Shown: piece after piece, positions 1-51,816 of the stretch
How positions within the stretch are numbered: the first letter of the stretch is position 1
How the letters are laid out: every line of letters begins with the position of its first letter
IMG/VR virus record: IMGVR_UViG_2627854066_000007
Reading direction: 5' to 3' (one strand)
DNA length: 51,816 nucleotides
Source: a virus
Taxonomy: Duplodnaviria; Heunggongvirae; Uroviricota; Caudoviricetes
Made by a program: the position numbers and the translations under genes
The notes under the pieces: model-generated
Databases searched by the model: none
Seen by the model: the letters and a program-made list of their open reading frames with translations, nothing else
What the model was told of the DNA's origin: nothing

Positions 1-1020
1 ATGAAAAGCATTTTAATTGAAAAACCGAATCAACTGGCAATTATCGAACGCGAAATACCCACCCCGTCAGCGGGTGAAGTACGAGTAAAAGTGAAACTTG
101 CCGGAATTTGTGGTTCAGATAGCCATATTTATCGTGGGCATAATCCTTTTGCGAAATATCCGCGCGTCATTGGTCATGAATTCTTTGGCGTCATTGATGC
201 AGTGGGTGAAGGCGTGGAAAGCGCCAGAGTCGGTGAACGCGTTGCTGTCGATCCGGTGGTCAGCTGTGGGCATTGCTATCCGTGCTCTATAGGTAAGCCG
301 AACGTTTGTACGACACTGGCTGTATTAGGTGTGCACGCTGACGGTGGTTTCAGTGAATATGCCGTGGTTCCGGCAAAAAATGCGTGGAAAATTCCTGAAG
401 CAGTGGCCGATCAATATGCGGTGATGATCGAACCTTTTACCATTGCGGCTAACGTTACCGGTCATGGTCAACCGACTGAAAATGATACCGTTCTGGTTTA
501 CGGTGCCGGTCCAATCGGCCTGACGATCGTTCAGGTATTAAAAGGCGTCTATAACGTTAAAAATGTGATTGTTGCCGATCGCATTGATGAACGACTGGAA
601 AAAGCGAAAGAGAGCGGGGCAGACTGGGCGATTAATAACAGCCAGACACCGCTTGGCGAGAGTTTCGCTGAAAAAGGCATCAAGCCGACATTAATTATCG
701 ATGCGGCTTGTCATCCTTCTATCCTGAAAGAGGCTGTAACGCTGGCTTCTCCAGCGGCACGTATTGTATTGATGGGCTTCTCCAGTGAACCGTCTGAAGT
801 GATTCAGCAAGGAATTACCGGAAAAGAACTCTCTATTTTCTCTTCACGCTTAAATGCAAATAAATTTCCGGTCGTTATCGACTGGTTAAGTAAAGGGTTA
901 ATTAAACCAGAAAAATTAATTACCCATACGTTTGATTTCCAGCATGTTGCTGATGCCATTAGTTTATTTGAACAGGATCAAAAACATTGCTGCAAAGTCT
1001 TACTCACTTTTTCTGAATAA
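1..1020 (+). CDS. rspB: Zn-dependent alcohol/sugar dehydrogenase (MDR family), RspB-like
   Basis: 339-aa ORF with the GHEFxG catalytic-zinc motif, a Cys-rich structural-zinc loop (CGHCYPCSIGKPNVC) and a Rossmann GAGPIGL motif; lies next to the int end of the prophage as rspB does beside Qin in K-12. Confidence 0.8.
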   Translation: MKSILIEKPNQLAIIEREIPTPSAGEVRVKVKLAGICGSDSHIYRGHNPFAKYPRVIGHEFFGVIDAVGEGVESARVGERVAVDPVVSCGHCYPCSIGKPNVCTTLAVLGVHADGGFSEYAVVPAKNAWKIPEAVADQYAVMIEPFTIAANVTGHGQPTENDTVLVYGAGPIGLTIVQVLKGVYNVKNVIVADRIDERLEKAKESGADWAINNSQTPLGESFAEKGIKPTLIIDAACHPSILKEAVTLASPAARIVLMGFSSEPSEVIQQGITGKELSIFSSRLNANKFPVVIDWLSKGLIKPEKLITHTFDFQHVADAISLFEQDQKHCCKVLLTFSE

Positions 1021-1077
1021 TACCAATAACGGCGAGTAAGTAGTACGCATCTTACCTCTTTTTTAGAGATAACCATT

Positions 1078-1089
1078 ATGACAATAGAA
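1078..1089 (+). pseudogene. ydfJ: ydfJ start codon plus codons 2-4 (MTIE), cut off by IS66-family insertion
   Basis: ATG ACA ATA GAA immediately precedes the IS left end; joining it to 3532 onward after removing one copy of the 8-bp duplication restores MTIEKHERSTKDLVKAAVSGWLGTALEF. Confidence 0.6.
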
Positions 1090-1126
1090 GTAAGCGTACA
1101 GCGAGGGCCGTATTGACGGGGATGTG

Positions 1127-2665
1127 TTATTCAGCTGGCAGTGCTATGCGCCACGGAAGCAGTTCGCTGACCCGGTTGACCGGCCAGTCTGCTATGACGC
1201 CAAGCACATGGCGAAGGTAGCTTTCTGGATCCACGTCATTCAGTTTGCACGTCCCTATCAGGCTGTACAGTAGCGCTCCCCGCTCACCACCATGGCCAGA
1301 GCCGAAGAACAGGAAGTTTTTACGACCCAGACTTACCGCCCGCAGGGCATTTTCAGCGATGTTGTTGTCGATTTCCACCCAGCCATCGTTCGCATAGTAC
1401 GTCAGTGCCGGCCACTGGTTAAGTGCGTACGCGAACGCCTTCGCCAACTCTGAGTGTCGCGACAGGGTCTTCATCTTTTCACGCAACCAGCTTTCCAGGG
1501 ATTTCAACAGCGGTTTCGTTTTTCGCTGACGTTCAGCAAGCCGCTGCTCTGCCGGCATTCCCCTTATATCCGCCTCTATGGCGTACAACTGACCGATCTG
1601 CTCCAGGGCTTCTTCCGTCAGTGCTGACGGGATGCGGACGTGCACATCGTGGATCTTTCGGCGGGCATGAGCCCAGCAGGCAGCTTCCGTTATCCCACCA
1701 TTGCGATACAGCTCGTTGAACCCGGCGTACGCATCCGCTTGCAGCACACCGCTGAAGCAAGCAAGATGAGTCTGCGGATGGATGCCTTTTCTGTCCGGGC
1801 TGTAAGCGAACCACACTGCAGGTGCCAACGCTGACCCGGCATTGCGGTCATCACGAACATACGCCCACAACCGCCCGGTCTTCGTCTTCTTATTACCCGG
1901 CATCAGTACCTGGACCGGGGTATCATCGGCATGGAGTTTGCCGTCAGTCATGACATAGCCATGAAGCGCCTCTTCCAGCGGAGACAGCAGCCGGCAGCAT
2001 GCATCCACCCAGCCCGACAGCAGTGAACGGCTCAGCTCCACACCTTGCCGGCCGTATATTTCTGACTGGCGATACAGCGGGGTGTGCTCTGCATACTTCG
2101 AGGTCAGCACGCGGGCCAGCAGCCCCGGTCCGGCGATACCCCGCTCGATGGGCCGCGAAGGTGCAGGTGCCTGCACGATGGCATCGCACTGAGTACAGGC
2201 ATGTTTTTCCCGTACCGTCCGGATAACCCGGAAGGCGCTACGCATCAACTCCAGCTGTTCGGCGGTATCCTCGCCCAGATAGCTCAGTGAACCGCCGCAG
2301 TTCGGGCAGCACGGCGCCGCAGGCAACAGTCGCTTTTCGTCACGGGGTAGTGATTCAGGGAACGGCTTACGGATGCGGGTCTGACGCAACGGACGCTGTA
2401 CTGCCGGGTCATACACCCTACCAGTCAGCGTATCGCTCTCTTTCTGAAGCTGGTTCAGATCGGCTTCCATTTGTGCGATACGGCGGGAGACTTTTTCGGA
2501 ACGACTGCCGAAGTTCATCCGGCGGAGTTTATCCAGCTGCGCCTGCAGATGGTCTATTTCGCGCTCCCGGTTGCTCAGCTTTTCCTGCAGGGCGTGGATC
2601 AGCGCTTCCTGTTCGGCCAGGCGCTGTTTCAGCAGGAAGATGTCGTCAGAAGAGATGTCGTTCAT
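1127..2665 (-). CDS. tnpC: IS66-family transposase TnpC
   Basis: 512-aa ORF with N-terminal leucine-zipper-like coiled coil, CxxC zinc motifs and DDE-type core; a paralog is at 37170-38708. Confidence 0.9.
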
Positions 2666-2714
2666 AAGCCCGTATTTTACCGGGCTTATTCTGTGACAAC
2701 CAGGATAAAGAGAT

Positions 2715-3062
2715 TTACAGCATGGTCAGGGAGGTCAGCAGCCGCTTAGGCTGTCGCCAGTCGATACCTTCCAGCAGCATCGCCAGCTGCGCCTGTGTAA
2801 GGAACACTTTGCCATCACGGGCTGACGGCCAGGCGAAGCGCCCACGCTCCAGCCGTTTGGTCAGGAGGCACAGTCCGTCACCGGTGGACCACAGCAGTTT
2901 AACCTGACTGCCGCTGCGGCCCCGGAAAATGAAAACATGGCCGGACATGGGATCGTCTTTCAGCGCCGTCTGTACTTTCGCAGCCAGGCCGTTGAAGCCA
3001 TTTCTCATATCGGTGATACCGGCAACCAGCCAAATTTTGGTCCCGGAAGGTAAAGGGATCAT
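2715..3062 (-). CDS. tnpB: IS66-family accessory protein TnpB (Orf2)
   Basis: 115-aa ORF directly upstream of tnpC, overlapping tnpA stop by 4 nt; near-identical paralog at 38757-39104. Confidence 0.85.
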
Positions 3063-3460
3063 CGCTTCAGTTCCTGTATCAGCAGAGTCAGGAGCTTTTC
3101 GCTGACATTGCCATTGAAGCGGAGCGTCCCGTGCCGGAACGTTACCTCACAGCTGATACTGAGGGTTTCCGGGTCCTCTGCGAGCGATTCTGGCTGTTCG
3201 GCAGCTGCATCGAGAGTCACAGGAAGTAGCTGGGGGCTCTCTGAAGAAGGTAATAGCAGCTTTCCCTCGCGCCATTGTTGTCGCCATTTGAACAACAGAT
3301 TGGCGTTAATGCCATTTTCAAGAGCAAGTTTTGAGATGGATATCCCGGGTTCACAGGAGGCAGCAACGAGCTGCTGTTTAAATTCGGGAGGATAATTAGG
3401 GCAGCCTTTTCGCCTGCCGGGAGTCACATTTTTCTGCATATCTGACACTTTGGTTCCCAC
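3059..3460 (-). CDS. tnpA: IS66-family accessory protein TnpA (Orf1, HTH)
   Basis: 133-aa ORF, first gene of the IS66 three-gene operon; paralog at 39101-39505. Confidence 0.8.
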   Translation of the reverse strand: MGTKVSDMQKNVTPGRRKGCPNYPPEFKQQLVAASCEPGISISKLALENGINANLLFKWRQQWREGKLLLPSSESPQLLPVTLDAAAEQPESLAEDPETLSISCEVTFRHGTLRFNGNVSEKLLTLLIQELKR

Positions 3461-3531
3461 TACTTATTTGGTGGACACCACTTTGTCTAATTCATCAGAT
3501 TCTGACCAGACGGTTCAGGCTGTACGCTTAC

Positions 3532-3620
3532 CAATAGAAAAACACGAAAGAAGCACTAAGGATTTGGTGAAAGCAGCAGTATCGGGATGGCTGGGCACTG
3601 CGCTTGAATTTATGGATTTC
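3532..3620 (+). pseudogene. ydfJ: ydfJ 5' fragment (codons ~2-30) between IS66 copy 1 and attL
   Basis: Reading frame encodes PIEKHERSTKDLVKAAVSGWLGTALEF, which continues as MDFQLYSLGAALVFHEIFFPE at 50533 on the far side of the prophage. Confidence 0.65.
3605..3620. other. attL core (prophage left junction within ydfJ)
   Basis: TGAATTTATGGATTTC here versus TGAATTATGGATTTC at 50527-50541; the two copies bracket the prophage and both lie in the ydfJ reading frame. Confidence 0.5.
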
Positions 3621-3657
3621 AAGAGTCATACGTGTCAACTATTTGATAAATATTAAA

Positions 3658-4953
3658 TTAATTTTTCATTGCTTCGTTATGGGGCATGGTTGGGGCAAAC
3701 TCGCTTAACTGTGTATTTAACAAAGCTACCTGTGCATTATTGTTTTCAGACATCCATTTTCCGTATACCTGAAATACCATTTGCGCATCTGCATGGCCCA
3801 TCTGGTTTGCTATAAATGCCGGGTTAGCACCAGCTGTCAGCGACCAGCAGGCATAAGTATGTCTCGACTGATATGATTTTCGATGGCGGAGTCCGGCACG
3901 TTTTATCGCTGCGTCCCACATCTGCCTTATTGAGTCAACGGTAAAATGGTCACCATAATTTTTTACTCTCGCTGACACTTCAGGTTGAAAAACAAAGGTG
4001 CATTTTTGTTTTTCTGTTCTGCCATACTCTCTGAGGTGAACATCAATGATATGCTCTTTGCTCAGTCTCGTTAATGTCATCTGACTCCGGAGAGCGTCGA
4101 TTGCTGGCTTAATAAGATGAATGACCCGATTGGTTCCCGCCTGTGTTTTTGGTACCGTGAAACGGTCTTTTGCTAAATTTCTCCTGATCATCATTGTTCC
4201 ATTTTTCAGATCTATGTCCTCCCATCCAAGTGCACACAGCTCACCAGGGCGAACGCCAGTATAAACAGAAACACACCATAAATTTTTTGCTTGCTGATTT
4301 CTGCACGCATCGATAAGACGGATAAATTCCTCCCGCGAAAGAGGATCCGGAATGGTTCTTGATTCCTTTAATGGCGAGATCCCCTTAAACGGATTATCTG
4401 GCAGGTAACCGTTATCAACACCAAACTGGAACACGGCGTTAAGATTTGTCATGTAATTATTTACAGTTACAGCCGATCTCCCTGGTTGTGTAACAATATA
4501 GTTACTTTTGGGGATCTGGTATCCAGTCAGTAGCTCTTTACGAACCTCCAGTAATTTTTCTTTATTAATCGATGAGGCAAGATTTTTTTCACCGATTATG
4601 CTCAGGATATTTTTGATGACGGCACGGTATGTGTTGAGTGATGTTTTGGCGACTTCAGTTTCTTTCAGTGCCAGAAATTTTTCAGCCAGTTCTTTTATGG
4701 TTAAATCTTGTCGGGCCTCACCAAATTTTTCCAGATTGCGTGAGGAGGGAAACTGTTTTGCATAGTCGAAAACACCAGTTTTTATTGCGTAACAAACAGA
4801 GGAGCGTAGTTCACCTGCAACGCGCCTGTTTTTTGCTGTGTCAGGAACCCCCAGATTTTCCCTGACTCTTACGCCTTTATAAACAAACCAGATACGTAAT
4901 TTCCCTCCATGGTTTTCCACGCCTGTCGGATATTTCATTTCAACTTCTCTCAT
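3658..4953 (-). CDS. int: Phage integrase (tyrosine recombinase)
   Basis: 431-aa ORF adjacent to attL; C-terminal catalytic region with RxxR...HxxRH...Y-type motifs (RSQMTLTR, HTYACW, QMGHADAQMVFQVYGKW); true start may be the internal Met at residue 6. Confidence 0.9.
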   Translation of the reverse strand: MREVEMKYPTGVENHGGKLRIWFVYKGVRVRENLGVPDTAKNRRVAGELRSSVCYAIKTGVFDYAKQFPSSRNLEKFGEARQDLTIKELAEKFLALKETEVAKTSLNTYRAVIKNILSIIGEKNLASSINKEKLLEVRKELLTGYQIPKSNYIVTQPGRSAVTVNNYMTNLNAVFQFGVDNGYLPDNPFKGISPLKESRTIPDPLSREEFIRLIDACRNQQAKNLWCVSVYTGVRPGELCALGWEDIDLKNGTMMIRRNLAKDRFTVPKTQAGTNRVIHLIKPAIDALRSQMTLTRLSKEHIIDVHLREYGRTEKQKCTFVFQPEVSARVKNYGDHFTVDSIRQMWDAAIKRAGLRHRKSYQSRHTYACWSLTAGANPAFIANQMGHADAQMVFQVYGKWMSENNNAQVALLNTQLSEFAPTMPHNEAMKN

Positions 4954-4972
4954 TAGTTAGTGTGGCTTTTAG

Positions 4973-5224
4973 TCAAGTAAGATGACGTCTTGGTCTCGCT
5001 GATGCCTGGCGCTCAATCCAGCGATCAATTTCTTCCAGGTTGTAAAAGCATGGACTGTTATCCCATGGCATACTGTCATGAGCGACATGCTTATATTCCC
5101 TTCCTTCCATAAACGATTTTTCCCGGGCCTTTTTTAACGTACCTTTTTTTATTCCTTTCAGCGCAATTAACTGCTCTTCGGATACCCATTTGCCGGGAGA
5201 GACAATCATGATTACTTCGCTCAT
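4973..5224 (-). CDS. xis: Excisionase-like small protein
   Basis: 83-aa basic ORF immediately upstream of int on the same strand; assignment is by position and size. Confidence 0.55.
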   Translation of the reverse strand: MSEVIMIVSPGKWVSEEQLIALKGIKKGTLKKAREKSFMEGREYKHVAHDSMPWDNSPCFYNLEEIDRWIERQASARPRRHLT

Positions 5225-5296
5225 CGATTTCTTTATCTCTTACATCAGACGAGCGCCGGTTGCAGAATACCAGTCACAACCGGCGACAGTTGAACA

Positions 5297-7768
5297 TTAA
5301 GAATCAGCCTGACTCGGGATCAGTTTTTGCCAGATAACTGAAACGTATTTTGCCTGGTAACGGGCGTCATCAAGTGCATTATGGCGCTCACCTTCGAATG
5401 GAATAGCCGTTCTGGCATCGAAGTCTATGGCTTTCCCCAGCTCAACGATTGTGCGTACATCGCGATCGTTGTAGTAACGCCACGGGCAGGGGATCCCCTG
5501 CCGTTCGTATGAACGGCGCAAAATCGTGTTGTCGAAGTTGGCTCCATTTCCCCAAACCTGAACAAAAAATTCACTGGAGTTTTCGTCGATAAATTCCCGC
5601 AATTGTAACAGTGCATCATCTAACGGGATTTCATCGGTCATAATGGCAGATTGCGCTTCGCGTGATTGCTTAAGCCACCATTTAATGGTGTCCCGATCAA
5701 TGACTCCGCCAGCAGTTTCCAGATCGATAGTCTTACTAAATTCCGGTCCCATATCTCCGGTTTGCGGATCGAAAAATATTGCACCTATTGAGATGATCGG
5801 GGCATCAGGATTTTTTCCCATGGTTTCAAGGTCGATCATTAGATGGTCACACGTCCTGCTGGTGGATGTGATTTCGTGATGACCGTTCACCTTAATTGAG
5901 TGATCTGCCGTCTCGCCAGTTTCATTATCGCTATTGTGATGCTGATTGCCGCCAGTGTTCTCCTTGTGTGGATGTTCAGCGCCTTCCATTTCCTCCGGAT
6001 CATCTTCCTGAACTTCAACCTGATACTCTTCATCGAATGTTTCTTGGTATGTTGCGTCGCCCATCACCGCGCCACAATCAGGGCAGTTGCCGCCGCCGGT
6101 CTGACCGCAGGCGGTGCAGACTTTTTCCACTTCCTGTTGCGCCACTGGTTCAGGCTGTTTCGTTTCTGGCTCGTTTTGTAACGCATTTGTGCTGTTTTGT
6201 TCCGCTTTTTGGTAGTTCCGTTCCGATTCATGCTGGTTCTGGTTCACAGAATCGCGGGTCTGGATCCCCTTAACCCATTTCGGATCATTCGGGTCACTAA
6301 TCCCTTCAACAAATTCACCACGTGATGCAGCAAGCAACTTATCGGCGTCAGGCTGGCTGATATTGGCTGCCTGCATAATTTTGTTTACTTCGTCAGCGGT
6401 AACTTTTATCGGCTCTGGTTGTTCTGAATCTTCAGCGGTATCTACATTTTGCGGTAAGCCCGTGTATGTGCCATTTTTTCGGGCAAAATATTCTTCTTTT
6501 GTGATTTCAGTGGCGCCAGCAGCCAGTGCCTTATCCAGACCAGAAAGTTTGTTTGCGCGACCGTATTTTTCTCCGTCCTTATCTGCGAAGAGGAAATAGA
6601 ACGGCCCCTCACGCTCTACAGATGGTTCAGCTTCCGGCGCGGTTTCATTTTTTGGGATATCAGATACCTCAGTTTCCACTGCATCAGTTTGTGTTTCTGA
6701 TGACTGGAGAACATCAACAGTGCCCAGGTCTGTTTCTTCATTCTCAAACACGCCCTTTGTCGTCAGGTATTCGCAGATATATTTGTTCAGTGCTATGGGA
6801 TCTTTGTGAATGTCGATCGGACGCTCACGGACAAGGCCAAAAATAGTCTGGCGGTCGTAGCGAAGGGCATCAGGCTGTTTGCGCATTGATGCCGAGATAC
6901 GCTTCCAGTCTTCGCGGTCGTTGTCGATAACTTCTTTTTTTGCCCAGCGATGGATGCTGCCGTCAATGTTTCCGGCATCCACATCACCAGGCCAGAGAGC
7001 GTAGGCCAGTTCGTCATCCAGTGTTTTCCATGTCTGCTTGTATTCGCGATGAATGGCAGCAATGACCGGGCTGATTTTTCCTGTTGAATTTTCAGTGTAC
7101 TGTTGATTGGCTCTGGCGCGGGCGAGATCAACAACAGACGTGTATTTTCCGGTTTCCTTGCGTTCACCTTCGCGACGTTTTTTCCAGATGCGCATCTCTG
7201 CCTGAATTTCGGGCCATTTAGCACCAGGAATACATTTATGCTTAACCCACCCAATGGCGTGCAACTTAAGCTCCGGATACATGGCGTTAACTTCTGGCAT
7301 TTTCATCAACGCTTCAACGATATGTCCGTCGAATGTTGCCATGTCTTCCTGCAACAATTCCTGTGCGCTAATAACCATATCAACGGTGATGTTTTCACAT
7401 GTGTCGAACTTAACCATGACAGCGTTCTGTACTTCAGGGGCCAGCTTGTCAAAAGTGACGTTCATCGGATCGGATTCAGTCTCAACCGGGACAAAAGAAG
7501 CAGACTCCTCATCCCAGCGGTTTTCCTGCATATATTCAGCATCCCATGAATCGAGGGCAGGGCGGGGTATGCCAGGTTTATCCTCGCAGACAATAAATTT
7601 ATAAGCGCAGTCCTGAGCAGCCGGATAATGTTCCAGGAACTGCCAGTGAAATTTTGCTCGAGCACGGCGTTCGTCGCCAGCTTCAATGGCTGTGGCTACA
7701 GCCACAGCGCCTTCTTCCCTTGTTGCCAGTTCGTCAGGAATAGCGGCGCAAATAAAGACTTTACTCAT
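5297..7768 (-). CDS. Phage exonuclease with C-terminal DEDDh-type 3'-5' exonuclease domain
   Basis: 823-aa ORF; C-terminal ~200 aa carry DLET, NGANFD and HNALDDA motifs consistent with the DnaQ-like DEDDh fold; a long acidic low-complexity linker precedes the domain. Confidence 0.75.
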   Translation of the reverse strand: MSKVFICAAIPDELATREEGAVAVATAIEAGDERRARAKFHWQFLEHYPAAQDCAYKFIVCEDKPGIPRPALDSWDAEYMQENRWDEESASFVPVETESDPMNVTFDKLAPEVQNAVMVKFDTCENITVDMVISAQELLQEDMATFDGHIVEALMKMPEVNAMYPELKLHAIGWVKHKCIPGAKWPEIQAEMRIWKKRREGERKETGKYTSVVDLARARANQQYTENSTGKISPVIAAIHREYKQTWKTLDDELAYALWPGDVDAGNIDGSIHRWAKKEVIDNDREDWKRISASMRKQPDALRYDRQTIFGLVRERPIDIHKDPIALNKYICEYLTTKGVFENEETDLGTVDVLQSSETQTDAVETEVSDIPKNETAPEAEPSVEREGPFYFLFADKDGEKYGRANKLSGLDKALAAGATEITKEEYFARKNGTYTGLPQNVDTAEDSEQPEPIKVTADEVNKIMQAANISQPDADKLLAASRGEFVEGISDPNDPKWVKGIQTRDSVNQNQHESERNYQKAEQNSTNALQNEPETKQPEPVAQQEVEKVCTACGQTGGGNCPDCGAVMGDATYQETFDEEYQVEVQEDDPEEMEGAEHPHKENTGGNQHHNSDNETGETADHSIKVNGHHEITSTSRTCDHLMIDLETMGKNPDAPIISIGAIFFDPQTGDMGPEFSKTIDLETAGGVIDRDTIKWWLKQSREAQSAIMTDEIPLDDALLQLREFIDENSSEFFVQVWGNGANFDNTILRRSYERQGIPCPWRYYNDRDVRTIVELGKAIDFDARTAIPFEGERHNALDDARYQAKYVSVIWQKLIPSQADS

Positions 7769-7861
7769 TTTGTTTTAACCTCATGACAGATTTAAGGATG
7801 AACAAATCCCTGCCATTGCTGGCATATAAGAATGAAACCGGATATTTATTACGGAACTGTT

Positions 7862-8053
7862 TTAAAGACCTGCCGGGATTTCGATATTATCCTGGTGAAT
7901 AACTTTATCGACCGGGTAACAGTTACCGGGAATTTTCTGTTCGGTTGCTGCTGTCATACACTCCTGCATTGTCCTGTGAACACTGACTGCAATATCAACT
8001 GGCTCTCCGGAAACAAGAAAAACTGTCAGAACAAGCGCAAATGCTGAATTCAT
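7862..8053 (-). CDS. ydfD: YdfD-like small membrane/lysis protein
   Basis: 63-aa ORF from an internal Met (MNSAFALVLTVFLVSGEPV...) with an N-terminal hydrophobic segment; overlaps dicB stop. Confidence 0.55.
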   Translation of the reverse strand: MNSAFALVLTVFLVSGEPVDIAVSVHRTMQECMTAATEQKIPGNCYPVDKVIHQDNIEIPAGL

Positions 8054-8238
8054 TGTGCACATCCTTTTGGCATCAGACGTAAACGAGCCAGCATTGAAAC
8101 AATGCATATTTTATTTAATAGCTCCCGTTCTTGTTTTCTCTTGTTAATGGCATCTTCAGTAAATACAGGGTTACTGATAGTGACACCAATTTCAAAACAA
8201 CCTTCAGACGTATTAACGTTTGGTAATAACGTTTTCAT
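8050..8238 (-). CDS. dicB: Cell division inhibitor DicB
   Basis: 62-aa ORF MKTLLPNVNTSEGCFEIGVTISNPVFTEDAINKRKQERELLNKICIVSMLARLRLMPKGCAQ, matching DicB as I recall it, ~175 nt downstream of dicF. Confidence 0.7.
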   Translation of the reverse strand: MKTLLPNVNTSEGCFEIGVTISNPVFTEDAINKRKQERELLNKICIVSMLARLRLMPKGCAQ

Positions 8239-8411
8239 TATCGCGTCCTCAACAATGAATTTTGTGATGCAATGCCTGGTGCCTCCAGGTGACGTTAACC
8301 AGTTAACAATTAACGCCGGATACAGAGAATCCACCCATAACACTGTTTTTGGTTTTAACTGTTCCGCGTGCGCTTAGCCGCATTCACCGCATCACAAAAT
8401 TCACTTTAAAA

Positions 8412-8466
8412 ACGGCGGCAGAGCAGTCACGGAGTAAAACTGATACCGCCAAACGTCACCAGAAAA
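8412..8466 (-). ncRNA. dicF: DicF small regulatory RNA (ftsZ-targeting)
   Basis: Reverse complement reads TTTTCTGGTGACGTTTGGCGGTATCAGTTTTACTCCGTGACTGCTCTGCCGCCG followed by a T-run, matching the DicF sequence as I recall it and ending in its terminator hairpin. Confidence 0.75.
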
Positions 8467-8740
8467 TTGATAACAGAGGGCGTTGCAGCGGGGTTGTCAC
8501 TTAAGCGTATGGTCAACCTGACAACTCGGTGTCCTCAACGGGGAAGGAATAACCCTGCCATACTTACCGCCGCGCCATTTCGCGGGTTGCCACAACCGGA
8601 AGCGCACGGTCGAATTAAATTTAACGACACCGTACAGTGAGACGAACTTCGCCGTGCGCTTTCGTGTTGTGTGCCTGCTTTTAACCACGTCAGGCGAGGT
8701 GGTATCCTTCTTATTCCGAATAACCAAGAAGGAAATCTAT

Positions 8741-8941
8741 ATGACTAAAGAAGAATTTGTCTCTTATATTTTTGATAAAACGGTTGAAATGTATGCCGCT
8801 ACTTACGGGTCCTGTAATCCTCTGAATAAACCAGAGGGGAAAGATGATTTCGACAAAATTTACCGCTTCTTGGAGGACCGCTATATCAAAAGGTTAGAGG
8901 ACGCAGGGATCAAATCCCCAGTGAAGTCACCATTGTCCTGA
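8741..8941 (+). CDS. Hypothetical 66-aa protein, antisense to the dicF precursor region
   Basis: ATG preceded by AAGGAAAT Shine-Dalgarno at good spacing; hydrophilic product MTKEEFVSYIFDKTVEMYAATYGS...; overlaps the 3' end of the minus-strand ydfB/C-like gene by 32 nt. Confidence 0.3.
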   Translation: MTKEEFVSYIFDKTVEMYAATYGSCNPLNKPEGKDDFDKIYRFLEDRYIKRLEDAGIKSPVKSPLS

Positions 8942-9287
8942 GAACTTGCAGGACGTCATGATCGTAACTTCCATCCAAACCGCGACGGCAAATTGCTTCT
9001 CGTATTACCGGAAGCAGTTCGCTGGAAATCTCGGTGCATATTTCACCTGATAATACGCCTGGCTCAAGTGAGAATATTGGTGAACTTACGGTCTTGGTCT
9101 CGACAGTTTCAGAGTCAGTGCCAACATTATAAAGCTCAACGAAAGCGGTCTTGATTTTCCGGGCCAGATCTTTTGCTGGCTCGCTTGCAATATCTTTCCC
9201 GATTTCTCGCAGCACAGAATGCAATGTATGAGCTGCTGTTTTCTGTACATCAGACGGTAAATCTTTAAATTCCATCGTCAGCCTCAT
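8910..9287 (-). CDS. YdfB/YdfC-like protein of the dicB operon (single 125-aa ORF here)
   Basis: Start codon overlaps ydfA stop (TGATG); occupies the ydfB-ydfC position of K-12 Qin, with ~445 nt spacing to dicF. Confidence 0.5.
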   Translation of the reverse strand: MRLTMEFKDLPSDVQKTAAHTLHSVLREIGKDIASEPAKDLARKIKTAFVELYNVGTDSETVETKTVSSPIFSLEPGVLSGEICTEISSELLPVIREAICRRGLDGSYDHDVLQVLRTMVTSLGI

Positions 9288-9439
9288 CAGTCAGTGTTTC
9301 TGGCTAACCAGCAACGCGCGCCAGATTCGGTTTTAAACGTTTTGCTTTTGGTATATGTCATCGCGGTGAACGTACCGTCCTGGTTGGGGAACACGCCACA
9401 TACCAGAGATTCGCTGTTGCCAAGATCGATAGTATCCAT
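9287..9439 (-). CDS. ydfA: YdfA-like small protein (DUF1391-type)
   Basis: 50-aa ORF from internal Met MDTIDLGNSESLVCGVFPNQDGTFTAMTYTKSKTFKTESGARCWLARNTD; first gene downstream of the dicA-side promoter region. Confidence 0.6.
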   Translation of the reverse strand: MDTIDLGNSESLVCGVFPNQDGTFTAMTYTKSKTFKTESGARCWLARNTD

Positions 9440-9552
9440 GCTGACCTCATTTCCCCTTAACGCCGGGGTCGCGGAACTGTTTGCTGAGAACACCGTGCGG
9501 TGTCTTGATGGAAAGTAATTTAGAATAACCTAACATGAGAGGCAAGTGTTTT

Positions 9553-9572
9553 TTGTTAGATTGATCTAACAA
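9553..9572. promoter_or_regulatory. Inverted repeat TTGTTAGAT-NN-ATCTAACAA, candidate DicA/DicC operator
   Basis: 9-bp arms with 2-bp centre, seen directly; the half-site TTAGA/TCTAA recurs in the dicA-dicC intergenic region. Confidence 0.35.
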
Positions 9573-9607
9573 AAAGAGTGGGCGCAACTAATCACTTGAA
9601 AAGAATG

Positions 9608-10015
9608 TTATTTTATTGATTTATTTTTACGCGCTTTAAGCATTTCTTCGAAGAGTTTGTTGAAGTTTTCTACTCTTGCGCGCATTTCAGACAGCAAGGC
9701 TTCCTGCTCGGAAGATGGAAGAGCATCGAATAATTCGATCAATTCTTTGTGGTTGGGAGTTAGCTCTGTTTCCACATGAAGTTCTTGTGCAGGCACTGGT
9801 GCCTTGTCTTCGTCACCAAACATTAGCCATGTAGGTGAGCACTTCAGAGCATCCGCTAAAGCAAACAATCGTTTTCCGACTGGCTGGGTTTCGTCTCTTT
9901 CCCATTGTGAAATTGTGACGTGAGCAACTCCAGCGAGGCGCGCAGCTTCTCGTTGTGTTAAGCGTAATTCTTTTCGTCGCGCCAGAACTCGCTGGCCTAG
10001 GGTTCTTGTATCCAT
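9608..10015 (-). CDS. dicA: HTH-XRE repressor DicA (CI-like immunity repressor)
   Basis: 135-aa ORF with N-terminal helix-turn-helix (LTQREAARLAGVAHVTISQWERDE), divergent from the Cro-like dicC. Confidence 0.9.
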   Translation of the reverse strand: MDTRTLGQRVLARRKELRLTQREAARLAGVAHVTISQWERDETQPVGKRLFALADALKCSPTWLMFGDEDKAPVPAQELHVETELTPNHKELIELFDALPSSEQEALLSEMRARVENFNKLFEEMLKARKNKSIK

Positions 10016-10092
10016 AGTTAGGTAATTCTAATTTTTCTTGACTTAGGTATCCCGCGCACAATAATGTTAGAAAAGTCTAACAAGAGGGGGCT
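10016..10092. promoter_or_regulatory. Divergent dicA/dicC promoter-operator region
   Basis: 77-bp intergenic region between divergent repressor genes, containing TTAGGTAATTCTAA and GTTAGAAAAGTCTAAC inverted repeats. Confidence 0.5.
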
Positions 10093-10323
10093 TTGATGCT
10101 TAAAGTTGACGCAATTACTTTTTTTGGCAGCAAAACAAAGCTTGCCAATGCCGCAGGAGTGAGACTGGCAAGTGTTGCTGCTTGGGGGATACTGGTTCCT
10201 GAAGGTCGCGCGATGCGTCTACAGGAGGCATCTGGCGGGGAGCTTCAGTATGATCCCAAAGTTTATGACGAATATCGTAAGACGAAGCGGGCGGGGCGGT
10301 TGAACAATGAAAATCACTCCTGA
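10093..10323 (+). CDS. dicC: Cro-like regulator DicC
   Basis: 76-aa ORF transcribed divergently from dicA, matching DicC in size and position. Confidence 0.85.
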   Translation: MMLKVDAITFFGSKTKLANAAGVRLASVAAWGILVPEGRAMRLQEASGGELQYDPKVYDEYRKTKRAGRLNNENHS

Positions 10324-10828
10324 ACAGGCTCGTGAGGCTCTGGATGCCTGGATATGTCGACCAGGAATGACACAGGAGCAGGCGACGATATTAATCACTG
10401 AAGCATTCTGGGCTTTGAAAGAGCGCCCGAACATCGATGTTCAGCGTGTCACATATGAAGGTGGCGCGGTTGATCAGCGAGCGCTTAGCGTTAATCGAGT
10501 GAAGATATTCGAACGCTGGAAGGCTATCGACACCAGGGATAAGCGTGAAAAGTTCACAGCGCTAGTGCCTGCAATTATGGAGGCTATCCGGATTAGTGAT
10601 TTCAGGTTGTATCGTGAGATCAGTGATGGAAAAAGTATTACGTACATGATCGCCGGGTTAAATAAAGAATATGGCGATGTGGTGGAATCCGGACTGCTTT
10701 TTGCAGATCCTGCCGTTGTAGATCGTGAAACTGACGAACTTATAGAAAAAGCAATTGCTTTCAAGCTTGCGTATCGACAGCAATACCAACAAAAAGCTGG
10801 ATGGAATTATGAGTCTTCTTTTTGCTGA
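10307..10828 (+). CDS. Hypothetical phage early protein (173 aa)
   Basis: ORF directly downstream of dicC with good codon usage, overlapping the next gene; no family recognised from sequence. Confidence 0.6.
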   Translation: MKITPEQAREALDAWICRPGMTQEQATILITEAFWALKERPNIDVQRVTYEGGAVDQRALSVNRVKIFERWKAIDTRDKREKFTALVPAIMEAIRISDFRLYREISDGKSITYMIAGLNKEYGDVVESGLLFADPAVVDRETDELIEKAIAFKLAYRQQYQQKAGWNYESSFC

Positions 10829-11774
10829 ACGCCCACTGGTTATAAACACGCAGCTGGCAATGAAAATCGGCTTAAACGAAGCCATTGTTTTGCAACAACT
10901 GCACTACTGGTTGAGAGATACCAACTCCGGTATGGAATGTGATGGTGTTCGCTGGATTTATAACACAACGGAACAATGGCTGGAACAGTTCCCATTCTGG
11001 TCAGAGTCAACGTTAAAGCGCGCGTTTGCAAGTCTGAAAACGCTGGGGCTTTTGCGTTGTGAAAAGCTCAATAAATCAAAGCGCGATATGACCAATTTCT
11101 ACACGATCAACTATGGGAGCGAGCTTTTAGATGGTGGCAAATTGAACGAATCCATCGGTTCAAAATGCGCCGCTCCATCAGGTCAAAATGACACGATGGA
11201 AGAGGTCAAAATGAAACGCTCCATTGGTTCAAAACGACCCAATGTCATCGGGTCAAAATGGCCTGATGATCTTACAGAGAATACAACAGAGATTACTACA
11301 GAGAATAAAAACACTTTTCGTCCGGAAGCTTCGCAACCGGACCCGCAGACGACTGAACAGGATTTTTTAACCCGGAACCCCGACGCGGTTGTGTTTAGTG
11401 TGAAAAAACGCCAGTGGGGTAGCAGGGAGGATCTGGCGTGTGCGCAGTGGATTTGGGGGCGGATCGTGAACCTTTACGAACAGGCTGCCAGCGACGATGG
11501 AGAGATCATGCGACCAAAAGAGCCTAACTGGACAGCCTGGGCCAATGACGTGCGCACAATGCGGATGCTGGATGGCAGAAGCCACAGACAAATTTGCGAA
11601 ATGTTTGGTCGGGTACAGCGGGATCCATTCTGGGTAAAAAACATCATGAGCCCGTCAAAACTCCGCGAAAAATGGGACGAACTGGTCATCCGCCTGGGAC
11701 GTTCACCTGTACAGCGTTGTGTGAATCATATTTCTGAACCGGATACAGAAATTCCGCCTGGTTTCAGGGGATAA
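10809..11774 (+). CDS. Phage replication initiator (lambda O-like) containing origin iterons
   Basis: 321-aa ORF from MSLLFAERPLV (ATG overlaps upstream gene); internal tandem repeats of GGTTCAAAATG-type sequence followed by an AT-rich stretch, the arrangement seen for ori-lambda inside gene O. Confidence 0.7.
   Translation: MSLLFAERPLVINTQLAMKIGLNEAIVLQQLHYWLRDTNSGMECDGVRWIYNTTEQWLEQFPFWSESTLKRAFASLKTLGLLRCEKLNKSKRDMTNFYTINYGSELLDGGKLNESIGSKCAAPSGQNDTMEEVKMKRSIGSKRPNVIGSKWPDDLTENTTEITTENKNTFRPEASQPDPQTTEQDFLTRNPDAVVFSVKKRQWGSREDLACAQWIWGRIVNLYEQAASDDGEIMRPKEPNWTAWANDVRTMRMLDGRSHRQICEMFGRVQRDPFWVKNIMSPSKLREKWDELVIRLGRSPVQRCVNHISEPDTEIPPGFRG
11150..11265. repeat. Iteron-like direct repeats (putative phage replication origin)
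   Basis: Five copies of GGTTCAAAATG / GGTCAAAATGA / GGTTCAAAACG / GGGTCAAAATGG spaced at ~20-25 bp, encoding repeated IGSK peptide units, followed by AT-rich sequence at 11275-11330. Confidence 0.6.
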
Positions 11775-11814
11775 GTGTTGATTTCAGGTCATGAGATAAT
11801 TTTAAGGGGGACTT

Positions 11815-12216
11815 GTGGCAAAAGTTTTTACACAAGAAGAGCGGGAAAAAATTAAAGGGCAGGTTGTTGAACTCGTACGCCGGAGTGGGCGTGAGACGTT
11901 ACGGCAACTGGAAGTCAAGACAGGTGCGACAAGATATCTGATGAGCGTTCTCGCAAGAGAGCTGGTTGCCAGCGGCGATGTATACAACTCTGGTTACGGG
12001 TTATTCCCGTCTGAACAGGCGCGTAAGGACTGGCAAAATGCCCGTAAAAAGCTCTCAAGGGCAAAGCTGAAGAAACCATCTGCGGTTGATCCGGACCTTA
12101 TCTGGTCATTACCTGACGGAGAAATACGTCGCTACGACAGGCGTCAGAACATAATCTGCCGCGAGTGCCGGAAGAGTGAAGTTATGCAGCGCATACTGGC
12201 ATTTTATCAGGGATAA
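11815..12216 (+). CDS. Hypothetical phage protein (133 aa, GTG start)
   Basis: ORF downstream of the replication gene, basic, with a CRECRK motif; no family recognised. Confidence 0.5.
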   Translation: MAKVFTQEEREKIKGQVVELVRRSGRETLRQLEVKTGATRYLMSVLARELVASGDVYNSGYGLFPSEQARKDWQNARKKLSRAKLKKPSAVDPDLIWSLPDGEIRRYDRRQNIICRECRKSEVMQRILAFYQG

Positions 12217-12749
12217 TGTTAGATATTTTAGACGTTACTAGATTAAAAAGCATTAGTTCAGGAGTGAATTGACATTCTCATTTTTCATGGCACAGGGTAG
12301 ATCTGGCGTGGTTGTCCGCTTTGTGCCAACAGCGGACGTTACTAACGAAACTGTGAGTTAAAAACGGGAGCTGGTCACCTCCATCCCGCGAAATGGAATT
12401 CAAAAATGCCCTCATGTACGGTACTTCTAGTCTGATGTGAGCATTTTCGTGGATTTTTTCGAGCCACTCCAACGAATGATTACATTCAGTTTCGGGCACT
12501 AAAACGTCATAAATCCGCAAGTTGAGGAGTAGCGATCAGCCAATTGGTTAAAAAACAGCTTTAATTCCCTTTTTCAAGCAGGCTCCTTGTCGCACGTCTG
12601 GTGCATCCAATTCATTTCAGTTACCCTGATGCCATACTGGCACGGACTAGCTCTCTTAATTGGCGCTGGTTTGTTAACCTTGTCCGCTGTCGGGTCTTTG
12701 TAAGTTGTAATTCCTAAACTAGCATAATTTTATTATAAGGCCTCTTACT

Positions 12750-13775
12750 ATGCACATTTTATCTGTTTCAAAAAAGGAAGTTGGAAGAGCTGGGGATAGA
12801 TTAGTTTCTCAGTTTGGTACAGGTGAAAAATATAAAGAGGAAGATGTACAAATTCTTCATGAGTGGAGGATGTTGCATTTATATCCTTTAAGTAAAATAC
12901 AATTTTATATGGAAAGAGAGGCTATTTCCTTAAACAAAAATGCGTTACTATCCTCTAGAATTAAGAGGATGCCTTCCATTGTTACTAAGCTTTCTAGATT
13001 TCCTGATATGAAGTTAAATAAGATGCAGGATCTTGGTGGGTGCCGGGCTATTTTAAATAATCTGGATCAAGTGTATGATTTAGTTAATAAAATAAAATCA
13101 TCTAAATTCTCACATGAACTAGTTAGAATGGATGATTACATGATAGACGTGAAAGATTCTGGTTATAGAAGCTTTCATATGGTCTATTCATTCCAAAATA
13201 AAAAATTTCCATCTTTAAATGGGTTGCGCATTGAAATGCAAATAAGAACAGCTATTCAACATAGCTGGGCTACAGCAGTTGAAATGGTTGGTTTGTTTCG
13301 AAAGGAATCATTGAAATCTGGTTTTGGTGATGCAAGATGGCTTAGGTTTTTTGAATTGGTATCAGAGCTTTTTTATAAACTTGAGTATGAAAAAGAACCA
13401 TCTGGGAGTTATATAAAAATATCAGAAGAATTAAGTTATTTATCCGTCGAGTTGAATGTTTTCGATATATTAGCTGCTTACAATGCCGTAGTTAGCCATA
13501 TTGAGGGTAGCAAAAAATATGATAAAGGACTTTGCATAATTGTTGTTGATACCATAAAGCGGAATATAAATATAAAGAGCTTCGAAAATCACAATCATGC
13601 GAAGGCGGCAGAAGCTTATGTCGAGTCTGAAAAATACTGCGCGGAAAATAAAGGCTGTGAAGTGGCTATGGTTTCTGTTAGTTCAATTAGTGAATTAAAA
13701 AATGCATATCCTGCTTACTTTTTAGATACGAAAACTTTTTTAAATTATCTCAGTAGGTATGTTTTTATAAAATAA
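12750..13775 (+). CDS. RelA/SpoT-like nucleotidyltransferase (small alarmone synthetase-like; candidate toxSAS/CapRel-type)
   Basis: 341-aa ORF carrying RSH synthetase motifs in order: R70-x-K72-x3-S76-x3-K80, D94-LGGCR99, G138-YRSFH143, E162-MQIRTAIQHSWA174; gene is strongly AT-rich versus flanks; ~120-aa C-terminal extension beyond the catalytic core. Confidence 0.8.
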   Translation: MHILSVSKKEVGRAGDRLVSQFGTGEKYKEEDVQILHEWRMLHLYPLSKIQFYMEREAISLNKNALLSSRIKRMPSIVTKLSRFPDMKLNKMQDLGGCRAILNNLDQVYDLVNKIKSSKFSHELVRMDDYMIDVKDSGYRSFHMVYSFQNKKFPSLNGLRIEMQIRTAIQHSWATAVEMVGLFRKESLKSGFGDARWLRFFELVSELFYKLEYEKEPSGSYIKISEELSYLSVELNVFDILAAYNAVVSHIEGSKKYDKGLCIIVVDTIKRNINIKSFENHNHAKAAEAYVESEKYCAENKGCEVAMVSVSSISELKNAYPAYFLDTKTFLNYLSRYVFIK

Positions 13776-14208
13776 AAAATGTTATCTGGAGTGGTCTGAA
13801 TTCTACTAACTTAGTTTTTTCAGACCGCTTCTGACCACAATGGCCTGTGAGGTTCTGCTGCTAGTCAACATAAAATAACAAAGCCGGCAGGTGGTGGTTG
13901 TTGTAAAGTTATTCAATGACATTCATGGAGGCTTAAGCGAATTATTTGTCCCTGGTCGGTATGGTGGCAACAGCTTGTTGCGAGAATTTGGCTAATTTGG
14001 ACTGACTTCCGCTCCTTGCTCAAAGCGGACTAGAAGGTTAGCTTGTGTCGGACTTTGCGTATTAAAAGAAGTGCTGGTGGTGACTAGTGGTTGAGCCCCA
14101 TTTCCACAGAAAAAATCAGAGAAACTATACCCAATAGTTGTATTGAATCACTGACGAGACAGCCTCATATTCATCAGGACTGGTGTACGTCCAATACAGG
14201 AGGTTGTG

Positions 14209-14298
14209 GTGCTGGTTCTCAAATGTGCGCTGGCTATTACGGCTGTAATGGCGATTTATTGTCTTGCTATTGTTCTTATGGATCGCCTTTCTGACTGA
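14209..14298 (+). CDS. Candidate 29-aa hydrophobic peptide (type I toxin-like)
   Basis: AGGAGG at 14198-14203, 5 nt before GTG; product MLVLKCALAITAVMAIYCLAIVLMDRLSD is a single predicted transmembrane helix with a charged tail. Confidence 0.3.
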   Translation: MLVLKCALAITAVMAIYCLAIVLMDRLSD

Positions 14299-14509
14299 TT
14301 TCATATTGGCGAGGTAAAGGTAGTTAAGTAGAATGGCTGCGGGTGCTTGAGGCTATCTGCCTCGGGCATGAACACCAAAGGCAGATAGAGAAAAGCCCCA
14401 GTTAACATTACGCGTCCTGCAAGACGCTTAACATTAATCTGAGGCCAATTTCATGCTAGACACATGTAGGTTAGCCTCTTACGTGCCGGAAGGCAAGGAG
14501 AAGCAGGCT

Positions 14510-14665
14510 ATGAAGCAGCAAAAGGCGATGTTAATCGCCCTGATCGTCATCTGTTTAACCGTCATAGTGACGGCACTGGTAACGAGGAAAGACCTCTGCG
14601 AGGTACGAATCCGAACCGGCCAGACGGAGGTCGCTGTCTTCACAGCTTACGAACCTGAGGAGTAA
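14510..14665 (+). CDS. hok: Hok-family type I toxin
   Basis: 51-aa ORF MKQQKAMLIALIVICLTVIVTALVTRKDLCEVRIRTGQTEVAVFTAYEPEE, a canonical Hok/Gef sequence; in-frame upstream extension from 14453; structured leader upstream. Confidence 0.85.
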   Translation: MKQQKAMLIALIVICLTVIVTALVTRKDLCEVRIRTGQTEVAVFTAYEPEE

Positions 14666-14733
14666 GAGACCCGGCGAGGGAGAAATCCCTCGCCACCTCT
14701 GATGTGGCAGGCATCCTCAACGCACCCGCACTT

Positions 14734-14760
14734 AACCCGCTTCGGCGGGTTTTTGTTTTT
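14734..14760 (+). terminator. Rho-independent terminator downstream of hok
   Basis: GC-rich hairpin AACCCGCTTCGGCGGGTT followed by TTTTGTTTTT. Confidence 0.5.
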
Positions 14761-14881
14761 ATTTTCAACGCGTTTGAAGTTCTGGACGGTGCCGGAATAG
14801 AATCAAAAATACTTAAGTAGCGCGCAGGGATAAGAGGGATGGTCCCTTAAAGGGGAGAGCTAATTATCCGGAAGGATTCTG

Positions 14882-15133
14882 ATGATGAACATCGAAGAAC
14901 TGCGTAAAATTTTTTGTGAAGATGGCCTCTATGCTGTGTGCGTTGAAAATGGAAATCTTGTTAGTCATTACCGCATTATGTGTTTGCGAAAGAATGGGGC
15001 TGCGTTAATTAATTTTGTGGATGGTCGAGTGACAGACGGATTTATCTTGCGCGAAGGTGAGTTTGTCACTTCATTACAGGCACTGAAAGAGATCGGAATA
15101 AAAGCAGGCTTTTCAGCTTTTGCAGAAGAATAA
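14882..15133 (+). CDS. Rem-like small phage protein
   Basis: 83-aa ORF in the position and size of rem in K-12 Qin (between hok and ydfU); name by synteny only. Confidence 0.45.
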   Translation: MMNIEELRKIFCEDGLYAVCVENGNLVSHYRIMCLRKNGAALINFVDGRVTDGFILREGEFVTSLQALKEIGIKAGFSAFAEE

Positions 15134-15199
15134 ACTCATCTACAATCTTGCGCGGGGCTGAACTCCCGCTGAGTAACACCGTGCCACCGGAGAAAACCG

Positions 15200-15478
15200 A
15201 TGGCACGCAACGTAAAATATTACAATTCTGATAATTCGCCCGTTCTTGCCTGCACGCACGGGCGGTATTCTCACGCATTCAAGTCTGAATGGTTCCAGCA
15301 CCCTCCATGCACTGCAGAACAGGCCGAATGGCTGATTCATTCTTACTGCAGGCGCGGGTTCGAGGTTAAGAAAGCTCTCAGTCTCGACTATCGGCACTGG
15401 ATAATCTCTGTCAGGCTGCCTTATTCCGAACGCCCACCACGTGCGTCCCGCACTTTCCAGCAACGGATCTGGAGGTAA
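15200..15478 (+). CDS. Hypothetical protein (92 aa)
   Basis: ORF ending 2 nt before the ydfU start; no family recognised. Confidence 0.4.
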   Translation: MARNVKYYNSDNSPVLACTHGRYSHAFKSEWFQHPPCTAEQAEWLIHSYCRRGFEVKKALSLDYRHWIISVRLPYSERPPRASRTFQQRIWR

Positions 15479-15479
15479 C

Positions 15480-16529
15480 GTGCGGGTATTACTTAGACCT
15501 GTTCTGGTGCCTGAGCTTGGGCTGGTGGTCCTTAAGCCGGGCCGTGAATCCATACAGATATTTCATAATCCTCGAGTGCTGGTGGAACCGGAACCAAAAA
15601 GCATGCGTAATCTGCCATCCGGAGTCGTTCCTGCCGTTCGCCAGCCGCTGGCGGAAGACAAAACATTGCTGCCGTTTTTTAGTAACGAACGGGTGATTCG
15701 TGCTGCTGGCGGCGTTGGCGCATTGTCTGACTGGCTATTACGTCATATTACATCCTGCCAGTGGCCTAATGGCGATTACCATCACACTGAAACAGTCATT
15801 CACCGTTATGGTACCGGCGCAATGGTGTTGTGCTGGCACTGCGACAACCAACTGCGTGACCAGACATCGGAATCACTGGAGCTGCTTGCTCAACAAAATC
15901 TGACAGCATGGGTGATTGACGTCATCCGTCACGCAATAAGCGGTACGCAGGAGCGGGAATTATCTTTGGCTGAATTATCCTGGTGGGCGGTCTGCAATCA
16001 GGTGGTGGATGCACTACCTGAGGCTGTATCGCGTCGTTCGCTGGGATTACCAGCGGAAAAAATCTGCTCGGTGTACCGCGAAAGCGACATCGTACCGGGA
16101 GAGCAGACCGCCACCAGCATATTGAAACAACGCACAAAAAATCTTGCACCGTTGCCTTACGCCCACCAGCAACAAAAACCACCACAGGAAAAGACGGTGG
16201 TAAGCATCAACGTTGATCCAGAGTCTCCGGAATCTTTCATGAAGCTGCCTAAACGTCGCCGCTGGGTTAAGGAGAAATACACTCGTTGGGTTAAGACACA
16301 GCCGTGTGCTTGCTGCGGTATGCCAGCCGACGATCCGCATCATCTGATTGGTCACGGGCAGGGCGGAATGGGAACAAAAGCACATGATCTCTTTGTGTTG
16401 CCTTTGTGCAGAAAGCATCACAACGAGCTGCATACGGATACAGTGGCATTTGAAGAGAAGTATGGCTCCCAACTGGAGCTGATATTTCGTTTTATCGATC
16501 GCGCGCTGGCAACTGGCGTACTGGCGTAA
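15480..16529 (+). CDS. ydfU: YdfU-like DUF968 protein with C-terminal HNH-like Cys/His motif
   Basis: GTG start 5 nt after GGAGG gives 349 aa; C-terminus has CACCG...DPHH...CRKHHNELH. Confidence 0.7.
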   Translation: MRVLLRPVLVPELGLVVLKPGRESIQIFHNPRVLVEPEPKSMRNLPSGVVPAVRQPLAEDKTLLPFFSNERVIRAAGGVGALSDWLLRHITSCQWPNGDYHHTETVIHRYGTGAMVLCWHCDNQLRDQTSESLELLAQQNLTAWVIDVIRHAISGTQERELSLAELSWWAVCNQVVDALPEAVSRRSLGLPAEKICSVYRESDIVPGEQTATSILKQRTKNLAPLPYAHQQQKPPQEKTVVSINVDPESPESFMKLPKRRRWVKEKYTRWVKTQPCACCGMPADDPHHLIGHGQGGMGTKAHDLFVLPLCRKHHNELHTDTVAFEEKYGSQLELIFRFIDRALATGVLA

Positions 16530-16542
16530 GTGGAGAACGAGC

Positions 16543-17295
16543 ATGAACCTTGAAGCCTTACCAAAATATTACTCCCCAAAATCTCCAAAATTGAGCGATG
16601 ACGCTCCAGCGACAGGCACCGGTTGTTTAACAATTACGGATGTAATGGCAGCGCAGGGGATGGTGCAGTCGAAAGCACCACTTGGGTTGGCCTTATTTCT
16701 GGCAAAAGTTGGTGTTCAGGACCCTCAGTTTGCGATTGAAGGCCTGCTAAATTACGCGATGGCACTGGATAACCCGACATTGAACAAATTGAGTGAAGAA
16801 ATCCGGTTACAGATTATTCCTTACCTCGTGAATTTTGCCTTTGCTGATTACTCCAGGTCTGCGGCAAGTAAGGCTCGCTGTGAGCATTGTTCAGGTACGG
16901 GATTTTATAATGTATTGCGCGAAGTGGTGAAACACTACAGACGCGGGGAATCTGTAATCAAGGAAGAATGGGTGAAGGAACTATGTCAGCATTGCCATGG
17001 TAAGGGCGAAGTCAGCACAGCGTGCAGAGGGTGTAAGGGTAAAGGGATTGTTCTGGATGAAAAAAGAACCCGGTTTCATGGCGTACCGGTATATAAGATT
17101 TGTGGGCGTTGTAATGGAAACCGATTTAGTCGTTTACCGACCACGCTGGCACGACGTCATGTCCAGAAGCTGGTACCAGACCTGACCGATTATCAGTGGT
17201 ATAAGGGGTATGCGGACGTCATTGATAAACTGGTAACAAAGTGCTGGCAGGAAGAAGCATACGCGGAAGCGCAATTGAGGAAGGTGACGAGATAA
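16543..17295 (+). CDS. quuQ: Late-gene antiterminator Q
   Basis: 250-aa ORF with Cys-rich zinc-binding region (CEHCSGTG...CQHCHGKG...CRGCKGKG...CGRCNG), followed by a strong terminator as expected for a qut/tR' unit. Confidence 0.8.
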
Positions 17296-17402
17296 ATGAT
17301 TTTTGCTGAAGATGGCGACATGATGTTTGCATTTTTCAAAAAACATGGATAAGATTCTCTCAACGATGGGCTTTGTGTATCCGACGTTTAGAAAAAAGTA
17401 GA

Positions 17403-17428
17403 AAACCCGCTTATAAGCGGGTTTTTGT
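17403..17428 (+). terminator. Rho-independent terminator (tR'-like) downstream of Q
   Basis: AAACCCGCTTATAAGCGGGTTTTT hairpin plus T-run ~110 nt after the Q stop. Confidence 0.55.
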
Positions 17429-17464
17429 GCTTTAAATGGGGCAATAGAGATATTGAATCTCATC

Positions 17465-17662
17465 CCGGGATAAACATTGGCAGTTGAAGGTCCACGCGAA
17501 CCATTTATCCGGCAAAATTCCACGCGTAATCCTGTGGTAATTTCTTCTGCATCTCGAAGATTGAGAGCTGAAACGTGAAGCTGGGCATCGATACGCCATC
17601 GGATGGGAATATAAGACCTTTGCTGCTTTTGTAGTCAAAGTTTTTGACAATTCCTGTCATTT
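17465..17662 (-). pseudogene. cspF: cspF-like cold-shock gene with frameshift
   Basis: Minus strand encodes [22 protein letters not shown], then the csp-like continuation [42 protein letters not shown] is only recovered after a 1-nt frame change following GATGGC. Confidence 0.6.
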
Positions 17663-17970
17663 TAGGGGACAGAAAAACTCCTTAATACTGATAACCTGGT
17701 GCACCATACACACGTTCCTGGAGAAAACTACTTTTTTGATAGGGTTGAAGGTGGCTGGATGTCTAAAATAAACATTGCTTCATATGTTCAACTATGAGTT
17801 AATGACTGCGTCGGTTTGAAGAACAGACGATATACGAAGTAGTTTACTAAAGCAGTTCTCATTTCAGGTGTTATTCACTTATTCCTTCTTTGAGTCTCTC
17901 CAATTAAGTACGAAGTCGTTTCTGTTATGCAAACCATTTATGCCGAAAGGCTCAAGTTAAGGAATGTAGA

Positions 17971-18186
17971 ATGTCAAATAAAATGACTGGTTTAGTAAAA
18001 TGGTTTAACGCTGATAAAGGTTTCGGCTTTATTTCTCCTGTTGATGGTAGTAAAGATGTGTTTGTGCATTTTTCTGCGATTCAGAATGATAATTATCGAA
18101 CCTTATTTGAAGGTCAAAAGGTTACCTTCTCTATAGAGAGTGGTGCTAAAGGTCCTGCAGCAGTAAATGTCATCATTACTGATTAA
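17971..18186 (+). CDS. cspB: Cold-shock protein CspB-like
   Basis: 71-aa [41 protein letters not shown]... with RNP1/RNP2 cold-shock-domain motifs; long AT-rich 5' leader. Confidence 0.85.
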
Positions 18187-18467
18187 AATTCATCGCTCGT
18201 CTGTATACGATAACGAAGAAGGCTGATGCCTGAGTAGAGATACGGACAGAGTAGTGAATATTGGATCTCTTTAATAAAAAGTAAGGAGGTCCAATACATG
18301 AAACAATGGCCAGCATATTTGGCAAAATCTTAATCAGGAAAAGTATGCTAACCATTGTGGTGAAGTGCAGGTTTGCTGCATGAATAGTTTTACAGCAGAA
18401 GCTAACTGCTGGCATGGCAAAACAAAGTGCGTAAGTGGATGACTCCCACAAAAAGCACCACAATCTC

Positions 18468-18490
18468 AAACCCGCTCAGGCGGGTTTTTT
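18468..18490. terminator. Hairpin terminator (possibly bidirectional)
   Basis: AAACCCGCTCAGGCGGGTTTTTT, with an A-run on the 5' side and a T-run on the 3' side. Confidence 0.45.
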
Positions 18491-18549
18491 ATTATCTGCT
18501 TTAAATATATTATTAAAATATAAAAAATACTTGTTACTAATAAAATCAA

Positions 18550-18720
18550 TCAGGCTACAGCTTTAAGATTTGTCTGGAATACTTTGTTGCAATGAGGGCA
18601 GATCAAAAGGGCACCTTTTTGTACTCTTGAAAAACTGTGTTCTGACTCTTGGGTGCAGTTTGGGCAGGAACATTTAACGAGATAATTACGGCGTGATTTT
18701 GAGTCTTTACGTTCTGACAT
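18550..18720 (-). CDS. Small zinc-ribbon protein (56 aa)
   Basis: ORF from MSERKDSKSRRNYLVKCSCPNCTQESEHSFSRVQKGALLICPHCNKV with two CxxC pairs. Confidence 0.45.
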   Translation of the reverse strand: MSERKDSKSRRNYLVKCSCPNCTQESEHSFSRVQKGALLICPHCNKVFQTNLKAVA

Positions 18721-18939
18721 AGGCTTTTCCTGTATAAATGGCCGTATACAGTACACTAAATATGAAAACATTTCTCGTATTATTATTTTATATATGACTT
18801 TCTTTCAAAATAATTACTCACATTTTTAATGTGTATGTTTCTTTAGCGCCGTTGAGAACAACGTGTGCTGTCAAAACTACCCCGTAGACTCCGATCTTTT
18901 CAAACATATTGCACCATCCGTGTACATCGGGGTGAGGAT

Positions 18940-19155
18940 ATGAAATCAATGGATAAGTTAACAACAGGTGTTGCCTATGGCACATCGGCGGGTAATGCTG
19001 GTTTCTGGGCATTGCAGTTACTCGATAAAGTAACTCCGTCACAGTGGGCTGCAATCGGTGTGCTGGGTAGCCTGGTTTTTGGCCTGCTGACGTATCTGAC
19101 AAATCTTTATTTCAAGATTAAAGAAGACAGGCGTAAGGCTGCGAGAGGAGAGTAA
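18940..19155 (+). CDS. essQ: Holin (lambda S-like class II)
   Basis: 71-aa ORF with two hydrophobic segments and a charged C-terminus ([13 protein letters not shown]); first gene of the lysis cassette. Confidence 0.8.
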
Positions 19156-19159
19156 TCCA

Positions 19160-19467
19160 ATGACTCAAGACTATGAACTGGTTGTGAAAGGAGTCCGTAA
19201 TTTTGAGAATAAAGTTACGGTAACTGTAGCCTTACAGGACAAAGAACGCTTTGACGGTGAAATTTTTGACCTGGATGTCGCCATGGACCGTGTTGAAGGA
19301 GCTGCGCTGGAGTTTTATGAGGCAGCAGCCAGAAGGAGCGTCCGGCAAGTCTTCCTGGAAGTAGCAGAAAAATTGTCAGAAAAAGTTGAGTCTTATCTGC
19401 AGCATCAGTACTCCTTTAAGATTGAAAATCCTGCCAATAAGCACGAGCGTCCTCATCATAAATATCT

Positions 19468-19471
<4 letters not shown>
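19160..19471 (+). CDS. ydfR: YdfR-like protein (DUF1327)
   Basis: 103-aa ORF between holin and lysozyme, as in K-12 Qin. Confidence 0.65.
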
Positions 19472-20495
<1,024 letters not shown>

Positions 20496-20859
20496 GGTAA
20501 TATTAAATCGGAACATTTACATCGCGGAATGTAAAATTTAAATAAAAAGGACTCTTCCATGAGCCAAAATTCCTGAAATCTTAAGGGTAAGATAAAAGGT
20601 CTTAATCAGAATGACACGTTTTATTAATAAATAAAGCTATTCTTTCATTGCTGTGTTTTTCTTTACAAAAGTAATCCTTGCTATGGGTGGTTAATCATGC
20701 GTTAATGGTGTTCTGGTTTGTTACAAATTTATCTGAAGCAGTCATTTTTATAATTTTATTATTTGTACCTCTTGAGATTTCCTTGTTGGTTTTTCTCTCT
20801 GATATTTTTTTTTTCGGACCATTCTGCCCAAGGGCTAATTTCTTCAAAAGGTAATAATT

Positions 20860-21072
20860 ATGTCTAACAAAATGACTGGTTTAGTGAAATGGTTTAACCC
20901 TGAAAAAGGTTTTGGTTTCATCACGCCGAAAGATGGCAGCAAAGATGTGTTTGTCCATTTCTCAGCAATTCAGAGCAACGATTTCAAAACATTAACTGAG
21001 AATCAGGAAGTTGAATTTGGTATTGAGAACGGACCTAAAGGTCCTGCCGCTGTTCATGTAGTGGCGCTTTGA
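20860..21072 (+). CDS. cspI: Cold-shock protein CspI-like
   Basis: 70-aa [41 protein letters not shown]...; long AT-rich leader upstream. Confidence 0.85.
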
Positions 21073-21343
21073 GGTAGACAATATTACAAACCATATTCAC
21101 TTTAGATGCCCGTGTTGTCATGGTTCCCAGTATAGAACATCATCTTTTGATGTTTCTGACATGAATCCTTTCGGGGCAAAATGTATCTTTTGTAAATCAA
21201 TGATGATTACATTTGATAATATTTCACAATACTTAAATGCCAGCCGTCTGTCGTTGGATTTAAAAAAGTGAAAATGAAGGCTCCTTCGGGAGCTTTTTTG
21301 CTTGGTGTCTATTCGATGGATACTCACATACTACGGTAACATC

Positions 21344-21574
21344 ATGAAAAAAATCATAGTTTTTTTTAACTCTGAACCAGCAGTGGTAGTGTCAGCGATG
21401 ACTGGAGTTAACACCATCATGCGTGAATATCCAAATGGCGAAAAAACACACCTTACTGTAATGGCCGCAGGGTTTCCATCTCTGACCGGAGATCATAAAG
21501 TCATTTATGTAGCCGCGGATCGACATGTTACTTCAGAAGAAATTCTGGAAGCAGCAATAAGGCTCTTGAGTTGA
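21344..21574 (+). CDS. Hypothetical small protein (76 aa)
   Basis: ORF from MKKIIVFFNSEP...; no family recognised. Confidence 0.35.
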   Translation: MKKIIVFFNSEPAVVVSAMTGVNTIMREYPNGEKTHLTVMAAGFPSLTGDHKVIYVAADRHVTSEEILEAAIRLLS

Positions 21575-21745
21575 TTTGATGCTATTGCATTGATAATTCA
21601 GGAAAATTCTCTTTGTCTGTTTGTGTAAAATTTAGACTATCGTATGTTGATTATTGCGATGTTTCATCTTATCTTTTACACGTTTGCACCATATAATCGA
21701 CTTACTGTGTAACTGGAAAGTCATAACAGACTAAAAGAGGAAATG

Positions 21746-21919
21746 ATGAATATTGAAGACTTAAAAACAAAAGCAGAAGCAGATATTTCTGAATATATAA
21801 CAAAAAAAATTATTGAACTTAAGAAAAAGACCGGGAAAGAAGTTACCAGTATTCAGTTTACCGCACGGGAAAAAATGACGGGTCTTGAAAGCTATGATGT
21901 CAAGATTAATTTAATCTGA
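21746..21919 (+). CDS. gnsB: GnsB-like small protein
   Basis: 57-aa ORF MNIEDLKTKAEADISEYITKKIIELKKKTGKEVTSIQFTAREKMTGLESYDVKINLI, below the track's 60-aa cutoff but matching GnsA/GnsB. Confidence 0.65.
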   Translation: MNIEDLKTKAEADISEYITKKIIELKKKTGKEVTSIQFTAREKMTGLESYDVKINLI

Positions 21920-22070
21920 TGTATTCAATAATAAAGTTTATCCATAAACCTCGTTTTTACGGGGTTTTGTTATATTTGAATGGTTCCGAATATCTAAATC
22001 ACAATTGTTGATGGTTTTTATTAAACCAATGCAGTCCGGCTCAGGAGTGAGAGAAGCCGGACGTTATGGT

Positions 22071-22481
22071 TTAGCGTGGTAAGATCTGTGTAGTTTTCTG
22101 GATGCTTTCAGTAAATAGTAATGAGTTATCAAAGGCATAGTAATATCTTTGGTGTTCCTGGATATTTGTAACCCATCGGAAAACTCCTGCTTTAGCAAGA
22201 TTTTCCCTGTATTGTTGAAATGTGATTTCTTTTGATTTCAACTTATTATAGGAGGTCTCTATAAGATGTTTGTTTCTGGAGAATTTAACATTTACAACCT
22301 TTTTGAGTCCTTTTACTAACACTATGTTGTCGTTTTCTAACACAATGTGAATATTATCTGTGGCTAAATAGTAAATATAAAGTGAGACATTGTGACGTTT
22401 TAGCTCAGAATAAAATAATTCACAGTTTAAATCTTTACGCACTTGATCGAATATTTCTTTAAAAATGGCAGCCTGAGCCAT
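22071..22481 (-). CDS. ydfO: YdfO-like protein (DUF1398)
   Basis: 136-aa ORF from internal Met [17 protein letters not shown]...; the longer 174-aa upstream start is probably not used. Confidence 0.55.
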
Positions 22482-22681
22482 TGGTAAACCTTCCATGTGA
22501 TACGATGGCGCGTAGTTTGCGTAACAAAGTTGAGCCTTGCTGGCATCCAGGAGGGATATGCAACCGACAGATGTATGTAAGGTCGATGTACTCAAACTTT
22601 CATACTTTTCCTCTTTTATGCAGAAAGATTTGAAGTAATATTTTAACCGCTAGATGACGAGCAAACGCATGGAGCGACAAA

Positions 22682-22888
22682 ATGAATAAAGAACAATCTG
22701 CTGATGAACTCTCGTTGGATCTGATTCGTGTAAAAAATATGCTTAATAGCACCATTTCTATGAGTTACCCGGATGTTGTAATCGCATGTATAGAACATCA
22801 GGTGTCTCTGGAAGCATTCAGGGCAATTGAGGCAGCGTTGGTGAAGCACGATAAGAATTCGAAGGATTATTCCCTGGTGGTTGACTGA
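22682..22888 (+). CDS. Hypothetical small protein (68 aa)
   Basis: ORF upstream of cos; no family recognised. Confidence 0.35.
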
Positions 22889-23199
22889 GCACCATAACTG
22901 CTAATCATTCAAACTATTTAACCTGTGACAGAGTCAATGTCGCATTCTGTCACTGTCAGGCTAATACAGAGCTGCAATTCAACTACTGCAATGTCCTCGT
23001 AATTAGGTGAATTTACATATCGTCCTGTTCGGATGCCGGCTGCATTGCTGAAGATGAGGCATTTATGGTTCGCATATTTTCCCCTCATGCTCGTCAGTCC
23101 TGTGCGTAGGAAGAAACAGGACACTCACACTAATTTGTGTGGGCATGCTGTGATGTCCTTCTGAATTATTCCTATGCCATTATGTAAAGCGCTGTATCA

Positions 23200-23330
23200 G
23201 ATGCTCGTCACGGCTGTCAGGCTGTCGGGTCCTCCCGGTGGGGGCCCCTGCCACGGGGCGGGAGCGTCGCGGAAAAAGGCTAGTTTTTGAAATTTCATTC
23301 GTCATCACCACTACTGTAATAGATTGATAT
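23200..23330. other. cos region (cohesive-end packaging site)
   Basis: CCACGGGGCGGGAGCGTCGCGG at 23251-23272 resembles the lambda cosN sequence as I recall it (ACGGGGCGGCGACCTCGCGG); lies just upstream of the small terminase gene. Confidence 0.5.
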
Positions 23331-23441
23331 TACAGTGTTTTTATTTTTGTGGTGTCGATTTTGATTGTTTTTTGTTCATCACTAACACCGTTTGCCTAAA
23401 GTTGTTCGCAAGATGCATGTTTAAAACATTCTGGAGCGGGT

Positions 23442-23936
23442 ATGGATCGAGAGTTAAAAAATCTGACGCTGAATATCAGTCAACTGGCGGCACTGTCAGG
23501 TGTACATCGCCAGACTGCTGCGGCAAGGCTGCAAAATCTACCCGTTGCAGGGGGGCATGAAAGCAACCTCAAGCTTTATCGGGTGGTTGATATTGTGTCG
23601 GCATTTCTGGCATTACCACCGCCGGTTGCAGAAAGCGAAATGGATGCGCATGAGCGCAAAGCCTGGTATCAGTCTGAACGTGAGCGTCTTAAGTTCGAAC
23701 AGGAAACGGCACAACTCATTCCGGCCAGTGATGTCAGACGGGAGTTTGCCATCTGGGCAAAAGCGGTCGTGCAGGTGCTGGAGACATTACCGGATATTCT
23801 TGAACGTGACTGCGGTCTGCAGCCTGCCGCTGTGAGCCGTGTTCAGTCCATTATTGATGATCTGCGCGATCAGATAGCCCTGCGGGTGACTGAAGCAGGT
23901 GCGGATGATGAGGAGGAATTACAGCAGGAGGAGTAA
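23442..23936 (+). CDS. nohQ: Terminase small subunit (Nu1-like)
   Basis: 164-aa ORF with N-terminal HTH-like region and acidic C-terminus, directly upstream of the large terminase. Confidence 0.75.
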   Translation: MDRELKNLTLNISQLAALSGVHRQTAAARLQNLPVAGGHESNLKLYRVVDIVSAFLALPPPVAESEMDAHERKAWYQSERERLKFEQETAQLIPASDVRREFAIWAKAVVQVLETLPDILERDCGLQPAAVSRVQSIIDDLRDQIALRVTEAGADDEEELQQEE

Positions 23937-26038
23937 TGCTGAATCAGGAAACCGCAAAGGCAGCACGAACCGATTCAGGTTATATCCTTCGCGCACCGAG
24001 ACGAATGCGGGTTGCTGATGCCGTTGCTCAGTATATGCGGGTGCCCCTGGGGGCAGGGAACTCAGTCCCGTGGGATCCGCTGGTGGCACCGTATGTTATT
24101 GAGCCGATGAACTGCCTGGCCTCGCGTGAATACGACGCAGTGATATTTGTTGGCCCGGCACGAACCGGCAAGACTATCGGCCTGATTGACGGCTGGGTGA
24201 TTTACAACGTGATTTGCGATCCTGCTGATATGCTGATCATTCAGATGACGGAGGAAAAAGCCCGCGAACACTCCAAAAAACGACTCGCCAGAACGTTTCG
24301 CGTCAGCCCGGAAGTGGTCAGTCGCCTGAGTCCGAACAAAAATGACAACAACGTTTATGACAGAACATTCCTTGCTGGTAACTACCTGAAAATCGGCTGG
24401 CCGTCAGTCAATATCATGTCCTCATCAGATTATAAATGCGTCGCGCTGACGGATTATGACCGTTTTCCGGAAGATATTGATGGCGAGGGGGATGCTTTCT
24501 CTCTTGCCTCAAAACGTACCACAACATTTATGTCCAGTGGTATGACGCTGGTGGAGAGTTCCCCCGGCAGGGATGTGAAGGATGTGAAATGGCGACGGAC
24601 TTCACCGCATGAGGCTCCACCAACCACGGGGATACTGTCGCTCTATAACCGTGGTGATCGCCGTCGCTGGTACTGGCCCTGTCCATACTGTGGTGAGTAT
24701 TTTCAGCCCTGCGGCGATGTGGTTGCTGGTTTCCGTGATATTGCCGATCCCGTGCTGGCAAGTGAGGCGGCTTATATTCAGTGTCCTTCCTGTTCAGGAC
24801 GGATTATGCCTGAACAAAAACGTGAGCTGAACGGACGTGGGGTCTGGTTGCGGGATGGTGAATCCATCAATGCGGATGGCAGTCGTTATGGTGATCCCCG
24901 ACGCTCACGTATTGCGTCATTCTGGATGGAGGGGCCGGCAGCTGCTTACCAGACACTCTCGCAACTCGTTTACAAACTGCTTACTGCAGAACAGGAATAC
25001 GAGACAACCGGAAGTGAAGAAACACTCAAGACGGTTATCAATACCGACTGGGGATTACCTTATCTTCCCCGCGCCAGCATGGAGCAACGAAAAAGTGAAC
25101 TGCTTGAGCAGCGGGCAGAGCCAGTTCCTTCCCGCAGTGTGCCGGATGGCGTTAATTTCCTTGTGGCGACAGTGGATGTGCAGGCGGGACGTCATCGCCG
25201 TTTTGTGGTTCAGGTAACGGGCTATGGCAGCCGTGGCGAACGCTGGATTATTGATCGTTACAACATCACGCAGTCATTGCGCGGTGACAGCGACGGGGAG
25301 AGCCAGCGAATTGATCCGGCCAGCTATCCGGAAGACTGGGATGTCCTGCTGACGGATGTTTTTCATAAAAGCTGGCCGCTGGCCTCCGATCCTTCTCAAC
25401 AAATGCGACTGATGGCAATGGCGGTGGACTCCGGCGGTGAAGACGGGGTCACTGATAATGCCTATAAATTCTGGCGTCGTTGCCGTCGTGATGGCCTTGG
25501 TAAACGTATTTACCTGTTTAAGGGCGACAGCATCCGGCGCGCAAAACTGATCACCCGTACATTCCCTGATAACACCGGACGAACGGGCCGACGGGCGCAG
25601 GCCGCAGGTGATGTGCCGCTCTGGCTTCTTCAGACGGATGCACTGAAAGACCGGGTGAATAACGCGTTATGGCGTGACTCGCCAGGTCCCGGCTATGTGC
25701 ATTTCCCTGACTGGCTGGGGAGCTGGTTTTACGACGAACTGACGTATGAAGAGCGGAGCAGTGACGGGAAATGGAGTAAGCCAGGTCGCGGTGCCAACGA
25801 AGCTTTTGACCTGATGGTGTATGCCGAGGCTCTGGTCATTCTGCATGGATACGAAAAGATCCGCTGGCCGGATGCACCGGAGTGGGCGAGCCGGGAAACC
25901 TGGCTGGAGTGTGTCCCGGACAGTACCGAACCGTCACCCACACCGGAACCGGTATCCACGCCTGTTAAAAAACAAAAACGGAAGAAAACAGTAACTGACG
26001 ATGTTAACCCCTGGCTGACTTCCGGAGGATGGTTATGA
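23936..26038 (+). CDS. Terminase large subunit (lambda gpA-like)
   Basis: 700-aa ORF with Walker A-like VGPARTGKT and a C-terminal nuclease region. Confidence 0.9.
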   Translation: MLNQETAKAARTDSGYILRAPRRMRVADAVAQYMRVPLGAGNSVPWDPLVAPYVIEPMNCLASREYDAVIFVGPARTGKTIGLIDGWVIYNVICDPADMLIIQMTEEKAREHSKKRLARTFRVSPEVVSRLSPNKNDNNVYDRTFLAGNYLKIGWPSVNIMSSSDYKCVALTDYDRFPEDIDGEGDAFSLASKRTTTFMSSGMTLVESSPGRDVKDVKWRRTSPHEAPPTTGILSLYNRGDRRRWYWPCPYCGEYFQPCGDVVAGFRDIADPVLASEAAYIQCPSCSGRIMPEQKRELNGRGVWLRDGESINADGSRYGDPRRSRIASFWMEGPAAAYQTLSQLVYKLLTAEQEYETTGSEETLKTVINTDWGLPYLPRASMEQRKSELLEQRAEPVPSRSVPDGVNFLVATVDVQAGRHRRFVVQVTGYGSRGERWIIDRYNITQSLRGDSDGESQRIDPASYPEDWDVLLTDVFHKSWPLASDPSQQMRLMAMAVDSGGEDGVTDNAYKFWRRCRRDGLGKRIYLFKGDSIRRAKLITRTFPDNTGRTGRRAQAAGDVPLWLLQTDALKDRVNNALWRDSPGPGYVHFPDWLGSWFYDELTYEERSSDGKWSKPGRGANEAFDLMVYAEALVILHGYEKIRWPDAPEWASRETWLECVPDSTEPSPTPEPVSTPVKKQKRKKTVTDDVNPWLTSGGWL

Positions 26039-26247
26039 ATCAGAATGATATTGAAGCCATGATTCAGCGTTATACGGAAGCTGAAATGGCGGTGCTGGAC
26101 GGAAAATCCGTCACTTTTAATGGTCAGCAGATGACCATGGAAAACTTATCTGAGATCCGGCAGGGGCGGCAGGAGTGGGAGCGCCGCCTTGCGGCTCTGA
26201 TTACACGACGACGGGGGCATCCCGGGTACCGGCTGGCGAGGTTCTGA
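26029..26247 (+). CDS. Head-tail joining protein W-like
   Basis: 72-aa ORF between terminase and portal, C-terminal RRRGHPGY resembling lambda gpW. Confidence 0.65.
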   Translation: MVMNQNDIEAMIQRYTEAEMAVLDGKSVTFNGQQMTMENLSEIRQGRQEWERRLAALITRRRGHPGYRLARF

Positions 26248-27755
26248 TGGCAATTCTTGATGATGTGATTGGCGTTTTTTCACCAGGATGGAAAGCGGCA
26301 AGGCTGCGTTCCCGAGCGGTGATCCAGGCTTATGAGGCCGTAAAAACGACGCGGACACACAAAGCCCGACGGGAGAACCGAACTGCCGACCAGTTAAGCC
26401 AGTACGGGGCCGTGTCGTTACGTGAGCAGGCCCGTTACCTTGATAACAACCACGATCTGGTCATTGGTGTATTTGACAAGCTGGAAGAACGGGTGGTGGG
26501 GAAAAACGGGATTATTGTCGAGCCACATCCGGTATTACGCAATGGTGCCATTGCCCGTGACTTGGCAGCGGAGATACGTACCCGATGGAGTGAATGGTCT
26601 GTCAGTCCGGAAGTCACCGGGCAGTTTACCCGTCCGATGCTGGAACGTCTGATGCTGCGTACCTGGCTGCGCGATGGTGAGGTGTTTGCCCAGATGGTTT
26701 CCGGGCGCATAAACAGCCTGACGCCTTCTGCCGGTGTTCATTTCTGGCTGGAGGCGCTCGAGCCGGACTTTATTCCCATGACCAGTGATGAGAGCAACAG
26801 GCTGAATCAGGGCGTGTTTGTTGATGACTGGGGGCGTCCCGAAAAATATCTGGTGTATAAAAGTCGTCCTGTATCCGGACGGCAGATGGAAACCAAAGAA
26901 GTGGATGCAGAGCGAATGCTGCATCTTAAATTTGTTCGCCGTCTGCACCAGATGCGCGGGACGTCTTTATTGTCCGGTGTGCTGATCCGCCTCAGCGCCC
27001 TGAAAGAGTATGAAGATTCTGAGCTGACTGCAGCAAGGATCGCCGCTGCTCTGGGGATGTACATCCGGAAAGGCGACGGACAGAGCTATGAAACGGATGG
27101 TAATGACAGCAAGGAGAATGAACGCGAGCTTACCATTCAGCCAGGCATTATTTACGACGATCTGAAACCCGGCGAAGAAATCGGAATGGTGAAGTCGGAT
27201 CGTCCCAATCCTAACCTTGAAACTTTTCGTAATGGTCAGTTGCGTGCCGTGGCGGCGGGCAGTCGTCTGAGTTTTTCCAGTACGGCACGCAACTATAACG
27301 GCACTTACAGCGCCCAGCGTCAGGAACTGGTTGAGTCTACTGATGGCTACCTGATCCTGCAGGACTGGTTTATTGGTGCCGTCACCCGCCCGATGTATCG
27401 TGCATGGCTGAAACAGGCTGTGGCATCCGGTGTTATCAGGCTACCCCGCGATCTTGACCGTTCTTCACTGTATACCGCGGTGTATTCCGGACCAGTGATG
27501 CCGTGGATTGACCCTGTTAAGGAGGCTGAGGCCTGGAAAATCCAGATTCGTGGTGGAGCGGCGACAGAATCAGACTGGGTACGTGCTGGTGGTCGTAATC
27601 CGGATGATGTCAAACGTCGGCGCAAGGCCGAAATTGATGAAAACCGCAAGCTGGATCTGGTATTTGATACCGATCCGGCCAGTGATAAAGGAGGCAGCAG
27701 TGCCGCAACGAAACGACAGGAGCCGCAGCACACCGACGACCAGTCCGAAGAATAA
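26247..27755 (+). CDS. Portal protein (lambda gpB family)
   Basis: 502-aa ORF from MAILDD (ATG overlaps W stop as TGATG); position and size match the lambda-type portal. Confidence 0.85.
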   Translation: MAILDDVIGVFSPGWKAARLRSRAVIQAYEAVKTTRTHKARRENRTADQLSQYGAVSLREQARYLDNNHDLVIGVFDKLEERVVGKNGIIVEPHPVLRNGAIARDLAAEIRTRWSEWSVSPEVTGQFTRPMLERLMLRTWLRDGEVFAQMVSGRINSLTPSAGVHFWLEALEPDFIPMTSDESNRLNQGVFVDDWGRPEKYLVYKSRPVSGRQMETKEVDAERMLHLKFVRRLHQMRGTSLLSGVLIRLSALKEYEDSELTAARIAAALGMYIRKGDGQSYETDGNDSKENERELTIQPGIIYDDLKPGEEIGMVKSDRPNPNLETFRNGQLRAVAAGSRLSFSSTARNYNGTYSAQRQELVESTDGYLILQDWFIGAVTRPMYRAWLKQAVASGVIRLPRDLDRSSLYTAVYSGPVMPWIDPVKEAEAWKIQIRGGAATESDWVRAGGRNPDDVKRRRKAEIDENRKLDLVFDTDPASDKGGSSAATKRQEPQHTDDQSEE

Positions 27756-27768
27756 TTCCTGGTTCAGG

Positions 27769-29727
27769 ATGCAGGCTGGTCACCAGAGTGACGCGGATAT
27801 TTATATTTATGACGAGATTGGTTTCTGGGGTGTTACAGCGAAGCAGTTTATCAGTGATCTGAATGCACTGGGCGATATCACCCACATTAATCTCCATATT
27901 AATTCACCGGGTGGCGATGTCTTTGAAGGCATCGCCATTTTTAATGCGCTGAAAACACATGGTGCGTCCATTACCGTTTATGTCGACGGTGTGGCGGCGT
28001 CAATGGCGTCGGTCATTGCGATGGTGGGAAACCCGGTCATTATGCCGGAAAACACTTTCATGATGATTCATAAACCATTTGGCTTTACGGGCGGTGATGC
28101 GGAGGACATGCGCACCTATGCCGACCTGCTCGATAAAGTTGAGGCGGTTCTGTTACCCGCTTATGCACAGAAAACCGGGAAAACCACCGATGAAATTGCT
28201 GCCATGCTGGCGGATGAGACCTGGATGTCCGGTGCCGAATGTCTGGCACATGGATTTGCTGATCAGGTAACGCCAGCCGTTAAGGCAATGGCATGTATTC
28301 AGTCAAAACGTACAGAGGAATTTAAAAAGATGCCGGAATCCATTCGAAACATGATTACTCCGCCACGCAACAGTGCTCCACGCGTACAGGATGATGAACC
28401 TGCAGCCTCCCGGACGCCAGTGCAGGCAGCAGCACCCGTGGTGGATGAAAACAGTATCCGTGCGCAGGTACTGGCAGAGCAAAAAGCGCGTGTAAACGGT
28501 ATTAATGATCTGTTTGCCATGTTTGGCGGGCGTTATCAGACGCTGCAGGCTCAGTGTCTTGCCGATCCTGAATGTTCGCTGGAGCAGGCCCGCGAAAAGC
28601 TGTTGAACGAGATGGGGCGCGAGTCCACGCCATCCAATAAAAATACCCCGGCTCATATTTATGCCGGTAACGGTAATTTTGTGGGGGACGGGATCCGCCA
28701 GGCGCTGATGGCGCGTGCCGGATTTGAAAAAACCGAACGTGATAATGTCTACAACGGGATGACCCTGCGTGAATATGCCCGTATGTCACTGACTGAACGG
28801 GGTATTGGGGTTTCCAGTTATAACCCGATGCAGATGGTCGGTGCGGCGTTCACACACAGTACGTCTGACTTCGGTAATATTCTGCTGGATGTTGCGAACA
28901 AAGCCATTCTGCAGGGCTGGGAAGATGCTCCTGAAACCTATGAACAGTGGACGCGGAAAGGTCAGTTGTCTGATTTTAAAATTGCCCATCGTGTGGGTAT
29001 GGGGGGCTTCAGTGCTCTGCGTCAGGTGCGTGAAGGGGCGGAATATAAATACGTCACCACCGGAGATAAACAGGCCACTATTGCACTGGCGACCTATGGC
29101 GAGCTGTTCAGTATCACCCGTCAGGCCATTATCAATGATGATCTGAATATGCTGACCGATGTCCCGATGAAGCTGGGCCGTGCGGCGAAATCCACCATTG
29201 CCGATCTGGTTTATGCCATTCTGACGTCTAACCCGAAAATCTCCACAGATAATGTAAGTCTGTTCGATAAAGCGAAACATGCAAACGTACTGGAGAGCGC
29301 TGCAATGGACGTGGCATCGCTGGATAAAGCCCGCCAGTTGATGCGCGTTCAGAAAGAGGGGGAGCGTCATCTGAATATTCGTCCTGCGTTCGTACTGGTA
29401 CCGACGGCGATGGAGTCTGTTGCTAACCAGGTCATTCGCTCCTCAAGTGTCAAGGGGGCTGACATTAACGCCGGTATTATTAACCCGGTGAAAGATTTTG
29501 CGACCGTTATTGCAGAGCCTCGTCTTGATGATAACAGCCAGACCACCTTCTACCTGGCTGCGTCCAAAGGCTCCGATACGATTGAAGTGGCTTATCTCAA
29601 CGGTGTGGATACGCCATATATTGATCAGATGGAGGGCTTCAGTGTGGATGGCGTGACAACGAAAGTGCGTATTGACGCCGGTGTCGCGCCAGTTGATCAC
29701 CGCGGTCTGGTGAAATGTACGGCGTAA
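27769..29727 (+). CDS. Fused prohead protease (ClpP/S14-like) and major capsid protein
   Basis: 652-aa ORF; N-terminal third has the ClpP-type prohead protease signature (ADIYIYDEIGFWG, INSPGG, SMAS); C-terminal ~400 aa is capsid-like. Confidence 0.8.
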   Translation: MQAGHQSDADIYIYDEIGFWGVTAKQFISDLNALGDITHINLHINSPGGDVFEGIAIFNALKTHGASITVYVDGVAASMASVIAMVGNPVIMPENTFMMIHKPFGFTGGDAEDMRTYADLLDKVEAVLLPAYAQKTGKTTDEIAAMLADETWMSGAECLAHGFADQVTPAVKAMACIQSKRTEEFKKMPESIRNMITPPRNSAPRVQDDEPAASRTPVQAAAPVVDENSIRAQVLAEQKARVNGINDLFAMFGGRYQTLQAQCLADPECSLEQAREKLLNEMGRESTPSNKNTPAHIYAGNGNFVGDGIRQALMARAGFEKTERDNVYNGMTLREYARMSLTERGIGVSSYNPMQMVGAAFTHSTSDFGNILLDVANKAILQGWEDAPETYEQWTRKGQLSDFKIAHRVGMGGFSALRQVREGAEYKYVTTGDKQATIALATYGELFSITRQAIINDDLNMLTDVPMKLGRAAKSTIADLVYAILTSNPKISTDNVSLFDKAKHANVLESAAMDVASLDKARQLMRVQKEGERHLNIRPAFVLVPTAMESVANQVIRSSSVKGADINAGIINPVKDFATVIAEPRLDDNSQTTFYLAASKGSDTIEVAYLNGVDTPYIDQMEGFSVDGVTTKVRIDAGVAPVDHRGLVKCTA

Positions 29728-29813
29728 ACGTCGCAGACAACAACTCTGATGGCCCGTAAGGGCTTTTTTTGTACCTGAAATCAGCCTCTGAACGGGGCTG
29801 TGCGGAGACAGTT

Positions 29814-30137
29814 ATGGCAAAGAATTTTGTAGAAGAAGGAAAAACGGTGGCGATTGTTGCCAGTGCAGCCATCAGCAGCGGAGATCTGGTGCAGGTGGGT
29901 GATGTTTTTGCGGTGGCGCTGACCGATATTCCACAGGGTGAAACAGGCGACGGCATGACCGAAGGTGTGTTTATCCTGCCTAAACTGAAAACGGATGACA
30001 TGAAAACGGGTAAGAAGGTTTATCTGAAGTCCGGAAAAGTTCAGCTGACTAACAGCGGCTCTGATCCGCTGGTCGGGGTTGTCTGGGCAGATGCCGGAAC
30101 CAGTGCAGAAGAAGTGCCGGTAAAACTCAATGTCTGA
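29814..30137 (+). CDS. Small head protein (DUF2190-like, possible decoration/stabilisation protein)
   Basis: 107-aa ORF from MAKNF immediately after the capsid gene. Confidence 0.5.
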   Translation: MAKNFVEEGKTVAIVASAAISSGDLVQVGDVFAVALTDIPQGETGDGMTEGVFILPKLKTDDMKTGKKVYLKSGKVQLTNSGSDPLVGVVWADAGTSAEEVPVKLNV

Positions 30138-30405
30138 TCCCTTTTCCCGGCTGGCAGCGCGTATGGATGCGATCACGGTCAGAAAGATGGGAAAGACAGC
30201 CTCGATTAATGATGTCGATATGGCTGTGATCCCGGACGAAACACTTGCAGAGCTGAATGCTCTGTCCGGACCTGCGGTCTCTCTGGTGGTGTTTTCTTCG
30301 GGATACCGCCCACGGCGCGGGGATCGCGTTGTTTATGACGGACAACAATGGACGGTCACACGGCATGAACGTTTTAACGGTAAGCCAATGATCTTTATTG
30401 AGTAA
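30130..30405 (+). CDS. Head-tail connector/adaptor protein
   Basis: 91-aa ORF between head and tail genes. Confidence 0.5.
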   Translation: MSDPFSRLAARMDAITVRKMGKTASINDVDMAVIPDETLAELNALSGPAVSLVVFSSGYRPRRGDRVVYDGQQWTVTRHERFNGKPMIFIE

Positions 30406-30416
30406 AGAGGTGTGGG

Positions 30417-30995
30417 ATGAAGGGGCTTGAGAATGTCATCCGCAATCTGAACAGCCTTGATACCCGTATGGTGCCACAGGCCAGCGCATGGGCGATAAAC
30501 CGTGTGGCACAGAAAGCGGTCTCGGTTGCCACCCGGCAGGTTGCCGGGAATACCGTTGCGGGAGATAACCAGGTGAAAGGGATCCCCCTGAAACTGGTAC
30601 GTCAGCGTGTCCGGGTGTTTAAAGCCAGTCCGTCAGGAAAAATGACGGCCAGGATCCGCGTTAACCGGGGCAATCTGCCCGCCATTAAGCTGGGGACAGC
30701 CCGGGTCAGACTGGCCCGGCGTGGTGGAAAACTGCAGTACCGTGGCAGTGTGCTGAAGGTGGGTAAATATCTTTTCCGGGATGCGTTTATTCAGCAACTG
30801 GCGAATGGTCGCTGGCATGTGATGCGGCGTATTGATGGCAAAAATCGTTACCCCATTGATGTGGTGAAAATCCCGCTTTCCAGACCGCTGACACAGGCAT
30901 TTGAAGATGCCCGCGACCGCATCATTGCTGCGGAAATGCCGAAACAGCTGGGGTATGCACTGAAACAACAACTGAGGTTATGGCTGACCCGATGA
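30417..30995 (+). CDS. Minor tail protein Z-like
   Basis: 192-aa ORF, same size and position as lambda gpZ. Confidence 0.7.
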   Translation: MKGLENVIRNLNSLDTRMVPQASAWAINRVAQKAVSVATRQVAGNTVAGDNQVKGIPLKLVRQRVRVFKASPSGKMTARIRVNRGNLPAIKLGTARVRLARRGGKLQYRGSVLKVGKYLFRDAFIQQLANGRWHVMRRIDGKNRYPIDVVKIPLSRPLTQAFEDARDRIIAAEMPKQLGYALKQQLRLWLTR

Positions 30996-31393
30996 ACCGA
31001 CATACACAAATCCGCCAGGCCGTACTGGCACGCCTTCGGGAACAGTGTGGAGACAGCGCCACGTTTTTTGACGGGCTTCCGGCATTTATTGATGCGCAGG
31101 AACTGCCTGCCGTGGCGGTGTGGCTGAGTGATGCTCAGTACACCGGAAAAATGACGGATGAAGATGACTGGCAGGCTGTTCTGCATATTGCTGTCTTCAT
31201 CCGGGCACAGGCACCGGATTCAGAGCTGGATATGTGGATGGAGAGCACCATTTTCCCGGCCCTGAATGATATACCGGCACTTTCCGGACTCATCGACACC
31301 CTGATCCCTCTCGGTTTTAACTATCAACGTGATAATGAGATGGCCACCTGGGCGATGGCGGAAATCACGTACCAGATCACGTACACGAATTAA
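30980..31393 (+). CDS. Tail terminator protein U-like
   Basis: 137-aa ORF preceding the major tail gene. Confidence 0.7.
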   Translation: MADPMNRHTQIRQAVLARLREQCGDSATFFDGLPAFIDAQELPAVAVWLSDAQYTGKMTDEDDWQAVLHIAVFIRAQAPDSELDMWMESTIFPALNDIPALSGLIDTLIPLGFNYQRDNEMATWAMAEITYQITYTN

Positions 31394-31398
31394 AGGAG

Positions 31399-32148
31399 GT
31401 GGCAATGACCACACCAAATCCACTGGCAAAAACGAAAGGTGCGGGAACGACGTTCTGGATGTACACCGGCAAGGGCGATGCGTTTGCGAACCCTTTATCG
31501 GACACTGACTGGCTGCGTCTTGCGATGGTGAAGGATCTGCAACCTGGCGAAATGACCGCTGATGCAGAAGATGACACTTATCTCGATGATGAAGATGCAG
31601 ACTGGAAAACGACAACCCAGGGGCAGAAATCCGTCGGTGATACTTCGGCGACGCTGGCCTGGCGTCCGGGTGACAGCGGGCAGAAAAAACTGGTTCAGTT
31701 GTTCGACTCCGGTGAAGTCTGCGCGTTTCGTATCAAATATCCCAACGGCACTGTTGATGTTTTCCGTGGCTGGCTGAGCTCACTGGGTAAAACCATTGCC
31801 TCAAAAGACGTGATGACCCGCACAGTGAAAATCAGCGGTGTGGGGCGTCCGTATCTGGCAGAGGAAGGCACTGAAACAGTGAGCGTTACCGGGCTGACGG
31901 TGGCACCGGCATCTGCCAGTGTAAAAGTGGGAGCAACCACCACGCTGACCTTTACAGTAAAACCTGACGGAGCCAGTGACAAAGCGATCAGTGTGCATTC
32001 GACAGATCCACAGACTGCCACGGTGACCCTGAACGGGCTTGTGGCCACGGTGAAAGGCGTGAAGCAGGGCAGTGTCAGCATTGTGGGCATGACTTCTGAC
32101 GGCGATTTTGTGGCAGTGGCTGCGGTGGCTGTCAGCGCCGCAGGTTAA
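31399..32148 (+). CDS. Major tail protein V with C-terminal Ig-like domain
   Basis: 249-aa ORF closely resembling lambda gpV (PNPLAKTKGAGTTFW..., LDDEDADW..., FRGWLSSLGK). Confidence 0.9.
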   Translation: MAMTTPNPLAKTKGAGTTFWMYTGKGDAFANPLSDTDWLRLAMVKDLQPGEMTADAEDDTYLDDEDADWKTTTQGQKSVGDTSATLAWRPGDSGQKKLVQLFDSGEVCAFRIKYPNGTVDVFRGWLSSLGKTIASKDVMTRTVKISGVGRPYLAEEGTETVSVTGLTVAPASASVKVGATTTLTFTVKPDGASDKAISVHSTDPQTATVTLNGLVATVKGVKQGSVSIVGMTSDGDFVAVAAVAVSAAG

Positions 32149-32205
32149 CAGGACGATACTCATCATTTGCCCCGGTTATCCGGGGCTTTTTTGCAGGTGG
32201 AGAAC

Positions 32206-32595
32206 ATGATGTTTCTGAAACAGGGCACGTTTAATTATGAAAAGCAGTCCGTGGTGCTCAGTGAGCTGTCCGGGCTGCAGAGAATTGAATATCTGGCGTT
32301 TGTTCAGCAGCGAACGGCAAAGTTTGATGCCGAAGAGGGAGAACTGCCGGAGGCTGAACGACAGATTGCTTTTCTGCGGATGGGGATGGATATCAATGCC
32401 TGGCTGGTTTCCCGCTCACTGTGGAATGCGGAACAGTCTCAGGATGTTGAGACGCTTTGCGCATCCGTTATTACAACATGGTCGTATGATGCCCTGGGAG
32501 CGGGGGCGGAGATGGTTCTGTCGCTGAGCGGTATGGGAGCCATTGAGAATGCCGGGGATTTGGAGCATGAGGTGCTGACGCCGGAAAAGTCCTGA
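32206..32595 (+). CDS. Tail assembly chaperone G
   Basis: ORF from MMFLKQGTF with GGTGGAG upstream; lambda gpG-like N-terminus (MFLK...LSELSGLQRIE). Confidence 0.8.
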   Translation: MMFLKQGTFNYEKQSVVLSELSGLQRIEYLAFVQQRTAKFDAEEGELPEAERQIAFLRMGMDINAWLVSRSLWNAEQSQDVETLCASVITTWSYDALGAGAEMVLSLSGMGAIENAGDLEHEVLTPEKS

Positions 32596-32933
32596 CGCGG
32601 GAAATGCAGTTTGTCATGCGGCTTGCCCGGGAGTTCCGGCGGGCAGACTGGCGGCGGATGCTGTCGGAAATGTCGGCCACTGAGCTTGGTGAGTGGGGCG
32701 ATTATTTCCGGATGCAGAGCTTCAGTGATGTGTGGATGGATGCGCAGTTTGCCTCGCTGAAGGCATTGATCGTGAGAATGGTGTCCGGTAGCAGTGATGC
32801 TGCGGTGGCTGATTTCAGCCTTTTACCGGAAGAGAACGGGATACCGGAGCGAACGGACGAAGAACTGATGCATCTTGGGGAAGGTATTTCCGGAGGTGTG
32901 CGTTATGGACCAGATAGCCAACCTGGTCATTGA
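32206..32933 (+). CDS. Tail assembly chaperone G-T (predicted -1 programmed frameshift product)
   Basis: The -1 frame is open across the G stop and continues to 32933, overlapping the H start, as in lambda G/GT; the slip site near CCGGAAAAG is not a canonical heptamer. Confidence 0.45.
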
Positions 32934-35900
32934 TTTGGGGATTGATGCGGCAGAGTTTAAAAATGAAATTCCCCGTATCAAAAACCTTCTGAATGGTGCA
33001 GCCAGCGATGCAGAACGGTCTTCTGCCCGTATGCAGCGTTTTATGGAGCGTCAGACTCAGGCCGCCCGGCAGACAATGCAGGCGGCTTCTTCGGCTGCAA
33101 CAGCCGCATCCGTCCATGCGCAGACGGTGGAGAAGAGCGCACAGGCTCATGAACGCATGGCCCGCGAGGTGGAGCAAACCCGCCAGCGTATGGAGGCACT
33201 GAGCCAGAAAATGCGCGAGGAACAGGCGCAGGCCATGGCTCTGGCGGAGGCTCAGGATAAAGCGGCTGCCGCGTTTTATCGTCAGATTGACAGTGTGAAA
33301 CAGGCCAGTGCGGGGCTGCAGGAATTACAGCGTATTCAGCAGCAGATCCGACAGGCCAGAAACAGTGGCGGGATTGGTCAGCAGGATTATCTGGCGCTGA
33401 TTTCTGAGGTTACGGCGAAAACCCGTGTTCTTACGCAGGCTGAGGCAGAGGCTACCCGACAGAAAGTGGCGTTTATCCGTCAGCTTAAAGAGCAGGCAAC
33501 CCGCCAGAATCTTTCTTCTTCTGAGTTGCTTCGTGCTAAGGCTGCCCAGCTGGGGGTAAGCAGTGCTGCAGAAGTGTATATCCGCAAAATGGAGCAGGCA
33601 GGAAAAGCCACGCATTCGCTGGGTCTGAAAAGTGCAGCGGCCCGCCAGGAGATAGGCGTTCTGATAGGTGAACTGGCTCGCGGCAATTTAGGTGCGCTGA
33701 GGGGATCCGGGATAACGCTGGCTAACCGTGCCGGATGGATAGACACACTGATGTCACCGAAAGGCATGATGCTGGGCGGGGTTATTGGCGGTATTGCCGC
33801 GGCCGTCTATGGTCTGGGTAAAGCCTGGTATGATGGTCAGAAGGAGGGGGAAGAATTTAACCGCCAGTTGTCGCTGACGGGGCATTATGCCGGAGTCACT
33901 GCCGGGCAGCTGTGGACGCTCAGTCGTGCTATTTCCGGGAATGGTATTACGCAACATGCTGCAGCCGGTGCGCTGGCTCAGGTGGTGGGGAGTGGTGCAT
34001 TTCGTGGAAACGATATCGGTATGGTGGCGAGAGCTGCCGCACAGATGGAGCGATCGGTTGGCCAGTCGGTCAGCGATACCATAAATCAGTTTAAGCGGCT
34101 GAAGGATGATCCTGTAAATGCCGCGAAGGCTCTGGACAATGAGCTGCATTTTCTTACTGCCACTCAGCTTGAGCAGATACGCGTCCTTGGGGAACAGGGG
34201 CGGTCCAGTGATGCGGCACGGATAGCCATGTCTGCACTGGCAGAGGAAACCGGTCGGCGTACTGCGGATATTGATAATAACCTCAATGCGCTGGGCAGTA
34301 CGCTGAAGTATCTGTCTGATTTATGGAGTAGTTTCTGGGATGCGGCCATGAATATTGGTCGTGAAGACTCGCTGGATGAACAGATTTCCGCTTTACAGGA
34401 GAAAGTGTCGCGGGCGAAAAGACTCCCCTGGACGGCATCATCTTCTCAGGTTGAGTACGATCAGCAGCGTCTTAACGAGCTTCAGGAGAAAAAACGCCAG
34501 AAGGATTTGCAGGATGCAAAAGAGCAGGCAGAGCGCAATTATCAGGAGCAACAGAAACGCCGTAATGCTGAAAATGCTGCACTGAACCGGATGAATGAAA
34601 CGGAAGCAGCACGACATCAGCGTGAAATTGCGCGTATTAATGCCATGCAGTACGCCGATCAGGCTGTCAGGGATGCGGCGATACAACGTGAAAATGAACG
34701 TTACGAGAAAGCCCTGGCATCCGGTAAGAAAAAAACACGCGAACCCCGTAATGATGAGGCCACCCGGTTATTGCTGCAGTACAGTCAGCAACAGGCACAG
34801 GTGGAAGGACAGATTGCTGCTGCCAGACAGTCAGCAGGCATTGCCACGGAAAGGATGACAGAAGCGCATAAACAGCTTCTGGCTCTGCAGCAGCGCATCA
34901 GCGACCTGGACGGGAAAAAACTGACGGCAGATGAAAAGAGTGTGCTGGCCCGTAAAGATGAACTGATTCAGGCACTGACGCTGCTGGATGTAAAACAGCA
35001 GGAGCTTCAGAAACAGACGGCACTCAACGAGCTGAAGAAAAAAACAATTCAGCTGACCAGTCAACTGGCTGAAGAAGAGCGCGCTCAGCGTCAGCAACAT
35101 GACCTGGATATCGCCACGGTGGGTATGGGTGATCAGCAGCGGCAGCGATATCAGGTACAACTGAGTCTTCGCCAGAAATACCAGCAACAGCTGGAGCAGT
35201 TGAGGCGGGATAGTGAGCAGAAAGGAACATATAACACGGATGACTACAGAAAGGCCGAGCAGGCGCTGACGGAGAGCCTGAACCGACAACTGAATGAGAA
35301 TCGCCGTTACTGGCAACAGCTTGAAGTTGTGCAGGGTAACTGGAAAAACGGAGTCCTGCGTGCATTTCAGGATTTTACCGTGGATGCAGATAATACGGCA
35401 GGAACAGCAGAACAGGTGTTCTCGTCAGCCTTCAGCAACATGGGAAATGGCCTGGCAACTTTTGTCACTACCGGCAAACTCAATTTCAAATCCTTCACCT
35501 CTTCTGTGCTGTCAGATATGGCGAAAATCCTGGCGCAGGCAACCATGATGAAATCGATAAAAGGGATTGGCAGTGTACTGGGATTTGATCTCAGCAGCCT
35601 TTCCCTGAATGCCAATGGGGGGATTTATCAGTCTGCTGATTTGAGTCGTTACAGTGGCACGGTGGTTAACCGTCCGACGTTTTTTGCTTTTGCAAAAGGC
35701 GCGGGTGTGATGGGGGAAGCGGGACCTGAAGCCATTCTGCCTCTGCGTCGTGGTGCTGACGGTAAGCTGGGGGTTGTGGCGGATATTGGCGGTTCAGGTA
35801 TGGCGATGTTTGCCCCGCAGTACAACATCGAGATCAATAACGATGGCACGAACGGGCAGATAGGTCCGGCTGCCCTGAAGGTGGTTTATGACCTTGGGAA

Positions 35901-35970
35901 AAAAGCGGCAGCGGACTTTATGCAACAGCAGGCCCGTGATGGTGGTCGGTTAAGTGGAGCATATCGGTAA
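32905..35970 (+). CDS. Tail tape measure protein (gpH-like)
   Basis: 1021-aa ORF from MDQIANL (GGAGGTG upstream), coiled-coil-rich, with a Gly-rich hydrophobic segment; upstream of M and L. Confidence 0.9.
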   Translation: MDQIANLVIDLGIDAAEFKNEIPRIKNLLNGAASDAERSSARMQRFMERQTQAARQTMQAASSAATAASVHAQTVEKSAQAHERMAREVEQTRQRMEALSQKMREEQAQAMALAEAQDKAAAAFYRQIDSVKQASAGLQELQRIQQQIRQARNSGGIGQQDYLALISEVTAKTRVLTQAEAEATRQKVAFIRQLKEQATRQNLSSSELLRAKAAQLGVSSAAEVYIRKMEQAGKATHSLGLKSAAARQEIGVLIGELARGNLGALRGSGITLANRAGWIDTLMSPKGMMLGGVIGGIAAAVYGLGKAWYDGQKEGEEFNRQLSLTGHYAGVTAGQLWTLSRAISGNGITQHAAAGALAQVVGSGAFRGNDIGMVARAAAQMERSVGQSVSDTINQFKRLKDDPVNAAKALDNELHFLTATQLEQIRVLGEQGRSSDAARIAMSALAEETGRRTADIDNNLNALGSTLKYLSDLWSSFWDAAMNIGREDSLDEQISALQEKVSRAKRLPWTASSSQVEYDQQRLNELQEKKRQKDLQDAKEQAERNYQEQQKRRNAENAALNRMNETEAARHQREIARINAMQYADQAVRDAAIQRENERYEKALASGKKKTREPRNDEATRLLLQYSQQQAQVEGQIAAARQSAGIATERMTEAHKQLLALQQRISDLDGKKLTADEKSVLARKDELIQALTLLDVKQQELQKQTALNELKKKTIQLTSQLAEEERAQRQQHDLDIATVGMGDQQRQRYQVQLSLRQKYQQQLEQLRRDSEQKGTYNTDDYRKAEQALTESLNRQLNENRRYWQQLEVVQGNWKNGVLRAFQDFTVDADNTAGTAEQVFSSAFSNMGNGLATFVTTGKLNFKSFTSSVLSDMAKILAQATMMKSIKGIGSVLGFDLSSLSLNANGGIYQSADLSRYSGTVVNRPTFFAFAKGAGVMGEAGPEAILPLRRGADGKLGVVADIGGSGMAMFAPQYNIEINNDGTNGQIGPAALKVVYDLGKKAAADFMQQQARDGGRLSGAYR

Positions 35971-36299
35971 TGGAGACGTTTCACTGGAAAGTGCGCCCGG
36001 ATATGAATGTGGTATCAGAGCCGAAAGTGGTGACAGTGAAGCTGGGCGATGGTTATGAACAGCGTCGTGCGGCGGGACTGAATAACCAGTTGTCGACTTA
36101 CAGCGTGACGATACGTGTTCGTAAATGTGAACACCCATCTTTAAAAGCCTTTCTGGAACGGCACGGTGGCGTCCGCGCATTTCAGTGGACGCCACCTTAT
36201 GACTGGAAACCGATTAGGGTGGTTTGTCGTAAATGGTCGGCAAGCGTGGGGGCGCTGTGGGTAACCATAACGGCAGATTTTGAACAGGTCGTGGCATAG
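35970..36299 (+). CDS. Minor tail protein M
   Basis: 109-aa ORF, lambda gpM size and position. Confidence 0.85.
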   Translation: METFHWKVRPDMNVVSEPKVVTVKLGDGYEQRRAAGLNNQLSTYSVTIRVRKCEHPSLKAFLERHGGVRAFQWTPPYDWKPIRVVCRKWSASVGALWVTITADFEQVVA

Positions 36300-36308
36300 G
36301 AGGCTCTG

Positions 36309-37007
36309 ATGCAGGATATTCCACAGGAAACACATCATGAGACGACACGCCTCACTCAGTCAGCCCAGGTGGTGCTCTGGGAAATCGATCTGACAGAGGT
36401 CGGTGGTGAACGTTATTTTTTCTGTAATGAGCAGAACGAAAAAGGTGAGCCGGTTACCTGGCAGGGGCGGCAGTATCAGGCATACCCCATTCAGGGGACG
36501 GGATTTGAACTGAATGGCAAGGGCAGTGCTGCCCGTCCGACACTGACGGTTTCTAACCTGCACGGCATGGTCACCGGGATGGCGGAAGACCTGCAGAGTC
36601 TGGTCGGCGGAACGGTGGTCAGGCGTAAGGTTTACGCCCGTTTTCTGGATGCGGTGAACTTCGTCAACGGAAACAGCGACGCCGATCCGGAGCAGGAGGT
36701 GATCAGCCGCTGGCGCATCGAGCAGTGCAGCGAACTGAGTGCGGTCAGTGCCTCCTTTGTACTGTCCACACCGACGGAAACGGATGGTGCCGTTTTTCCG
36801 GGGCGCATCATGCTGGCTAATACCTGCACCTGGACCTATCGCGGTGATGAGTGCGGTTATCACGGTCCGGCTGTCGCGGATGAATATGATCAGCCGACGT
36901 CCGATATCACGAAGGATAAATGCAGCAAATGCCTGAATGGCTGTAAGTTTCGCAATAACGTCGGCAACTTTGGCGGCTTCCTTTCCATTAACAAACTTTC
37001 GCAGTGA
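36309..37007 (+). CDS. Minor tail protein L
   Basis: 232-aa ORF with C-terminal Cys cluster (CTWTYRGDECGY...CSKCLNGC), lambda gpL-like. Confidence 0.9.
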   Translation: MQDIPQETHHETTRLTQSAQVVLWEIDLTEVGGERYFFCNEQNEKGEPVTWQGRQYQAYPIQGTGFELNGKGSAARPTLTVSNLHGMVTGMAEDLQSLVGGTVVRRKVYARFLDAVNFVNGNSDADPEQEVISRWRIEQCSELSAVSASFVLSTPTETDGAVFPGRIMLANTCTWTYRGDECGYHGPAVADEYDQPTSDITKDKCSKCLNGCKFRNNVGNFGGFLSINKLSQ

Positions 37008-37012
37008 ATCCC

Positions 37013-37132
37013 ATGACAGAGACAGAATCAGCGATTCTGGCGCACGCCCGGCGATGTGCGCCAGCGGAGTCGTGCGGCTTCGTGGTGAGAACGCCGGAAG
37101 GGGAAAGATATTTTCCCTGCGTGAATATCTCC
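37013..37132 (+). pseudogene. Tail assembly protein K, N-terminal 40 codons (interrupted by IS66-family element)
   Basis: MTETESAILAHARRCAPAESCGFVVRTPEGERYFPCVNIS ends at the IS boundary; resumes in frame at 39595 after the 8-bp duplication. Confidence 0.75.
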
Positions 37133-37169
37133 GTAAGCGTGCAGCAAGAACCGTATTGACGGGGATGTG

Positions 37170-38708
37170 TTATTCAGTCGGCAGTGCTACGCGCCAGGGG
37201 AGCAGTTCGCCGACCCGGTTTATCGGCCAGTCGGCTATGACGTCAAGGACATAGCGGAGGTAGCTTTCTGGCTCCACTCCGTTCAGTTTGCACGTCCCGA
37301 TCAGGCTGTACAGCAGCGCTCCCCGCTCTCCTCCATGATCCGAACCGAAGAACAGGTAGTTTTTGCGGCCCAGACTGACCATCCGCAACGCATTTTCAGC
37401 GATGTTATTGTCCGCCTCAGCCCAGCCATCATCTGCATAGTACGTCAGCGCCGGCCACTGGTTCAGGGCGTATGCGAACGCTTTCGCCAGTTCTGAGTGT
37501 CGCGACAGGGTTTTCATCTTTTCACGCAGCCAGCTTTCCAGGGATTTCAGCAGCGGTTTCGTTTTCAACTGACGTTCGGCAAGGCGCTGCTCCGCCGTCA
37601 TTCCCCTTATCTCTGCCTCGATGGCGTACAGTTCGCCGATCCGTTTCAGCGCTTCCTCCGTCAGGGCTGACGGGGTGCGAACGTGCACATCGTGGATTTT
37701 ACGGCGGGCGTGAGCCCAACAGGCGGCTTCCGTTATCCGGCCATCCCGGTACAGCTCGTTGAACCCGGCGTATGCATCCGCCTGCAGTACACCACTGAAC
37801 CCCGCAAGATGGGTCTGCGGATGGATGCCTTTTCTGTCCGGGCTGTAAGCGAACCACACCGCCGGCGCCAGCGTTGACCCGGCGTTACGGTCGTCACGAA
37901 CGTAGGTCCATAACCGCCCGGTCTTCGTTTTCTTATTGCCTGGCAACAGCACCGGGACAGGCGTGTCATCAGCATGGAGCTTACCGTCAGTCAGCACATA
38001 GTCCTGAAGCGCTTCTTCCAGCGGTGACAGTAGCCGGCAGCATGCATCCACCCAGCCCGACAGCAGTGAACGACTCAGCTCCACGCCCTGGCGGCCGTAC
38101 ATTTCAGACTGGCGGTACAGCGGGGTGTGCTCTGCATACTTTGAGATCAGCACGCGGGCCAGCAGCCCCGGTCCTGCGATACCCCGCTCGATGGGCCGTG
38201 AAGGCGCGGGGGCCTGCACGATGGCATCGCACTGAGTACAGGCATGCTTTTCACGTACAGTCCGGATAACCCGGAAGGCGCTGCGCATCAGCTCCAGCTG
38301 TTCGGCGGCATCCTCACCCAGATAGCTCAGCGAGCCTCCACATTCCGGGCAGCATGACGCTGCCGGCAGCAGCCGTTTTTCATCGCGGGGGAGTGATTCG
38401 GGGAACGGTTTGCGGGTGCGGGTTTGACGCAGCGGGCGCTGCACGGCCGGGTCGTCAACCCGACCGGTAAGGGTATCACTTTCTTTCTGAAGTGCCTTCA
38501 GGTCAGCTTCCATCTGTGCGATACGACGGGAGACTTTTTCCGAGCGGCTGCCGAAGTTCATCCGGCGCAGCTTATCCAGCTGTGCCTGCAGATGGTCTAT
38601 TTCGCGTTCACGCTCGTTCAGCTTTTCCTGCAGGGCACGGTTCAGCGCCTCCTGTTCGGCAAGGAGACGTTTCAGTGCATTGATATCGTCAGGAAGTGAG
38701 CTGCTCAT
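37170..38708 (-). CDS. tnpC: IS66-family transposase TnpC (copy 2)
   Basis: 512-aa ORF, paralog of 1127-2665 with scattered substitutions. Confidence 0.9.
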
Positions 38709-38756
38709 ACCGGGTATATTACCAGGCTCATTCAGCGTCGACCAGGATAAAGAGGC

Positions 38757-39104
38757 TTACAACATAGTCAGGGACGTAAGCAGTCTTTTAGGCTGCCGCC
38801 AGTCGATACCTTCCAGCAGCATCGCCAGCTGTGCCGGTGTGAGGAACACTTTGCCATCCCGGGCTGACGGCCAGGCGAAGCGGCCGCGCTCCAGCCGTTT
38901 GGTCAGCAGACACAGTCCATCGCCGGTAGACCAGAGGAGCTTTACCTGACTGCCATTACGCCCACGGAAGATAAAAACGTGACCTGACATCGGATCGTCT
39001 TTCAGCGTCGTCTGCACCTTTGCCGCCAGGCCGTTGAAGCCGTTTCTCATATCGGTGATGCCAGCGACCAGCCAGATCTTTGTCCCTGATGGTAATGGGA
39101 TCAA
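38757..39104 (-). CDS. tnpB: IS66-family TnpB (copy 2)
   Basis: 115-aa ORF, near-identical to 2715-3062. Confidence 0.85.
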   Translation of the reverse strand: MIPLPSGTKIWLVAGITDMRNGFNGLAAKVQTTLKDDPMSGHVFIFRGRNGSQVKLLWSTGDGLCLLTKRLERGRFAWPSARDGKVFLTPAQLAMLLEGIDWRQPKRLLTSLTML

Positions 39105-39505
39105 CGTTTGAGCTCCCGTATCAGCAGGTTCAGGATATTTTCACTGATGGCACCATTCAGACGGAGTGATCCGTGCCGGAACGTCACTTCACAGCTGATA
39201 TTGAGTGATTCAGGTGTCGCAGTAGCTACAGGTTGTGACCGGGGGGAGGTTGTAGGGACAACATCTTCGGCATCAAGTGTTATCGGGAGCAGCTCAGGCA
39301 CGTTGTTTTCTGTTGTTGAAGGAGGACGTAGTTTTCCTTCGCGCCAGTACTGGCGCCACTTGAACAGCAAATTATCGTTGATCCCATGCTCACGAGCGAG
39401 TTGCGCTACGGAGATCTCTGGTCGATGCGAGAGTTCAACCATTTTGATTTTGAACTCAACGGGATAATTAGGGCTTTTTTTACGCACTGCGGTTAATGAT
39501 TTCAT
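39101..39505 (-). CDS. tnpA: IS66-family TnpA (copy 2)
   Basis: 134-aa ORF; N-terminus differs from copy 1. Confidence 0.8.
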   Translation of the reverse strand: MKSLTAVRKKSPNYPVEFKIKMVELSHRPEISVAQLAREHGINDNLLFKWRQYWREGKLRPPSTTENNVPELLPITLDAEDVVPTTSPRSQPVATATPESLNISCEVTFRHGSLRLNGAISENILNLLIRELKR

Positions 39506-39594
39506 GGATAGCGTCCACCATATTTGGTGTCCACTATTCTCTCAGGAATTTCAGGATCTGCCAGACGGTGCTGAGACGACGCTTACATATCTCC

Positions 39595-40218
39595 GGTGAG
39601 CCGGAGGCGTATTTCCGGATGTCGCCGGAGGACTGGCTGCGGGCAGAGATGCAGGGTGAGATTGTGGCGCTGGTCCACAGCCACCCCGGTGGTCTGCCCT
39701 GGCTGAGTGAGGCCGACCGGCGGCTGCAGGTGCAGAGTGATTTGCCGTGGTGGCTGGTCTGCCGTGGGGAGATTCATAAATTCCGCTGTGTGCCGTATCT
39801 CACCGGGCGGCGCTTTGAGCACGGGGTGATGGACTGTTACACGCTGTTCCGGGATGCTTACCATCTGGCGGGGATTGAGATGCCGGATTTTCATCGCGAG
39901 GATGACTGGTGGCGTCACGGTCAGAATCTCTATCTGGATAATCTGGAGGCCACAGGGCTGTATCAGGTGCCGTTGTCAGCGGCGCAGCCGGGCGATGTGC
40001 TGCTGTGCTGTTTTGGTTCATCGGTGCCGAATCATGCCGCCATTTACTGCGGCGACGGTGAGCTGTTGCACCATATTCCTGAACAACTGAGCAAACGAGA
40101 GAGGTATACCGACAAATGGCAGCGACGCACACACTCCCTCTGGCGTCACCGGGCATGGCACGCATCTGCCTTTACGGGGATTTACAACGATTTGGCTGCC
40201 GCATCGACCTTCGTGTAA
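39595..40218 (+). pseudogene. Tail assembly protein K, C-terminal 207 codons (JAB/MPN + NlpC/P60-like)
   Basis: GEPEAYFRMSPEDWLRAEMQGEIVALVHSHPGG (JAMM-like HSHP motif) continuing to the stop; in frame with 37013-37132 once the IS and one duplication copy are removed. Confidence 0.75.
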
Positions 40219-40763
40219 AAACGGGGGCTGAAGCCATCCGGGCGTTGTCCACACAGCTCCCGGCGTTTCGTCAGAAACTGAATGACGGCTGGTATCAGGT
40301 GCGCATTGCTGGGCGTGATGCAGGTGAAACCGAATTATCTGCCCGTCTTAATGAGCCGCTGGCAAATGGTGCCGTGATCCACATCGTGCCGCGTCTGGCG
40401 GGAGCTAAAAGTGGCGGTGTGTTTCAGGTGGTGCTGGGGGCGGCGCTGATTGCTGTGGCATGGTGGAACCCTGTGGGCTGGCTGGGTGCCGCGGCTGTAT
40501 CGGGCATGTATGCGGCAGGGGCCAGTATGATCCTGGGTGGTGTGGCCCAGATGCTGGCACCGAAAGCCCGGACGCCCACAGCGACCAGCACGGATAACGG
40601 TAAGCAGAACACCTATTTTTCATCACTGGATAACATGGTTGCCCAGGGCAATGTTCTGCCTGTTCTGTACGGTGAAATGCGTGTGGGGTCTCGTGTGGTT
40701 TCTCAGGAGATCAGCACGGCAGATGAAGGGGACGGTGGTCAGGTTGTGGTGATTGGCCGCTGA
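40116..40763 (+). CDS. Tail assembly protein I
   Basis: 215-aa ORF overlapping the K 3' end, with a Gly/Ala-rich hydrophobic C-terminal half as in lambda gpI; the internal start at 40155 is also possible. Confidence 0.8.
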   Translation: MAATHTLPLASPGMARICLYGDLQRFGCRIDLRVKTGAEAIRALSTQLPAFRQKLNDGWYQVRIAGRDAGETELSARLNEPLANGAVIHIVPRLAGAKSGGVFQVVLGAALIAVAWWNPVGWLGAAAVSGMYAAGASMILGGVAQMLAPKARTPTATSTDNGKQNTYFSSLDNMVAQGNVLPVLYGEMRVGSRVVSQEISTADEGDGGQVVVIGR

Positions 40764-40823
40764 TGCAAAATGTTTTATGTGAAACCGCCTCCGGGCGGTT
40801 TTGTCGTTTATGGAGCATGACGA

Positions 40824-43800
40824 ATGGGCAAAGGCAGCAGTAAGGGGCATACCCCGCGCGAAGCGAAGGACAACCTGAAATCCACGCAGTTACTGAGTGT
40901 GATCGATGCCATCAGCGAAGGGCCGATTGAAGGTCCGGTGGATGGATTAAAAAGCGTGCTGCTGAACAGTACACCGGTGCTGGACAGTGAGGGGAATACC
41001 AACATCGCCGGTGTCACGGTGGTGTTCCGGGCAGGTGAACAGGAGCAGACACCGCCGGAGGGATTTGAATCCTCCGGATCCGAGACGGTGCTGGGTACGG
41101 AAGTGAAATACGACACGCCGATCACCCGGACCATCACGTCTGCAAACATCGACCGTCTGCGCTTTACCTTCGGTGTGCAGGCACTGGTGGAAACCACCTC
41201 AAAGGGGGACCGGAATCCATCGGAAGTCCGCCTGCTGGTTCAGATACAACGTAACGGTGGCTGGGTGACGGAAAAAGACATCACCATTAAGGGCAAAACC
41301 ACCTCGCAGTATCTGGCCTCGGTGGTGGTGGGTAACCTGCCGCCGCGCCCGTTTAATATCCGGATGCGCAGGATGACGCCGGACAGCACCACAGACCAGC
41401 TGCAGAACAAAACGCTCTGGTCGTCATACACCGAAATCATCGATGTGAAACAGTGCTACCCGAACACGGCACTGGTCGGCGTGCAGGTGGACTCGGAGCA
41501 GTTCGGCAGCCAGCAGGTGAGCCGTAATTATCATCTTCGCGGACGCATTCTGCAGGTGCCGTCGAACTATAACCCGCAGACGCGGCAATACAGCGGTATC
41601 TGGGACGGAACGTTTAAGCCAGCATACAGCAACAACATGGCCTGGTGTCTGTGGGATATGCTGACCCATCCGCGCTACGGCATGGGGAAACGTCTTGGTG
41701 CGGCGGATGTGGACAAATGGGCGCTGTATGTCATCGGCCAGCATTGCGAGCAGTCGGTGCCGGACGGTTTTGGCGGCACGGAGCCGCGCATCACCTGTAA
41801 TGCGTACCTGACCACACAGCGTAAGGCGTGGGATGTTCTCAGTGATTTCTGCTCGGCGATGCGCTGTATGCCGGTATGGAACGGGCAGACGCTGACGTTC
41901 GTGCAGGACCGACCGTCGGATAAGGTGTGGACCTATAACCGCAGTAATGTGGTGATGCCGGATGATGGCGCGCCGTTCCGCTACAGCTTCAGCGCCCTGA
42001 AGGACCGCCATAATGCCGTTGAGGTGAACTGGATTGACCCGAATAACGGCTGGGAGACGGCGACAGAGCTTGTGGAGGACACGCAGGCCATTGCCCGTTA
42101 CGGTCGTAACGTCACGAAGATGGATGCTTTTGGCTGTACCAGCCGGGGGCAGGCACACCGCGCCGGGCTGTGGCTGATTAAAACGGAGCTGCTGGAAACG
42201 CAGACCGTGGACTTCAGCGTGGGCGCAGAAGGGCTTCGCCATGTACCGGGCGATGTCATTGAAATCTGCGATGATGACTATGCGGGCATCAGCATCGGCG
42301 GGCGCGTGCTGGCGGTGAACAGCCAGACGCGGACACTGACGCTCGACCGTGAAATCACGCTGCCATCCTCCGGTACCACGCTGATAAGCCTGGTTGACGG
42401 AAGTGGCAATCCGGTCAGCGTGGAGGTCCAGTCCGTCACCGACGGCGTGAAGGTAAAAGTGAGCCGTGTTCCTGACGGCGTTGCCGGATACAGCGTGTGG
42501 GGGCTGAAGCTGCCGACGCTGCGCCAGCGCCTGTTCCGCTGCGTGAGTATCCGTGAGAACGACGACGGCACGTATGCCATCACCGCCGTGCAGCATGTAC
42601 CGGAAAAAGAAGCCATCGTGGATAACGGGGCGCACTTTGACGGCGACCAGAGCGGCACGGTGAACGGGGTCACGCCGCCAGCGGTGCAGCACCTGACCGC
42701 AGAAGTCACCGCAGACAGCGGGGAATATCAGGTGCTGGCGCGCTGGGACACGCCGAAGGTGGTGAAGGGGGTGAGTTTTATGCTTCGCCTGACCGTGGCC
42801 GCGGATGACGGCAGTGAGCGGCTGGTCAGCACGGCCCGGACGACGGAAACCACATACCGCTTCACGCAACTGGCGCTGGGGAACTACAGGCTGACAGTCC
42901 GGGCGGTAAATGCGTGGGGACAGCAGGGCGATCCGGCATCGGTATCGTTCCGGATTGCCGCACCGGCAGCGCCGTCACAGATTGAGCTGACGCCGGGCTA
43001 TTTTCAGATAACTGCCACGCCGCATCTTGCGGTTTATGATCCGACGGTACAGTTTGAGTTCTGGTTCTCGGAAACGCGGATTACCGATATCAGGCAGGTT
43101 GAAACCACAGCCCGCTACCTTGGCACGGGGCTGTACTGGATAGCCGCCAGTATCAATATCAAACCGGGCCATGATTATTACTTTTATATCCGCAGTGTGA
43201 ACACCGTTGGCAAATCGGCATTCGTGGAGGCCGTCGGTCGGGCGAGCGATGATGCGGAAGGTTACCTGGATTTTTTCAAAGGCAAGATAACCGAATCCCA
43301 TCTCGGCAAGGAGCTGCTGGAAAAAGTCGAGCTGACGGAGGATAACGCCAGCAAACTGGAGGAGTTTTCGAAAGAGTGGCAGGACGCTAACGATAAGTGG
43401 AATGCCATGTGGGGCGTCAAAATTGAGCAGACCAAAGACGGCAAACATTATGTCGCGGGTATTGGCCTCAGCATGGAGGACACGGAAGAAGGCAAGCTGA
43501 GCCAGTTTCTGGTTGCCGCTAACCGTATCGCGTTTATTGACCCGGCAAACGGGAATGAAACGCCGATGTTTGTGGCGCAGGGCAATCAGATATTTATGAA
43601 CGACGTGTTCCTGAAGCGCCTGACGGCCCCGACCATTACCAGTGGTGGAAATCCACCGGCATTTTCCCTGACGTCAGACGGAAAGCTGACCGCTAAAAAT
43701 GCGGATATCAGTGGCAGTGTGAATGCGAACGCCGGGACGCTCAACAATGTCACGGTAAATGAAAACTGTACGATTAAGGGCATGCTGGAGGCGACTCAGG

Positions 43801-44237
43801 TCAGAGGTGACTTCGTTAAAGCTGTATCCAAATCATTCCCGAAACAGGCTGGTACGTGGGGTAACACGGAAACACCAAACGGGACGGTTACAGTCACCAT
43901 CAGTGATGATCATAACTTTGACCGTCAAATCATTATTCCGCCCATTATCTTTAACGGAATAGCGTATAGCGATCCGGGAAGTGGTAATAACCCGGGAGGT
44001 ACAAGATACACGGGTTATGGTTTTGAAGTTCGCAAAAACGGTGTATTAATCGCATCCAGAGAAACTAAAGGGGCCATTCCCGGTAGCTACAGTGCGGTTA
44101 TTGATATGCCGAGTGGCAGGGGAAGCGTCACTCTGGAGTTTAAGGTTTTCCATAAAGGCAATCAGTGGGCAGGTAATATCACCGACTGTACGGTGATTGT
44201 GACCAAAAAAGCCGCTTCCGGCATCAGTATTCGTTGA
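40824..44237 (+). CDS. Tail tip/host specificity protein J
   Basis: 1137-aa ORF, lambda gpJ size and position. Confidence 0.9.
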
Positions 44238-44306
44238 AATTGTTATAACCCATATAAGGGCACCAGAAATGGTGCCTTTTTTATTGCAGAAAAGCGAGAG
44301 GTAATT

Positions 44307-44906
44307 ATGCGTAAAGTTTGTGCAGCAATTTTGTCCGCAGCCATTTGTCTGGCCGTATCCGGTGCGCCTGCATGGGCATCTGAACATCAGTCCACGCTGA
44401 GCGCGGGGTATCTTCATGCCTCGACCAACGTTCCCGGCAGCGATGATCTGAACGGGATTAACGTGAAATACCGTTATGAGTTTACGGATACGCTGGGGAT
44501 GGTGACGTCATTCAGCTATGCAGGAGACAAGAATCGCCAGCTGACCCGTTACAGCGATACCCGCTGGCATGAAGATTCTGTGCGTAACCGCTGGTTCAGC
44601 GTGATGGCGGGGCCCTCTGTGCGCGTGAATGAATGGTTCAGTGCGTATGCGATGGCGGGCGTGGCTTACAGCCGTGTGTCGACTTTTTCCGGGGATTATC
44701 TCCGCGTAACTGACAACAAGGGGAAAACGCATGATGTGCTGACCGGAAGTGATGACGGTCGCCACAGCAACACGTCTCTGGCGTGGTGGGCTGGCGTGCA
44801 GTTTAACCCGACCGAATCCGTGGCCATTGATATTGCTTATGAAGGTTCCGGCAGTGGTGACTGGCGCACTGATGGTTTCATCGTGGGTGTCGGTTATAAG
44901 TTCTGA
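44307..44906 (+). CDS. lom: Lom/Ail/OmpX-family outer membrane protein
   Basis: 199-aa ORF with signal peptide (AVSGAPAWA) and beta-barrel-like alternating pattern ending in aromatic GYKF; sits downstream of J as lom does in lambda. Confidence 0.85.
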   Translation: MRKVCAAILSAAICLAVSGAPAWASEHQSTLSAGYLHASTNVPGSDDLNGINVKYRYEFTDTLGMVTSFSYAGDKNRQLTRYSDTRWHEDSVRNRWFSVMAGPSVRVNEWFSAYAMAGVAYSRVSTFSGDYLRVTDNKGKTHDVLTGSDDGRHSNTSLAWWAGVQFNPTESVAIDIAYEGSGSGDWRTDGFIVGVGYKF

Positions 44907-44964
44907 TTAGCCAGGTAACACAGTGTTATGACAGCCCGCCGTTTCAGGCGGGCTTTTTTGTGGG

Positions 44965-47931
44965 GTGAATATGGCAGTAAAGATTTCAGGTGTACTGAAA
45001 GACGGCACAGGAAAACCGGTACAGAACTGCACAATCCAGCTGAAAGCAAAACGTAACAGCACCACGGTGGTGGTGAACACGCTGGCATCTGAAAATCCGG
45101 ATGAAGCCGGGCGTTACAGTATGGACGTTGAGTACGGTCAGTACAGCGTTATTCTGTTGGTGGAGGGATTCCCGCCGTCACATGCCGGGACCATCACCGT
45201 GTATGAAGATTCTCAACCCGGTACGCTGAATGATTTTCTCGGTGCCATGACGGAGGATGATGCCCGTCCGGAGGCACTGCGCCGTTTTGAGCTGATGGTG
45301 GAAGAGGTGGCGCGTAACGCGTCCGCAGTGGCACAGAACACGGCAGCCGCAAAGAAGTCAGCCAGCGATGCCGGCACATCTGCCCGTGAGGCGGCAACCC
45401 ATGCGACTGATGCTGCAGACTCAGCACGCGCAGCCAGCACGTCAGCCGGACAGGCCGCGTCGTCGGCTCAGTCAGCGTCTTCCAGCGCAGGAACGGCATC
45501 AGCAAAGGCCACTGAAGCGGAAAAAAGTGCTGCCGCTGCAGAGTCCTCAAAAAGCGCGGCAGCTACCAGTGCCGGTGCCGCGAAAACGTCTGAAACGAAT
45601 GCTTCAGCGTCACAACAATCAGCCGCCACTTCTGCATCCACCGCGACCACGAAAGCGTCAGAAGCAGCCACTTCAGCACGGGATGCGTCGGCCTCAAAAG
45701 AGGCAGCGAAATCATCAGAAACGAACGCAGCCTCGAGCGCCAGTAGTGCCGCTTCCTCGGCAACGGCGGCAGCAAATTCTGCGAAGGTGGCAAAAACGTC
45801 CGAGACGAACGCCAGGTCTTCTGAAACGGCAGCGGGACAGAGCGCCTCAGCTGCGGCAGGCTCAAAAACAGCGGCTGCATTATCTGCCAGTGCCGCGTCA
45901 ACAAGTGCCGGGCAGGCCTCAGCCAGTGCCACCGCCGCCGGAAAATCGGCAGAAAGTGCTGCATCGTCTGCTTCAACAGCCACAACGAAGGCTGGCGAAG
46001 CCACTGAACAGGCCAGCGCAGCAGCGAGTTCTGCTTCCGCAGCGAAGACATCCGAAACGAACGCGAAAGCGTCGGAAACCAGCGCAGAATCCTCAAAAAC
46101 GGCTGCCGCATCGTCAGCCAGTTCGGCGGCGTCATCGGCATCATCTGCGTCTGCTTCAAAAGATGAGGCGACCAGACAGGCGTCAGCAGCAAAGGGCAGC
46201 GCCACGACGGCATCCACGAAGGCGACAGAGGCAGCTGGCAGTGCGACGGCGGCAGCTCAGAGCAAAAGTACGGCGGAATCCGCGGCAACGCGCGCCGAGA
46301 CAGCGGCAAAACGGGCAGAGGATATTGCATCCGCCGTGGCGCTTGAGGATGCGAGCACGACGAAAAAGGGGATAGTCCAGCTAAGCAGCGCGACCAACAG
46401 CACTTCCGAGTCACAGGCGGCAACGCCAAAAGCCGTTAAGGCCGCGTATGAGCTGGCTAACGGGAAATACACCGCACAGGATGCAACGACAGCACAGAAA
46501 GGGATAGTTCAGCTTAGCAACGCGACCAACAGCACATCTGAAATGCTGGCGGCAACGCCAAAGTCGGTAAAGGCAGCCTATGACCTTGCTAACGGGAAAT
46601 ATACTGCTCAGGACGCTACGACAGCACAAAAAGGAATTGTCCAGCTCAGTAGTGCAACCAACAGCGCATCTGAAACGCTTGCCGCGACACCGAAAGCAGT
46701 GAAAGCAGCTAATGATAATGCGAATGGTCGGGTACCTTCTGCCCGTAAGGTGAATGGTAAGGCGCTTTCAGCGGATATAACACTGACGCCGAAAGATATT
46801 GGTACGCTTAACTCAACAACAATGTCATTCAGCGGTGGTGCTGGTTGGTTCAAATTAGCAACGGTAACCATGCCACAGGCGAGTTCTGTTGTTTCAATTA
46901 CGTTGATTGGTGGCGCGGGATTTAACGTGGGGTCACCTCAACAGGCAGGTATATCTGAACTTGTTTTGCGTGCAGGTAATGGTAATCCGAAGGGGATTAC
47001 TGGTGCTTTATGGCAGCGCACATCGACAGGGTTTACAAATTTTGCCTGGGTCAATACATCTGGTGATACTTACGATATTTACGTTGCAATCGGAAATTAT
47101 GCGACTGGTGTAAATATTCAATGGGATTATACCAGTAATGCCAGCGTGACGATTCATACGTCACCAGCATATTCTGCTAATAAGCCGGAAGGGTTAACGG
47201 ACGGTACAGTTTATTCACTCTATACGCCATCAGAGCAGTTTTATCCGCCTGGCGCACCAATCCCGTGGCCATCAGATACCGTTCCGTCTGGCTATGCCCT
47301 GATGCAGGGGCAGGCTTTTGACAAATCTGCATACCCGAAACTTGCAGCGGCTTATCCGTCAGGCGTGATCCCTGATATGCGTGGCTGGACGATTAAGGGC
47401 AAACCTGCCAGTGGTCGGGCCGTATTGTCTCAGGAACAGGACGGCATTAAATCGCATACCCACAGCGCCAGCGCATCCAGTACGGATTTGGGGACGAAAA
47501 CCACATCGTCGTTTGATTACGGCACTAAATCCACGAATAACACTGGTGCGCATACCCATAGTTTAAGTGGCAGCACGAATGCGGCTGGTAATCACAGCCA
47601 TAGAGATGGCCGTCGATTTAACCCCAGTGTTTTTAAAGATACTTATCAATATGGTTATACAAGCTCAGGTCAAAATACCTGGGGTGTACAAGGCTCAGTA
47701 GGTATGTCTACGGGGTGGTTAGCGAATACCAGTACAGATGGTAATCATAGCCACTCACTGTCCGGCACAGCAGCATCTGCAGGTGCACACGCGCATACTG
47801 TCGGTATTGGTGCTCATACGCACTCCGTTGCGATTGGTTCACATGGACACACCATCACCGTTAACGCTGCTGGTAACGCGGAAAACACCGTCAAAAACAT
47901 CGCATTTAACTATATTGTGAGGCTTGCATAA
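44965..47931 (+). CDS. Side tail fiber protein (Stf-like)
   Basis: 988-aa ORF with a long Ala/Ser/Thr-rich low-complexity region (KTSETNA repeats), three ~42-aa fibre repeats ([37 protein letters not shown]) and a His-rich C-terminus (HTHS repeats). Confidence 0.85.
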
Positions 47932-48533
47932 TGGCATTCAGAATGAGTGAACAACCACGGACCATAAAAATTTATAATCTGCTGGCCGGAACTAATGAAT
48001 TTATTGGTGAAGGTGACGCATATATTCCGCCTCATACCGGTCTGCCAGCAAACAGTACCGATATTGCACCGCCAGATATTCCGGCTGGCTTTGTGGCTGT
48101 TTTCAACAGTGATGAGGCATCGTGGCATCTCGTTGAAGATCATCGGGGAAAAACCGTCTATGACGTGGCTTCCGGCGACGCGTTATTTATTTCTGAACTT
48201 GGCTCGTTACCGGAAAATGTCACCTGGTTATCCCCGGAAGGGGAATATCAGAAGTGGAACGGCACAGCCTGGGTGAAGGATACGGAAGCAGAAAAACTGT
48301 TCCGGATCCGGGAGGCGGAAGAAACAAAAAACAGCCTGATGCAGGTAGCCAGTGAGCATATTGCGCCGCTTCAGGATGCTGTGGATCTGGAGATCGCAAC
48401 GGAGGAAGAAACCTTGTTGCTGGAAGCCTGGAAAAAGTATCGGGTGTTGCTGAACCGTGTTGATACATCAACTGCACCGGATATTGAATGGCCAGCCCTA
48501 CCGTATGGTAAGATATATAAATTCTATAATTAG
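47931..48533 (+). CDS. Tail fiber assembly protein (Tfa)
   Basis: 200-aa ORF starting at the stf stop (TAATG overlap), Tfa-like size and position. Confidence 0.85.
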
Positions 48534-48603
48534 AAGTATCTTTCCATTTAAGGCTAGGAAGGGGGGCTTGGAAAACGTAAGGAATCTCACACCGAGATTA
48601 TTT

Positions 48604-49194
48604 TTATATATCAGGCGTCTGATTTTTTGCTTTAGCTCTTAAAATGGTTTGCCGCGAGGTTTTGAATTCTTGGGCAATGTCACTTATATTTATACCTGAC
48701 TTAATTTGCTCTAGTACCCTCTGTATTTGTTCATCATTTAACACAGGTGGGCGACCAAATCGCTTTCCTGCGCCCCGTGCTCTTAATATCCCTGAATGAG
48801 TACGCTCAAGTAAAAGGTCTCGCTCAAATTCAGCGACTGCTGAAATTACTTGCATCATCATTTTTCCAGGTGGACTGGTCAGGTCAACGCCCCCCAATGC
48901 TAAGCAATGCACTTTGATACCTGCTTTGGTCAGTTGTTCCACCGTTTTACTGATATCCATTGGATTACAACCGAGGCGATCCAGTTTTGTGACAATCAAT
49001 GCATCACCTCTTTTCAGTCGATCAAGCAACTGGTTAAAACCAGGACGCTCACTGGTTGCTGCTGAGCCGCTAATTTGTTCTTCAATTATTTGCTGAGATT
49101 TGATGTTAAAACCTGCACTTTCGATTTCCCGACGTTGATTTTTGGTTGTCTGTTCCAGAGTTGATACCCGACAGTAAGCATAAATTCGAGACAT
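48604..49194 (-). CDS. pinQ: Serine recombinase (Pin-type DNA invertase/resolvase family)
   Basis: 196-aa ORF with N-terminal catalytic YCRVSTLEQ (Ser nucleophile) and C-terminal HTH; convergent with tfa. Confidence 0.85.
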
Positions 49195-49512
49195 AGTGAG
49201 ATCTTCTATACGAAATTGGTGTACATATCATAATGCATCTCAGAAAATAATTTTGATTATTTTTGTACATATTTGTATGTACACGTTCGAAAATAAACGA
49301 ATGCGTATGCAACCCCGTAATTTTGGTGAGACCCAAAATCGATTTTGTGAAAAATGGCCTTAACTCGGTTTGTTTTTCGAGTTCCGGGCGGACTCAAGGA
49401 AGAAGAATAGTGTTGCGTGTTATTTTAACCAGATTTCAAGTTGTTTGGTCGTGGAAAAGTGGAGCAAAATGTTGTTAAAGTGGAAAAATGATAAAAAAGT
49501 AAGTTTATTATA

Positions 49513-49746
49513 TTACATTTTACCATTTAAATTTTTGTTGTCTTTAAGAACTGATATCGCTGTTTGTAATAATTCTTTGTTATCCAGCCATGACTTTTTC
49601 TTTATGTTTCCTTCAATGTAATCAAGCAATGTTCTGGTATTGATAGGTCTTCCCTGTTTTGCTACTTCCACTACAGCATCCCCTAGGATAATTCTTACTT
49701 CAGGAAGCTGCGCAGGGAACCACTTTAGGGTGTCTTTTGATTTCAT
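49513..49746 (-). CDS. ydfK: YdfK-like small protein
   Basis: 77-aa ORF MKSKDTLKWFPAQLPEVRIILGDAVVEVAKQGRPI... with a long AT-rich leader. Confidence 0.65.
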   Translation of the reverse strand: MKSKDTLKWFPAQLPEVRIILGDAVVEVAKQGRPINTRTLLDYIEGNIKKKSWLDNKELLQTAISVLKDNKNLNGKM

Positions 49747-50526
49747 GAAGATATTCCTTAAAATATTATTGATTTTCATTGCGATATTGTATGTCTGATT
49801 CAGGATATGTTGACTTATACATCGGTTTTGTCTGGGTTATTGGATATGCCAATCCCTAATTTTATTAGAGCATGACTAAAAATGCTGAATATGATAAGGA
49901 GCGAAGTGATTATCAGTATGCTGTTCATATAGCCTCGAATTAGTAATGTGTTATATATGATATAGTTGACAATTTTTATCTTGGGTGTTCTTAAAGTTCG
50001 TAGATAAACATTGTCGTTTCAGGTATACAGGAATGCTAACAGGTGGCGGCAAAAATCAGGCGGTTTATGGCGCAAGCTGAAGTGGCAACTGCAAACTATC
50101 TTATGCAGAGACTCTACACGGATTGGGTTTAAAAGTATACATAGATAACAGTTTTTATCTGAAGAAGAAAAATATCAAGGTGATATAGCCTATATGCCTT
50201 TGATGCGGAGGAATGAATGTGATGGGAGTGATGTATCTGAATAGTTGAAAAACCGCAGACACGCCTTATGCAAGAACGTGCTGCGGTTGGCTGGTAAATT
50301 TTTCGATAGTGCGAGTATTGAATGATTTCCAGCCGTTATTGATTTTACGCGTAAATCCATGAAAAAACTACTTATCTGTTGGGGAGTTTTTTTTGGGGCA
50401 TATATGGGACAGGAATAGGCCCCAGATAGACACTGAGATCGAACTTAGGATGCTTTTTAAAAAATGCAACTATCTGAAAAAACCTAGAAAACGCCAAGGA
50501 AACCACAGGATGGGAAAAAACACCTG

Positions 50527-50541
50527 TGAATTATGGATTTC
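50527..50541. other. attR core (prophage right junction within ydfJ)
   Basis: TGAATTATGGATTTC, the counterpart of 3605-3620. Confidence 0.5.
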
Positions 50542-51816
50542 CAGTTATATTCGCTCGGTGCAGCGTTAGTGTTTCATGAAATATTTTTTCCTGAATCATC
50601 AACGGCAATGGCGTTAATTCTGGCAATGGGAACCTACGGTGCAGGTTATGTGGCGCGTATTGTCGGAGCATTTATTTTCGGCAAAATGGGCGACAGAATA
50701 GGGCGTAAAAAAGTGCTCTTTATTACCATCACCATGATGGGGATCTGTACCACCTTAATTGGTGTGTTACCGACCTATGCACAGATTGGTGTTTTTGCAC
50801 CCATCTTGCTGGTGACGCTGCGTATTATTCAGGGATTGGGTGCAGGTGCGGAAATTTCCGGTGCCGGTACGATGCTGGCGGAATATGCGCCAAAAGGTAA
50901 GCGCGGAATTATCTCCTCATTTGTGGCTATGGGAACTAACTGCGGAACCTTAAGCGCAACGGCAATCTGGGCCTTTATGTTCTTCATTCTCAGTAAAGAG
51001 GAACTGCTGGCGTGGGGATGGCGTATACCGTTCCTGGCGAGCGTTGTCGTGATGGTCTTTGCTATCTGGTTGCGTATGAATCTGAAAGAAAGCCCGGTCT
51101 TTGAGAAGGTTAACGACAGCAACCAACCGACAGCAAAACCTGCACCTGCTGGTAGCATGTTCCAGAGCAAATCCTTCTGGCTGGCAACAGGACTGCGTTT
51201 TGGTCAGGCAGGTAACTCCGGGTTAATTCAGACTTTCCTTGCAGGCTATTTAGTACAGACGTTATTGTTTAACAAAGCAATTCCAACAGATGCATTGATG
51301 ATCAGTTCGATTCTCGGCTTTATGACCATTCCGTTCCTTGGTTGGTTATCCGATAAAATTGGTCGCCGGATCCCGTATATTATTATGAATACCTCTGCGA
51401 TTGTGCTGGCGTGGCCAATGCTTTCTATCATCGTAGATAAAAGCTATGCCCCGAGCACCATTATGGTTGCACTGATTGTGATTCATAACTGTGCGGTGCT
51501 GGGATTATTTGCTCTGGAAAACATTACCATGGCAGAAATGTTCGGCTGTAAAAACCGCTTTACCCGGATGGCTATTTCAAAAGAAATTGGTGGTCTTATC
51601 GCTTCCGGTTTTGGTCCTATCCTGGCGGGTATTTTCTGCACCATGACGGAATCCTGGTATCCGATCGCCATTATGATCATGGCATATTCAGTGATTGGTT
51701 TAATCTCTGCGCTGAAAATGCCAGAAGTGAAAGACCGTGATTTAAGTGCGCTGGAAGACGCTGCGGAAGATCAACCGCGTGTTGTAAGAGCTGCGCAACC
51801 TTCCAGAAGTCTTTAA
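50533..51816 (+). pseudogene. ydfJ: ydfJ 3' portion (MFS transporter, sugar-porter/metabolite:H+ symporter-like) separated from its 5' end by the prophage
   Basis: 427-aa ORF with multiple hydrophobic helices and MFS signature GKMGDRIGRKK; begins within the att core and continues the 5' fragment at 3532-3620. Confidence 0.8.

Follow-up and report, generated by a model that had tools for sequence, protein, structure and literature searches.

Organization of the interrupted ydfJ locus

The window, by which we mean the whole stretch of 51,816 nucleotides that was analyzed, begins with rspB and the first codons of ydfJ. These codons are severed from the remainder of the gene by an intact insertion sequence (IS) of the IS66 family, and the 3' part of ydfJ lies beyond a prophage that carries a second IS66-family element. 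The features are as follows.

1-1020, plus strand: rspB (Zn-dependent oxidoreductase), upstream neighbor (open reading frame [ORF]; RefSeq annotation of the near-identical locus of strain 64.1)
1078-1089, plus strand: ydfJ start codon and codons 2 to 4 (ATG ACA ATA GAA), severed from the remainder of the gene
1082-1089: target-site duplication CAATAGAA, left copy
1090-3531, minus strand: ISEc8 (IS66 family), intact, 2,442 bp
1090-1102: terminal inverted repeat, tnpC end, GTAAGCGTACAGC, perfect over 13 bp
1127-2665, minus strand: tnpC, 512-amino-acid (aa) DDE transposase with leucine-zipper, zinc-finger, DDE_Tnp_IS66, and IS66 C-terminal domains
2715-3062, minus strand: tnpB, 115-aa IS66 accessory protein (Pfam PF05717, E = 1e-38; NCBIfam NF033819)
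3059-3439, minus strand: tnpA, 126-aa helix-turn-helix accessory protein (Pfam PF01527; NCBIfam NF047595; RefSeq gene of 381 nt)
3519-3531: terminal inverted repeat, tnpA end, GCTGTACGCTTAC
3532-3539: target-site duplication CAATAGAA, right copy
3540-3620, plus strand: ydfJ codons 5 to 31, up to and including the prophage attL core (translation and reconstruction)
3610-3620: attL core TTATGGATTTC, longest common substring of the two prophage ends
3658-4953, minus strand: prophage tyrosine integrase (int)
37125-37132 and 39587-39594: exact 8-bp duplication ATATCTCC of ISEc22
37133-39586, minus strand: ISEc22 (IS66 family) in tail gene K, 2,454 bp
50531-50541: attR core TTATGGATTTC, 11 bp
50533-51816, plus strand: 3' part of ydfJ beyond attR, 427 codons

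The span of the element in ydfJ (1090 to 3531; 2,442 bp, minus strand, IS66 family) was confirmed base for base in the window. It is flanked by an exact 8-bp target-site duplication, CAATAGAA, that covers ydfJ codons 2 to 4, and its inverted repeats begin with GTAAGCG, agree at 13 of 13 positions, and continue as partial matches to approximately 26 bp. An exact 8-mer duplication has a chance of approximately 1.5e-5, and coincidence does not account for one that directly adjoins perfect terminal inverted repeats enclosing three IS66 genes. Thus, the first-pass annotation was correct in its coordinates for this element, in the exactness of the CAATAGAA repeats, and in placing the insertion directly after ATG ACA ATA GAA. 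The rspB gene runs toward ISEc8, and its 3' end faces the tnpC end of the element. Between positions 900 and 3800, a sigma-70 promoter scan yielded no promoter-like site, while a terminator scan yielded one terminator-like site; shuffled sequence gives more.

Subtraction of ISEc8 with one duplication, and of the prophage with one 11-bp core, restores an uninterrupted ydfJ of 455 codons, a gene encoding an MHS-family MFS transporter. The gene was initially described as having been hit three times; the hits by the IS and by the prophage stand, while the third does not, leaving two in total. The Qin cryptic prophage of E. coli K-12 is integrated at the same site in ydfJ beside rspB, and its small genes dicB, ydfD, hokD, rem, cspB/I, essD, rrrQ, the pinQ-like recombinase gene, and tfaQ are also present here. 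Unlike Qin, the prophage in the window is full length, with approximately 46.9 kb between the att cores and with head and tail genes. It further differs from Qin in being disabled at least by the ISEc22 insertion in K (K::ISEc22) and in the additional ISEc8 next to attL, in the bacterial flank.

ISEc8 genes and family membership

The tnpC, tnpB, and tnpA genes of ISEc8 are three intact minus-strand ORFs, with the tnpA stop codon overlapping the tnpB start codon by 4 bp (ATGA). Every Pfam and NCBIfam model for IS66 was matched far above its cutoff. TnpC matched Pfam PF03050 with an E value of 9.4e-107 and 283 of 284 profile positions covered, as well as PF13007, PF13005, and PF13817, and it scored 457 bits against the NCBIfam equivalog NF033517 (cutoff, 180). 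The IS66 TnpB is unrelated to the TnpB nuclease of IS605. The type of TnpC, the tnpA-tnpB-tnpC gene order, the GTAAGCG termini, and the 8-bp duplication all assign positions 1090 to 3531 to the IS66 family, for which a target duplication of 8 bp has been reported (PMC6778807). IS66 of Agrobacterium and IS679, the founding member of the family and a member studied functionally, are distant sequence relatives of this ISEc8 copy, and the 8-bp duplication reported for IS66 is shared with it. The three-ORF organization is likewise common to IS679 and ISEc8. Han et al. are said to have found in 2001 that IS679 has three ORFs and that all three are required for transposition. To our knowledge, no transposition chemistry (cut-and-paste or copy-out) is established for IS66 elements.

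ISEc8 is abundant in E. coli O157:H7 and in APEC plasmids. The element at 1090 to 3531 is a 100% nucleotide match to many RefSeq copies annotated as ISEc8, for example in APEC O1 plasmid NC_009837, and differs from these copies in location alone; ISEc8 copies at 99% identity or more were present in 3,708 records. By this annotation it is a known element, and its insertion is a correct but ordinary observation. As its ORFs are intact, it is identical to widespread copies, and sister genomes have an empty site, this copy is probably still active.

Relationship between ISEc8 and ISEc22

The names of both elements were taken from RefSeq annotation together with element length. The copy in K is a 100% match to RefSeq copies annotated as ISEc22, and its 2,454 bp agree with the listed length of ISEc22 (2,454 bp; PMC5001619). 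The two elements share the same architecture and lie in direct orientation, both on the minus strand, with 36,043 bp from the start of ISEc8 to the start of ISEc22. ISEc22 exceeds ISEc8 by 12 bp, and their inverted repeats match over the first 8 bp before diverging. In a global alignment, the elements were 80.9% identical over all columns and 82.8% identical over ungapped columns, while BLAST aligned 2,092 bp at 85.1%. Among the encoded proteins, TnpB was 96.5%, TnpC 89.6%, and TnpA 52.8% identical.

These results bear out the initial description of a second IS66-family element in ydfJ, oriented like the K copy but not identical to it, and the N-terminal peptides quoted for both copies were also correct. 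The pairwise comparison of positions 1090 to 3531 with 37133 to 39586, proposed there as a check, gave approximately 81 to 83% identity, so the copies are not near-identical. Both could in principle descend from a single element that was recently duplicated or transposed inside the genome, as they agree in family, gene order, orientation, and the 512-aa length of TnpC. However, a nucleotide identity of only 81 to 83% (53% for TnpA), lengths of 2,442 versus 2,454 bp, inverted repeats that differ beyond the first 8 bp, and the 100% match of the two copies to two different named elements, both widely distributed, make this origin extremely improbable, and recent duplication of one IS66 copy is refuted by the pairwise alignment. 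The view of the first-pass annotation that these are distinct family members, or were acquired independently, was thus upheld. Because of the low nucleotide identity and the divergence of TnpA, we infer that ISEc8 and ISEc22 arrived separately as different named elements.

Order of events and distribution across genomes

A comparative survey covered 5,426 complete genomes, in about half of which the prophage site in ydfJ is occupied. The prophage adjoined a ydfJ 5' stub free of any IS (uninterrupted rspB-ydfJ'-attL-int) in 2,673 of the 5,426. K::ISEc22 was found at this site with identical junctions in six genomes, and the ISEc8 insertion in ydfJ (ydfJ::ISEc8) was found with identical junctions in five, all of them among these six. 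The five carriers (64.1, E7, APEC17, GPEC673, and GPEC1258) are all from poultry; codon 4 of ydfJ is a rare ISEc8 site. In the sixth genome, APEC 102026, this prophage with K::ISEc22 is present and the ydfJ site is empty. In APEC17, ISEc8 was later interrupted by ISCro1, with the duplication TTTTCGCC.

Taken together, we consider it highly probable (approximately 95%) that the prophage came first and that an intact ISEc8 inserted recently, with no consequence for ydfJ function. In this order of events, a lambdoid, Qin-like prophage would have integrated first, at ydfJ codons 29 to 31, turning ydfJ into a pseudogene, and would already have carried ISEc22 in tail gene K before ISEc8 came. ISEc8 would then have landed directly after ydfJ codon 4, with the DDE transposase TnpC presumably making staggered cuts 8 bp apart whose repair duplicated CAATAGAA. 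The insertion would be neutral for ydfJ because the prophage had already made it a pseudogene. Nothing in the window sequence contradicts an insertion of ISEc8 into a dead ydfJ. The idea that the IS was carried in by the prophage was rejected, given the 2,673 genomes with the prophage beside an IS-free ydfJ stub and the empty site in APEC 102026.

The five genomes have the same junctions and the same prophage carrying K::ISEc22, which points to a single origin; most likely, ISEc8 entered ydfJ in one event within a single E. coli lineage associated with poultry. Alternatively, the ydfJ start and attL neighborhood could be a specific hotspot, with the five genomes representing repeated independent ISEc8 hits. 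Indeed, ISEc8 is present in the 3' end of rspB (window position 1003), in the same orientation, in three STEC genomes, and ISCro1 has interrupted the int gene of the prophage in E275a and its relatives and, in APEC17, this very ISEc8. However, these other neighborhood hits lie at different positions, and with IS66 copies numbering in the thousands in the 5,426 genomes, a few hits close by are to be expected. Furthermore, the ydfJ site reaches only the 70th percentile of the target-signature model of the clade (see below), and as the five carriers are alike in junctions, duplication, prophage, K::ISEc22, and poultry source, one event is the most economical explanation. We therefore regard repeated hits as very unlikely.

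As two related IS elements bracket a segment of 33.6 kb, the elements and the intervening DNA might also be read as a composite transposon or as an assembly artifact caused by the repeats. A composite transposon would be expected to have a single shared outer duplication and none for each IS. However, ISEc8 and ISEc22 each have their own exact 8-bp duplication (CAATAGAA and ATATCTCC, respectively), and each was therefore inserted on its own; APEC 102026, moreover, has one IS without the other. An artifact is excluded because five genomes, each finished independently, have the same junctions with 100% identity. Both explanations are thus hardly credible, and separate insertion of the two elements, with ISEc8 arriving last, is retained.

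Potential for recombination between the two elements

The first-pass annotation also predicted that homologous recombination between the copies would delete int through L in one step. The geometry is right: the copies are directly oriented, and the span lost would comprise the ydfJ stub, attL, the genes from int to L, and the 5' portion of K. Ready occurrence of such a deletion is not borne out, with a nucleotide divergence of 17 to 19% between the copies and no recombinant among the 5,426 complete genomes. The longest identical run of the two elements is 47 bp, with 4 runs of at least 30 bp and 12 of at least 23 bp. The minimum identical stretch needed for recombination (MEPS) in bacteria is up to 30 bp, and, with mismatch repair active, sequences that are approximately 20% divergent recombine at a rate at least 10^4-fold lower (PMC8918686, a review).

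A deletion of approximately 36 kb at an appreciable rate, which would turn the prophage into a fixed remnant, could be supported by identical runs at or above the bacterial MEPS and by a precedent in an Agrobacterium plasmid, where identical IS66 copies recombined to give a large deletion with mismatched flanking 8-mers (PMC6778807). However, with a longest identical run of only 47 bp at this level of divergence, deletion is unlikely, and RecA recombination of ISEc8 with ISEc22, checked by mismatch repair, should be rare. Likewise, the rspB-side ISEc8 junction was paired with the int-side junction in all five carriers (interrupted by ISCro1 in APEC17), both K::ISEc22 junctions were kept in 6 of 6 genomes, and no hybrid of the two elements between CAATAGAA and ATATCTCC was found.

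Target signature of the ISEc8/ISEc22 clade

The flanks of 187 insertions of the ISEc8/ISEc22 clade contained a weak, symmetric, and reproducible target signature. Complete elements with both flanks numbered six, and the symmetry was tested on tnpA-side ISEc22 flanks from IMG/VR; the ISEc8 tnpA-end 31-mer had no exact match in IMG/VR. The K site fits this signature well, and the ydfJ site fits it only moderately, at the 70th percentile of the model. One tentative and rather doubtful explanation is that the clade inserts nonrandomly, with a transposition complex that might read a 2-fold symmetric target of approximately 46 to 54 bp, consisting of W-T-A-W at the center of the duplication, flanked on each side by C two bases beyond its edge and by A/T 16 and 19 bp beyond it. 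The distance between these A/T positions and the central W bases corresponds to two turns of the helix. A literature search on IS66 mechanism and target preference returned nothing specific, and the searchable literature yielded no account of such a preference.

Gene K of lambdoid prophages has received at least three independent hits within 25 bp, all in the same orientation. If the signature were true, it would explain these recurrent hits, and an insertion peak would be predicted in gene K at the ATATCTCC and AAAGATAT positions. The signature concerns the IS66 clade and not the ydfJ copy in particular.

Implications

On the basis of RefSeq annotation, both elements can now be named, with ISEc8 in ydfJ and ISEc22 in K, and the expectation that this IS pair readily deletes the prophage is corrected. 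The ydfJ insertion appears to be a late event with no effect on an already dead gene; with it in place, loss of the prophage by excision or curing would not restore a working ydfJ. This, and a directly oriented pair of diverged (homeologous) IS66 copies that lie 36 kb from each other in the chromosome, would be the sole lasting consequences of the insertion. Because ydfJ::ISEc8 seems to distinguish a single lineage associated with poultry, it could be used as a marker of that lineage. The target signature, if real, would help to explain the landing sites of very abundant E. coli elements and, together with the recurrent hits in K, may help to explain how lambdoid prophages become fixed.

An ISEc8 insertion at the start of ydfJ

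The transporter gene ydfJ starts at 1078 with ATG ACA ATA GAA, as established by sequence reading and scripted coordinate extraction. The ISEc8 copy occupies 2,442 bp: its left end, at 1090, reads GTAAGCGTACAGC..., and its complementary right end, ...GCTGTACGCTTAC, has its last base at 3531. The two ends are perfect matches for 13 bp, with partial matching out to ~26 bp, and the octamer CAATAGAA flanks it at 1082-1089 and again at 3532-3539. Three intact open reading frames are present on the minus strand:

3059-3439, minus strand: tnpA, with the ATG used by RefSeq; Pfam HTH_Tnp_1
2715-3062, minus strand: tnpB, its start overlapping the tnpA stop as ATGA; Pfam TnpB_IS66 (E=1e-38)
1127-2665, minus strand: tnpC, 512 aa, beginning after a 49-bp gap from tnpB

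TnpC carries the full IS66 set of Pfam domains (LZ_Tnp_IS66, zf-IS66, DDE_Tnp_IS66 [E=9e-107], and DDE_Tnp_IS66_C), and all three proteins pass NCBIfam equivalog models. The element at 1090-3531 has every defining feature of the IS66 family that can be tested in sequence. The extracted coordinates agree exactly with the first-pass annotation, which had placed an IS66-family element with these boundaries and this duplication at codons 2 to 4 of ydfJ.

The gene had also been described as interrupted three times; the count is two. As the split of ydfJ at codons 29 to 31 predates ISEc8, the insertion brings no further cost to the cell. Relative to attL, ISEc8 sits on the bacterial side, with 78 bp separating it from the core. 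In a lambda-type attL, the arm sites are on the phage side; by analogy, ISEc8 should not impair prophage excision, after which ydfJ would remain broken. A simple scan detected no promoter-like sites in or around ISEc8. The insertion site is not new, being already annotated in five public genomes. Overall, the ISEc8 insertion is accurately described but ordinary: a known IS in an already dead gene, beside a different known IS, ISEc22.

Relationship between ISEc8 and ISEc22

The element at 1090-3531 matches RefSeq copies bearing the annotation ISEc8 at 100% identity, among them one on an APEC O1 plasmid (NC_009837); copies at least 99% identical to it were found in 3,708 records. The second copy lies in tail gene K (37133-39586; 2,454 bp; duplication ATATCTCC). 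It matches annotated ISEc22 copies at 100% identity and has the published ISEc22 length of 2,454 bp (PMC5001619). In a pairwise alignment, ISEc8 and ISEc22 were 80.9% identical when gapped columns are counted and 82.8% identical when they are left out; a BLAST alignment covered 2,092 bp at 85.1%. Protein identity was 89.6% for TnpC, 96.5% for TnpB, and 52.8% for TnpA. A recent duplication as the origin of the pair was rejected, as the copies align at only 80.9-82.8% and match different elements. By sequence, then, the two are distinct named elements within a single family, and each has a target duplication of its own. The earlier proposal of distinct family members is borne out by this comparison: the copies are not near-identical, and the CAATAGAA repeats are exact.

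Divergence is far higher at the tnpA end (~48-72% identity per 100-bp window) than in the tnpB/tnpC part (80-93%). This unevenness suggests modular exchange of tnpA and its inverted-repeat end within the family.

The 240-aa C40 family peptidase annotated by RefSeq at 39496-40218 (plus strand) has a start codon that falls within ISEc22, at the tnpA end, and its reading frame runs out of the IS into the 3' part of K. It is almost certainly an annotation artifact of the interrupted K rather than a real fusion protein.

Potential for recombination between the two copies

ISEc8 and ISEc22 form a direct repeat, with 36,043 bp between their starts. A crossover between them would delete the ydfJ stub, attL, int through L, and the 5' piece of K; a single hybrid IS would remain, with CAATAGAA on one side and ATATCTCC on the other. 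Mismatched flanks of this kind were diagnostic of an IS66-mediated deletion in Agrobacterium, where the copies involved were identical (PMC6778807). The pair described here, however, is 17-19% divergent. The longest identical run shared by ISEc8 and ISEc22 is 47 bp, and only 4 runs reach 30 bp (12 reach 23 bp). The minimal efficient processing segment in bacteria is at most 30 bp, and ~20% divergence lowers recombination at least 10^4-fold unless mismatch repair is lost (PMC8918686). The int-side junction was retained in every genome with the rspB-side ISEc8 junction, and each genome with one K junction also retained the other. The predicted deletion of int through L is therefore sound in its geometry, but given the divergence and the retained junctions, an appreciable rate is very improbable; such deletion is possible and should be rare.

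Prophage occupancy of ydfJ and order of insertions

The window spans the rspB start to the ydfJ stop and contains a Qin-like lambdoid prophage flanked on each side by the 11-bp core TTATGGATTTC (positions 3610 and 50531). When ISEc8 plus one copy of its duplication and the prophage plus one copy of the core were deleted in silico, a 455-codon ydfJ was restored. A query constructed to represent the empty site (rspB, ydfJ codons 1 to 31, attL, and int) matched end to end in 2,673 of 5,426 complete genomes, indicating that occupancy of ydfJ by the prophage is old and common. In the other genomes sampled, the query matched only up to the att core, and the annotated ydfJ was intact.

Exact K::ISEc22 junctions (100% identity) were found in six genomes. 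Five of these, all from poultry (64.1, E7, APEC17, GPEC673, and GPEC1258), also have the exact left junction of ydfJ::ISEc8; strain 64.1 is 99.97% identical to the window over 49.9 kb. Four of the five also keep the int-side junction whole; in APEC17, ISCro1 interrupts it. The remaining genome with K::ISEc22, APEC 102026 (from a chicken in Australia), shares the integrase, excisionase, and exonuclease proteins, and its rspB-int spacing of 187 bp shows that its ydfJ site is empty. The nested ISCro1 of APEC17 is a later event, with a duplication, TTTTCGCC, equivalent to window 3407-3414:

L002 (APEC17) 11626-14324, opposite orientation to ISEc8: ISCro1, a third IS66-family element, in the 5' part of ISEc8 tnpA

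Read from the distribution of these junctions (2,673 empty-site matches, six K::ISEc22, five ydfJ::ISEc8, and the empty ydfJ site of APEC 102026), the order of events is prophage, K::ISEc22, ydfJ::ISEc8, and, in one strain, ISCro1.

The prophage also encodes a 341-aa RelA/SpoT-domain protein (12750-13775, plus strand) with a full-length match to PDC-S33, a candidate defense family in PADLOC (E=5e-119), which may be a prophage-borne antiphage gene.

Other IS66-family insertions occur nearby. In three STEC genomes, an independent ISEc8 copy in the same orientation disrupts the final codons of rspB, 86 bp upstream of the ydfJ insertion; ISCro1 interrupts the prophage int gene in E275a and related human isolates (duplication CTCTGAGG):

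L003 (2013C-4974) 6215-8656: ISEc8 in rspB, equivalent to window 1003
L004 (E275a) 5798-8493: ISCro1 in int, equivalent to window 4029-4036

In 2013C-4974, an IS3 fragment adjoins the rspB copy, with safA/ydeP beyond it; a large adjacent deletion has thus removed ydfJ and the whole prophage region. The rspB and int insertions are separate events at separate sites, and they do not mark the ydfJ start as a specific hotspot.

A weak target-site signature of the ISEc8/ISEc22 clade

The 5' part of the lambdoid tail gene K has received at least three independent ISEc22 insertions within ~25 bp, always in the same orientation:

Window 37085-37150: region of the K insertion, duplication ATATCTCC
L006 (2015C-3163) 4298-6751: K insertion, duplication CTCTGCAG
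L007 (F8704-2) 4280-6733: K insertion, duplication AAAGATAT; equivalent junction match in E110019

The IS copies in 2015C-3163 and F8704-2 share 99.7-99.9% identity with the window copy, against only 78-91% in the flanks. Matches similar to the CTCTGCAG-type junction occur in several more STEC genomes, at least one annotated O103:H2, and diverged lambdoid prophages were also among the matches of the K junction query.

Flanks at the tnpC end were collected via a 27-mer common to ISEc8 and ISEc22, yielding 58 distinct flanks from species-representative genomes and a further 69 from metagenomes. Numbering starts at the IS end and runs away from the element, so that the duplication occupies positions -1 to -8. 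A/T was present at -24 in 53/58 genome flanks (p=3e-9) and 58/69 metagenome flanks (p=4e-7). Both sets independently showed A/T at -27 and -3, along with T at -5, A at -4, W at -6, and enrichment of C at -10. The 43 tnpA-side ISEc22 flanks, mostly from IMG/VR, mirror the tnpC side (W at -27 in 35, at -24 in 31, and at -6 in 35; A at -4 in 27), which makes the preference two-fold symmetric. The center of the signature is W-T-A-W within the 8-bp duplication, with C two bases outside; the distal A/T positions are separated from the central ones by 21 bp, or two helical turns. Of 187 flanks, 83% had A/T at 16 bp and 79% at 19 bp beyond the duplication, compared with a background of ~55%.

A symmetric half-site matrix, built from the 187 flanks with the window's own sites excluded, was used to score the window. 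The K site (37093-37132) scored at the 98th percentile and was a local maximum, as was the AAAGATAT site, while the ydfJ site (1060-1089) reached only the 70th percentile. No description of a target preference of this kind for IS66 was found in the searchable literature, the coverage of which is incomplete. The target signature of the ISEc8/ISEc22 clade is reproducible, two-fold symmetric, and weak; genome, metagenome, and viral-contig sets each showed it independently (flank loci L009-L233). This family-level signature and the hotspot in K are the only results here with some potential.

Follow-up and report, generated by a model that had tools for sequence, protein, structure and literature searches.

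The window analysed here, a stretch of 51,816 nucleotides, is an Escherichia coli Qin-type lambdoid prophage adjoining rspB. On its minus strand, the early-left operon comprises the DicF sRNA (8413..8464; Rfam RF00039, 72.5 bits), the cell-division inhibitor gene dicB (8050..8238; Pfam PF05358, E=9.6e-40; PGAP) and ydfD, which encodes a DUF1482 lysis protein (7862..8053; Pfam PF07358; PGAP of an identical locus). The operon is closed by the gene directly downstream of ydfD, a complete, intact ydfE-type 'exonuclease' gene (5297..7768, minus strand; open reading frame list, DNA matches, PHROG 2082). It encodes 823 amino acids from an ATG start codon, ahead of which GAGG stands at Shine-Dalgarno spacing. 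The excisionase gene (4973..5224, minus strand; Pfam PF06806; xisR in PGAP) follows directly, and then the gene for the tyrosine integrase of the prophage (3658..4953, minus strand; Pfam PF00589 and PF12167; PGAP). No promoter-like site was found directly upstream of the 823-aa gene on the coding strand. An internal start at M644, which would release a free nuclease domain, was considered and rejected, as no Shine-Dalgarno-like sequence precedes it.

The product is identical to RefSeq WP_001695751.1 and is covered over its full length by PHROG 2082. Its first 256 residues match, at 100% identity, the product of ydfE (b1577) in the Qin prophage of K-12, which occupies the same rspB-adjacent site in the same dicB-ydfD context. 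There an IS2 insertion has made a pseudogene of it and everything after aa 256 is gone, the nuclease included; the gene in the window is the intact form of this E. coli Qin-prophage ydfE. Sequences matching it at 100% DNA identity carry the labels 'exonuclease' or '3'-5' exonuclease', and the plaque-forming phage isolate HannyBb keeps the gene at 99.5% identity. By these sequence-level measures the gene is real and functional, and it had been catalogued before now. A literature search found no biochemical, genetic or functional study of the protein. A PADLOC search returned no match to it, and its status as a catalogued defence protein was rejected on that ground.

The C-terminal part of the protein is a DEDDh 3'-5' exonuclease domain (aa 641-823; 5300..5848, minus strand), supported by PF16473, alignment and Foldseek. 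The Rv2179c-like DEDDh family PF16473 matches aa 642-813 with E=1.8e-67 and 226.9 bits against a gathering cut-off of 27, and the match spans profile positions 2-177 of 177. The original prediction had recognised a DnaQ-like DEDDh 3'-5' exonuclease here from three motifs. All three lie where it placed them (DLET at 646-649, NGANFD at 741-746, HNALDDA at 796-802), and the Pfam domain search, the five catalytic residues and the fold bear out the assignment. These residues, D646, E648, D746, H796 and D801, are invariant in an alignment with T4 DexA and stand-alone homologues, and the predicted active site is complete. The top Foldseek matches are DexA, RNase T, a DnaQ domain and Orn/REXO2, each with probability 1.00. 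The fold suggests 3'-5' polarity. Against a diverged E. albertii copy, the dN/dS of the domain is 0.12.

Several known proteins resemble this domain. T4 DexA (PDB 8KEL/8KEN), also a member of PF16473 with the same catalytic DEDDh residues, is the closest solved structure both by sequence (phmmer against 8KEL, E=1e-6) and by fold (best PDB match in Foldseek, 8KEL, E=2e-8), although the two share only about 24% identity. DexA is a stand-alone protein of 227 aa with extra loops, encoded by a virulent phage, whereas the domain here forms the C-terminus of an 823-aa scaffold protein of a temperate phage. The closest relatives outside the fusion are stand-alone DEDDh proteins of temperate coliphages (1720a-02 AGR48394, LLS gp34 and PhiR46_1 XSB42754), which are 55-61% identical to aa 641-823. 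They are about 190 aa long, lack the RecE-type scaffold and are encoded in early-left operons; the LLS gene lies directly upstream of xis-int. A further PF16473-type DEDDh exonuclease of an E. coli prophage, EcD ('HREX', HAK9828821.1; PMC12153337), is 38% identical to the domain over 174 aa. Its gene too lies in a prophage early region, but in a P2-like prophage; EcD is a stand-alone protein of 189 aa and is present in only 31 of 5,426 genomes.

The rest of the protein consists of folded modules and a long acidic linker. Three folded sub-domains are predicted by AlphaFold within aa 1-345. The first is an alpha/beta unit (aa 1-96; 7481..7768, minus strand) with pLDDT of about 90 and dN/dS of 0.06-0.15; it is probably PF27430 of a newer Pfam release, a label taken from precomputed Pfam annotation. 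The second is helical (aa 101-205; 7154..7468, minus strand), with pLDDT again about 90 and dN/dS of 0.17-0.27. Fold searches of the N-terminal region gave no informative match. Word-indexed homologue searches of this region, with either the single sequence or a 14-sequence profile, returned nearly only near-identical E. coli fragments; its diverse relatives came from a representative-level search. The third unit is a core helical module (aa 245-343; 6740..7036, minus strand; dN/dS 0.15-0.19), delimited by a phmmer architecture table, an alignment and the NCBIfam RecE model. In the phmmer comparison it is the sole segment common to all architectures of the family, RecE included (RecE aa about 250-362).

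Beyond the core module, aa 346-640 have a pI of 4.35, with 61 Asp and Glu against 24 Lys and Arg. AlphaFold pLDDT falls below 50 at aa 344-383, 439-457, 499-549 and 569-636. The acidic low-complexity stretch announced from the sequence is thus real and largely disordered, but it measures some 300 residues rather than about 200, and it is broken by a folded domain (385-435), a helical pair (458-482) and a Cys knuckle. The small folded domain (aa 385-435; 6464..6616, minus strand; pLDDT 89-95) shows the strongest constraint within the 823-aa protein, with dN/dS of 0.02-0.07, and in the phmmer architecture table it accompanies the YdfE-type N-terminus among relatives. It is followed by a segment shared with other members of the family (...DADKLLAASRGEFVEGISDPNDPKW, aa about 455-498; 6275..6406, minus strand), which DNA comparison places between mosaic junctions.

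The Cys cluster CTACGQTGGGNCPDCG (aa 551-566; 6071..6118, minus strand) sits in the acidic region ahead of the nuclease, as had been described. Its CxxC-x7-CxxC spacing resembles a zinc-knuckle motif, and it is common to K-12 RecE (aa 517-531), with a dN/dS against recE of 0.08 over 19 codons; AF2 confidence in it is only about 60. The cluster occurs in only one of 54 diverged family representatives and is therefore lineage-specific; the idea that it defines the scaffold was rejected for the same reason. The acidic low-complexity tail that follows (aa 569-640; 5849..6064, minus strand) was delimited by composition, pLDDT of about 26-36 and dN/dS of 0.46-0.92. It contains 19 Asp and Glu against 3 Lys and Arg, has a pI of 4.37 and is common to RecE up to aa about 625, the BLASTP match covering RecE 528-591. 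Taken along the whole protein, dN/dS lies at 0.02-0.27 in the folded parts versus 0.35-1.8 in the linkers. These ratios show clear purifying selection on the folded parts and a disordered linker that evolves almost neutrally.

How much of this protein is RecE? BLASTP aligns aa 262-625 with RecE 278-591, which is the non-catalytic part of RecE, at 39% identity over 364 columns, with near-identity across aa 470-625; similarity stops at RecE 591. The RecE equivalog model NF007259 of NCBIfam scores 282.9 bits against a cut-off of 1269, and only aa 246-625 align with it (model 271-602). The two catalogued domains at either end of RecE are absent: no match was found in the 823-aa protein to PF06630 (Exonuc_VIII), which RecE matches at 2-178 with E=6e-98, or to PF12684/DUF3799, which matches the RecE nuclease at 606-866 with E=4e-28. 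The original prediction had named a RecE-type N-terminus as a finding that would speak against it; homology to RecE does exist over the non-catalytic aa 262-625, but the canonical PF06630 domain is lacking. Because of this homology, the protein is better described as a RecE-scaffold chimera than as an unrelated exonuclease.

The protein and RecE of the Rac prophage of K-12 are of similar size, are encoded early-left and upstream of xis-int, and combine a long non-catalytic region with a C-terminal nuclease; they share the helical core, the ...GISDPNDPKW... segment, the CxxC-x7-CxxC cluster and the acidic tail. They differ in the nuclease, which is a PD-(D/E)XK DUF3799 enzyme of 5'-3' polarity in RecE and a DEDDh (3'-5') domain here, and in the N-terminus, as the PF06630 domain of RecE is unrelated to the N-terminal 240 residues or so of the present protein. 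DNA comparisons locate internal mosaic junctions at about aa 454, 498 and 622. The gene is 98% identical to that of phage 813R8 from aa 454 on, is 89.6% identical to the gene at locus L012 up to aa 498 with no identity thereafter, and shows 78% nucleotide identity with K-12 recE over aa 475-622. Among relatives the same scaffold is found with DEDDh, PD-(D/E)XK or other C-termini.

The choice of nuclease goes together with the presence of recT. The gene order in Rac is recE-recT-ralR-rcbA-xis-int; here no recT lies downstream, and the 72-nucleotide gap between the 823-aa gene and xis, which corresponds to the recT site in Rac, holds no gene. Upstream, no Bet/RecT gene separates the 823-aa gene from dicB, in agreement with the original prediction, and ydfD alone lies between them. 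Nowhere in the prophage does the annotation show a gene for an annealing protein, and Pfam assigned none of the early-left open reading frames to an annealase family. When the features of SynExo systems were checked, no adjacent gene for an annealing protein (RecT/Redbeta, Erf or Rad52/Sak) was found, and the nuclease is of the DEDDh and not of the PD-(D/E)XK type. The PD-(D/E)XK versions have recT adjacent in K-12 Rac, at L012 and in all genome rows sampled. In DEDDh versions RecT was found at 0 of 77 IMG/VR loci and at none of L003, L010, L011 and L013, in a screen with two RecT queries that, outside the window, other annealase families would escape. The loci yielded by the viral-contig scan, 80 in all, are near-identical, so that the count has little phylogenetic independence; a scan of genome contigs with a narrower core alignment yielded 7 loci.

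These observations also bear on two remarks made about the locus at the outset. A DEDDh exonuclease had been called an unusual choice; by frequency this is wrong, as the DEDDh cassette is present in 4,043 of 5,426 complete E. coli genomes (75%) and the RecE nuclease in 1,730 (32%), and some genomes hold up to 7 copies of the gene. The term 'early recombination slot' takes a role in recombination for granted. The gene does stand where recE would in the early-left operon, but the consistent absence of an annealase argues against a classical two-component recombinase.

We favour, with some reserve, the view that the product is a modular early protein of the phage, in which a RecE-family scaffold carries a DexA-like DEDDh domain, acting as a 3'-end exonuclease independent of an annealase. 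The scaffold comprises the three folded N-terminal sub-domains and, behind them, a long acidic tether that is flexible over most of its length; at its end the DexA-like nuclease, with its active site intact, replaces the PD-(D/E)XK 5'-3' nuclease of RecE. The gene would be co-transcribed with dicF-dicB-ydfD from the repressor-controlled early-left promoter, on induction or infection. Judged from its sequence, the nuclease would be a Mg2+-dependent 3'-5' exonuclease acting on DNA 3' ends, and the scaffold may provide targeting or oligomerisation. As a dedicated annealase is absent, the protein would not be a two-component recombinase of the RecET/Red type and is more likely to trim or degrade 3' ends alone. 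T4 DexA serves in nucleotide scavenging. Candidate substrates here include host or competing DNA, degraded for the same purpose, and replication or recombination intermediates, which would be passed to host functions.

Four other explanations were weighed. The protein could be a prophage exclusion nuclease of the 'HREX' type that degrades the hydroxymethylcytosine DNA of T-even phages and so shields the lysogen, which we regard as improbable. EcD, a homologue of the present domain as is DexA and likewise the product of a prophage early-region gene, is reported to cut T4 DNA while leaving unmodified DNA intact, and to guard against T4 when carried on a plasmid (NAR 2025, PMC12153337). Its signature is the loss of the Asp at DexA D90 (Ala78 in EcD), together with W152 and the acidic D169 for 5hmC recognition (PMC12153337). 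The corresponding positions (A78, W132 and E145 in EcD) read differently here. D718 takes the place of DexA D90, a tetramer contact that is Asp in six of six aligned sequences and Ala only in EcD; Y766 keeps the aromatic character of W152 but replaces the Trp; and K779 or A780 stands at D169, in a poorly aligned loop with D782 and D784 nearby. Furthermore, the gene is expected to be silent in the lysogen because it lies within the repressor-controlled dicB operon and has no promoter-like site of its own. PADLOC gave no match to the protein, and the HREX mechanism itself comes from one study only. An exoribonuclease that trims or degrades RNA from the 3' end, for instance small RNAs or the transcripts of host or phage, in early phage development seems no more probable than exclusion. 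The founding member after which PF16473 is named is an RNase, M. tuberculosis Rv2179c, some PGAP names read '3'-5' exoribonuclease', and RNase T and oligoribonucleases are among the structural neighbours. However, RNase T acts on DNA as well, the nearest solved relative by both sequence and fold is a DNA exonuclease, T4 DexA, and elsewhere the same scaffold is joined to a dsDNA exonuclease and perhaps also to an annealing domain. A preference for DNA over RNA is what homology would suggest for the DEDDh domain.

Slightly less credible still is a true recombination system of which this protein would be the nuclease half, with the annealase supplied in trans (host RecA/RecFOR or a RecT from another prophage) or by an unrecognised small neighbour. 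The gene sits exactly at the recE position of the operon and about 360 residues are common with RecE, which at full length enhances linear-linear recombination (PMC11611040); some relatives may also fuse the scaffold to a Rad52-like domain, a match below threshold. Against this, the prophage contains no annealase gene, and the early-left neighbours (dicB, ydfD, DUF1391 and a 125-aa open reading frame without a family match) are too small to encode one. In all phage two-component recombinases known to us, such as Red and RecET, the annealase works with a 5'-3' exonuclease, whose action lays bare 3' tails. Such tails would be removed by a 3'-5' exonuclease, and in DEDDh versions the nuclease-plus-recT cassette has been lost as a unit. 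Finally, the gene might be no more than a decaying relic in a cryptic prophage, without function: K-12 retains only the IS2-cut pseudogene, one Shigella genome (L014) holds the gene in fragments, and the tail genes of the prophage here carry an IS66-family insertion. The open reading frame is nevertheless intact here and in thousands of genomes, it is kept by a plaque-forming phage isolate, its folded domains are under clear purifying selection and its catalytic residues are invariant. Selection and conservation largely refute this last explanation, which we consider very improbable.

Beyond the annealase-independent exonuclease that we favour, a wider and rather unlikely generalisation would make the RecE/YdfE scaffold a general delivery platform for interchangeable effectors of DNA ends, with the DEDDh version serving a role outside recombination of the Red/RecET kind. 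The effector would be in some cases a 5'-3' exonuclease working with RecT, in others a 3'-5' exonuclease on its own, or possibly a Rad52-like annealase fused to the scaffold. The DEDDh form, which E. coli carries most often, would then do a job that needs no annealase. In the first minutes after induction it might, for instance, destroy the 3' ends of DNA from the host or a rival phage, or those of a defence molecule made of DNA. If this were true, the N-terminal 600 residues of RecE, long unexplained, would serve in targeting, and a comparison of the natural swaps could reveal their ligand.

Few prophage genes are as widespread in E. coli as this one. Its labels vary between 'exonuclease', 'exodeoxyribonuclease VIII' and '3'-5' exoribonuclease'. 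Since the DEDDh-type gene joins the non-catalytic region of RecE to a nuclease of opposite polarity and has no RecT, it is a mistake to label such genes 'Exonuclease VIII' or to include them in counts of RecET recombination modules. The purpose of the N-terminal two-thirds of RecE, a small question of long standing, could be approached through these natural exchanges of domains. The importance of the gene would be greater if the DEDDh version acts in conflicts between phage and host or between phages, as has been claimed for its distant relative EcD.

Matches to the window come from E. coli chromosomes of avian and other sources, and NZ_CP059917.1 (2407403-2459218) is collinear with all 51,816 bases of it. 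The Qin-type lambdoid prophage sits beside rspB, the integration site of the K-12 cryptic prophage Qin. On the minus strand, the early-left order runs from a DicA-like repressor (9608-10015) through a DUF1391 gene, a 125-aa ORF, the DicF sRNA (8413-8464, Rfam), dicB (8050-8238) and ydfD (7862-8053) to the 823-aa gene, xis (4973-5224) and int. The gene comprises 823 codons, with its ATG at 7768 and its stop at 5297-5299 in the ORF listing. The ATG is preceded, at Shine-Dalgarno distance, by a GAGG, and no promoter-like site directly serving the gene was found on the coding strand. The K-12 pseudogene ydfE, cut off by IS2, shows 100% identity over residues 1-256, so the gene represents intact ydfE.

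Every motif quoted in the original prediction is found in the protein: DLET at residues 646-649, NGANFD at 741-746, HNALDDA at 796-802 and the Cys cluster CTACGQTGGGNCPDCG at 551-566. The feature is real and was accurately described. The proposed C-terminal DEDDh exonuclease is borne out by the Pfam search, which assigns PF16473 (Rv2179c-like DEDDh exonuclease) to residues 642-813 (E=1.8e-67). D646, E648, D746, H796 and D801 are invariant when the domain is aligned with T4 DexA and with three coliphage homologues that stand alone. The only PDB sequence matches to the nuclease domain are T4 DexA 8KEL and 8KEN (phmmer, E=1e-6), and Foldseek likewise ranks DexA first for the model (E=2e-8), followed by RNase T, a DnaQ domain and oligoribonucleases. 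We predict with considerable confidence an active 3′-5′ exonuclease. The family name ‘exoribonuclease’ leaves the substrate unsettled, since the DNA exonuclease DexA itself belongs to PF16473 (E=2.4e-22); DNA is predicted to be a somewhat better candidate than RNA. Nearest to the domain are stand-alone proteins of ~190 aa from the temperate coliphages 1720a-02, LLS and PhiR46_1 (55-61% identity), likewise encoded in early-left operons; in LLS the gene immediately precedes xis-int.

A related exonuclease has recently been characterized. A 2025 paper (PMC12153337) reports that T4 DexA switches from one to the other of two substrates, unmodified DNA and 5hmC DNA, and that EcD, an E. coli DexA homologue termed ‘HREX’, cleaves 5hmC DNA alone and protects against T4. 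We recovered the EcD gene via its published primer sequence: it encodes 189 aa with Ala at position 78, in agreement with that study, and belongs to the early genes of a P2-like prophage of E. coli S19-651 (L124, 7001-7570), next to genes for a ParE-like toxin and a Dam methylase. The published ‘bacterial’ defence exonuclease is hence itself a prophage gene, and a rare one, with 31 of the 5,426 complete E. coli genomes carrying it. EcD shares 38% identity with residues 641-823. At the positions of DexA D90, W152 and D169, the 823-aa protein has Asp (D718), Tyr (Y766, again an aromatic) and, in a poorly aligned loop, Lys/Ala, respectively; because the EcD-linked residues are not reproduced, it should not be filed as HREX, though it may yet have such an activity. 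PADLOC contains no model matching the protein.

Upstream of the nuclease, the architecture is that of a domain-swapped relative of RecE, as judged from sequence comparison. By BLASTP, residues 262-625 align with K-12 RecE 278-591 at 39% identity overall, with near-identity from about residue 470 on, Cys cluster and acidic tail included. The similarity ends just short of the crystallised nuclease domain of RecE (606-866). The RecE equivalog model (NCBIfam) matches only residues 246-625 (model positions 271-602), and its score of 283 bits falls short of the cut-off, 1269. The Pfam domains of RecE itself are PF06630 (2-178) and the PD-(D/E)XK domain DUF3799 (615-850); a Pfam search found neither in the 823-aa protein. 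In precomputed labels from a more recent Pfam release, residues 1-345 carry PF27430 and PF27432.

AlphaFold models built with family alignments delimit an α/β unit (1-96), two helical units (101-205 and 245-340), a small domain with pLDDT of about 90 (385-435; window 6464-6616, minus strand), two helices of moderate confidence (458-482), a Cys knuckle (about 550-568, pLDDT about 60) and the folded DEDDh domain (641-820). Compared with diverged copies, the folded units show dN/dS of 0.02-0.27, lowest in 385-435 (0.02-0.07), against 0.35-1.8 in the low-confidence stretches (344-383, 439-457, 499-549 and 569-636). This pattern upholds the predicted acidic disordered linker as real and spacer-like, yet longer and more structured than claimed; residues 346-640 are strongly acidic (pI 4.35; 61 D+E versus 24 K+R). 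The 50-residue domain at 385-435 has no family match and accompanies the YdfE-type N-terminus in relatives, regardless of the C-terminus. The Cys cluster is common to the 823-aa protein, K-12 RecE and phage 813R8. Its presence in only one of 54 diverged representatives identifies a lineage-specific insert and rules it out as a core scaffold feature.

When residues 1-345 were compared exhaustively with 1.84 billion representatives, only 168 relatives emerged, which defines a narrow family. When full-length relatives were classified locally by architecture, YdfE-type and RecE-type N-termini were each found with both DEDDh and PD-(D/E)XK nucleases, and many relatives carried other C-termini; the sole segment common to every architecture is residues about 245-345. 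DNA comparison locates the junctions. In L012, a gene from a Rac-like prophage, identity is 89.6% as far as codon 498 and no relationship is left beyond it, where a DUF3799 PD-(D/E)XK domain replaces the C-terminus and a RecT-family gene follows (PF03837, E=2.7e-44). Codons 454 onward are matched at 98% identity by the 813R8 gene, which has a RecE-type N-terminus before that point, and codons 475-622 at 78% by K-12 recE. A large group of relatives of 700-790 aa (P0133, P0139, P0159, P0182 and about 14 others) combine a YdfE-type N-terminus with a C-terminus lacking a significant Pfam match; they are labelled ‘exonuclease’ (PHROG 2489/7838). Rad52_Rad22 is the best sub-threshold match in two of three tested (E=0.007-0.017), and the group may comprise scaffold-annealase fusions mis-named as nucleases.

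The gene is already catalogued and extremely common. Megablast finds it in 4,800 of the 5,426 genomes, with at least 80% coverage in 3,537 of these, and PGAP labels the matches ‘exonuclease’ or ‘3′-5′ exonuclease’. The exact protein sequence is public and occurs on at least 1,000 contigs, its 90%-identity cluster holds 23,183 members, and PHROG 2082 (‘exonuclease’) matches end to end. In Escherichia phage HannyBb, an isolate that forms plaques, a dicB-ydfD-exo-xis-int arrangement like this one includes the gene for a protein with 99.5% identity. A DEDDh enzyme had been considered an unusual choice for this slot; with its cassette in 4,043 of 5,426 genomes (8,053 places) versus 1,730 for the RecE nuclease cassette, it is in fact the usual occupant in E. 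coli.

The prophage carries further cargo. A 341-aa RelA/SpoT-domain protein (12750-13775, plus strand; PF04607, E=4e-18) is encoded on an island of low GC content (0.35) that separates the replication genes from hokD, at the place where K-12 Qin has relBE. Its entire length is matched by PDC-S33, a candidate defence model of PADLOC (E=5e-119), and the protein is probably an alarmone-synthetase-type defence or toxin moron. Rfam RNAs on the plus strand (14341-14515, 17810-18233, 20712-21099 and 48274-48472) comprise a sok antitoxin RNA by hokD, a pair of cspA-type thermoregulator leaders that precede the cold-shock genes of the prophage, and an IS009 RNA, all typical of Qin-type cargo. Two IS66-family elements (tnpA, tnpB and a 512-aa transposase) lie between rspB and the prophage integrase (1127-3460, minus strand) and inside the tail-gene cluster (about 37170-39500). 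As PGAP marks a truncated gene adjoining the latter in the matching record, tail assembly is probably defective.

Could the protein serve recombination as RecE does? In all sampled rows, recT and the cassette for the RecE nuclease overlap. Here, the predicted lack of a Bet/RecT partner holds: the annotation of the whole prophage contains no gene of the RecT, Bet, Erf or Sak type, xis starts 72 nt past the stop codon, and a family search assigned none of the small early-left ORFs to an annealase family. Among 80 related viral contigs, 77 have the DEDDh C-terminus and three are cut by contig ends; RecT queries, the only ones used on these nearly identical loci, found no homologue within 7 kb in any of the 77, nor near the E. 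ruysiae, E. albertii and 813R8 copies. Annealases use 3′ tails, which a 3′-5′ exonuclease would destroy. Together with the missing annealase, this argues against a Red/RecET-type recombinase. More probably, the protein would trim or degrade DNA ends alone, for example those of host or rival DNA or of replication and recombination intermediates.

What the sequence offers is a RecE-type scaffold that bears a DEDDh domain with its active site intact, the folded parts being under purifying selection. Upon induction, the protein would be expressed jointly with dicF, dicB and ydfD and would shorten DNA from its 3′ ends, with the nuclease positioned or oligomerised by the scaffold and tether, outside Red/RecET-type recombination; we hold this scheme as a whole to be reasonably probable. 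For the family, it is a novel though rather unlikely idea that the RecE/YdfE scaffold may serve as a platform that targets DNA-end effectors exchangeable for one another, of which the DEDDh version would act in genetic conflict.

Follow-up and report, generated by a model that had tools for sequence, protein, structure and literature searches.

The dicBF operon of the Escherichia coli K-12 Qin prophage carries ydfB and ydfC between ydfA and the gene of the small RNA DicF. In the prophage described here, the same interval holds a 125-aa open reading frame (ORF), and the question raised by this locus is what that ORF is and what it means for the operon around it. An earlier note had taken it for an unsplit ydfB/ydfC gene, with one of the two forms decayed. 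The analysis argues for a different answer. The locus is very probably the dicBF early-left operon of a Qin-type lambdoid prophage that occupies the Qin site of K-12, and in which the ydfB-ydfC slot has been filled by two unrelated genes, orf121 and orf66, through ordinary lambdoid modular recombination.

The window is the whole 51,816-nt stretch of the viral record IMGVR_UViG_2627854066_000007, and its features are collected in Table 1. The identity and intactness of the parts, the breakpoints and the coding selection on both cassette genes were computed here. Transcription, processing, targets and regulation are carried over by inference from work on K-12, and the mechanistic statements are drawn from PMC5069750, PMC5861419, PMC6832061 and PMC10448788.

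Table 1. Features of the dicBF operon, its cassette and the neighbouring genes in the window.
Feature	Positions	Strand	Description
Exonuclease gene	5297..7768	-	823 aa, intact; the K-12 position holds only the ydfE pseudogene, overlapped by IS2E
ydfD (DUF1482 lysis protein)	7862..8053	-	63 aa; 62/63 identical to K-12 (98%)
dicB	8050..8238	-	62 aa; 62/62 identical to K-12 DicB (100%)
DicF sRNA	8413..8465	-	53 nt; Rfam RF00039 covariance model and K-12 alignment
DicF precursor	8413..8602	-	190 nt; 187/190 identical to K-12
Mobile cassette (orf121, orf66 and ~80 nt upstream of orf66)	8654..9275	.	common to other enterobacterial prophages; replaces K-12 ydfB-ydfC
orf66, hypothetical protein	8741..8941	+	66 aa; phrog_34441, WP_000159335.1
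orf121/125, hypothetical protein	8910..9287 (125 aa) or 8910..9275 (121 aa)	-	phrog_33007, WP_001320327.1
ydfA (DUF1391)	9287..9439	-	opens the operon; 50 aa, 88% identity to K-12 YdfA
Candidate dicBp (PL-like) promoter	9517..9570	-	-35 TTGCCT 9545-9540; -10 TAAATT 9522-9517
dicA-like HTH_3 repressor gene	9608..10015	-	135 aa; 57% identical to K-12 DicA
Two candidate DicA-type operator palindromes (GTTAG-N6-CTAAC)	10017-10032, 10066-10081	.	in the spacer separating the repressor gene from the cro-like gene
dicC/cro-like regulator (Cro/CI family)	10096..10323	+	ORF and PGAP annotation of an identical record; divergent from the repressor gene
rem antirepressor gene	14882..15133	+	PGAP name, ORF

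The prophage and its DicF-dicB region

Comparison with K-12 identifies the window as a Qin-type lambdoid prophage, inserted where Qin sits in K-12, on the rspB side. The int, xis, exonuclease, rem, hokD/sok and rspB genes are positioned as in Qin, and many sequenced E. coli genomes match positions 7800-10100 at 100% identity. In K-12 MG1655 the order is dicA-dicC, ydfA-ydfB-ydfC-dicF-dicB-ydfD-ydfE, and the two prophages are alike in chromosomal site, gene order, orientation, dicF-dicB spacing, operator half-sites and rem. They differ in that ydfB and ydfC are absent here, their place being taken by the unrelated orf121 together with the convergent orf66, and in that the downstream exonuclease, xis and int genes are intact here and pseudogenes in K-12. 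The repressor has also diverged from DicA (Table 1), and DicF has a G rather than a C at position 53.

The DicF/dicB part is a known, ordinary prophage operon, and DicF, DicB and YdfD are textbook products. The RF00039 covariance model scores DicF at 72.5 bits (gathering score 48; E 3.9e-14) over model positions 1-52 of 52, and 52 of its 53 nucleotides are identical to K-12 dicF. The earlier note had placed DicF and its 3' terminator at 8412-8466; both the identity and the terminator hold, with the exact bounds one nucleotide further in on each side. The terminator consists of an outer stem of seven pairs (GGCGGUA/UGCCGCC), then G, then UUUUU, with a minimum free energy of -16.6 kcal/mol. The sole change, C53G, lies between the terminator stem and the U-run, at a base left unpaired by the Rfam consensus, and should be neutral; 890 E. 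coli records share the G53 allele. The pairing regions are conserved, as the earlier note had supposed, in that nucleotides 1-52 equal those of K-12 dicF and cover its 5' region (xylR/pykA), its 3' region (ftsZ) and the manX site; these assignments follow PMC5069750 and are made at the level of regions.

DicF lies in a long untranslated stretch upstream of dicB, and its precursor is conserved. In K-12, the 5' end of the 190-nt species is generated by RNase III (PMC10448788). The 53-nt and 190-nt species, Hfq binding and ftsZ repression are known for K-12 only (PMC10448788, PMC5069750). The spacing from dicF to dicB is 174 nt both here and in K-12, so that dicB and ydfD do follow at K-12-like spacing, as had been claimed, and the ydfD start overlaps the dicB stop (ATGA). 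The family matches are full-length for both YdfD (PF07358, E 2.1e-26) and DicB (PF05358, E 1.9e-40; NF049927, 132.8 bits against a cutoff of 100). At the head of the operon, ydfA and its leader align with K-12 and are conserved, with a PF07151 match at E 4e-27; the distance from ydfA to dicF is 821 nt here and 718 nt in K-12. The biology that the earlier note set out is found in the literature: DicF and DicB inhibit cell division, DicF regulates manX, and DicB protects against phages via inner-membrane receptor proteins (PMC5069750, PMC5861419, PMC6832061).

Control of the operon and the antisense gene

The region upstream of ydfA has the layout of a lambdoid immunity switch, with an HTH repressor, a divergent Cro-like gene, and operators in both the repressor-cro and the PL-like spacers. 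The repressor matches K-12 DicA by BLASTP (E 1e-54) and PF01381 (E 1.5e-14). Four GTTAG-N6-CTAAC sites occur in the window, where 0.77 are expected, and all of them lie within the immunity region; the same half-sites are found at the equivalent K-12 places. The candidate dicBp was placed by position-for-position alignment with the K-12 dicA-ydfA spacer, and it is overlapped by two of the operators (9519-9534 and 9555-9570). Its hexamers are weaker than consensus, with only 8 of 12 consensus positions matched, and it was not called by a promoter scan of 7700-10400.

In the lysogen, the DicA-like repressor would bind these operators over the PL-like promoter and keep the operon off. Once repression is lifted, whether by the prophage's own Rem antirepressor, by spontaneous switching or by stress, a polycistronic transcript would run through ydfA, orf121, the antisense of orf66, dicF, dicB and ydfD. 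RNase III and RNase E would then excise DicF from the long untranslated stretch, its 3' end being set by its own intrinsic terminator. Together with Hfq, DicF would repress ftsZ with its 3' region, xylR and pykA with its 5' region, and manX as well. DicB would block division via MinC and FtsZ and lower phage entry via the inner-membrane receptor proteins, and YdfD would serve as a lysis protein. Rem derepresses dicBp in K-12 (PMC10448788), but its control of this operon is an extrapolation, since the repressor here shares little more than half of its residues with K-12 DicA.

Unlike in K-12, a gene on the opposite strand, orf66, stands in the path of this polycistronic transcript. It converges on orf121, the two 3' ends overlapping by 32 nt, and runs antisense to the dicBF transcript; convergent transcription from it could lower DicF and DicB output. 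A stronger form of this idea is that the operon is structurally intact and functionally silenced, with orf66 transcription or a diverged promoter or repressor preventing DicF and DicB from being made and the genes carried as passengers. In K-12, the only known route of DicF synthesis is the transcript from dicBp, without an internal promoter (PMC10448788), and orf66 is antisense to exactly this route; the weak hexamers of the candidate promoter point the same way. Silencing is nevertheless improbable. Identity to K-12 stays at 97-100% for DicF, its precursor, DicB and YdfD, 406 genomes preserve the arrangement at no less than 99% identity, phage mEp460 has it too, and the scan of 7700-10400 found no terminator-like site on the operon strand between ydfA and dicF.

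The same scan found no consensus promoter for orf66. A possible extended -10 element, TGGTATCCT (8700-8708, + strand), lies upstream of the gene, and there is a hairpin at 8706-8732; both were picked out by eye only and are not claimed as functional.

The cassette in the ydfB-ydfC slot

K-12 DNA homology is 96.6% over 7800-8682 and 78% over 9296-9726, and blastn found none across 8683-9295. The homology thus ends at the ydfA stop codon and picks up again ~217 nt upstream of DicF. Homology to the loci L005, L006 and L007 begins exactly at 9275 and ends at 8654-8666. The segment from ydfA to the DicF precursor would accordingly be read as a mosaic slot, exchanged at gene boundaries.

The earlier note had described a single 125-aa ORF upstream of the dicF precursor and translationally coupled to ydfA. 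The ORF is there, its first ATG, at 9287, overlapping the stop codon of ydfA by one base (TGATG). Translation more likely begins at the second ATG (9275), in view of its GAGG Shine-Dalgarno sequence, the choice made by PGAP and the full-length match to the PHROG profile. The gene nearest the DicF precursor is orf66, which the earlier note had missed.

The predicted Orf121 protein has two helical domains, a conserved N-terminal one (residues 1-52) and a C-terminal one, joined by a variable linker. Its dN/dS is about 0.2-0.35 in most comparisons of the N- and C-terminal domains, which indicates purifying selection, and about 0.4-1.2, near neutral, in the linker. For orf66, dN/dS values of 0.05-0.37 likewise indicate purifying selection. 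Orf66 is predicted with confidence as a helical hairpin (pLDDT 81.5), and a Foldseek search of the model against the PDB and BFVD returned nothing below E 0.8, which is unsurprising for so simple a fold.

Two functional candidates for Orf121 were set aside. Its position suggested an antiterminator of the lambda N type, for which an arginine-rich N-terminus is the criterion, and the N-terminus is not arginine-rich. Residues 10-40 resemble archaeal histones (NCBIfam E 0.047, 14 bits against a cutoff of 50; PDB 1a7w, E 0.055), a resemblance taken as noise.

It is very improbable that orf121 and orf66 are not genes at all, in which case the interval would only lengthen the untranslated leader of the DicF precursor and the ORFs would be due to chance or to annotation. 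Sequence searches of Pfam, NCBIfam, PADLOC and the PDB gave nothing significant for either ORF, with no defence or toxin-antitoxin family match, the database names are all 'hypothetical protein', and the AlphaFold model of Orf121 is poor (pLDDT 59.5). Against this, both ORF lengths are kept across Escherichia, Salmonella, Enterobacter, Cedecea and others (down to 54% identity for orf66 and 75% for orf121), and the low dN/dS values of orf66 and of the two orf121 domains are those of coding sequences. Both ORFs also match full-length PHROG profiles and have good Shine-Dalgarno sequences (AAGGAA before 8741 for orf66), and the hairpin model of Orf66 argues in the same direction.

Next to no credence is left for the 125-aa ORF as an ancestral unsplit ydfB+ydfC, or a fusion of the intact K-12 pair, with one form decayed: although it occupies the same operon position, directly after ydfA and before the DicF precursor, and its 125 aa roughly equal 42 + 72 aa, the segment has no DNA homology to K-12, BLASTP (word size 2, up to E<=100) matched neither YdfB nor YdfC, hhalign run on a profile of 13 sequences gave probabilities of 0.2% against YdfC and 0.1% against YdfB, the PHROG families differ (phrog_33007 against phrog_2061 for YdfB and phrog_1744 for YdfC), thousands of genomes have ydfB and ydfC as two intact genes, and orf121, itself under purifying selection, has homologues of its own in prophages without ydfA or dicB. 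The earlier note had itself held that an alignment without relation to ydfB/ydfC would count against its reading, and the K-12 alignments show no relation. Since the ORF is unrelated to these genes, nothing about decay of the K-12 genes follows from it.

The preferred reading, replacement by modular recombination, agrees with how the two segments are distributed. The cassette is present in 408 of 5426 E. coli genomes and the K-12 ydfB-ydfC segment in 3813 of 5426, and the two are intact, widespread alternatives. The same cassette also follows the repressor gene in Enterobacter and Salmonella prophages without dicB.

A more tentative suggestion, and on balance an unlikely one, is that orf121 and orf66 belong together as one self-contained mobile unit and are not passengers. 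Wherever it occurs, the unit comes right after the repressor gene and opens a lambdoid early-left operon, and the convergent 3' overlap persists even at 57% protein identity. Because it reads against that operon, orf66 could be the gene expressed in the lysogen, perhaps as an exclusion or conversion factor; alternatively, read-through into DicF and DicB might be gated by convergent transcription and by the complementarity of the 3' ends. If such gating were true, it would add a layer of control over the toxic DicF and DicB products that is absent from K-12. The pairing is not obligate, as the Cedecea loci L010 and L011 have orf66 alone.

Relatives and two versions of the dicBF operon

Phage mEp460 (LR597641.1) has the same order, ydfA - orf121 - orf66 - dicF - dicB - ydfD, with 98.4% identity over 75% of a 2.3-kb query, and differs from this prophage in the immunity region. 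The Qin-like prophage of E. coli BL21 has the same arrangement, with identical proteins WP_001320327.1, WP_000159335.1, WP_000381212.1 and WP_000379591.1, but its downstream exonuclease and integrase genes are decayed, unlike those here. In the feature itself, neither relative differs from this prophage.

The cassette also resembles the mosaic slots and morons of lambdoid phages. Its edges lie at gene boundaries (the ydfA stop and the orf121 ATG), and the same cassette follows unrelated repressor genes in other genera. Many morons are expressed in the lysogen and read against the early operon, and orf66 reads in this direction too. In general, morons are without the tight convergent 3' overlap with a partner gene that orf66 has with orf121.

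The exact sequence is already present in hundreds of public genomes, in a sequenced phage and in BL21. There are at least two common versions of the dicBF operon, which differ in the mosaic slot, and in the second an antisense gene lies across the only transcript known to produce DicF.

The dicBF operon

Reading of the minus strand of 7400-10200 and listing of its ORFs gave the gene order shown in the table, with a long stretch of minus strand without a gene between a 125-aa ORF and dicB. An Rfam scan of the entire window at the gathering threshold identified DicF at 8413-8464 (minus strand) with 72.5 bits (threshold 48), with the model covered end to end; the sRNA reported in the earlier note is thus real and far above chance.

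Features of the window by position
Feature	Position	Strand	Source
IS66-family element	~1100-3440		record coordinates
Excisionase and integrase region	3800-5200	-
Exonuclease gene, 823 aa	5297-7768	-	ORF listing
ydfD	7862-8053	-	ORF listing
dicB	8050-8238	-	ORF listing
DicF	8413-8465	-	K-12 comparison
Inverted repeat CCTTCTT...AAGAAGG	8706-8732		by eye
orf66	8741-8941	+	PGAP
125-aa ORF	8910-9287	-	ORF listing
ydfA	9287-9439	-	ORF listing
HTH repressor gene	9608-10015	-	ORF listing
RelA/SpoT-domain gene, 341 aa	12750-13775	+
sok antitoxin RNA	14341-14515	+	Rfam
rem	14882-15133	+	identical record's annotation, ORF
cspA-type thermoregulator leader	17810-18233	+	Rfam
cspA-type thermoregulator leader	20712-21099	+	Rfam
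IS66-family element	~37170-39500		record coordinates
IS009 match	48274-48472		Rfam

DicF is identical to that of K-12 (MG1655, prophage Qin) at 52 of 53 positions. The sole change is the last base, G here and C in K-12, which is unpaired in the Rfam consensus and separates the terminator stem from the U-run. Folding of the hairpin is as expected (-16.6 kcal/mol), and the 190-nt precursor, whose 5' end is the RNase III product in K-12 (PMC10448788), is 187/190 identical. DicF pairs through its 5' region with xylR and pykA and through its 3' region with ftsZ (PMC5069750), and there is also a manX site (PMC5861419). Because nucleotides 1-52 are unchanged, all of these pairing sites are preserved, including the ftsZ and manX regions that had been proposed for checking.

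Compared with the annotated Qin region of MG1655, DicB is identical (62/62), YdfD nearly so (62/63), and YdfA is 88% identical; each is recognised by the model for its own family (PF05358, NF049927, PF07358, PF07151). In both, dicF and dicB are 174 nt apart, in keeping with the proposed K-12-like arrangement. Phage protection by DicB through inner-membrane receptor proteins, which was also put forward, has been published (PMC6832061). What was observed for DicF and dicB is correct and already known: public records annotate the sequence, Rfam has a DicF family, and strains have been described as varying in the genes that flank dicF (PMC5069750).

The ydfB/ydfC slot

The interpretive claim that lifted the finding above routine, that the 125-aa ORF is an unsplit ydfB/ydfC, is wrong. 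By blastn, identity to K-12 is 96.6% over 7800-8682 and 78% over 9296-9726, with no homology between 8682 and 9296; it ends at the ydfA stop codon and restarts ~217 nt upstream of DicF. BLASTP (word size 2, E<=100) aligned neither the 125-aa product nor its 121-aa version to YdfB or YdfC. In hhalign, a profile of the protein built from 13 sequences had probabilities of 0.2% against YdfC and 0.1% against YdfB, and the PHROG families differ (phrog_33007 for the ORF, phrog_2061 for YdfB, phrog_1744 for YdfC). Together, these comparisons rule out the unsplit gene. The suggestion that one of the two versions is a decayed form also fails, as neither is a wreck. Among 5426 complete E. coli genomes, 3813 have the K-12 segment, with ydfB and ydfC separately annotated, and 408 have the window's segment, 406 of these at >=99% identity. 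BL21 has the window's segment with identical proteins.

PGAP places two genes in this slot, the 121-aa orf121, which starts at the second ATG of the ORF (9275), and the 66-aa orf66, convergent with it with a 32-nt overlap. The earlier note overlooked orf66, which is on the opposite strand. The 9275 start has a GAGG Shine-Dalgarno, and the PHROG profile covers residues 1-121 of 121. Both families are small, exclusively enterobacterial and composed of hypothetical proteins. orf121 and orf66 are both real genes. Homologues as distant as 75% identity (orf121) and 54% (orf66) retain the ORF length. The dN/dS of orf66 is 0.05-0.37, and that of the orf121 N- and C-terminal domains is ~0.2-0.35 in most comparisons, with ~0.4-1.2 in the linker (residues 53-84). 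For orf121, AlphaFold predicts two helical hairpins with a disordered linker between them (pLDDT 59.5); its orf66 model is a helical hairpin, predicted with confidence (pLDDT 81.5). Searches of Pfam, NCBIfam, PADLOC, PDB and by fold gave no informative match to a function. The inverted repeat lies immediately 5' of the orf66 start codon; its 3' arm holds the orf66 Shine-Dalgarno, and it is kept in a Salmonella prophage locus (L007).

The prophage and the working of the operon

The 2.3 kb at 7800-10100 is 100% identical in many complete E. coli genomes, mostly from avian and human isolates, and phage mEp460 matches 75% of its length at 98.4% identity. An identical record is annotated as a Qin-type lambdoid prophage adjoining rspB, on the same side as K-12 Qin. 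Downstream of ydfD, this prophage has intact genes for integrase, excisionase and exonuclease, whereas the corresponding stretch of K-12 holds only the ydfE and intQ pseudogenes with IS2E (insD7 pseudogene) between them. Since these genes are intact, the prophage is a less decayed Qin relative at the same site.

Other elements accompany the operon. Two IS66-family elements are present; ISEc22 sits at the tail assembly/C40 peptidase gene, an insertion that probably cripples the prophage, and ISEc8 is flanked by the integrase gene and rspB. An Rfam IS009 match is found elsewhere. The RelA/SpoT-domain gene, between the replication genes and hokD, gives a full-length match (E 5e-119) to PDC-S33, a candidate defence model of PADLOC, and may serve in prophage defence as a gene of the toxSAS/CapRel type. 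The sok RNA adjoins hokD, and the cspA-type leaders (cspB, cspI paralogues) lie in the late region; all score above their Rfam gathering scores.

The window's repressor shares only 57% identity with DicA. Four GTTAG-N6-CTAAC palindromes, where 0.77 would be expected over the whole window, fall exactly within the two regulatory spacers, and the K-12 half-sites are the same at equivalent positions. We infer a PL-like promoter upstream of ydfA; the candidate aligns with the K-12 spacer, is weak (8/12 consensus positions) and was not called by the promoter scan. The Rem antirepressor derepresses the corresponding K-12 promoter, dicBp (PMC10448788).

As all K-12-defined elements are present and nearly identical, the K-12 mechanism is taken as the best explanation for this operon. 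A DicA-like repressor would shut it off at operators that overlap the promoter, and derepression would occur via Rem, spontaneous switching or stress. A polycistronic transcript would begin upstream of ydfA, with DicF released through RNase III and RNase E cleavage together with intrinsic termination. DicF with Hfq would repress ftsZ, xylR, pykA and manX, while DicB would block division and phage entry and YdfD would lyse the cell. One structural difference from K-12 could matter: the transcript here must cross the antisense orf66. We think that DicF would still be made, because a scan found no terminator-like site on the operon strand from ydfA to dicF and the arrangement is conserved in hundreds of genomes and a phage.

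The gene pair in other prophages

orf121 and orf66 move together as a unit. In the prophages L005 (Enterobacter), L006, and L007 and L008 (Salmonella), which have no dicB, the pair comes directly after unrelated repressor genes, and the two genes again overlap by 32 nt. DNA homology of related loci to the window begins exactly at the orf121 ATG (9275) and stops at 8654-8666. At locus L009, an orf66 homologue with 57% identity is likewise convergent with a gene, whose product shares only its C-terminal ~40 residues with orf121. The 3' overlap of orf66 with the partner's C-terminal domain, 56 nt in L009, is maintained even at 36-57% protein identity. In Cedecea, orf66 occurs alone, still antisense to its neighbours, and the N-terminal 52 residues of orf121 reappear in other PHROGs and in proteins with different C-termini.

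In L007 (Salmonella enterica Braenderup), a diverged DicF-like element (4760-4830, aligned to window 8405-8475) occupies the same place after the same cassette, followed by kilR-ydaE in place of dicB. This locus retains the upstream precursor, the terminator stem and the U-run. In the 5' single-stranded region, 6 nt are deleted and there are substitutions; the loop differs, and the score is under the Rfam gathering score. The element may be a paralogue of DicF whose seed differs. At L006 (1771-1959) and L010 (Cedecea; 759-846), C4 antisense RNA and isrK-type RNAs adjoin an Ash/pRha-type gene, P1/P7/P4-like immunity elements in otherwise lambdoid contexts.

What stays mildly interesting is the convergent pair of genes in the ydfB/ydfC slot, which is conserved and uncharacterised.

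What the first reader, a model, noticed from the sequence alone, without database searches (positions are those of the whole stretch)
11150..11330. Iteron array embedded in the replication initiator gene
Within the O-like gene there are at least five direct repeats of a GGTTCAAAATG-type 11-mer spaced ~20-25 bp apart, translating into repeated IGSK peptide units, followed by an AT-rich stretch. This mirrors ori-lambda (iterons plus AT-rich unwinding region inside gene O) and marks the likely prophage origin. No lambda P-like or DnaC-like helicase loader is recognisable downstream; only a 133-aa unknown protein follows.
Basis: partly seen in the sequence, partly recalled or inferred. Interest (0 to 1): 0.4.

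Follow-up and report, generated by a model that had tools for sequence, protein, structure and literature searches.

The report
Prophage replication origin inside initiator gene
The repeats are real and are almost certainly the replication origin of this E. coli prophage, laid out like the classic lambda origin inside the gene of the protein that binds it; that is an ordinary arrangement, but this version has no helicase-loader gene, and its initiator ends in a 13-residue tail copied from the host restart protein DnaT.

Summary
Observation confirmed. Window 11151-11270 holds five copies of a 23-bp unit (spacing 23, 23, 23, 24). A sixth, degenerate copy lies upstream. The core G[GT]TCAAAA[TC]G occurs nowhere else in the 51.8 kb. 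Each unit is a semi-palindrome around an A-tract. The units are read in three different reading frames, so the repeat is a DNA feature, not a protein feature. A 69% A+T stretch with three 12-mers (ACAGAGAATAC-type) follows, then a 23-bp G+C-rich palindrome.

Among 66 homologous genes, third-codon-position diversity falls from about 0.25 in the flanking domains to 0.03-0.06 across this block. In 53 non-redundant relatives, 37 carry such arrays at 21-24-bp spacing at the same place, against 0 in control regions. The repeat sequence changes with the initiator's N-terminal domain.

The initiator (10809-11774) is a chimera. It has a winged-helix N-domain (RepA_N/DnaD-like fold), a disordered linker that encodes the origin, a lambda-O C-terminal domain, and a DnaT-like tail (SEPDTEIPPGFRG).

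No lambda-P-like or DnaC-like gene exists in the window, nor in the related isolated phage HannyBb. Relatives with this tail never have a P gene, and some have a DnaC-like gene. Relatives with aromatic W..W..L tails always have a P gene.

Verdict: a lambda/pSK41-type origin, a new member of a known kind, with an untested helicase-recruitment twist.

The parts
10809..11774 (+). Replication initiator gene (321 aa): N-terminal winged-helix domain, ori-encoding linker, lambda-O-type C-domain, DnaT-like tail
   Evidence: ORF. PHROG 391 at E 1.9e-92. No Pfam hit. 4296 homologues. 12,364 cluster representatives.
10809..11132 (+). Coding region of the N-terminal winged-helix domain (aa 1-108), the presumed iteron-binding domain
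   Evidence: AF2 pLDDT 80-90 with a wHTH topology. Best PDB matches are RepA NTD 4pql and the Rep-DNA complex 5kbj. This domain recombines with different C-domains but always keeps the adjacent ori.
11128..11154 (.). Degenerate iteron 0 (centre 11141; GGTGGCAAATTGAAC)
   Evidence: 64% match in family D1. Dyad symmetry 7/13. It is a good copy (GAGGTCAAAGTGA) in mEp460_4F5 and Klebsiella phage Kp4882-3.
11151..11177 (.). Iteron 1 (centre 11164), read as S-I-G-S-K
11174..11200 (.). Iteron 2 (centre 11187; TCCATCAGGTCAAAATGACACGATGGA, 10/13 symmetric), read as G-Q-N in another frame
11197..11223 (.). Iteron 3 (centre 11210), read as V-K-M in the third frame
11220..11246 (.). Iteron 4 (centre 11233; core GGTTCAAAACG)
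11244..11270 (.). Iteron 5 (centre 11257; 9/13 symmetric)
11268..11316 (.). A+T-rich, purine-skewed stretch with three 12-mers (TACAGAGAATAC / AACAGAGATTAC / TACAGAGAATAA at 11273-11310); candidate DNA-unwinding and helicase-entry element
   Evidence: 69% A+T, the A+T-richest 49 nt of the gene. Period-12 array. Lowest pi3 of the gene, 0.027. ACAGAG at 12-nt spacing in 23/53 relatives against 0 in controls, down to 34% N-domain identity. Copy number varies: 5 copies in L074.
11320..11342 (.). G+C-rich palindrome GTCCGGAAGCTTCGCAACCGGAC on the far side of the A+T-rich stretch
   Evidence: Sequence. Lies inside the low-pi3 block that ends near codon 185.
11346..11702 (+). Coding region of the lambda-O-type C-terminal domain (aa 180-298)
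11733..11771 (+). Coding region of the C-terminal tail SEPDTEIPPGFRG, nearly identical to the last residues of E. coli DnaT
   Evidence: NCBIfam DnaT positions 160-179. PDB DnaT chains 2ru8, 6aep and 9zbt align over their last 21 residues only. Tail type correlates with loader type.
11815..12216 (+). DUF977 / Ren-like gene, sitting where lambda has ren; the lambda-P position between it and the initiator is empty (40-nt gap)
   Evidence: PF06163 at E 3.8e-29. PHROG 142. A 20-aa C-terminal motif shared with lambda Ren. Relatives have a P gene or a DnaC-like gene inserted exactly here.

Best explanation
This is the origin of replication of a Qin-site lambdoid prophage of E. coli. It is embedded in the linker-coding middle of its own initiator gene.

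Proposed mechanism (all steps inferred):
1. After derepression, the cro / cII-like / initiator operon is transcribed and the 321-aa initiator is made.
2. Dimers of its N-terminal winged-helix domain bind the five (perhaps six) 23-bp semi-palindromic iterons. Two helical turns separate neighbouring sites, so the dimers sit on one face of the DNA. They bend it and form an O-some-like nucleoprotein complex.
3. The strain is relieved in the adjacent 49-bp A+T-rich 12-mer region, which opens.
4. The lambda-O-type C-terminal domain and its flexible DnaT-like tail then bring in the replicative helicase. The phage encodes neither a lambda-P-type nor a DnaC-type loader, so the helicase must come as host DnaB-DnaC. 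The most likely contact is the IPPGFRG tail.

Shown here:
- the anatomy of the element;
- DNA-level constraint on it;
- conservation of the layout, and change of repeat sequence with the initiator's N-domain, across the family;
- the domain architecture of the initiator;
- the absence of a loader gene;
- the association between tail type and loader type.

Inferred, not shown: binding, unwinding, helicase recruitment, and which protein the tail contacts.
For: Repeat statistics and uniqueness
- Spacing, uniqueness in the window and the lag-23 maximum are given.

The repeat is a DNA feature
- Identical cores are read in three frames.
- Each unit has dyad symmetry.
- In 66 unique homologous genes, third-codon-position diversity (pi3) is 0.236 in the N-domain and 0.280 in the C-domain, but 0.064 in the iterons and 0.027 in the 12-mers. 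Diversity at positions 1 and 2 is 0.04-0.07 there, so all codon positions are equally constrained. Cores are near-invariant in the alignment.

Family-wide architecture
- 37 of 53 non-redundant relatives carry 3 or more copies chained at 21-24 bp (or 43-48 bp) directly after the N-domain. The controls give 0 of 53 and 0 of 50.
- Unit consensus sequences differ by clade, for example GGTCAAAATGACC, GGGACAATTTGTCCC, TGCTCAAAATGAGCA and GACCCATTTTGGGTC. Their similarity tracks N-domain identity, from 0.52 at below 40% identity to 0.89 at above 85%.
- The N-domain and ori travel together with unrelated C-domains.

Initiator identity
- PHROG 391; lambda O C-domain homology.
- Winged-helix N-domain, disordered residues 110-177, helical C-domain.
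- RepA_N-like fold matches.

The module works without a loader
- The complete genome of the isolated phage HannyBb has the same module, with the ori 215/218 identical, and no P-like or DnaC-like ORF.
- The same arrangement is seen in the approximately 9.4-kb region examined around the mEp460_ev081 replication genes.

Tail and loader
- In non-redundant clusters of initiator C-terminal sequences, GFRG-type tails have 0 of 11 P-like and 3 of 11 DnaC-like genes downstream; the DnaC-like genes start 6-7 nt after the initiator stop.
- W..W..L-type tails and the related aromatic lambda-type tails have 9 of 9 P-family genes.
- An otherwise isogenic backbone (L205) with tail DWNSADGWEDVL carries a P gene between the initiator and DUF977.
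- In E. coli, dnaT lies directly upstream of dnaC (PMC5778457).
Against: - No experiment: nothing here shows binding, unwinding or ori activity.
- The trough in synonymous diversity could be inflated by recent recombinational spread of the ori block among mosaic phages. The loci are not phylogenetically independent.
- The A+T-rich stretch is only moderately A+T-rich (69%, top 5% of 49-nt windows in the window).
- The structural match of the N-domain to RepA_N is weak (Foldseek E 0.028). Pfam RepA_N and Phage_rep_O give no hit.
- The partner of the DnaT tail is unknown in the literature I could read. The 2026 preprimosome structures assign DnaT-CTD docking to PriA and suggest the DnaT NTD, not the tail, for DnaB/DnaC recruitment (PMC13377028). 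In vitro, removing DnaT 154-179 only lowered ssDNA affinity and cooperativity (PMC4132743). The tail might therefore bind PriA or ssDNA rather than DnaC.
Confidence: 0.85

Rival explanations
1. The repeats are a protein-level feature, a low-complexity repetitive linker (IGSK / TENTTEITTEN), with no DNA function. The DNA periodicity is a by-product.
For: The region encodes a predicted disordered linker. The TExTTExTT peptide is widely conserved in protein alignments. The 12-mer period is a multiple of 3.
Against: The 23-bp period is not a multiple of 3, and the same core is read as IGSK, GQN and VKM. Units are palindromic. Third positions are as constrained as first and second positions. Thr and Glu in the 12-mers are always ACA-GAG rather than synonymous alternatives, down to 34% N-domain identity. 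In pSK41 the equivalent peptide is dispensable while the DNA is the ori (PMC5703833).
Confidence: 0.03
2. The array binds the initiator or another phage regulator, but serves regulation (autorepression, handcuffing or copy control, or exclusion of related phages) rather than initiation. The true origin lies elsewhere.
For: Iterons in plasmids also mediate handcuffing and autoregulation. Cloned lambda ori iterons inhibit homologous phages (abstract of PMC3349717). I did not search the window for alternative origins.
Against: The full iterons / A+T-rich / palindrome layout matches experimentally defined origins in lambda (feature table) and pSK41 (PMC5703833). The A+T-rich 12-mer block is the most constrained part, which pure titration sites would not need. 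Only two other short tandem arrays and one 132-bp repeat exist in the window.
Confidence: 0.07
3. The module is a decayed remnant. The prophage has lost its helicase loader by deletion, so the origin is no longer functional in this strain.
For: 18 of 81 close relatives carry a DnaC-like gene exactly between the initiator and the next gene. The Qin site in E. coli K-12 holds a cryptic prophage (my own knowledge). A natural 93-bp deletion variant with one iteron exists (P0018).
Against: The complete genome of the isolated phage HannyBb has the same loader-less arrangement, and the examined replication region of mEp460_ev081 shows it too. The window's gene is full-length with all iterons intact, and the ori is 215/218 identical to HannyBb. 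The loader-less form is the majority form (59 of 81).
Confidence: 0.05

Closest known systems
ori-lambda inside gene O of phage lambda (O-some; O-P-DnaB pathway)
   Same: - The origin lies inside the initiator gene, between the parts coding for the DNA-binding N-domain and the C-domain.
- Four to five dyad-symmetric iterons at about 20-24-bp spacing. Lambda starts are at 39034, 39054, 39078 and 39101.
- The central TCAAAA(C/T)GA of the iterons is even shared.
- An A-rich, A+T-rich stretch lies to the right.
- The C-terminal domain is homologous (34% identity, E 1e-27).
- Gene order is cII-like, O-like, (P), ren-like.
   Different: - The N-terminal domain is not detectably the lambda O N-domain: no PF04492 hit and no BLASTP match.
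- There is no P gene.
- The C-terminal tail is IPPGFRG instead of lambda's TDWIYGVDL.
- The A+T-rich region is built from conserved ACAGAGAnTAC 12-mers.
- Five or six iterons instead of four.
RepA_N-family theta replicons (S. aureus pSK41 / pTZ2162 Rep; Vibrio PLE RepA)
   Same: - Near-identical architecture. pSK41 Rep is 319 aa: NTD 1-120 binds four Rep boxes located centrally in rep, residues 121-199 are a dispensable linker encoded by the ori, and CTD 200-319 is host-specific (PMC5703833). Here the protein is 321 aa with domains 1-108, 110-177 and 180-298.
- The best structural matches of the model are RepA NTD 4pql and the Rep-DNA complex 5kbj.
[quoted passage not shown]
   Different: - No Pfam RepA_N hit, even at E = 10. 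Fold similarity is weak (E 0.028).
- The CTD is lambda-O type, not the staphylococcal DnaG-binding type.
- This is a phage of a Gram-negative host.
E. coli primosomal protein DnaT
   Same: The last 13 residues are SEPDTEIPPGFRG here and SEPDSQIPPGFRG in DnaT. In both cases the gene can sit immediately upstream of a dnaC-type gene (PMC5778457).
DnaD / phage replisome-organiser proteins (B. subtilis DnaD, SPP1 G38P/G39P, S. aureus phage 'DnaD-like' initiators)
   Same: - The N-domain aligns at 40-46% identity to initiators of S. aureus and Bacillus phages annotated as DnaD-like.
- PHROG hits to 'DnaD-like helicase loader' families.

Membership tests
Lambda-type origin (ori-lambda layout) | Several directly repeated initiator sites at about two helical turns | tested here: met
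   Five units at spacing 23/23/23/24 bp, plus one degenerate unit. Lambda spacing is 20/24/23.
Lambda-type origin (ori-lambda layout) | Each iteron internally dyad-symmetric (binding site for an initiator dimer) | tested here: met
   7-10 of 13 arm positions symmetric in every unit, against a background of 3.3 +/- 1.6.
Lambda-type origin (ori-lambda layout) | A+T-rich, strand-asymmetric region directly next to the last iteron | tested here: met
   11268-11316 is 69% A+T and 63% purine on the top strand, and is the A+T maximum of the gene.
Lambda-type origin (ori-lambda layout) | Located within the initiator gene, in the interdomain linker | tested here: met
   Codons 107-178 correspond to the AF2 segment 110-177 with pLDDT below 50.
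Lambda-type origin (ori-lambda layout) | Initiator binds the iterons and the fragment supports replication | not testable with these tools
   Needs EMSA or footprinting and an ori-cloning assay.
Lambda-type origin (ori-lambda layout) | Cognate P-type helicase loader encoded next to the initiator | tested here: not met
   No P-like or DnaC-like ORF anywhere in the window. Relatives with other tails do have a P gene.
Lambda O protein family | N-terminal Phage_rep_O domain (Pfam PF04492) | tested here: not met
   No hit even at E = 10. BLASTP to lambda O matches only the C-terminal half.
Lambda O protein family | Lambda O C-terminal (P-interacting) domain | tested here: met
   Residues 147-294 align to lambda O 135-270 at 34% identity, E 1e-27.
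PHROG 391 'replication initiation O-like' | Full-length profile match | tested here: met
   E 1.9e-92, residues 17-321 against profile positions 11-298 of 298.
RepA_N replicons | RepA_N domain (Pfam PF06970) | tested here: not met
   No Pfam hit.
RepA_N replicons | NTD with RepA/DnaD-type winged-helix fold | tested here: inconclusive
   The top Foldseek hit is 4pql (RepA NTD) at E 0.028, prob 1.0, target-normalised TM-score 0.55, and 5kbj ranks 5th, but generic wHTH regulators score similarly.
RepA_N replicons | Semi-palindromic iterons converging on an A-tract, located centrally in the rep gene | tested here: met
   The definition is taken from PMC7145576 and PMC5703833.
DnaT (primosomal protein I) | Full-length DnaT homology (NTD, linker, three-helix CTD) | tested here: not met

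The most novel reading that the evidence does not exclude
The C-terminal tails of lambda-O-type initiators are interchangeable short motifs that decide how the helicase is recruited. Aromatic tails such as W..W..L (and lambda's own TDWIYGVDL) pair with a phage P protein. The SEPDxxIPxGFRG tail is the same motif that ends host DnaT, and it plugs the initiator directly into the DnaC route, using host DnaB-DnaC or a phage DnaC-like protein. That would let phages such as this one drop the loader gene altogether. If true, it would also assign a function to the uncharacterised C-terminal tail of DnaT and point to the missing DnaT-to-DnaB/DnaC contact in replication restart. A second open point is that the ACAGAGAnTAC 12-mers stay conserved while the iterons diverge. 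They may be a specific unwinding or helicase-loading element read by a conserved partner.
Probability: 0.35. Interest if true: 0.7.

Novelty: new member of a known kind. Interest (0 to 1): 0.42.

Why it matters
The origin itself is textbook in kind. It gives a confident annotation (ori plus initiator) for a gene that RefSeq calls 'hypothetical protein' in most of the listed identical copies and that other records mislabel 'Primosomal protein I'. At least part of the 1.4-kb initiator-plus-DUF977 stretch matches DNA in 4,216 of 5,426 complete E. coli genomes, and 1,589 genomes hold at least 80% of it.

The more useful outcome is comparative. One prophage backbone exists in three natural versions:
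- initiator with a W..W..L tail plus a P gene;
- initiator with a DnaT-like tail plus a DnaC-like gene;
- initiator with a DnaT-like tail and no loader.

This is a ready-made genetic system for asking how a lambda-type initiator recruits DnaB, and what the conserved tail of DnaT does. Reviews still list that step of replication restart as unknown (PMC5778457, PMC13377028).

Tried and rejected
- Pfam on the initiator, whole and in halves, up to E = 10: nothing meaningful. NCBIfam: only the DnaT tail. PADLOC: nothing for the initiator or DUF977.
- Rfam at E up to 1 over 10000-12800: no RNA family. The strong ssDNA fold z-score (-3.6) is explained by the palindromic units, so I did not pursue an RNA reading.
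- Sequence search of the PDB with the protein and with a profile: only the DnaT tail and marginal wHTH or DnaD-NTD hits.
- Literature on the DnaT tail: no paper contains 'PPGFRG'. Reviews and the 2026 preprimosome papers do not assign it a partner. PMC4129139 gave nothing.
- The term 'initiator-solo' (which I recalled from Weigel and Seitz 2006) is not in the searchable library. The Stx-phage 'Eru' paper does not discuss DnaT, DnaC or origins.
- Host-factor sites in 11050-11420: no IHF consensus, and one DnaA-box consensus at 11399-11407 on the minus strand, outside the constrained block. I did not take it as part of the origin.
- A lag-21 periodic signal near 6130 in the exonuclease gene did not hold up with the repeat finder or TRF.
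It was redone without it.
Full report
**Context.** The window is a lambdoid prophage at the E. coli Qin site, flanked by ynfA and rspAB. It is 100% identical over the query to many avian and human E. coli chromosomes. The early-right operon reads:
- cI-like repressor, 9608-10015, minus strand;
- P22-Cro-like, 10093-10323;
- YdaT/cII-like, 10307-10828;
- a 321-aa ORF, 10809-11774;
- a DUF977 gene, 11815-12216.

The finding lies in the middle of the 321-aa ORF.

**The observation.**
- The repeat finder gives five in-register copies with start-to-start spacing 23, 23, 23, 24 bp, and three 12-mers at 11273-11310.
- TRF reports both arrays. They are two of only five tandem arrays in 51.8 kb.
- The core G[GT]TCAAAA[TC]G occurs five times in the whole window on both strands, all of them here. 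The lag-23 self-match (59 of 95) is the maximum over lags 8-40 for the entire window, z = 7.5.
- Each unit is a semi-palindrome. The consensus is TcCATcgGgTCAAAATGaccCGaTgnA. Between 7 and 10 of 13 arm positions are symmetric in every unit, including a degenerate 'unit 0' at 11128-11154. The background is 3.3 +/- 1.6.
- Because 23 is not a multiple of 3, the same DNA core is translated as IGSK (units 1, 4, 5), GQN (unit 2) and VKM (unit 3).
- Downstream come a 49-bp stretch of 69% A+T, which is purine-rich on the top strand and the A+T maximum of the gene, and a 23-bp G+C-rich palindrome at 11320-11342.

**DNA-level selection.** From IMG/VR and phage records I collected 66 unique homologous genes (65 from other records, 69-100% protein identity, plus the window's own) and built a codon alignment.
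- Third-position nucleotide diversity is 0.236 in the N-domain and 0.280 in the C-domain. It is 0.064 across the iterons and 0.027 across the 12-mers.
- First and second positions are 0.04-0.07 there, so all three codon positions are equally constrained.
- The trough spans codons ~103-185, about 11115-11365.
- Cores are almost invariant, and changes fall in the spacers.
- Natural length variants exist. One is a 93-bp in-frame deletion from unit 1 to unit 5 (P0018). Another is a 24-bp expansion to five 12-mers (L074).

**Family-wide comparison.** The protein has 4,296 close homologues and 12,364 cluster representatives, and the family is highly modular. Using three diverged members as queries, I obtained 203 loci, of which 53 are non-redundant for the region downstream of the N-domain.
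- In 37 of 53 there are 3 or more copies of a 10-mer chained at 21-24 bp (or 43-48 bp) immediately after the N-domain. In upstream and downstream control regions of the same loci there are none, 0 of 53 and 0 of 50.
- The units are all of one type: short inverted arms around a CA-AAA-TG, CAATTTG or CAACTTG centre. The arms differ by clade, and unit similarity rises with N-domain identity. Mean best-shift identity is 0.52 below 40% N-domain identity and 0.89 above 85%. Spearman rho is 0.33, though the pairs are not independent.
- The N-domain and ori stay together when the C-domain is replaced. One example is Klebsiella phage Kp4882-3; others are.
- The ACAGAG 12-mers recur at 12-nt spacing in 23 of 53 loci and 0 controls, down to 34% N-domain identity. 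Thr and Glu are always coded ACA-GAG.

**The initiator.**
- Pfam gives nothing. PHROG 391 'replication initiation O-like' matches at E 1.9e-92.
- BLASTP to lambda O aligns residues 147-294 with lambda O 135-270 at 34% identity, E 1e-27. The N-domains do not align.
- AlphaFold2 predicts a winged-helix N-domain (1-108), a disordered segment 110-177 that coincides with the ori-coding block, a helical C-domain (180-298) and a flexible tail.
- Foldseek's best PDB matches are the RepA N-terminal domain of staphylococcal RepA_N plasmids (4pql) and a Rep-DNA complex (5kbj). The E-values are weak and generic wHTH regulators score close behind.
- The architecture equals that of pSK41 Rep: NTD 1-120 binds Rep boxes located centrally in rep, residues 121-199 are a dispensable ori-encoded linker, and the CTD is host-specific (PMC5703833). 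RepA_N iterons are described as semi-palindromic repeats converging on a poly-A tract (PMC7145576), as seen here.
- Lambda's own iterons (ATCCCTCAAAACGAGGGA, start spacing 20/24/23) share the central TCAAAAyGA.

**The missing loader.**
- No ORF in the window resembles a lambda P or a DnaC/IstB protein. The only large Walker-A ORF is the terminase.
- The same holds for the complete genome of the isolated phage HannyBb, whose ori block is 215/218 identical. The approximately 9.4-kb region examined around the mEp460_ev081 replication genes also shows no loader gene. The loader-less module is therefore viable.
- The last 13 residues, SEPDTEIPPGFRG, are nearly identical to the C-terminus of E. coli DnaT (SEPDSQIPPGFRG). 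Nothing else of DnaT matches, so 'Primosomal protein I' in some records is a mis-annotation.
- Among loci whose initiator has the lambda-O C-domain, tail type predicts the next gene. GFRG-type tails have 0 of 81 P-like genes and 18 of 81 DnaC-like genes (Pfam IstB_IS21; the gene starts 6-7 nt after the initiator stop); of the other 63, 59 have no candidate at all and 4 have only an unrelated Walker-A ORF further downstream. All 17 W..EAWENTL tails have a P-family gene (PF06992), as do 13 of the 19 tails that my pattern left as 'other', most of which are related aromatic tails. That makes 30 P-containing loci in all.
- After collapsing to non-redundant clusters of initiator C-terminal sequences, the counts are 0 of 11 P-like and 3 of 11 DnaC-like for GFRG tails, against 9 of 9 P-like for aromatic tails, including lambda's TDWIYGVDL.
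- A 72%-identical initiator in the same prophage backbone, but with tail DWNSADGWEDVL, is followed by a P gene and then DUF977. A 69%-identical one with IPEGFRG has no loader.
- In E. coli, dnaT sits directly upstream of dnaC, and the DnaT-to-DnaB/DnaC contact is still undefined (PMC5778457, PMC13377028).
- My inference is that the tail is the helicase-recruitment motif for the DnaC route. I put this at roughly 35-45%. Alternatives are binding to PriA or to ssDNA; removing DnaT 154-179 lowers ssDNA affinity and cooperativity in vitro (PMC4132743).

**Rivals considered.**
- A purely protein-level repeat is excluded by the frame argument, the palindromy and the codon-position pattern.
- An RNA element has no support.
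- A regulatory or handcuffing-only role, or a decayed module, cannot be excluded without experiments. Both are disfavoured by the complete lambda/pSK41-like layout and by the viable phages that carry the same module.

**Verdict.** The finding is correct. This is a lambda/pSK41-type iteron origin inside the initiator gene, a new, experimentally uncharacterised member of a well-known kind. The added value is threefold:
- the chimeric nature of the initiator (RepA_N/DnaD-like N-domain, lambda-O C-domain, DnaT tail);
- the conserved 12-mer element;
- the categorical link between tail type and loader type, which is a testable lead on helicase recruitment.

Noticed in passing
window 12750-13775 (+): A 341-aa RelA/SpoT-domain protein matches the PADLOC candidate defence family PDC-S33 at E 5e-119. 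It sits in a variable slot between the DUF977 gene and hokD. Relatives carry other cargo in that slot: a SMEK-domain protein in L049, a 449-aa reverse-strand gene in mEp460_ev081, and 495-518-aa Walker-A proteins in L009 and L052. It looks like a defence or moron hot-spot.
   Followed up: partly
window 11273-11310; L074, L141, L168, L175 and others: The 12-mer (T/A)ACAGAGA(A/T)TAC is repeated 2-5 times at 12-nt spacing. It is conserved at the nucleotide level in 23 of 53 non-redundant relatives, down to 34% N-domain identity, even though the iterons next to it differ completely. No known host-factor consensus fits it. Its role (specific unwinding element, or ssDNA site for a conserved partner) is unexplained.
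   Followed up: partly
window 11733-11771; L205 3001-4697; L074, L058 and others: The C-terminal tail type of lambda-O-type initiators predicts the next gene. GFRG (DnaT-like) tails never have a P gene and sometimes have a DnaC-like gene. Aromatic W..W..L tails and lambda's TDWIYGVDL always have a P-family gene.
   Followed up: yes
P0018 (290 aa) and L074 (IMG/VR 2617271340_000013): Natural ori length variants exist. One is a 93-bp in-frame deletion that fuses iteron 1 to iteron 5 and leaves a single unit. The other is a 24-bp expansion giving five 12-mers. The first is probably an ori-defective prophage.
   Followed up: no
window 10809-10828; P0001, P0003, P0004: The YdaT/cII-like gene overlaps the initiator start by 20 nt. 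Some genomes have a 448-aa ORF that fuses the YdaT-like protein to the initiator and is annotated 'toxin YdaT family protein'. This is probably a frameshift or a gene-calling artefact.
   Followed up: no
window 11399-11407 (-): A single DnaA-box consensus (TTTTTCACA) lies about 60 bp beyond the constrained ori block. There are five such matches in the whole window. Its conservation in relatives was not checked.
   Followed up: no
window 11815-12216 vs lambda ren: The last 20 residues of DUF977 (NIICRECRKSEVMQRILAFY) resemble the C-terminus of lambda Ren (NLVFKECRQSAAMKRVLAVY), pairwise E 2e-6. This supports the PHROG label 'Ren-like' and the positional equivalence with lambda ren.
   Followed up: partly
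L082, L143, L096, L102, L108 (gene directly after the initiator): Many GFRG-tail initiators are followed by a 130-165-aa protein with an N-terminal wHTH and a PerC-like C-terminal segment (PF06069, E 2e-8 to 1e-4), instead of DUF977. It is not known whether this small protein takes part in replication.
   Followed up: no
window 46364-46676: A 132-bp tandem repeat, 2.4 copies at 80% identity, TRF score 395, lies in the late region. It was not examined.
   Followed up: no

Follow-up and report, generated by a model that had tools for sequence, protein, structure and literature searches.

The 533-base gap between the end of a DUF977 ORF (12216) and the start of a RelA/SpoT ORF (12750) includes the left-hand limit of a slot for exchangeable cargos, which lies between the DUF977 gene and sok/hokD and is delimited by two copies of a 24-nt palindrome (Table 1). 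The window, i.e. the whole stretch of 51,816 nt that was analysed, is a Qin/Rac-like lambdoid prophage of E. coli. On the left, the gap follows genes for a cI-like repressor, a Cro/DicC-like protein, a YdaT-like protein, a replication-type protein and the DUF977 protein; on the right come the RelA/SpoT gene, a second gap, sok/hokD, rem, ydfU and a Q-like antiterminator gene. The gap is not a single element but consists of four parts, namely prophage backbone, palindrome, end module and cargo-specific DNA. Most probably, it combines the left border of a cargo slot of Qin/Rac-like prophages with the untranslated upstream region of the present cargo, a predicted CapRel-type gene. An earlier, sequence-only reading had described the interval as a non-coding gap. 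Its non-coding nature held up, but its composite make-up had been overlooked, the left quarter being prophage backbone that ends in the palindrome.

Table 1. Features of the gap and of the adjoining cargo slot (positions in the window)
Feature	Position	Strand	Remark
DUF977 gene	11815-12216		last gene before the gap
Prophage backbone spacer after the DUF977 gene	12217-12313		common to 508 E. coli genomes
Minus-strand ORF	12278-12520	-	TTG start, no Shine-Dalgarno sequence
Left boundary palindrome GTCCGCTTTGTGCCAACAGCGGAC	12314-12337	+	24 nt, 7-bp arms, 10-nt centre
End module GTTACTAACGAAACTGTGAGTTAAAAACGGGAGCTGGTCA	12338-12377	+	common to several unrelated cargos
Cargo-specific non-coding DNA	12378-12697		found only with this CapRel-type gene
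Candidate sigma-70 promoter TTGTAA-N19-CATAAT (or TTGTAA-N16-TAGCAT)	12698-12728	+	best plus-strand match of the gap
Predicted CapRel-type fused toxin-antitoxin gene (cargo)	12750-13775	+	Pfam, PADLOC and structure matches
Non-coding 3' part of the cargo	13776-14006		homology to L006 reaches 13992, to L092 14004
Right boundary palindrome TTCCGCT-CCTTGCTCAA-AGCGGAC	14007-14030	+	second pattern match of the window

The slot became apparent from a survey of 80 IMG/VR loci fetched through the DUF977 protein, 35 of which contain both boundaries. The cargos of these 35 loci fall into 15 variants, 994-5373 nt long, whose genes may point either way; a search of IMG/VR for an empty slot found none. Among 13 cargo variants compared, similarity to the window stops 23-31 nt past the start of the left palindrome and is restored 12-26 nt ahead of the end of the right one. 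The sequences of related prophages, with their 15 or more different cargos, break inside or at the palindromes. Other cargos that occupy the slot in E. coli are a 340-aa hypothetical protein, a DUF4209 protein, and AbiH with a partner, and the genomes with alternative cargos show the shared left flank, other genes, and then the shared right flank and hokD. Accordingly distributed are the two sides of the left boundary: the first ~121-126 nt of the gap are present in 508 of 5426 E. coli genomes, at 81-100% identity and with any cargo (megablast), and the whole gap in only 41 of the 5426. The homology to the prophage flank and that to the cargo unit share just the 24 nt at 12314-12337. The homology to two other copies of the unit, on a Raoultella plasmid (L006) and on a viral contig (L092), begins at the first arm of the left palindrome, and on the right the prophage flank restarts at 14008-14018. 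The backbone spacer also contains a perfect -35 hexamer, TTGACA, followed after 18 nt by a poor -10, CAGGGT (12269-12298), which is kept in related prophages.

The left palindrome reads GTCCGCT-TTGTGCCAAC-AGCGGAC and would fold as single-stranded DNA with an energy of -8.4 kcal/mol (z = -3.0). The palindrome pattern occurs twice in the window, against 0.14 copies expected, and of the five exact arm heptamers in the whole 51.8 kb, four fall in the 1.7-kb stretch 12314-14030. Both palindromes lack a following T-run and so do not qualify as ordinary terminators; the scan for intrinsic terminators listed neither. In the related prophages, the outer parts are constant, i.e. the left arm with TTGTGCCA on one side and (T)CGCTCAA with the right arm AGCGGAC on the other. 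The inner arms vary with the cargo: AGCGGAC, AGCAGAC, AGCGGAA or AGAGGAC on the left, and GTCCGCT, GTCTGCT, TTCCGCT or TTCCTCT on the right. In some loci the two cargo-side arms are complementary to each other, as in L058 (AGCAGAC/GTCTGCT), L019, L036 (15 of 16 positions) and the tandem pair of cargos in L050. When all cargos are taken together, however, the ends of the same cargo match at 11.0 of 16 positions and those of different cargos at 10.3 (permutation p = 0.048), and given this marginal difference we do not claim complementarity of cargo ends as a general rule. Complementarity extending further from end to end was also looked for; it is clear in L036 and L019, and weak or absent in most other cargos.

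Next to the left palindrome, the end module reads GTTACTAAC...GGGAGCTGGTCA. The region 12318-12375 matches IncN plasmids of Klebsiella at 88%, where it stands beside a type ISP restriction-modification gene. Among 199 distinct flanks of palindromes, 22 contain a GGGAGCAGGTCA-like 12-mer, against 0.27 expected from shuffles; it is always on the cargo side and mostly 26-31 nt from the palindrome (17 nt in one case). The palindrome and the GGGAGCAGGTCA module together form a unit of ~66 nt that brackets some cargos in inverted orientation. These inverted units stand ~4.4 standard deviations above shuffles in L036 and L019, but in most other cargos they do not. No target-site duplication was seen at the cargo junctions. 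The outer 12-mer TGACCTGCTCCC bears what we take to be a resemblance to the ends of IS3-family elements (IS407 group), and GTGCCAA presumably resembles the Rci sfx spacer. A promoter function of the end module was considered as well; the match is good in L052 (TTGCTT-17-TTTAAT) and poor in the window, and we do not claim it.

The palindrome is not confined to this slot. Right-type and left-type copies placed back to back with an 18-nt spacer, CTTCAGCTCAGTnAnnT, were found in 65 IMG/VR contigs (L215-L279), in 52 variants. This paired junction of ~66 nt is invariant from loop to loop, and its outer arms vary with the adjacent genes. The 94 ORFs that flank such junctions include the defence genes PD-T7-1, PD-T7-5, PDC-S31, AriA, Dsr1, Lamassu LmuB, Septu PtuA, Tmn, Thoeris ThsB, a retron reverse transcriptase and CapRel. 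Further palindrome pairs are present at 7338-7403 of L046, 8452-8517 of L006 and 6295-6360 of L092. In E. coli, a 110-nt junction query matched at least 1112 of the 5426 genomes, at a median of one place per genome and a maximum of four. These junctions are never annotated and lie in accessory DNA only; the matches include genomic islands of Nissle 1917 and an island with a type I restriction-modification system and DarTG. Outside phages, the palindrome occurs on IncN and IncF plasmids as well as in genomic islands.

Beyond E. coli, we scanned one genome per species with the palindrome pattern. The pattern has 14 fixed bases for 596 Gb of sequence, and about half of the matches read are due to chance. 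Because the pattern is too short, only matches whose unconstrained arm is complementary were used, i.e. 39 of the 88 read; among them are matches in Serratia, Pantoea, Buttiauxella, and Alpha- and Betaproteobacteria. In Pantoea sp. AS142 (L127, reverse-strand 2931-6581), genes for SIR2_2 and ApeA/HEPN proteins are located between two left-type palindromes, and this pair is likely to be a two-gene defence system on a chromosome other than that of E. coli. Metagenome-assembled genomes of Alpha- and Betaproteobacteria (L126, L159, L098) and of a Gammaproteobacterium (L151) contain palindromes with the arms GTCCGCT/AGCGGAC and the loops TTGTGCCAAT, TTGGGTCAAA or AAGTGCCAAA. There are up to ten such copies per 8 kb, often in pairs 46 or 91-101 nt apart, between ordinary genes, for instance those for ABC substrate-binding proteins, a methyltransferase and a symporter, and they look like a REP-type family. 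An Rfam scan of five loci with multiple palindromes returned nothing relevant.

As for the mechanism of exchange, the palindromes and the flanking modules of ~40 nt probably serve as short conserved linkers, with recombination between them swapping cargos among prophages, plasmids and genomic islands. The most likely agent would be homologous recombination, by phage functions of the RecET/Red type or by those of the host. Acting on conserved stretches of ~25-70 nt, homologous recombination would be the simplest explanation for the hybrid palindromes, in which the outer arm would be that of the resident and the inner arm that of the incoming cargo. Alternatively, the palindromes might be substrates of a dedicated site-specific recombinase or of a transposase acting in trans, and the cargos non-autonomous cassettes akin to those of integrons or to passenger MITEs. 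In favour of such an enzyme, inverted arms of 7-8 bp surround an asymmetric centre of 8-10 bp in a lox-like shape, the two boundary copies are mutually inverted, with a right loop that resembles the reverse complement of the left one at 6 of 10 positions, and the ~66-nt units with the GGGAGCAGGTCA module bracket cargos in inverted orientation. Moreover, some cargo-side arms complement each other rather than the phage arms (L058, L036 and the tandem cargos of L050), and one and the same cargo is found within non-homologous flanks. Against this possibility, no integrase or transposase family is present among the 25 most frequent Pfam families of the 94 flanking ORFs, neither target-site duplications nor empty sites nor integron-type GTTRRRY cores were observed, and the statistic for end complementarity is marginal. 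Simple excision between the palindromes is not expected either, as the left and right centres differ. This analysis identified no recombination intermediate or enzyme, and we consider a dedicated enzyme unlikely. Homologous recombination between linkers remains the reading that we favour. Similarly doubtful is the more ambitious proposal that the palindrome, its inverted partner and the ~40-nt modules constitute an undescribed, widespread cassette-junction element, which would convey single defence genes among prophage slots, plasmids and genomic islands of Enterobacteria through dedicated palindrome-recognising recombination and have relatives across the Proteobacteria.

Several known systems share some of these properties. 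The PeSLs (promoter-early stem-loops) of T4-type phages are mobile regulatory cassettes with stem-loop motifs that flank non-essential genes in hyperplastic regions; breakpoints of insertions, deletions and replacements coincide with the motifs, and recombination between motifs was proposed (Arbiol et al. 2010, PMC2839356). Each PeSL is a unit of ~50 bp in which a strong sigma-70 promoter is joined to a functional terminator, and mini-circles were shown (PMC2839356). The units described here are similar in that gene replacements break at them. In contrast with PeSLs, the palindrome lacks a T-run and no convincing promoter follows it; it also belongs to temperate phages, plasmids and genomic islands, not to phages of the T4 type. 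With integron cassettes, the slot shares promoter-less or single-gene cargos, often for defence, between imperfect palindromes that keep their symmetry, and arrays occur. Unlike in integrons, the IntI family is missing from the 25 most frequent Pfam families mentioned above, and no attI is found beside the arrays. Sites of the attC type have a length of ~57-141 nt. The palindrome differs from them by its 24 nt, by breaks in its centre instead of at one outer end, by following sequences (GTTACTA, ATTATAG, ATCGAAT and others) that do not fit GTTRRRY, and by the absence of RYYYAAC core sites.

A short intergenic palindrome, either single or in inverted pairs of fixed spacing, is also reminiscent of REP/BIME elements and of MITEs with passenger genes, all the more so as some Proteobacteria have several copies per genome and as the ~66-nt units bracket cargos in inverted orientation like passenger-gene MITEs. 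However, the median E. coli genome has a single copy and not hundreds, with all copies confined to accessory DNA; no target duplication was seen, nor was a RAYT or any other transposase linked to the palindrome. Finally, according to the modular theory of lambdoid phages, short conserved linker sequences are present between functional modules at the points of exchange. The palindrome likewise is a short conserved sequence at an exchange boundary between modules, but unlike those linkers it has a defined palindromic form and is also found on IncN/IncF plasmids and in genomic islands. Searches of the searchable literature by keyword and by exact sequence returned no description of the 24-nt palindrome.

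As the promoter and leader of a defence gene, the gap is ordinary. What gives the gap its value is that a defence-gene slot has a precise and recognisable limit in it; the palindrome there seems to be a hitherto undescribed element at the junctions of defence-gene cassettes. The result bears on the movement of single anti-phage genes among hotspots: the same palindrome is found at the breakpoints of at least 15 cargos in one slot, and between defence genes in many other phages, islands and plasmids. Should it act as a recombination linker or as the substrate of an enzyme, it would provide a sequence tag for new defence genes, a testable mechanism of exchange and practical cassette limits for cloning.

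The present cargo is a predicted CapRel-type fused toxSAS gene, as judged from the synthetase domain and the C-terminal antitoxin-like domain of its product. The 341-aa protein matches Pfam RelA_SpoT over residues 69-175 (E = 4e-18) and the PADLOC candidate defence family PDC-S33 over residues 4-338 (E = 5e-119), and phmmer aligns its residues 6-338 with the CapRel SJ46 structures 7ZTB and 9ERV (E = 2.6e-34). Like CapRel SJ46 (PDB 7ZTB), it is encoded by a single gene in a prophage, and the similarity is full-length, including the C-terminal antitoxin-like part. It belongs to another sequence lineage and is not a close relative, with 341 aa compared with ~372. The fusion of toxin and antitoxin makes a separate antitoxin gene unneeded. 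The ORF has a G+C content of ~32%, versus 45-55% in the surrounding prophage (12700-13800). In a 2026 preprint, AT-rich immunity genes are reported to be silenced by H-NS (10.64898/2026.09.05.749240), and the AT-rich CapRel ORF of the window is of the gene type treated there.

The DNA from the palindrome to the ATG has moved together with the CapRel-type gene into a plasmid and another phage. The segment 12378-12697 is present in 41 E. coli genomes, in the Raoultella plasmid (~90-93% identity) and in the viral contig L092 (93%). In the former, an IncFII plasmid of Raoultella terrigena (NZ_CP062917), 12313-13992 is found at ~93% identity between unrelated flanks, and in L092 the CapRel unit is in a third context, unlike that of the prophage or the plasmid. 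In both, the right-hand part of the cargo is longer than in the window. Next to its pifC, the plasmid has an array (5001-8520) in which the CapRel unit is followed by palindromes at 6856, 8452 and 8494 between hypothetical genes, and its region upstream of CapRel has a 17-nt insertion that repeats a CTCTTAAT motif.

The promoter candidate of Table 1 is the likely promoter of the cargo. The sequence-only reading had pointed to TTGTAA and CATAAT as a sigma-70 promoter, and the hexamers are indeed present, at 12698-12703 and 12723-12728 (52-47 and 27-22 nt before the ATG). The pair with the 19-nt spacer scores 9 of 12, the best plus-strand value in the gap, and TTGTAA-N16-TAGCAT 8 of 12; a weak ribosome-binding site, AAGG, is located at 12737-12740. 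Both hexamers are identical in the three variants, i.e. the window, the Raoultella plasmid and L092, and they sit where the G+C content drops from ~45% to 32%. On sequence alone the hexamers are not above chance, as a scan of 11700-14700 with spacers of 16-18 nt gave 5 promoter-like sites versus 5.8 expected from shuffles, a scan from which TTGTAA/CATAAT is absent because of its 19-nt spacer. It is nevertheless plausible as a predicted promoter, the only reasonable one for the CapRel-type gene. Published CapRel homologues are active when cloned with 100-200 bp of native upstream DNA (PMC9712102), and the placement of the candidate would be consistent with such constructs. In the lysogen, CapRel would then be transcribed from its own weak candidate promoter, as are those homologues from their 100-200 bp. 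No support was found for an operator, which had also been suggested for the gap.

The ~320 nt between the end module and the promoter candidate are probably spacer or leftover DNA with no detectable sequence-specific function. The available copies are 90-100% identical, too similar for selection or RNA structure to be judged, and 12378-12697 may have a function after all. Another reading, which we deem rather improbable, is that this segment is a fossil and not a leader, namely the decayed remains of an earlier cargo, with the AT-rich CapRel unit inserted or substituted later. The fall in G+C content near 12700 would fit, as would a third exact GTCCGCT heptamer immediately 5' of the promoter candidate (12682-12688), a degenerate copy of the palindrome half 3' of the gene (GACCGCTTCTGACCACAA, beginning at 13823) and the cargos of the plasmid and L092 that reach further right. 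Yet the heptamer is not conserved in the other two variants, which have GCCCGCT and GCTCGCT, and it is for this reason that we rank the older cargo as a rival rather than as a result; moreover, one extra heptamer per 1.9 kb is not improbable. No remnant of a protein is detectable, the longest ORF being without family, and, at the DNA level, the segment resembles none of the other cargos in more than 250 loci. More generally, comparison of 12338-12749 and 13776-14006 with all other fetched cargos gave no similarity beyond the 40-nt end module. Spacer or leftover DNA stays the description that we would apply to these ~320 nt.

A structured RNA had been proposed for the gap too, and it might act as a cis-regulatory leader or as a small RNA on either strand, controlling the toxic CapRel gene. 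The upstream region is indeed long, as are those of other cargos (190-470 nt ahead of the first gene), the inverted repeat at 12403-12447 is followed by T-rich sequence on the minus strand, and that strand also has a match to an extended -10 promoter (12476-12506). However, cmscan of 11000-15500 at E values up to 1 gave no Rfam match inside 12217-12749, and the folding z-scores of the whole gap are only -2.25 and -2.21 for the two strands. The repeat at 12403-12447 is the sole local one, and in the Raoultella copy two base pairs of its stem are lost with no compensating change; covariation in the gap is not measurable, as there are only three variants with 90-100% identity. A promoter at 12698-12728 would moreover give a leader of only ~15 nt, and CapRel, as a fused toxin-antitoxin, needs no separate antitoxin (PMC9712102). 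We therefore regard an RNA of this kind as very unlikely, and an untranslated upstream region of the cargo is the reading we retain.

The gap was also considered devoid of genes by the earlier reading, in agreement with our results. At least 29 complete E. coli genomes, mostly of avian isolates, contain it at 100% identity, and RefSeq has no annotation in it in the identical genomes among the matches listed; its ORFs are broken by indels or evolve neutrally, and it belongs to no RNA family. That the minus-strand ORF at 12278-12520 might be a real gene for a small protein such as a regulator or an antitoxin hardly deserves consideration: it is open in all three variants, but its TTG start has no ribosome-binding site, seven of the eight differences between the window and the Raoultella copy alter the amino acid, Pfam does not assign it to a family, a search of 5.8 billion proteins found only two ORF calls, both near-identical, and its C-terminus depends on the context since the last 14 codons extend across the palindrome and into DNA that differs between contexts. 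Upstream of a 65%-identical CapRel in L093, a 66-aa minus-strand ORF resembled it but is unrelated in sequence. Insertions of 17 nt in one of the other variants and of 1 nt in the second disrupt the two plus-strand ORFs of 38 codons each. As for a remnant of relBE, which had been envisaged in the gap, blastn of 9500-16500 against 1643000-1649500 of K-12 aligns only 10003-10586 and 14496-16500, which speaks against it; the homology to the Qin prophage of K-12 restarts only inside hokD, at 14496. In K-12 Qin, relBE abuts hokD, unlike in the window.

On the other side of the cargo gene, a second non-coding stretch of ~565 nt (13776-14340) comprises the right palindrome and the conserved flank towards sok/hok, and it is in part the sok/hok leader. 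It includes an inverted repeat, GGTCTGAA...TTCAGACC, at ~13787-13825, just 3' of the CapRel gene. Downstream of hokD (14510-14665), a match to isrK at 14674-14755 (25.7 bits, E = 0.013) is below the gathering score and is probably only the hok terminator, as a G+C-rich stem and a T-run are present at its end. Rfam sok, the only real hit of the scan of 11000-15500, matches 14341-14515 (117 bits, E = 4e-27), upstream of and overlapping the start of hokD, and this strong match indicates that the type I toxin-antitoxin system is intact beside the cargo slot.

Follow-up and report, generated by a model that had tools for sequence, protein, structure and literature searches.

A CapRel-family gene for a probable fused toxSAS toxin-antitoxin on a mobile cassette in a defence hotspot of a Qin-type Escherichia coli prophage

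The gene at positions 12750..13775 of the window (the whole stretch of viral DNA that was analysed, 51,816 nucleotides) encodes a protein that belongs, as a remote relative, to the CapRel family, which is already well characterised and catalogued in defence databases, and its single product is probably (at a probability of about 0.8) a fused toxin-antitoxin that acts as both sensor and effector of abortive infection. A first-pass annotation made from the letters of this DNA had proposed a stand-alone toxSAS with a fused CapRel-type antitoxin, carried as an AT-rich moron in a prophage, and this central claim is supported by homology over the full length, a match to PDC-S33, the predicted fold, the conserved catalytic residues and YXXY motif and the lack of a conserved partner gene. 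The gene and the segments of its product are as follows:

12750..13775, + strand: predicted fused toxSAS toxin-antitoxin gene of the CapRel family, ATG start, 341 aa (RefSeq WP_000547812.1)
12936..13301, + strand: toxSYNTH catalytic core, residues 63–184 (Pfam RelA_SpoT), with R70 and R99 (ATP adenine site) and the G-loop Y139
13332..13487, + strand: anchor helices α7–α9, residues 195–246 (AlphaFold helices 195–214, 219–234 and 237–246)
13488..13682, + strand: pseudo-zinc-finger sensor/antitoxin domain (pseudo-ZFD), residues 247–311 (AlphaFold secondary structure)
13707..13718, + strand: YXXY autoinhibition motif Y320-P321-A322-Y323 (aligned to Y352/Y355 of CapRelSJ46)
13731..13763, + strand: C-terminal anchor helix, residues 328–338 (AlphaFold helix, aligned to the C-terminal helix of CapRelSJ46)

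The coordinates, strand, start codon and length of the open reading frame match exactly those given before, and the synthetase motif positions that had been quoted (R70, K72, S76 and K80; D94-LGGCR99; G138-YRSFH143; E162 to A174) were all found in the translation, most of them being invariant in an alignment of the family (90 sequences). RefSeq labels the protein a 'RelA/SpoT domain-containing protein' and a Pfam search returned RelA_SpoT alone (E 4e-18, residues 69–175), in agreement with the reported lack of hydrolase, TGS and ACT domains. The gene is also AT-rich with respect to its surroundings, as had been noted, with a GC content of 0.326 against 0.496 for the window. The C-terminal extension had been underestimated at ~120 residues; the part beyond the synthetase core comprises ~155 residues (185–341).

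CapRelSJ46 of Salmonella phage SJ46 (PDB 7ZTB, 9ERV; Zhang et al. 2022, PMC9712102) is likewise a single-ORF fused toxSAS toxin-antitoxin carried by a temperate phage, and matches the protein over residues 6–338 (phmmer, 2.6e-34), with an identity of 28% in a pairwise BLASTP alignment (E 5e-40). The profile of the 90-sequence family finds PDB 7ZTB/9ERV at 9e-81 over profile positions 5–343, and SAS enzymes at ~1e-20 over the core only, while PADLOC PDC-S33 is matched end to end both by the protein studied here (5e-119) and by CapRelSJ46 (7e-87). The two proteins have a common domain order, formed by N-terminal helices, toxSYNTH, anchor helices, pseudo-ZFD, YXXY segment and C-terminal helix. 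The present protein is the shorter one (341 aa versus 373 aa), without the ~9-residue insertion placed before DxGGCR and the ~9-residue insertion in the pseudo-ZFD hairpin of CapRelSJ46, and its carrier is a lambdoid Qin-type prophage instead of a P1-like phage. The identity to CapRelSJ46 is 41% in the toxSYNTH core, 25% in the anchor helices and 18% in the pseudo-ZFD. Across the 90 homologs the toxSYNTH is the best-conserved part and the pseudo-ZFD the most variable, the same pattern as that published for CapRel (PMC11578894).

A closer look at the residues with a mechanistic role showed that R70, R99 and Y139 are equivalent to R79, R116 and Y155 of CapRelSJ46 and, together with G138, are invariant across the 90 homologs. 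At the C-terminus, A319, Y320 and Y323 are the equivalents of A351, Y352 and Y355. Within the YXXY motif, Y320 is retained in 87 of the 90 homologs, P321 in all 90 and Y323 in 82, and the residues A319, Y320, P321, Y323 and F324 are each conserved at 90% or above in this alignment. Among the five residues published for the intramolecular interface, A351 is identical (A319) and four other positions of CapRelSJ46 are replaced conservatively (A77 by S68, V338 by A306, L339 by M307 and A341 by S309); the family itself alternates A/S, V/A, L/M and S/A at these columns.

The full-length AlphaFold model is confident (pLDDT 90.9), and a Foldseek search of the PDB placed the CapRel chains at the top over ~350 columns, with RelP and RelQ matching ~190 residues. 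These profile and structure comparisons, put forward at first pass as a check, thus reveal an RSH synthetase fold with CapRelSJ46 as the best match and RelP and RelQ restricted to the core. When the C-terminal region was modelled alone (pLDDT 84.5), only three PDB matches had an E value of 0.001 or lower, all of them CapRelSJ46 chains (E 1e-5 to 5e-5, TM 0.63–0.72, rmsd 4–5 Å), the next match lying at E ~0.1. In the models the pseudo-ZFD consists of strands 260–267 and 272–278, a helix at 283–299 and a last strand at 303–310, a topology that agrees with the published three-stranded sheet with a helix between its last two strands (PMC9712102). Superposition of the whole protein gave a global rmsd of 10–11 Å and single domains fit far better, which is consistent with a closed model being compared with open crystal structures. 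These rmsd differences suggest a closed state in which the YXXY segment would be placed at R70 and R99.

Enzymatic activity, tRNA substrate, autoinhibition, trigger and defence phenotype are transferred here from CapRelSJ46 by analogy, and the protein may be envisaged to work as follows. Residues ~1–194 would constitute a RelA/SpoT-type pyrophosphokinase (toxSYNTH). In the uninfected cell the C-terminal module (residues 195–246, the pseudo-zinc-finger 247–311 and helix 328–338) would fold back onto the active site, with Y320-P-A-Y323 inserted between R70 and R99 and blocking the adenine pocket. Upon infection, a new phage protein or a phage-host protein complex would bind the variable surface formed by the pseudo-ZFD and the anchor helices and keep the protein open, releasing the toxin and aborting the infection.

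The same architecture and autoinhibition would also be compatible with a toxin that pyrophosphorylates nucleotides, with synthesis of (pp)pApp or (pp)pGpp and depletion of ATP/GTP, like FaRel, Tas1 and Pag1B. toxSAS enzymes are known to use either class of substrate (PMC9712102; PMC11782079; bioRxiv 10.64898/2026.04.06.716658), none of the catalytic motifs shared with RelQ and RelP, which make (p)ppGpp, is missing, and tRNA and nucleotide substrates are not separable by sequence alone. However, the only full-length relatives of known activity are the CapRels, which modify tRNA (PMC9712102), and the next PDB matches are 60 orders of magnitude weaker; the basic character of the N-terminal domain (net charge +9, +12 in CapRelSJ46) fits nucleic-acid binding, weakly. 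We therefore regard a nucleotide-modifying toxin as unlikely and keep tRNA as the probable substrate.

The first-pass annotation had ascribed to the C-terminus a CapRel-type antitoxin domain that senses phage capsid. The fused antitoxin module is upheld by sequence, fold and the YXXY motif, but capsid sensing is not to be assumed, because the tested CapRels differ in their triggers and the sensor domain is so diverged from that of CapRelSJ46 (18% identical). The C-terminal domain sets CapRel specificity (PMC9712102, PMC13423816), and the known triggers are the major capsid protein and Gp54 for CapRelSJ46 (PMC9712102, PMC11578894), T7 Gp0.4 in complex with FtsZ for CapRelEbc (PMC13423816) and the Bas8 capsid protein for CapRelEcHT (PMC9712102, PMC13423816). 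By analogy, the trigger of the present protein could be something other than a capsid protein, such as a phage-host complex, as for CapRelEbc.

CapRelEbc, CapRelKp and CapRelEcHT belong to the same family and have the same architecture. CapRelKp and CapRelEbc were compared by tblastn as the synthetic sequences of the paper supplement, and the start of CapRelEcHT was compared by eye. Over the aligned pieces, some of them from OCR-derived sequences, all four tested CapRels are only ~28–38% identical to the protein, and with the sensor also so diverged from that of CapRelSJ46 its activity, trigger and phage range are putative. A closer relative was sought among the tested proteins and discarded: CapRelKp and CapRelEbc are as distant as CapRelSJ46, and CapRelEcHT has an SJ46-type N-terminus, a trait found also in CapRelEbc, while CapRelKp has an SJ46-type insertion. 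As judged from sequence, the protein belongs to a subclade separate from the tested CapRels, with relatives at least 57% identical in Pectobacterium, Serratia, Yersinia, Klebsiella variicola, Buttiauxella and Aeromonas. Within the searched library, no paper was found to name this protein by accession, and nothing on PDC-S33.

The gene is contained in a mobile cassette, whose parts and neighbouring elements are the following:

12313..13992, no strand assigned: mobile ~1.68-kb cassette (leader, gene and trailer), delimited by the plasmid copy and the sister-prophage breakpoints
12314..12339, no strand assigned: left boundary hairpin, arm of a 26-nt inverted repeat (I1), GTCCGCTTTGTGCCAACAGCGGACGT
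12340..12749, + strand: cassette leader, non-coding, ~90% identical to the plasmid copy
13776..13992, + strand: cassette trailer, non-coding, common to the plasmid copy, its small ORFs not conserved between copies
14005..14030, no strand assigned: right boundary hairpin, other arm of the inverted repeat, ACTTCCGCTCCTTGCTCAAAGCGGAC (junction alignment)
14341..14665, + strand: hok/sok type I toxin-antitoxin locus, outside the system, at the right edge of the hotspot (Rfam, Pfam and hokD annotation)

The cassette is 93% identical over 1700 columns to a copy in the IncFII plasmid NZ_CP062917.1 of Raoultella terrigena, a plasmid that is conjugative. In E. coli sister prophages with other cargo the homology is lost at 12337–12346 and regained at 14005–14018. 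The idea of a horizontally acquired moron holds for the cassette (12313–13992) only, the remaining flank being conserved prophage backbone. Similarly, the non-coding flanks described as ~0.5 and ~0.7 kb are devoid of annotated genes over 533 bp upstream (12217–12749) and 734 bp downstream, up to the start of hokD (14510), but part of the downstream stretch is hok/sok regulatory RNA (Rfam sok at 14341–14515, 117 bits, E 3e-27; HOK_GEF, Pfam E 3e-23). An Rfam scan of the flanks returned only this neighbouring sok/hok element and sub-threshold matches, none in the leader. Consensus scans of the + strand gave no sigma-70 promoter in the leader and no terminator in the trailer, and with neither identified in the cassette expression in the lysogen is assumed. 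By eye, CATAAT at 12723–12728 and AAGG 9–12 nt before the ATG are weak possible signals.

With ~435 bp in the leader and ~215 bp in the trailer, the cassette could in principle harbour a small partner gene, so that the toxin would be half of a two-gene toxSAS pair or of a PANGU-like sensor-effector pair. Such relatives are known. In PhRel/ATphRel of mycobacteriophage Phrann (gp29/gp30) toxin and antitoxin are two separate genes, in contrast to the single fused ORF found here. The family profile matches toxin gp29 over residues 1–245 (probability 98%), the anchor-helix region aligning to the C-terminal part of this toxin, and matches antitoxin gp30 weakly over residues 262–326 (E 1e-3, probability 21%), in a colinear manner and spanning the segment equivalent to YXXY. 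The PANGU type I effector Pag1B (GRel toxSAS) likewise acts against phages and has a C-terminal domain with a regulatory role; this system is bicistronic, needs the NAP sensor Pag1A as activator, produces pppGpp and possesses a C-terminal domain that is acidic and mimics DNA (bioRxiv 10.64898/2026.04.06.716658).

As for candidate genes within the cassette, an ORF of 80 aa on the minus strand (12278..12520) is open in both copies, but eight of its nine nucleotide differences are non-synonymous, and the + strand small ORFs of the leader are disrupted by a 17-nt indel with respect to the plasmid copy. Pfam gave no match for the minus-strand leader ORF or for the tested trailer ORF. Furthermore, DNA similarity with six other homolog loci extends no further than the ORF, the neighbours differ in all seven homolog contexts, and the small ORFs of the flanks are not conserved as coding, in line with the earlier statement that no convincing separate antitoxin ORF flanks the gene on its strand. 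The protein itself already includes a domain equivalent to the antitoxin, along with the YXXY motif. Unlike PANGU, the gene has no partner, no nucleoid-associated-protein gene was found near it, the C-terminus is not acidic (net charges of its segments −4, 0 and +2) and the module is CapRel-like. A second gene in the flanks was thus rejected and a two-component system is considered very unlikely; the gene is organised as a single fused toxin-antitoxin.

In E. coli the cassette lies between a DUF977 gene and hokD, and it was detected in 41–42 of 5426 complete genomes, in every case at 99% identity or more and in this context. The same slot is occupied in sister prophages by PD-T7-1, PDC-S06, PDC-S39 or relBE as cargo, and in K-12 Qin relB-relE indeed lies at the corresponding site, immediately upstream of hokD, as had been pointed out. 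With at least five alternating defence or toxin-antitoxin cargos, this slot of Qin-type prophages is a defence hotspot, a context that indirectly supports a defence role. In this scenario the self-contained ~1.68-kb cassette would move into defence hotspots of prophages and plasmids. The host prophage had been described as cryptic, a description that does not hold, with integrase, replication, Q, lysis, terminase, portal, capsid, tail and fibre genes all present; it appears complete. It also has its own ClpP-protease/capsid fusion protein. Most of the E. coli that carry this lambdoid prophage are poultry-associated or clinical.

The location bears as well on the reading of the gene as a housekeeping-type small alarmone synthetase, neither toxin nor defence, through which the prophage would modulate host (p)ppGpp. 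RelQ (YjbM) and RelP (YwaC) share the RelA/SpoT synthetase fold and the catalytic motifs, the match covering ~110–190 core residues; they are housekeeping enzymes of ~200–230 aa that make (p)ppGpp and lack any antitoxin or sensor module. Among NCBIfam models the best match is that of the GTP diphosphokinase YjbM (1.4e-15), and homologs are named 'GTP pyrophosphokinase' in some database sources. Nevertheless, this match scores 57.6 bits against a cut-off of 320 bits and covers residues 67–176 only, the SAS structures match the ~190-residue core alone, the 155-residue C-terminal module is specifically CapRel-like and the gene sits in a defence hotspot, which makes a housekeeping role highly improbable.

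That the gene is a decaying or inactive remnant without current function is scarcely credible: it is rare (42/5426 genomes) and some alleles are damaged (an IS903B insertion within a 2.3-kb region in GPEC1258, a 164-nt remnant in DAX4, an allele 2 nt longer in APEC 102026), but the ORF is intact, the catalytic and regulatory residues are all conserved and the model folds confidently, and the gene, as estimated from its comparison with the Raoultella plasmid copy at ~4% nucleotide divergence, is under purifying selection (dN/dS 0.039).

At the edges of the cassette, the arm at 12314–12339 is 81% complementary to that at 14005–14030, and the pattern TCCGCT-N8-12-AGCGGA occurs twice in the window, at the two boundary sites only, against 0.01 occurrences expected. 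The junction alignment shows that alternative cassettes diverge just past the left hairpin. The boundary hairpins were also considered as stable RNA structures, and this was discarded, their folding energy being no better than that of shuffled sequences (z −0.8 to −1.6). A tentative extension, rather doubtful as a whole, is that recombination at the hairpin pair may pass the cassette between prophages and plasmids and that the diverged sensor may recognise a class of trigger new to CapRel. If recombination at the hairpins were true, the slot between DUF977 and hokD would be a defined cassette-swapping site.

No new mechanism is revealed by this distant CapRel. The family is a model for the direct sensing of phage proteins by bacterial immune proteins, and its tested homologs differ in trigger; the protein described here stands for an enterobacterial subclade with a strongly diverged sensor, whose trigger would extend the map that relates sensor sequence to trigger.

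The 341-aa ORF with an ATG start lies at 12750..13775 on the + strand, exactly as the first-pass annotation had placed it in coordinates, strand and length. The synthetase motifs quoted there are all found in the translation (R70/K72/S76/K80, D94-LGGCR99, G138-YRSFH143 and E162-...-A174), most of these positions being invariant in an alignment of 90 family sequences. Pfam recognized the RelA_SpoT synthetase region alone (residues 69–175, E 4e-18), with no hydrolase, TGS or ACT domain found, in agreement with the proposed stand-alone synthetase. The gene is AT-rich as claimed (GC 0.326 vs 0.496 for the window). The flanks, described as non-coding, indeed contain no annotated genes over 533 bp upstream and ~730 bp downstream, but the distal downstream part corresponds to the hok/sok regulatory region (Rfam sok, 14341–14515, 117 bits).

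The best PDB sequence matches of this protein (WP_000547812.1) are the two entries of CapRelSJ46, the fused toxSAS toxin-antitoxin of Salmonella phage SJ46 (7ZTB and 9ERV, E 2.6e-34), spanning residues 6–338 and thus the whole protein, with the match to small alarmone synthetases (SAS) confined to residues ~67–177 (~1e-10). Pairwise BLASTP against the SJ46 protein gave an E value of 5e-40 with 28% identity, and a profile of 90 homologs matched CapRelSJ46 end to end at 9e-81 (SAS cores, ~1e-20). Since the window protein (5e-119, full length) and CapRelSJ46 (7e-87) both match the PADLOC candidate family PDC-S33, the latter can be regarded as effectively the CapRel family. PHROGs assigned the protein to phrog_4773, annotated as "unknown function", and neither its accession nor PDC-S33 was mentioned by any paper of the literature library searched.

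Given the family alignment, AlphaFold2 yielded a confident model (pLDDT 90.9, pTM 0.89) that places three helices beyond the synthetase core (195–214, 219–234 and 237–246), followed by two long strands (260–267 and 272–278), a helix (283–299), a strand (303–310), the YXXY segment surrounded by short helices, and a terminal helix (328–338). This predicted arrangement agrees with the published CapRel anchors, pseudo-zinc-finger domain and C-terminal extension (PMC9712102). In the Foldseek comparison of the whole model with the PDB, a check suggested in the first-pass annotation, CapRel chains ranked first (~350 columns, TM 0.68–0.69) and RelP and RelQ were covered over no more than ~190 residues. 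Independently of the N-terminus, residues 195–341 modeled alone (pLDDT 84.5) matched three CapRelSJ46 chains and nothing else at E<=0.001 (E 1e-5 to 5e-5, TM 0.63–0.72, rmsd 4–5 Å), the next PDB match being at E ~0.1. Individual domains fit well on the CapRel structures but the global superposition is poor (rmsd 10–11 Å), as would be expected if a closed model is compared with open crystal structures, the state reported for SJ46.

Alignment with CapRelSJ46 located the residues of mechanistic relevance, as follows.

Residues of CapRelSJ46, their role, the window equivalent and its conservation in 90 homologs
R79, ATP adenine coordination: R70, invariant
R116, same role: R99, invariant
Y155, G-loop tyrosine: Y139, invariant
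A351, interface: A319, at least 90%
Y352, YXXY motif: Y320, kept in 87/90
Y355, YXXY motif: Y323, kept in 82/90
A77, interface: S68, with A or S in the family
V338, interface: A306, with V or A in the family
L339, interface: M307, with L or M in the family
A341, interface: S309, with S or A in the family

The four interface replacements are all conservative. Identity to SJ46 is 41% in toxSYNTH, 43% in the YXXY motif and C-terminal helix, 25% in the anchor helices and 18% in the pseudo-ZFD; the most distant homolog group retains 48% identity to the query in toxSYNTH and 20% in the pseudo-ZFD. Domain by domain, conservation follows the CapRel pattern.

The comparisons favor one fused gene over a two-gene organization such as that of Phrann. 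The family profile aligns with the Phrann toxin gp29 over query residues 1–245 (probability 98%, E 3e-14), and the antitoxin gp30 (71 aa) gives a colinear but weak alignment with residues 262–326 (E 1e-3, probability 21%), ending at the YXXY-equivalent segment. No neighbor gene is common to the seven contexts in which homologs were compared:

Qin-type prophage of the window
another E. coli prophage, with a 65%-identical homolog between Q and the holin gene
Serratia island, adjoining dCTP-deaminase and radical-SAM genes
Pectobacterium island, adjoining an AbiEii gene
two metagenomic contigs
Raoultella plasmid

DNA similarity with six homolog loci ends at the ORF ends. Between two diverged copies of the cassette, the + strand leader ORFs are broken by a 17-nt indel, and 8 of the 9 differences in a minus-strand 80-aa ORF, which has no match in Pfam, are non-synonymous. 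The earlier statement that no convincing separate antitoxin ORF flanks the gene on the same strand is borne out by the contexts and the indel. A PANGU system, which pairs a toxSAS bearing an acidic C-terminal domain with a nucleoid-protein activator, does not fit in gene neighbors, C-terminal charge or fold, the last being CapRel-like. The 65%-identical homolog listed above is P0013, a second E. coli member of the CapRel subclade. Its moron slot between Q (antiterminator) and holin genes, in another lambdoid prophage type, differs from that of the window gene, and it is encoded on the opposite strand.

The fused CapRel-type gene is carried by a ~1.68-kb cassette delimited by the following features.

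12313–13992: cassette (leader, gene and trailer)
12314–12339 and 14005–14030: arms of a 26-nt imperfect inverted repeat bracketing it exactly

Each arm is in turn a hairpin (TCCGCT-10 nt-AGCGGA), a motif occurring only at these two sites of the 51.8-kb window (0.01 expected). As RNA, the hairpins fold no better than shuffled sequence does. The cassette is also found, at 93% identity, on the Raoultella terrigena IncFII conjugative plasmid NZ_CP062917.1 (4974–6673), where homology begins exactly at the left hairpin. The genes directly upstream of it there are pifC and one for a P-loop NTPase, the latter at the pifA position. PifA of the F plasmid mediates T7 exclusion, and the neighborhood suggests a plasmid defense island. 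At the protein level the two copies are separated by 6 substitutions in 341 residues, and the dN/dS of 0.039 (dS 0.19, dN 0.007) shows strong purifying selection on the gene. Variant or damaged alleles come from E. coli genomes NZ_CM142782.1, NZ_CP126343.1 and NZ_CP087290.1: GPEC1258 carries an IS903B element in the 2.3-kb region, DAX4 keeps only the final 164 nt of the gene, and in APEC 102026 the allele is 2 nt longer (99.8% identity).

The host element is a Qin-type lambdoid prophage flanked by rspB and a truncated ydfJ. It had been called cryptic; however, because genes for integrase, excisionase, exonuclease, dicB, repressors, replication, Q, lysis, terminase, portal, a protease-capsid fusion, tail and fibers are all present, it looks complete, unlike the K-12 Qin remnant. 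This prophage, at about 3229597–3273400 of record NZ_CP029164.1, encodes a ClpP-like protease fused to the major capsid protein, a lambda-like tail, Lom and tail fibers, together with dicB, ydfD, several cold-shock genes and gnsB. As anticipated, relB-relE occupies the equivalent place in K-12, directly upstream of hokD, and homology with K-12 resumes only at 14496, inside hokD. A complete hok/sok locus (full-length Rfam sok match plus Hok/Gef ORF) extends over 14341–14665, in contrast to K-12, where hokD abuts relE. Between hokD and rem, close to the end of hokD, the Hfq-binding sRNA isrK gives a sub-threshold Rfam match (14674–14755; E 0.0095, 25.7 bits vs a gathering score of 50).

The gene is present in 42 of 5426 complete E. 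coli genomes, many from poultry, always at >=99% identity and in the context of the window. Sister prophages have the same backbone as far as 12337–12346 and again from 14005–14018, with other cargo between: ATCC 25922 has a PDC-S39/DUF4209 protein (2e-102), strain WEC an AAA ATPase of PDC-S06 (7e-72) and strain JE86-ST02 PD-T7-1 (E 4.5e-145). In K-12 the slot holds relBE plus flxA and ydfV. This alternation of defense cargo indicates that the DUF977–hokD slot of Qin-type prophages (window ~12340–14010) is a defense hotspot. In sister prophages with different defense cargo, similarity is lost directly past the left hairpin and picks up again within the right one. K-12 Qin has a single hairpin copy, located between flxA and ydfW. 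A recombination junction of the hotspot may be marked by the hairpins.

Apart from the interface residues (one identical, four conservatively replaced), every sequence- and structure-level family test run supports membership of the predicted protein in the CapRel family and the fused interpretation originally put forward. Published tests cover four CapRels, namely SJ46, Ebc, Kp and EcHT (PMC9712102). Kp and Ebc, compared through the synthetic gene sequences in the supplement of that work, are ~28–38% identical to the window protein over aligned pieces, and EcHT carries an SJ46-type N-terminus at its start. SJ46 responds to the major capsid protein of SECphi27/Bas phages and to Gp54 of Bas11 (PMC9712102, PMC11578894), and Ebc to the T7 Gp0.4-FtsZ complex (PMC13423816); given this distance and these differing triggers, none of them can be carried over to the window protein. 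It is a divergent new member of a known, well-studied kind, a candidate already catalogued in defense databases, and most interest attaches to its trigger and to the slot between the hairpins that houses the cassette.
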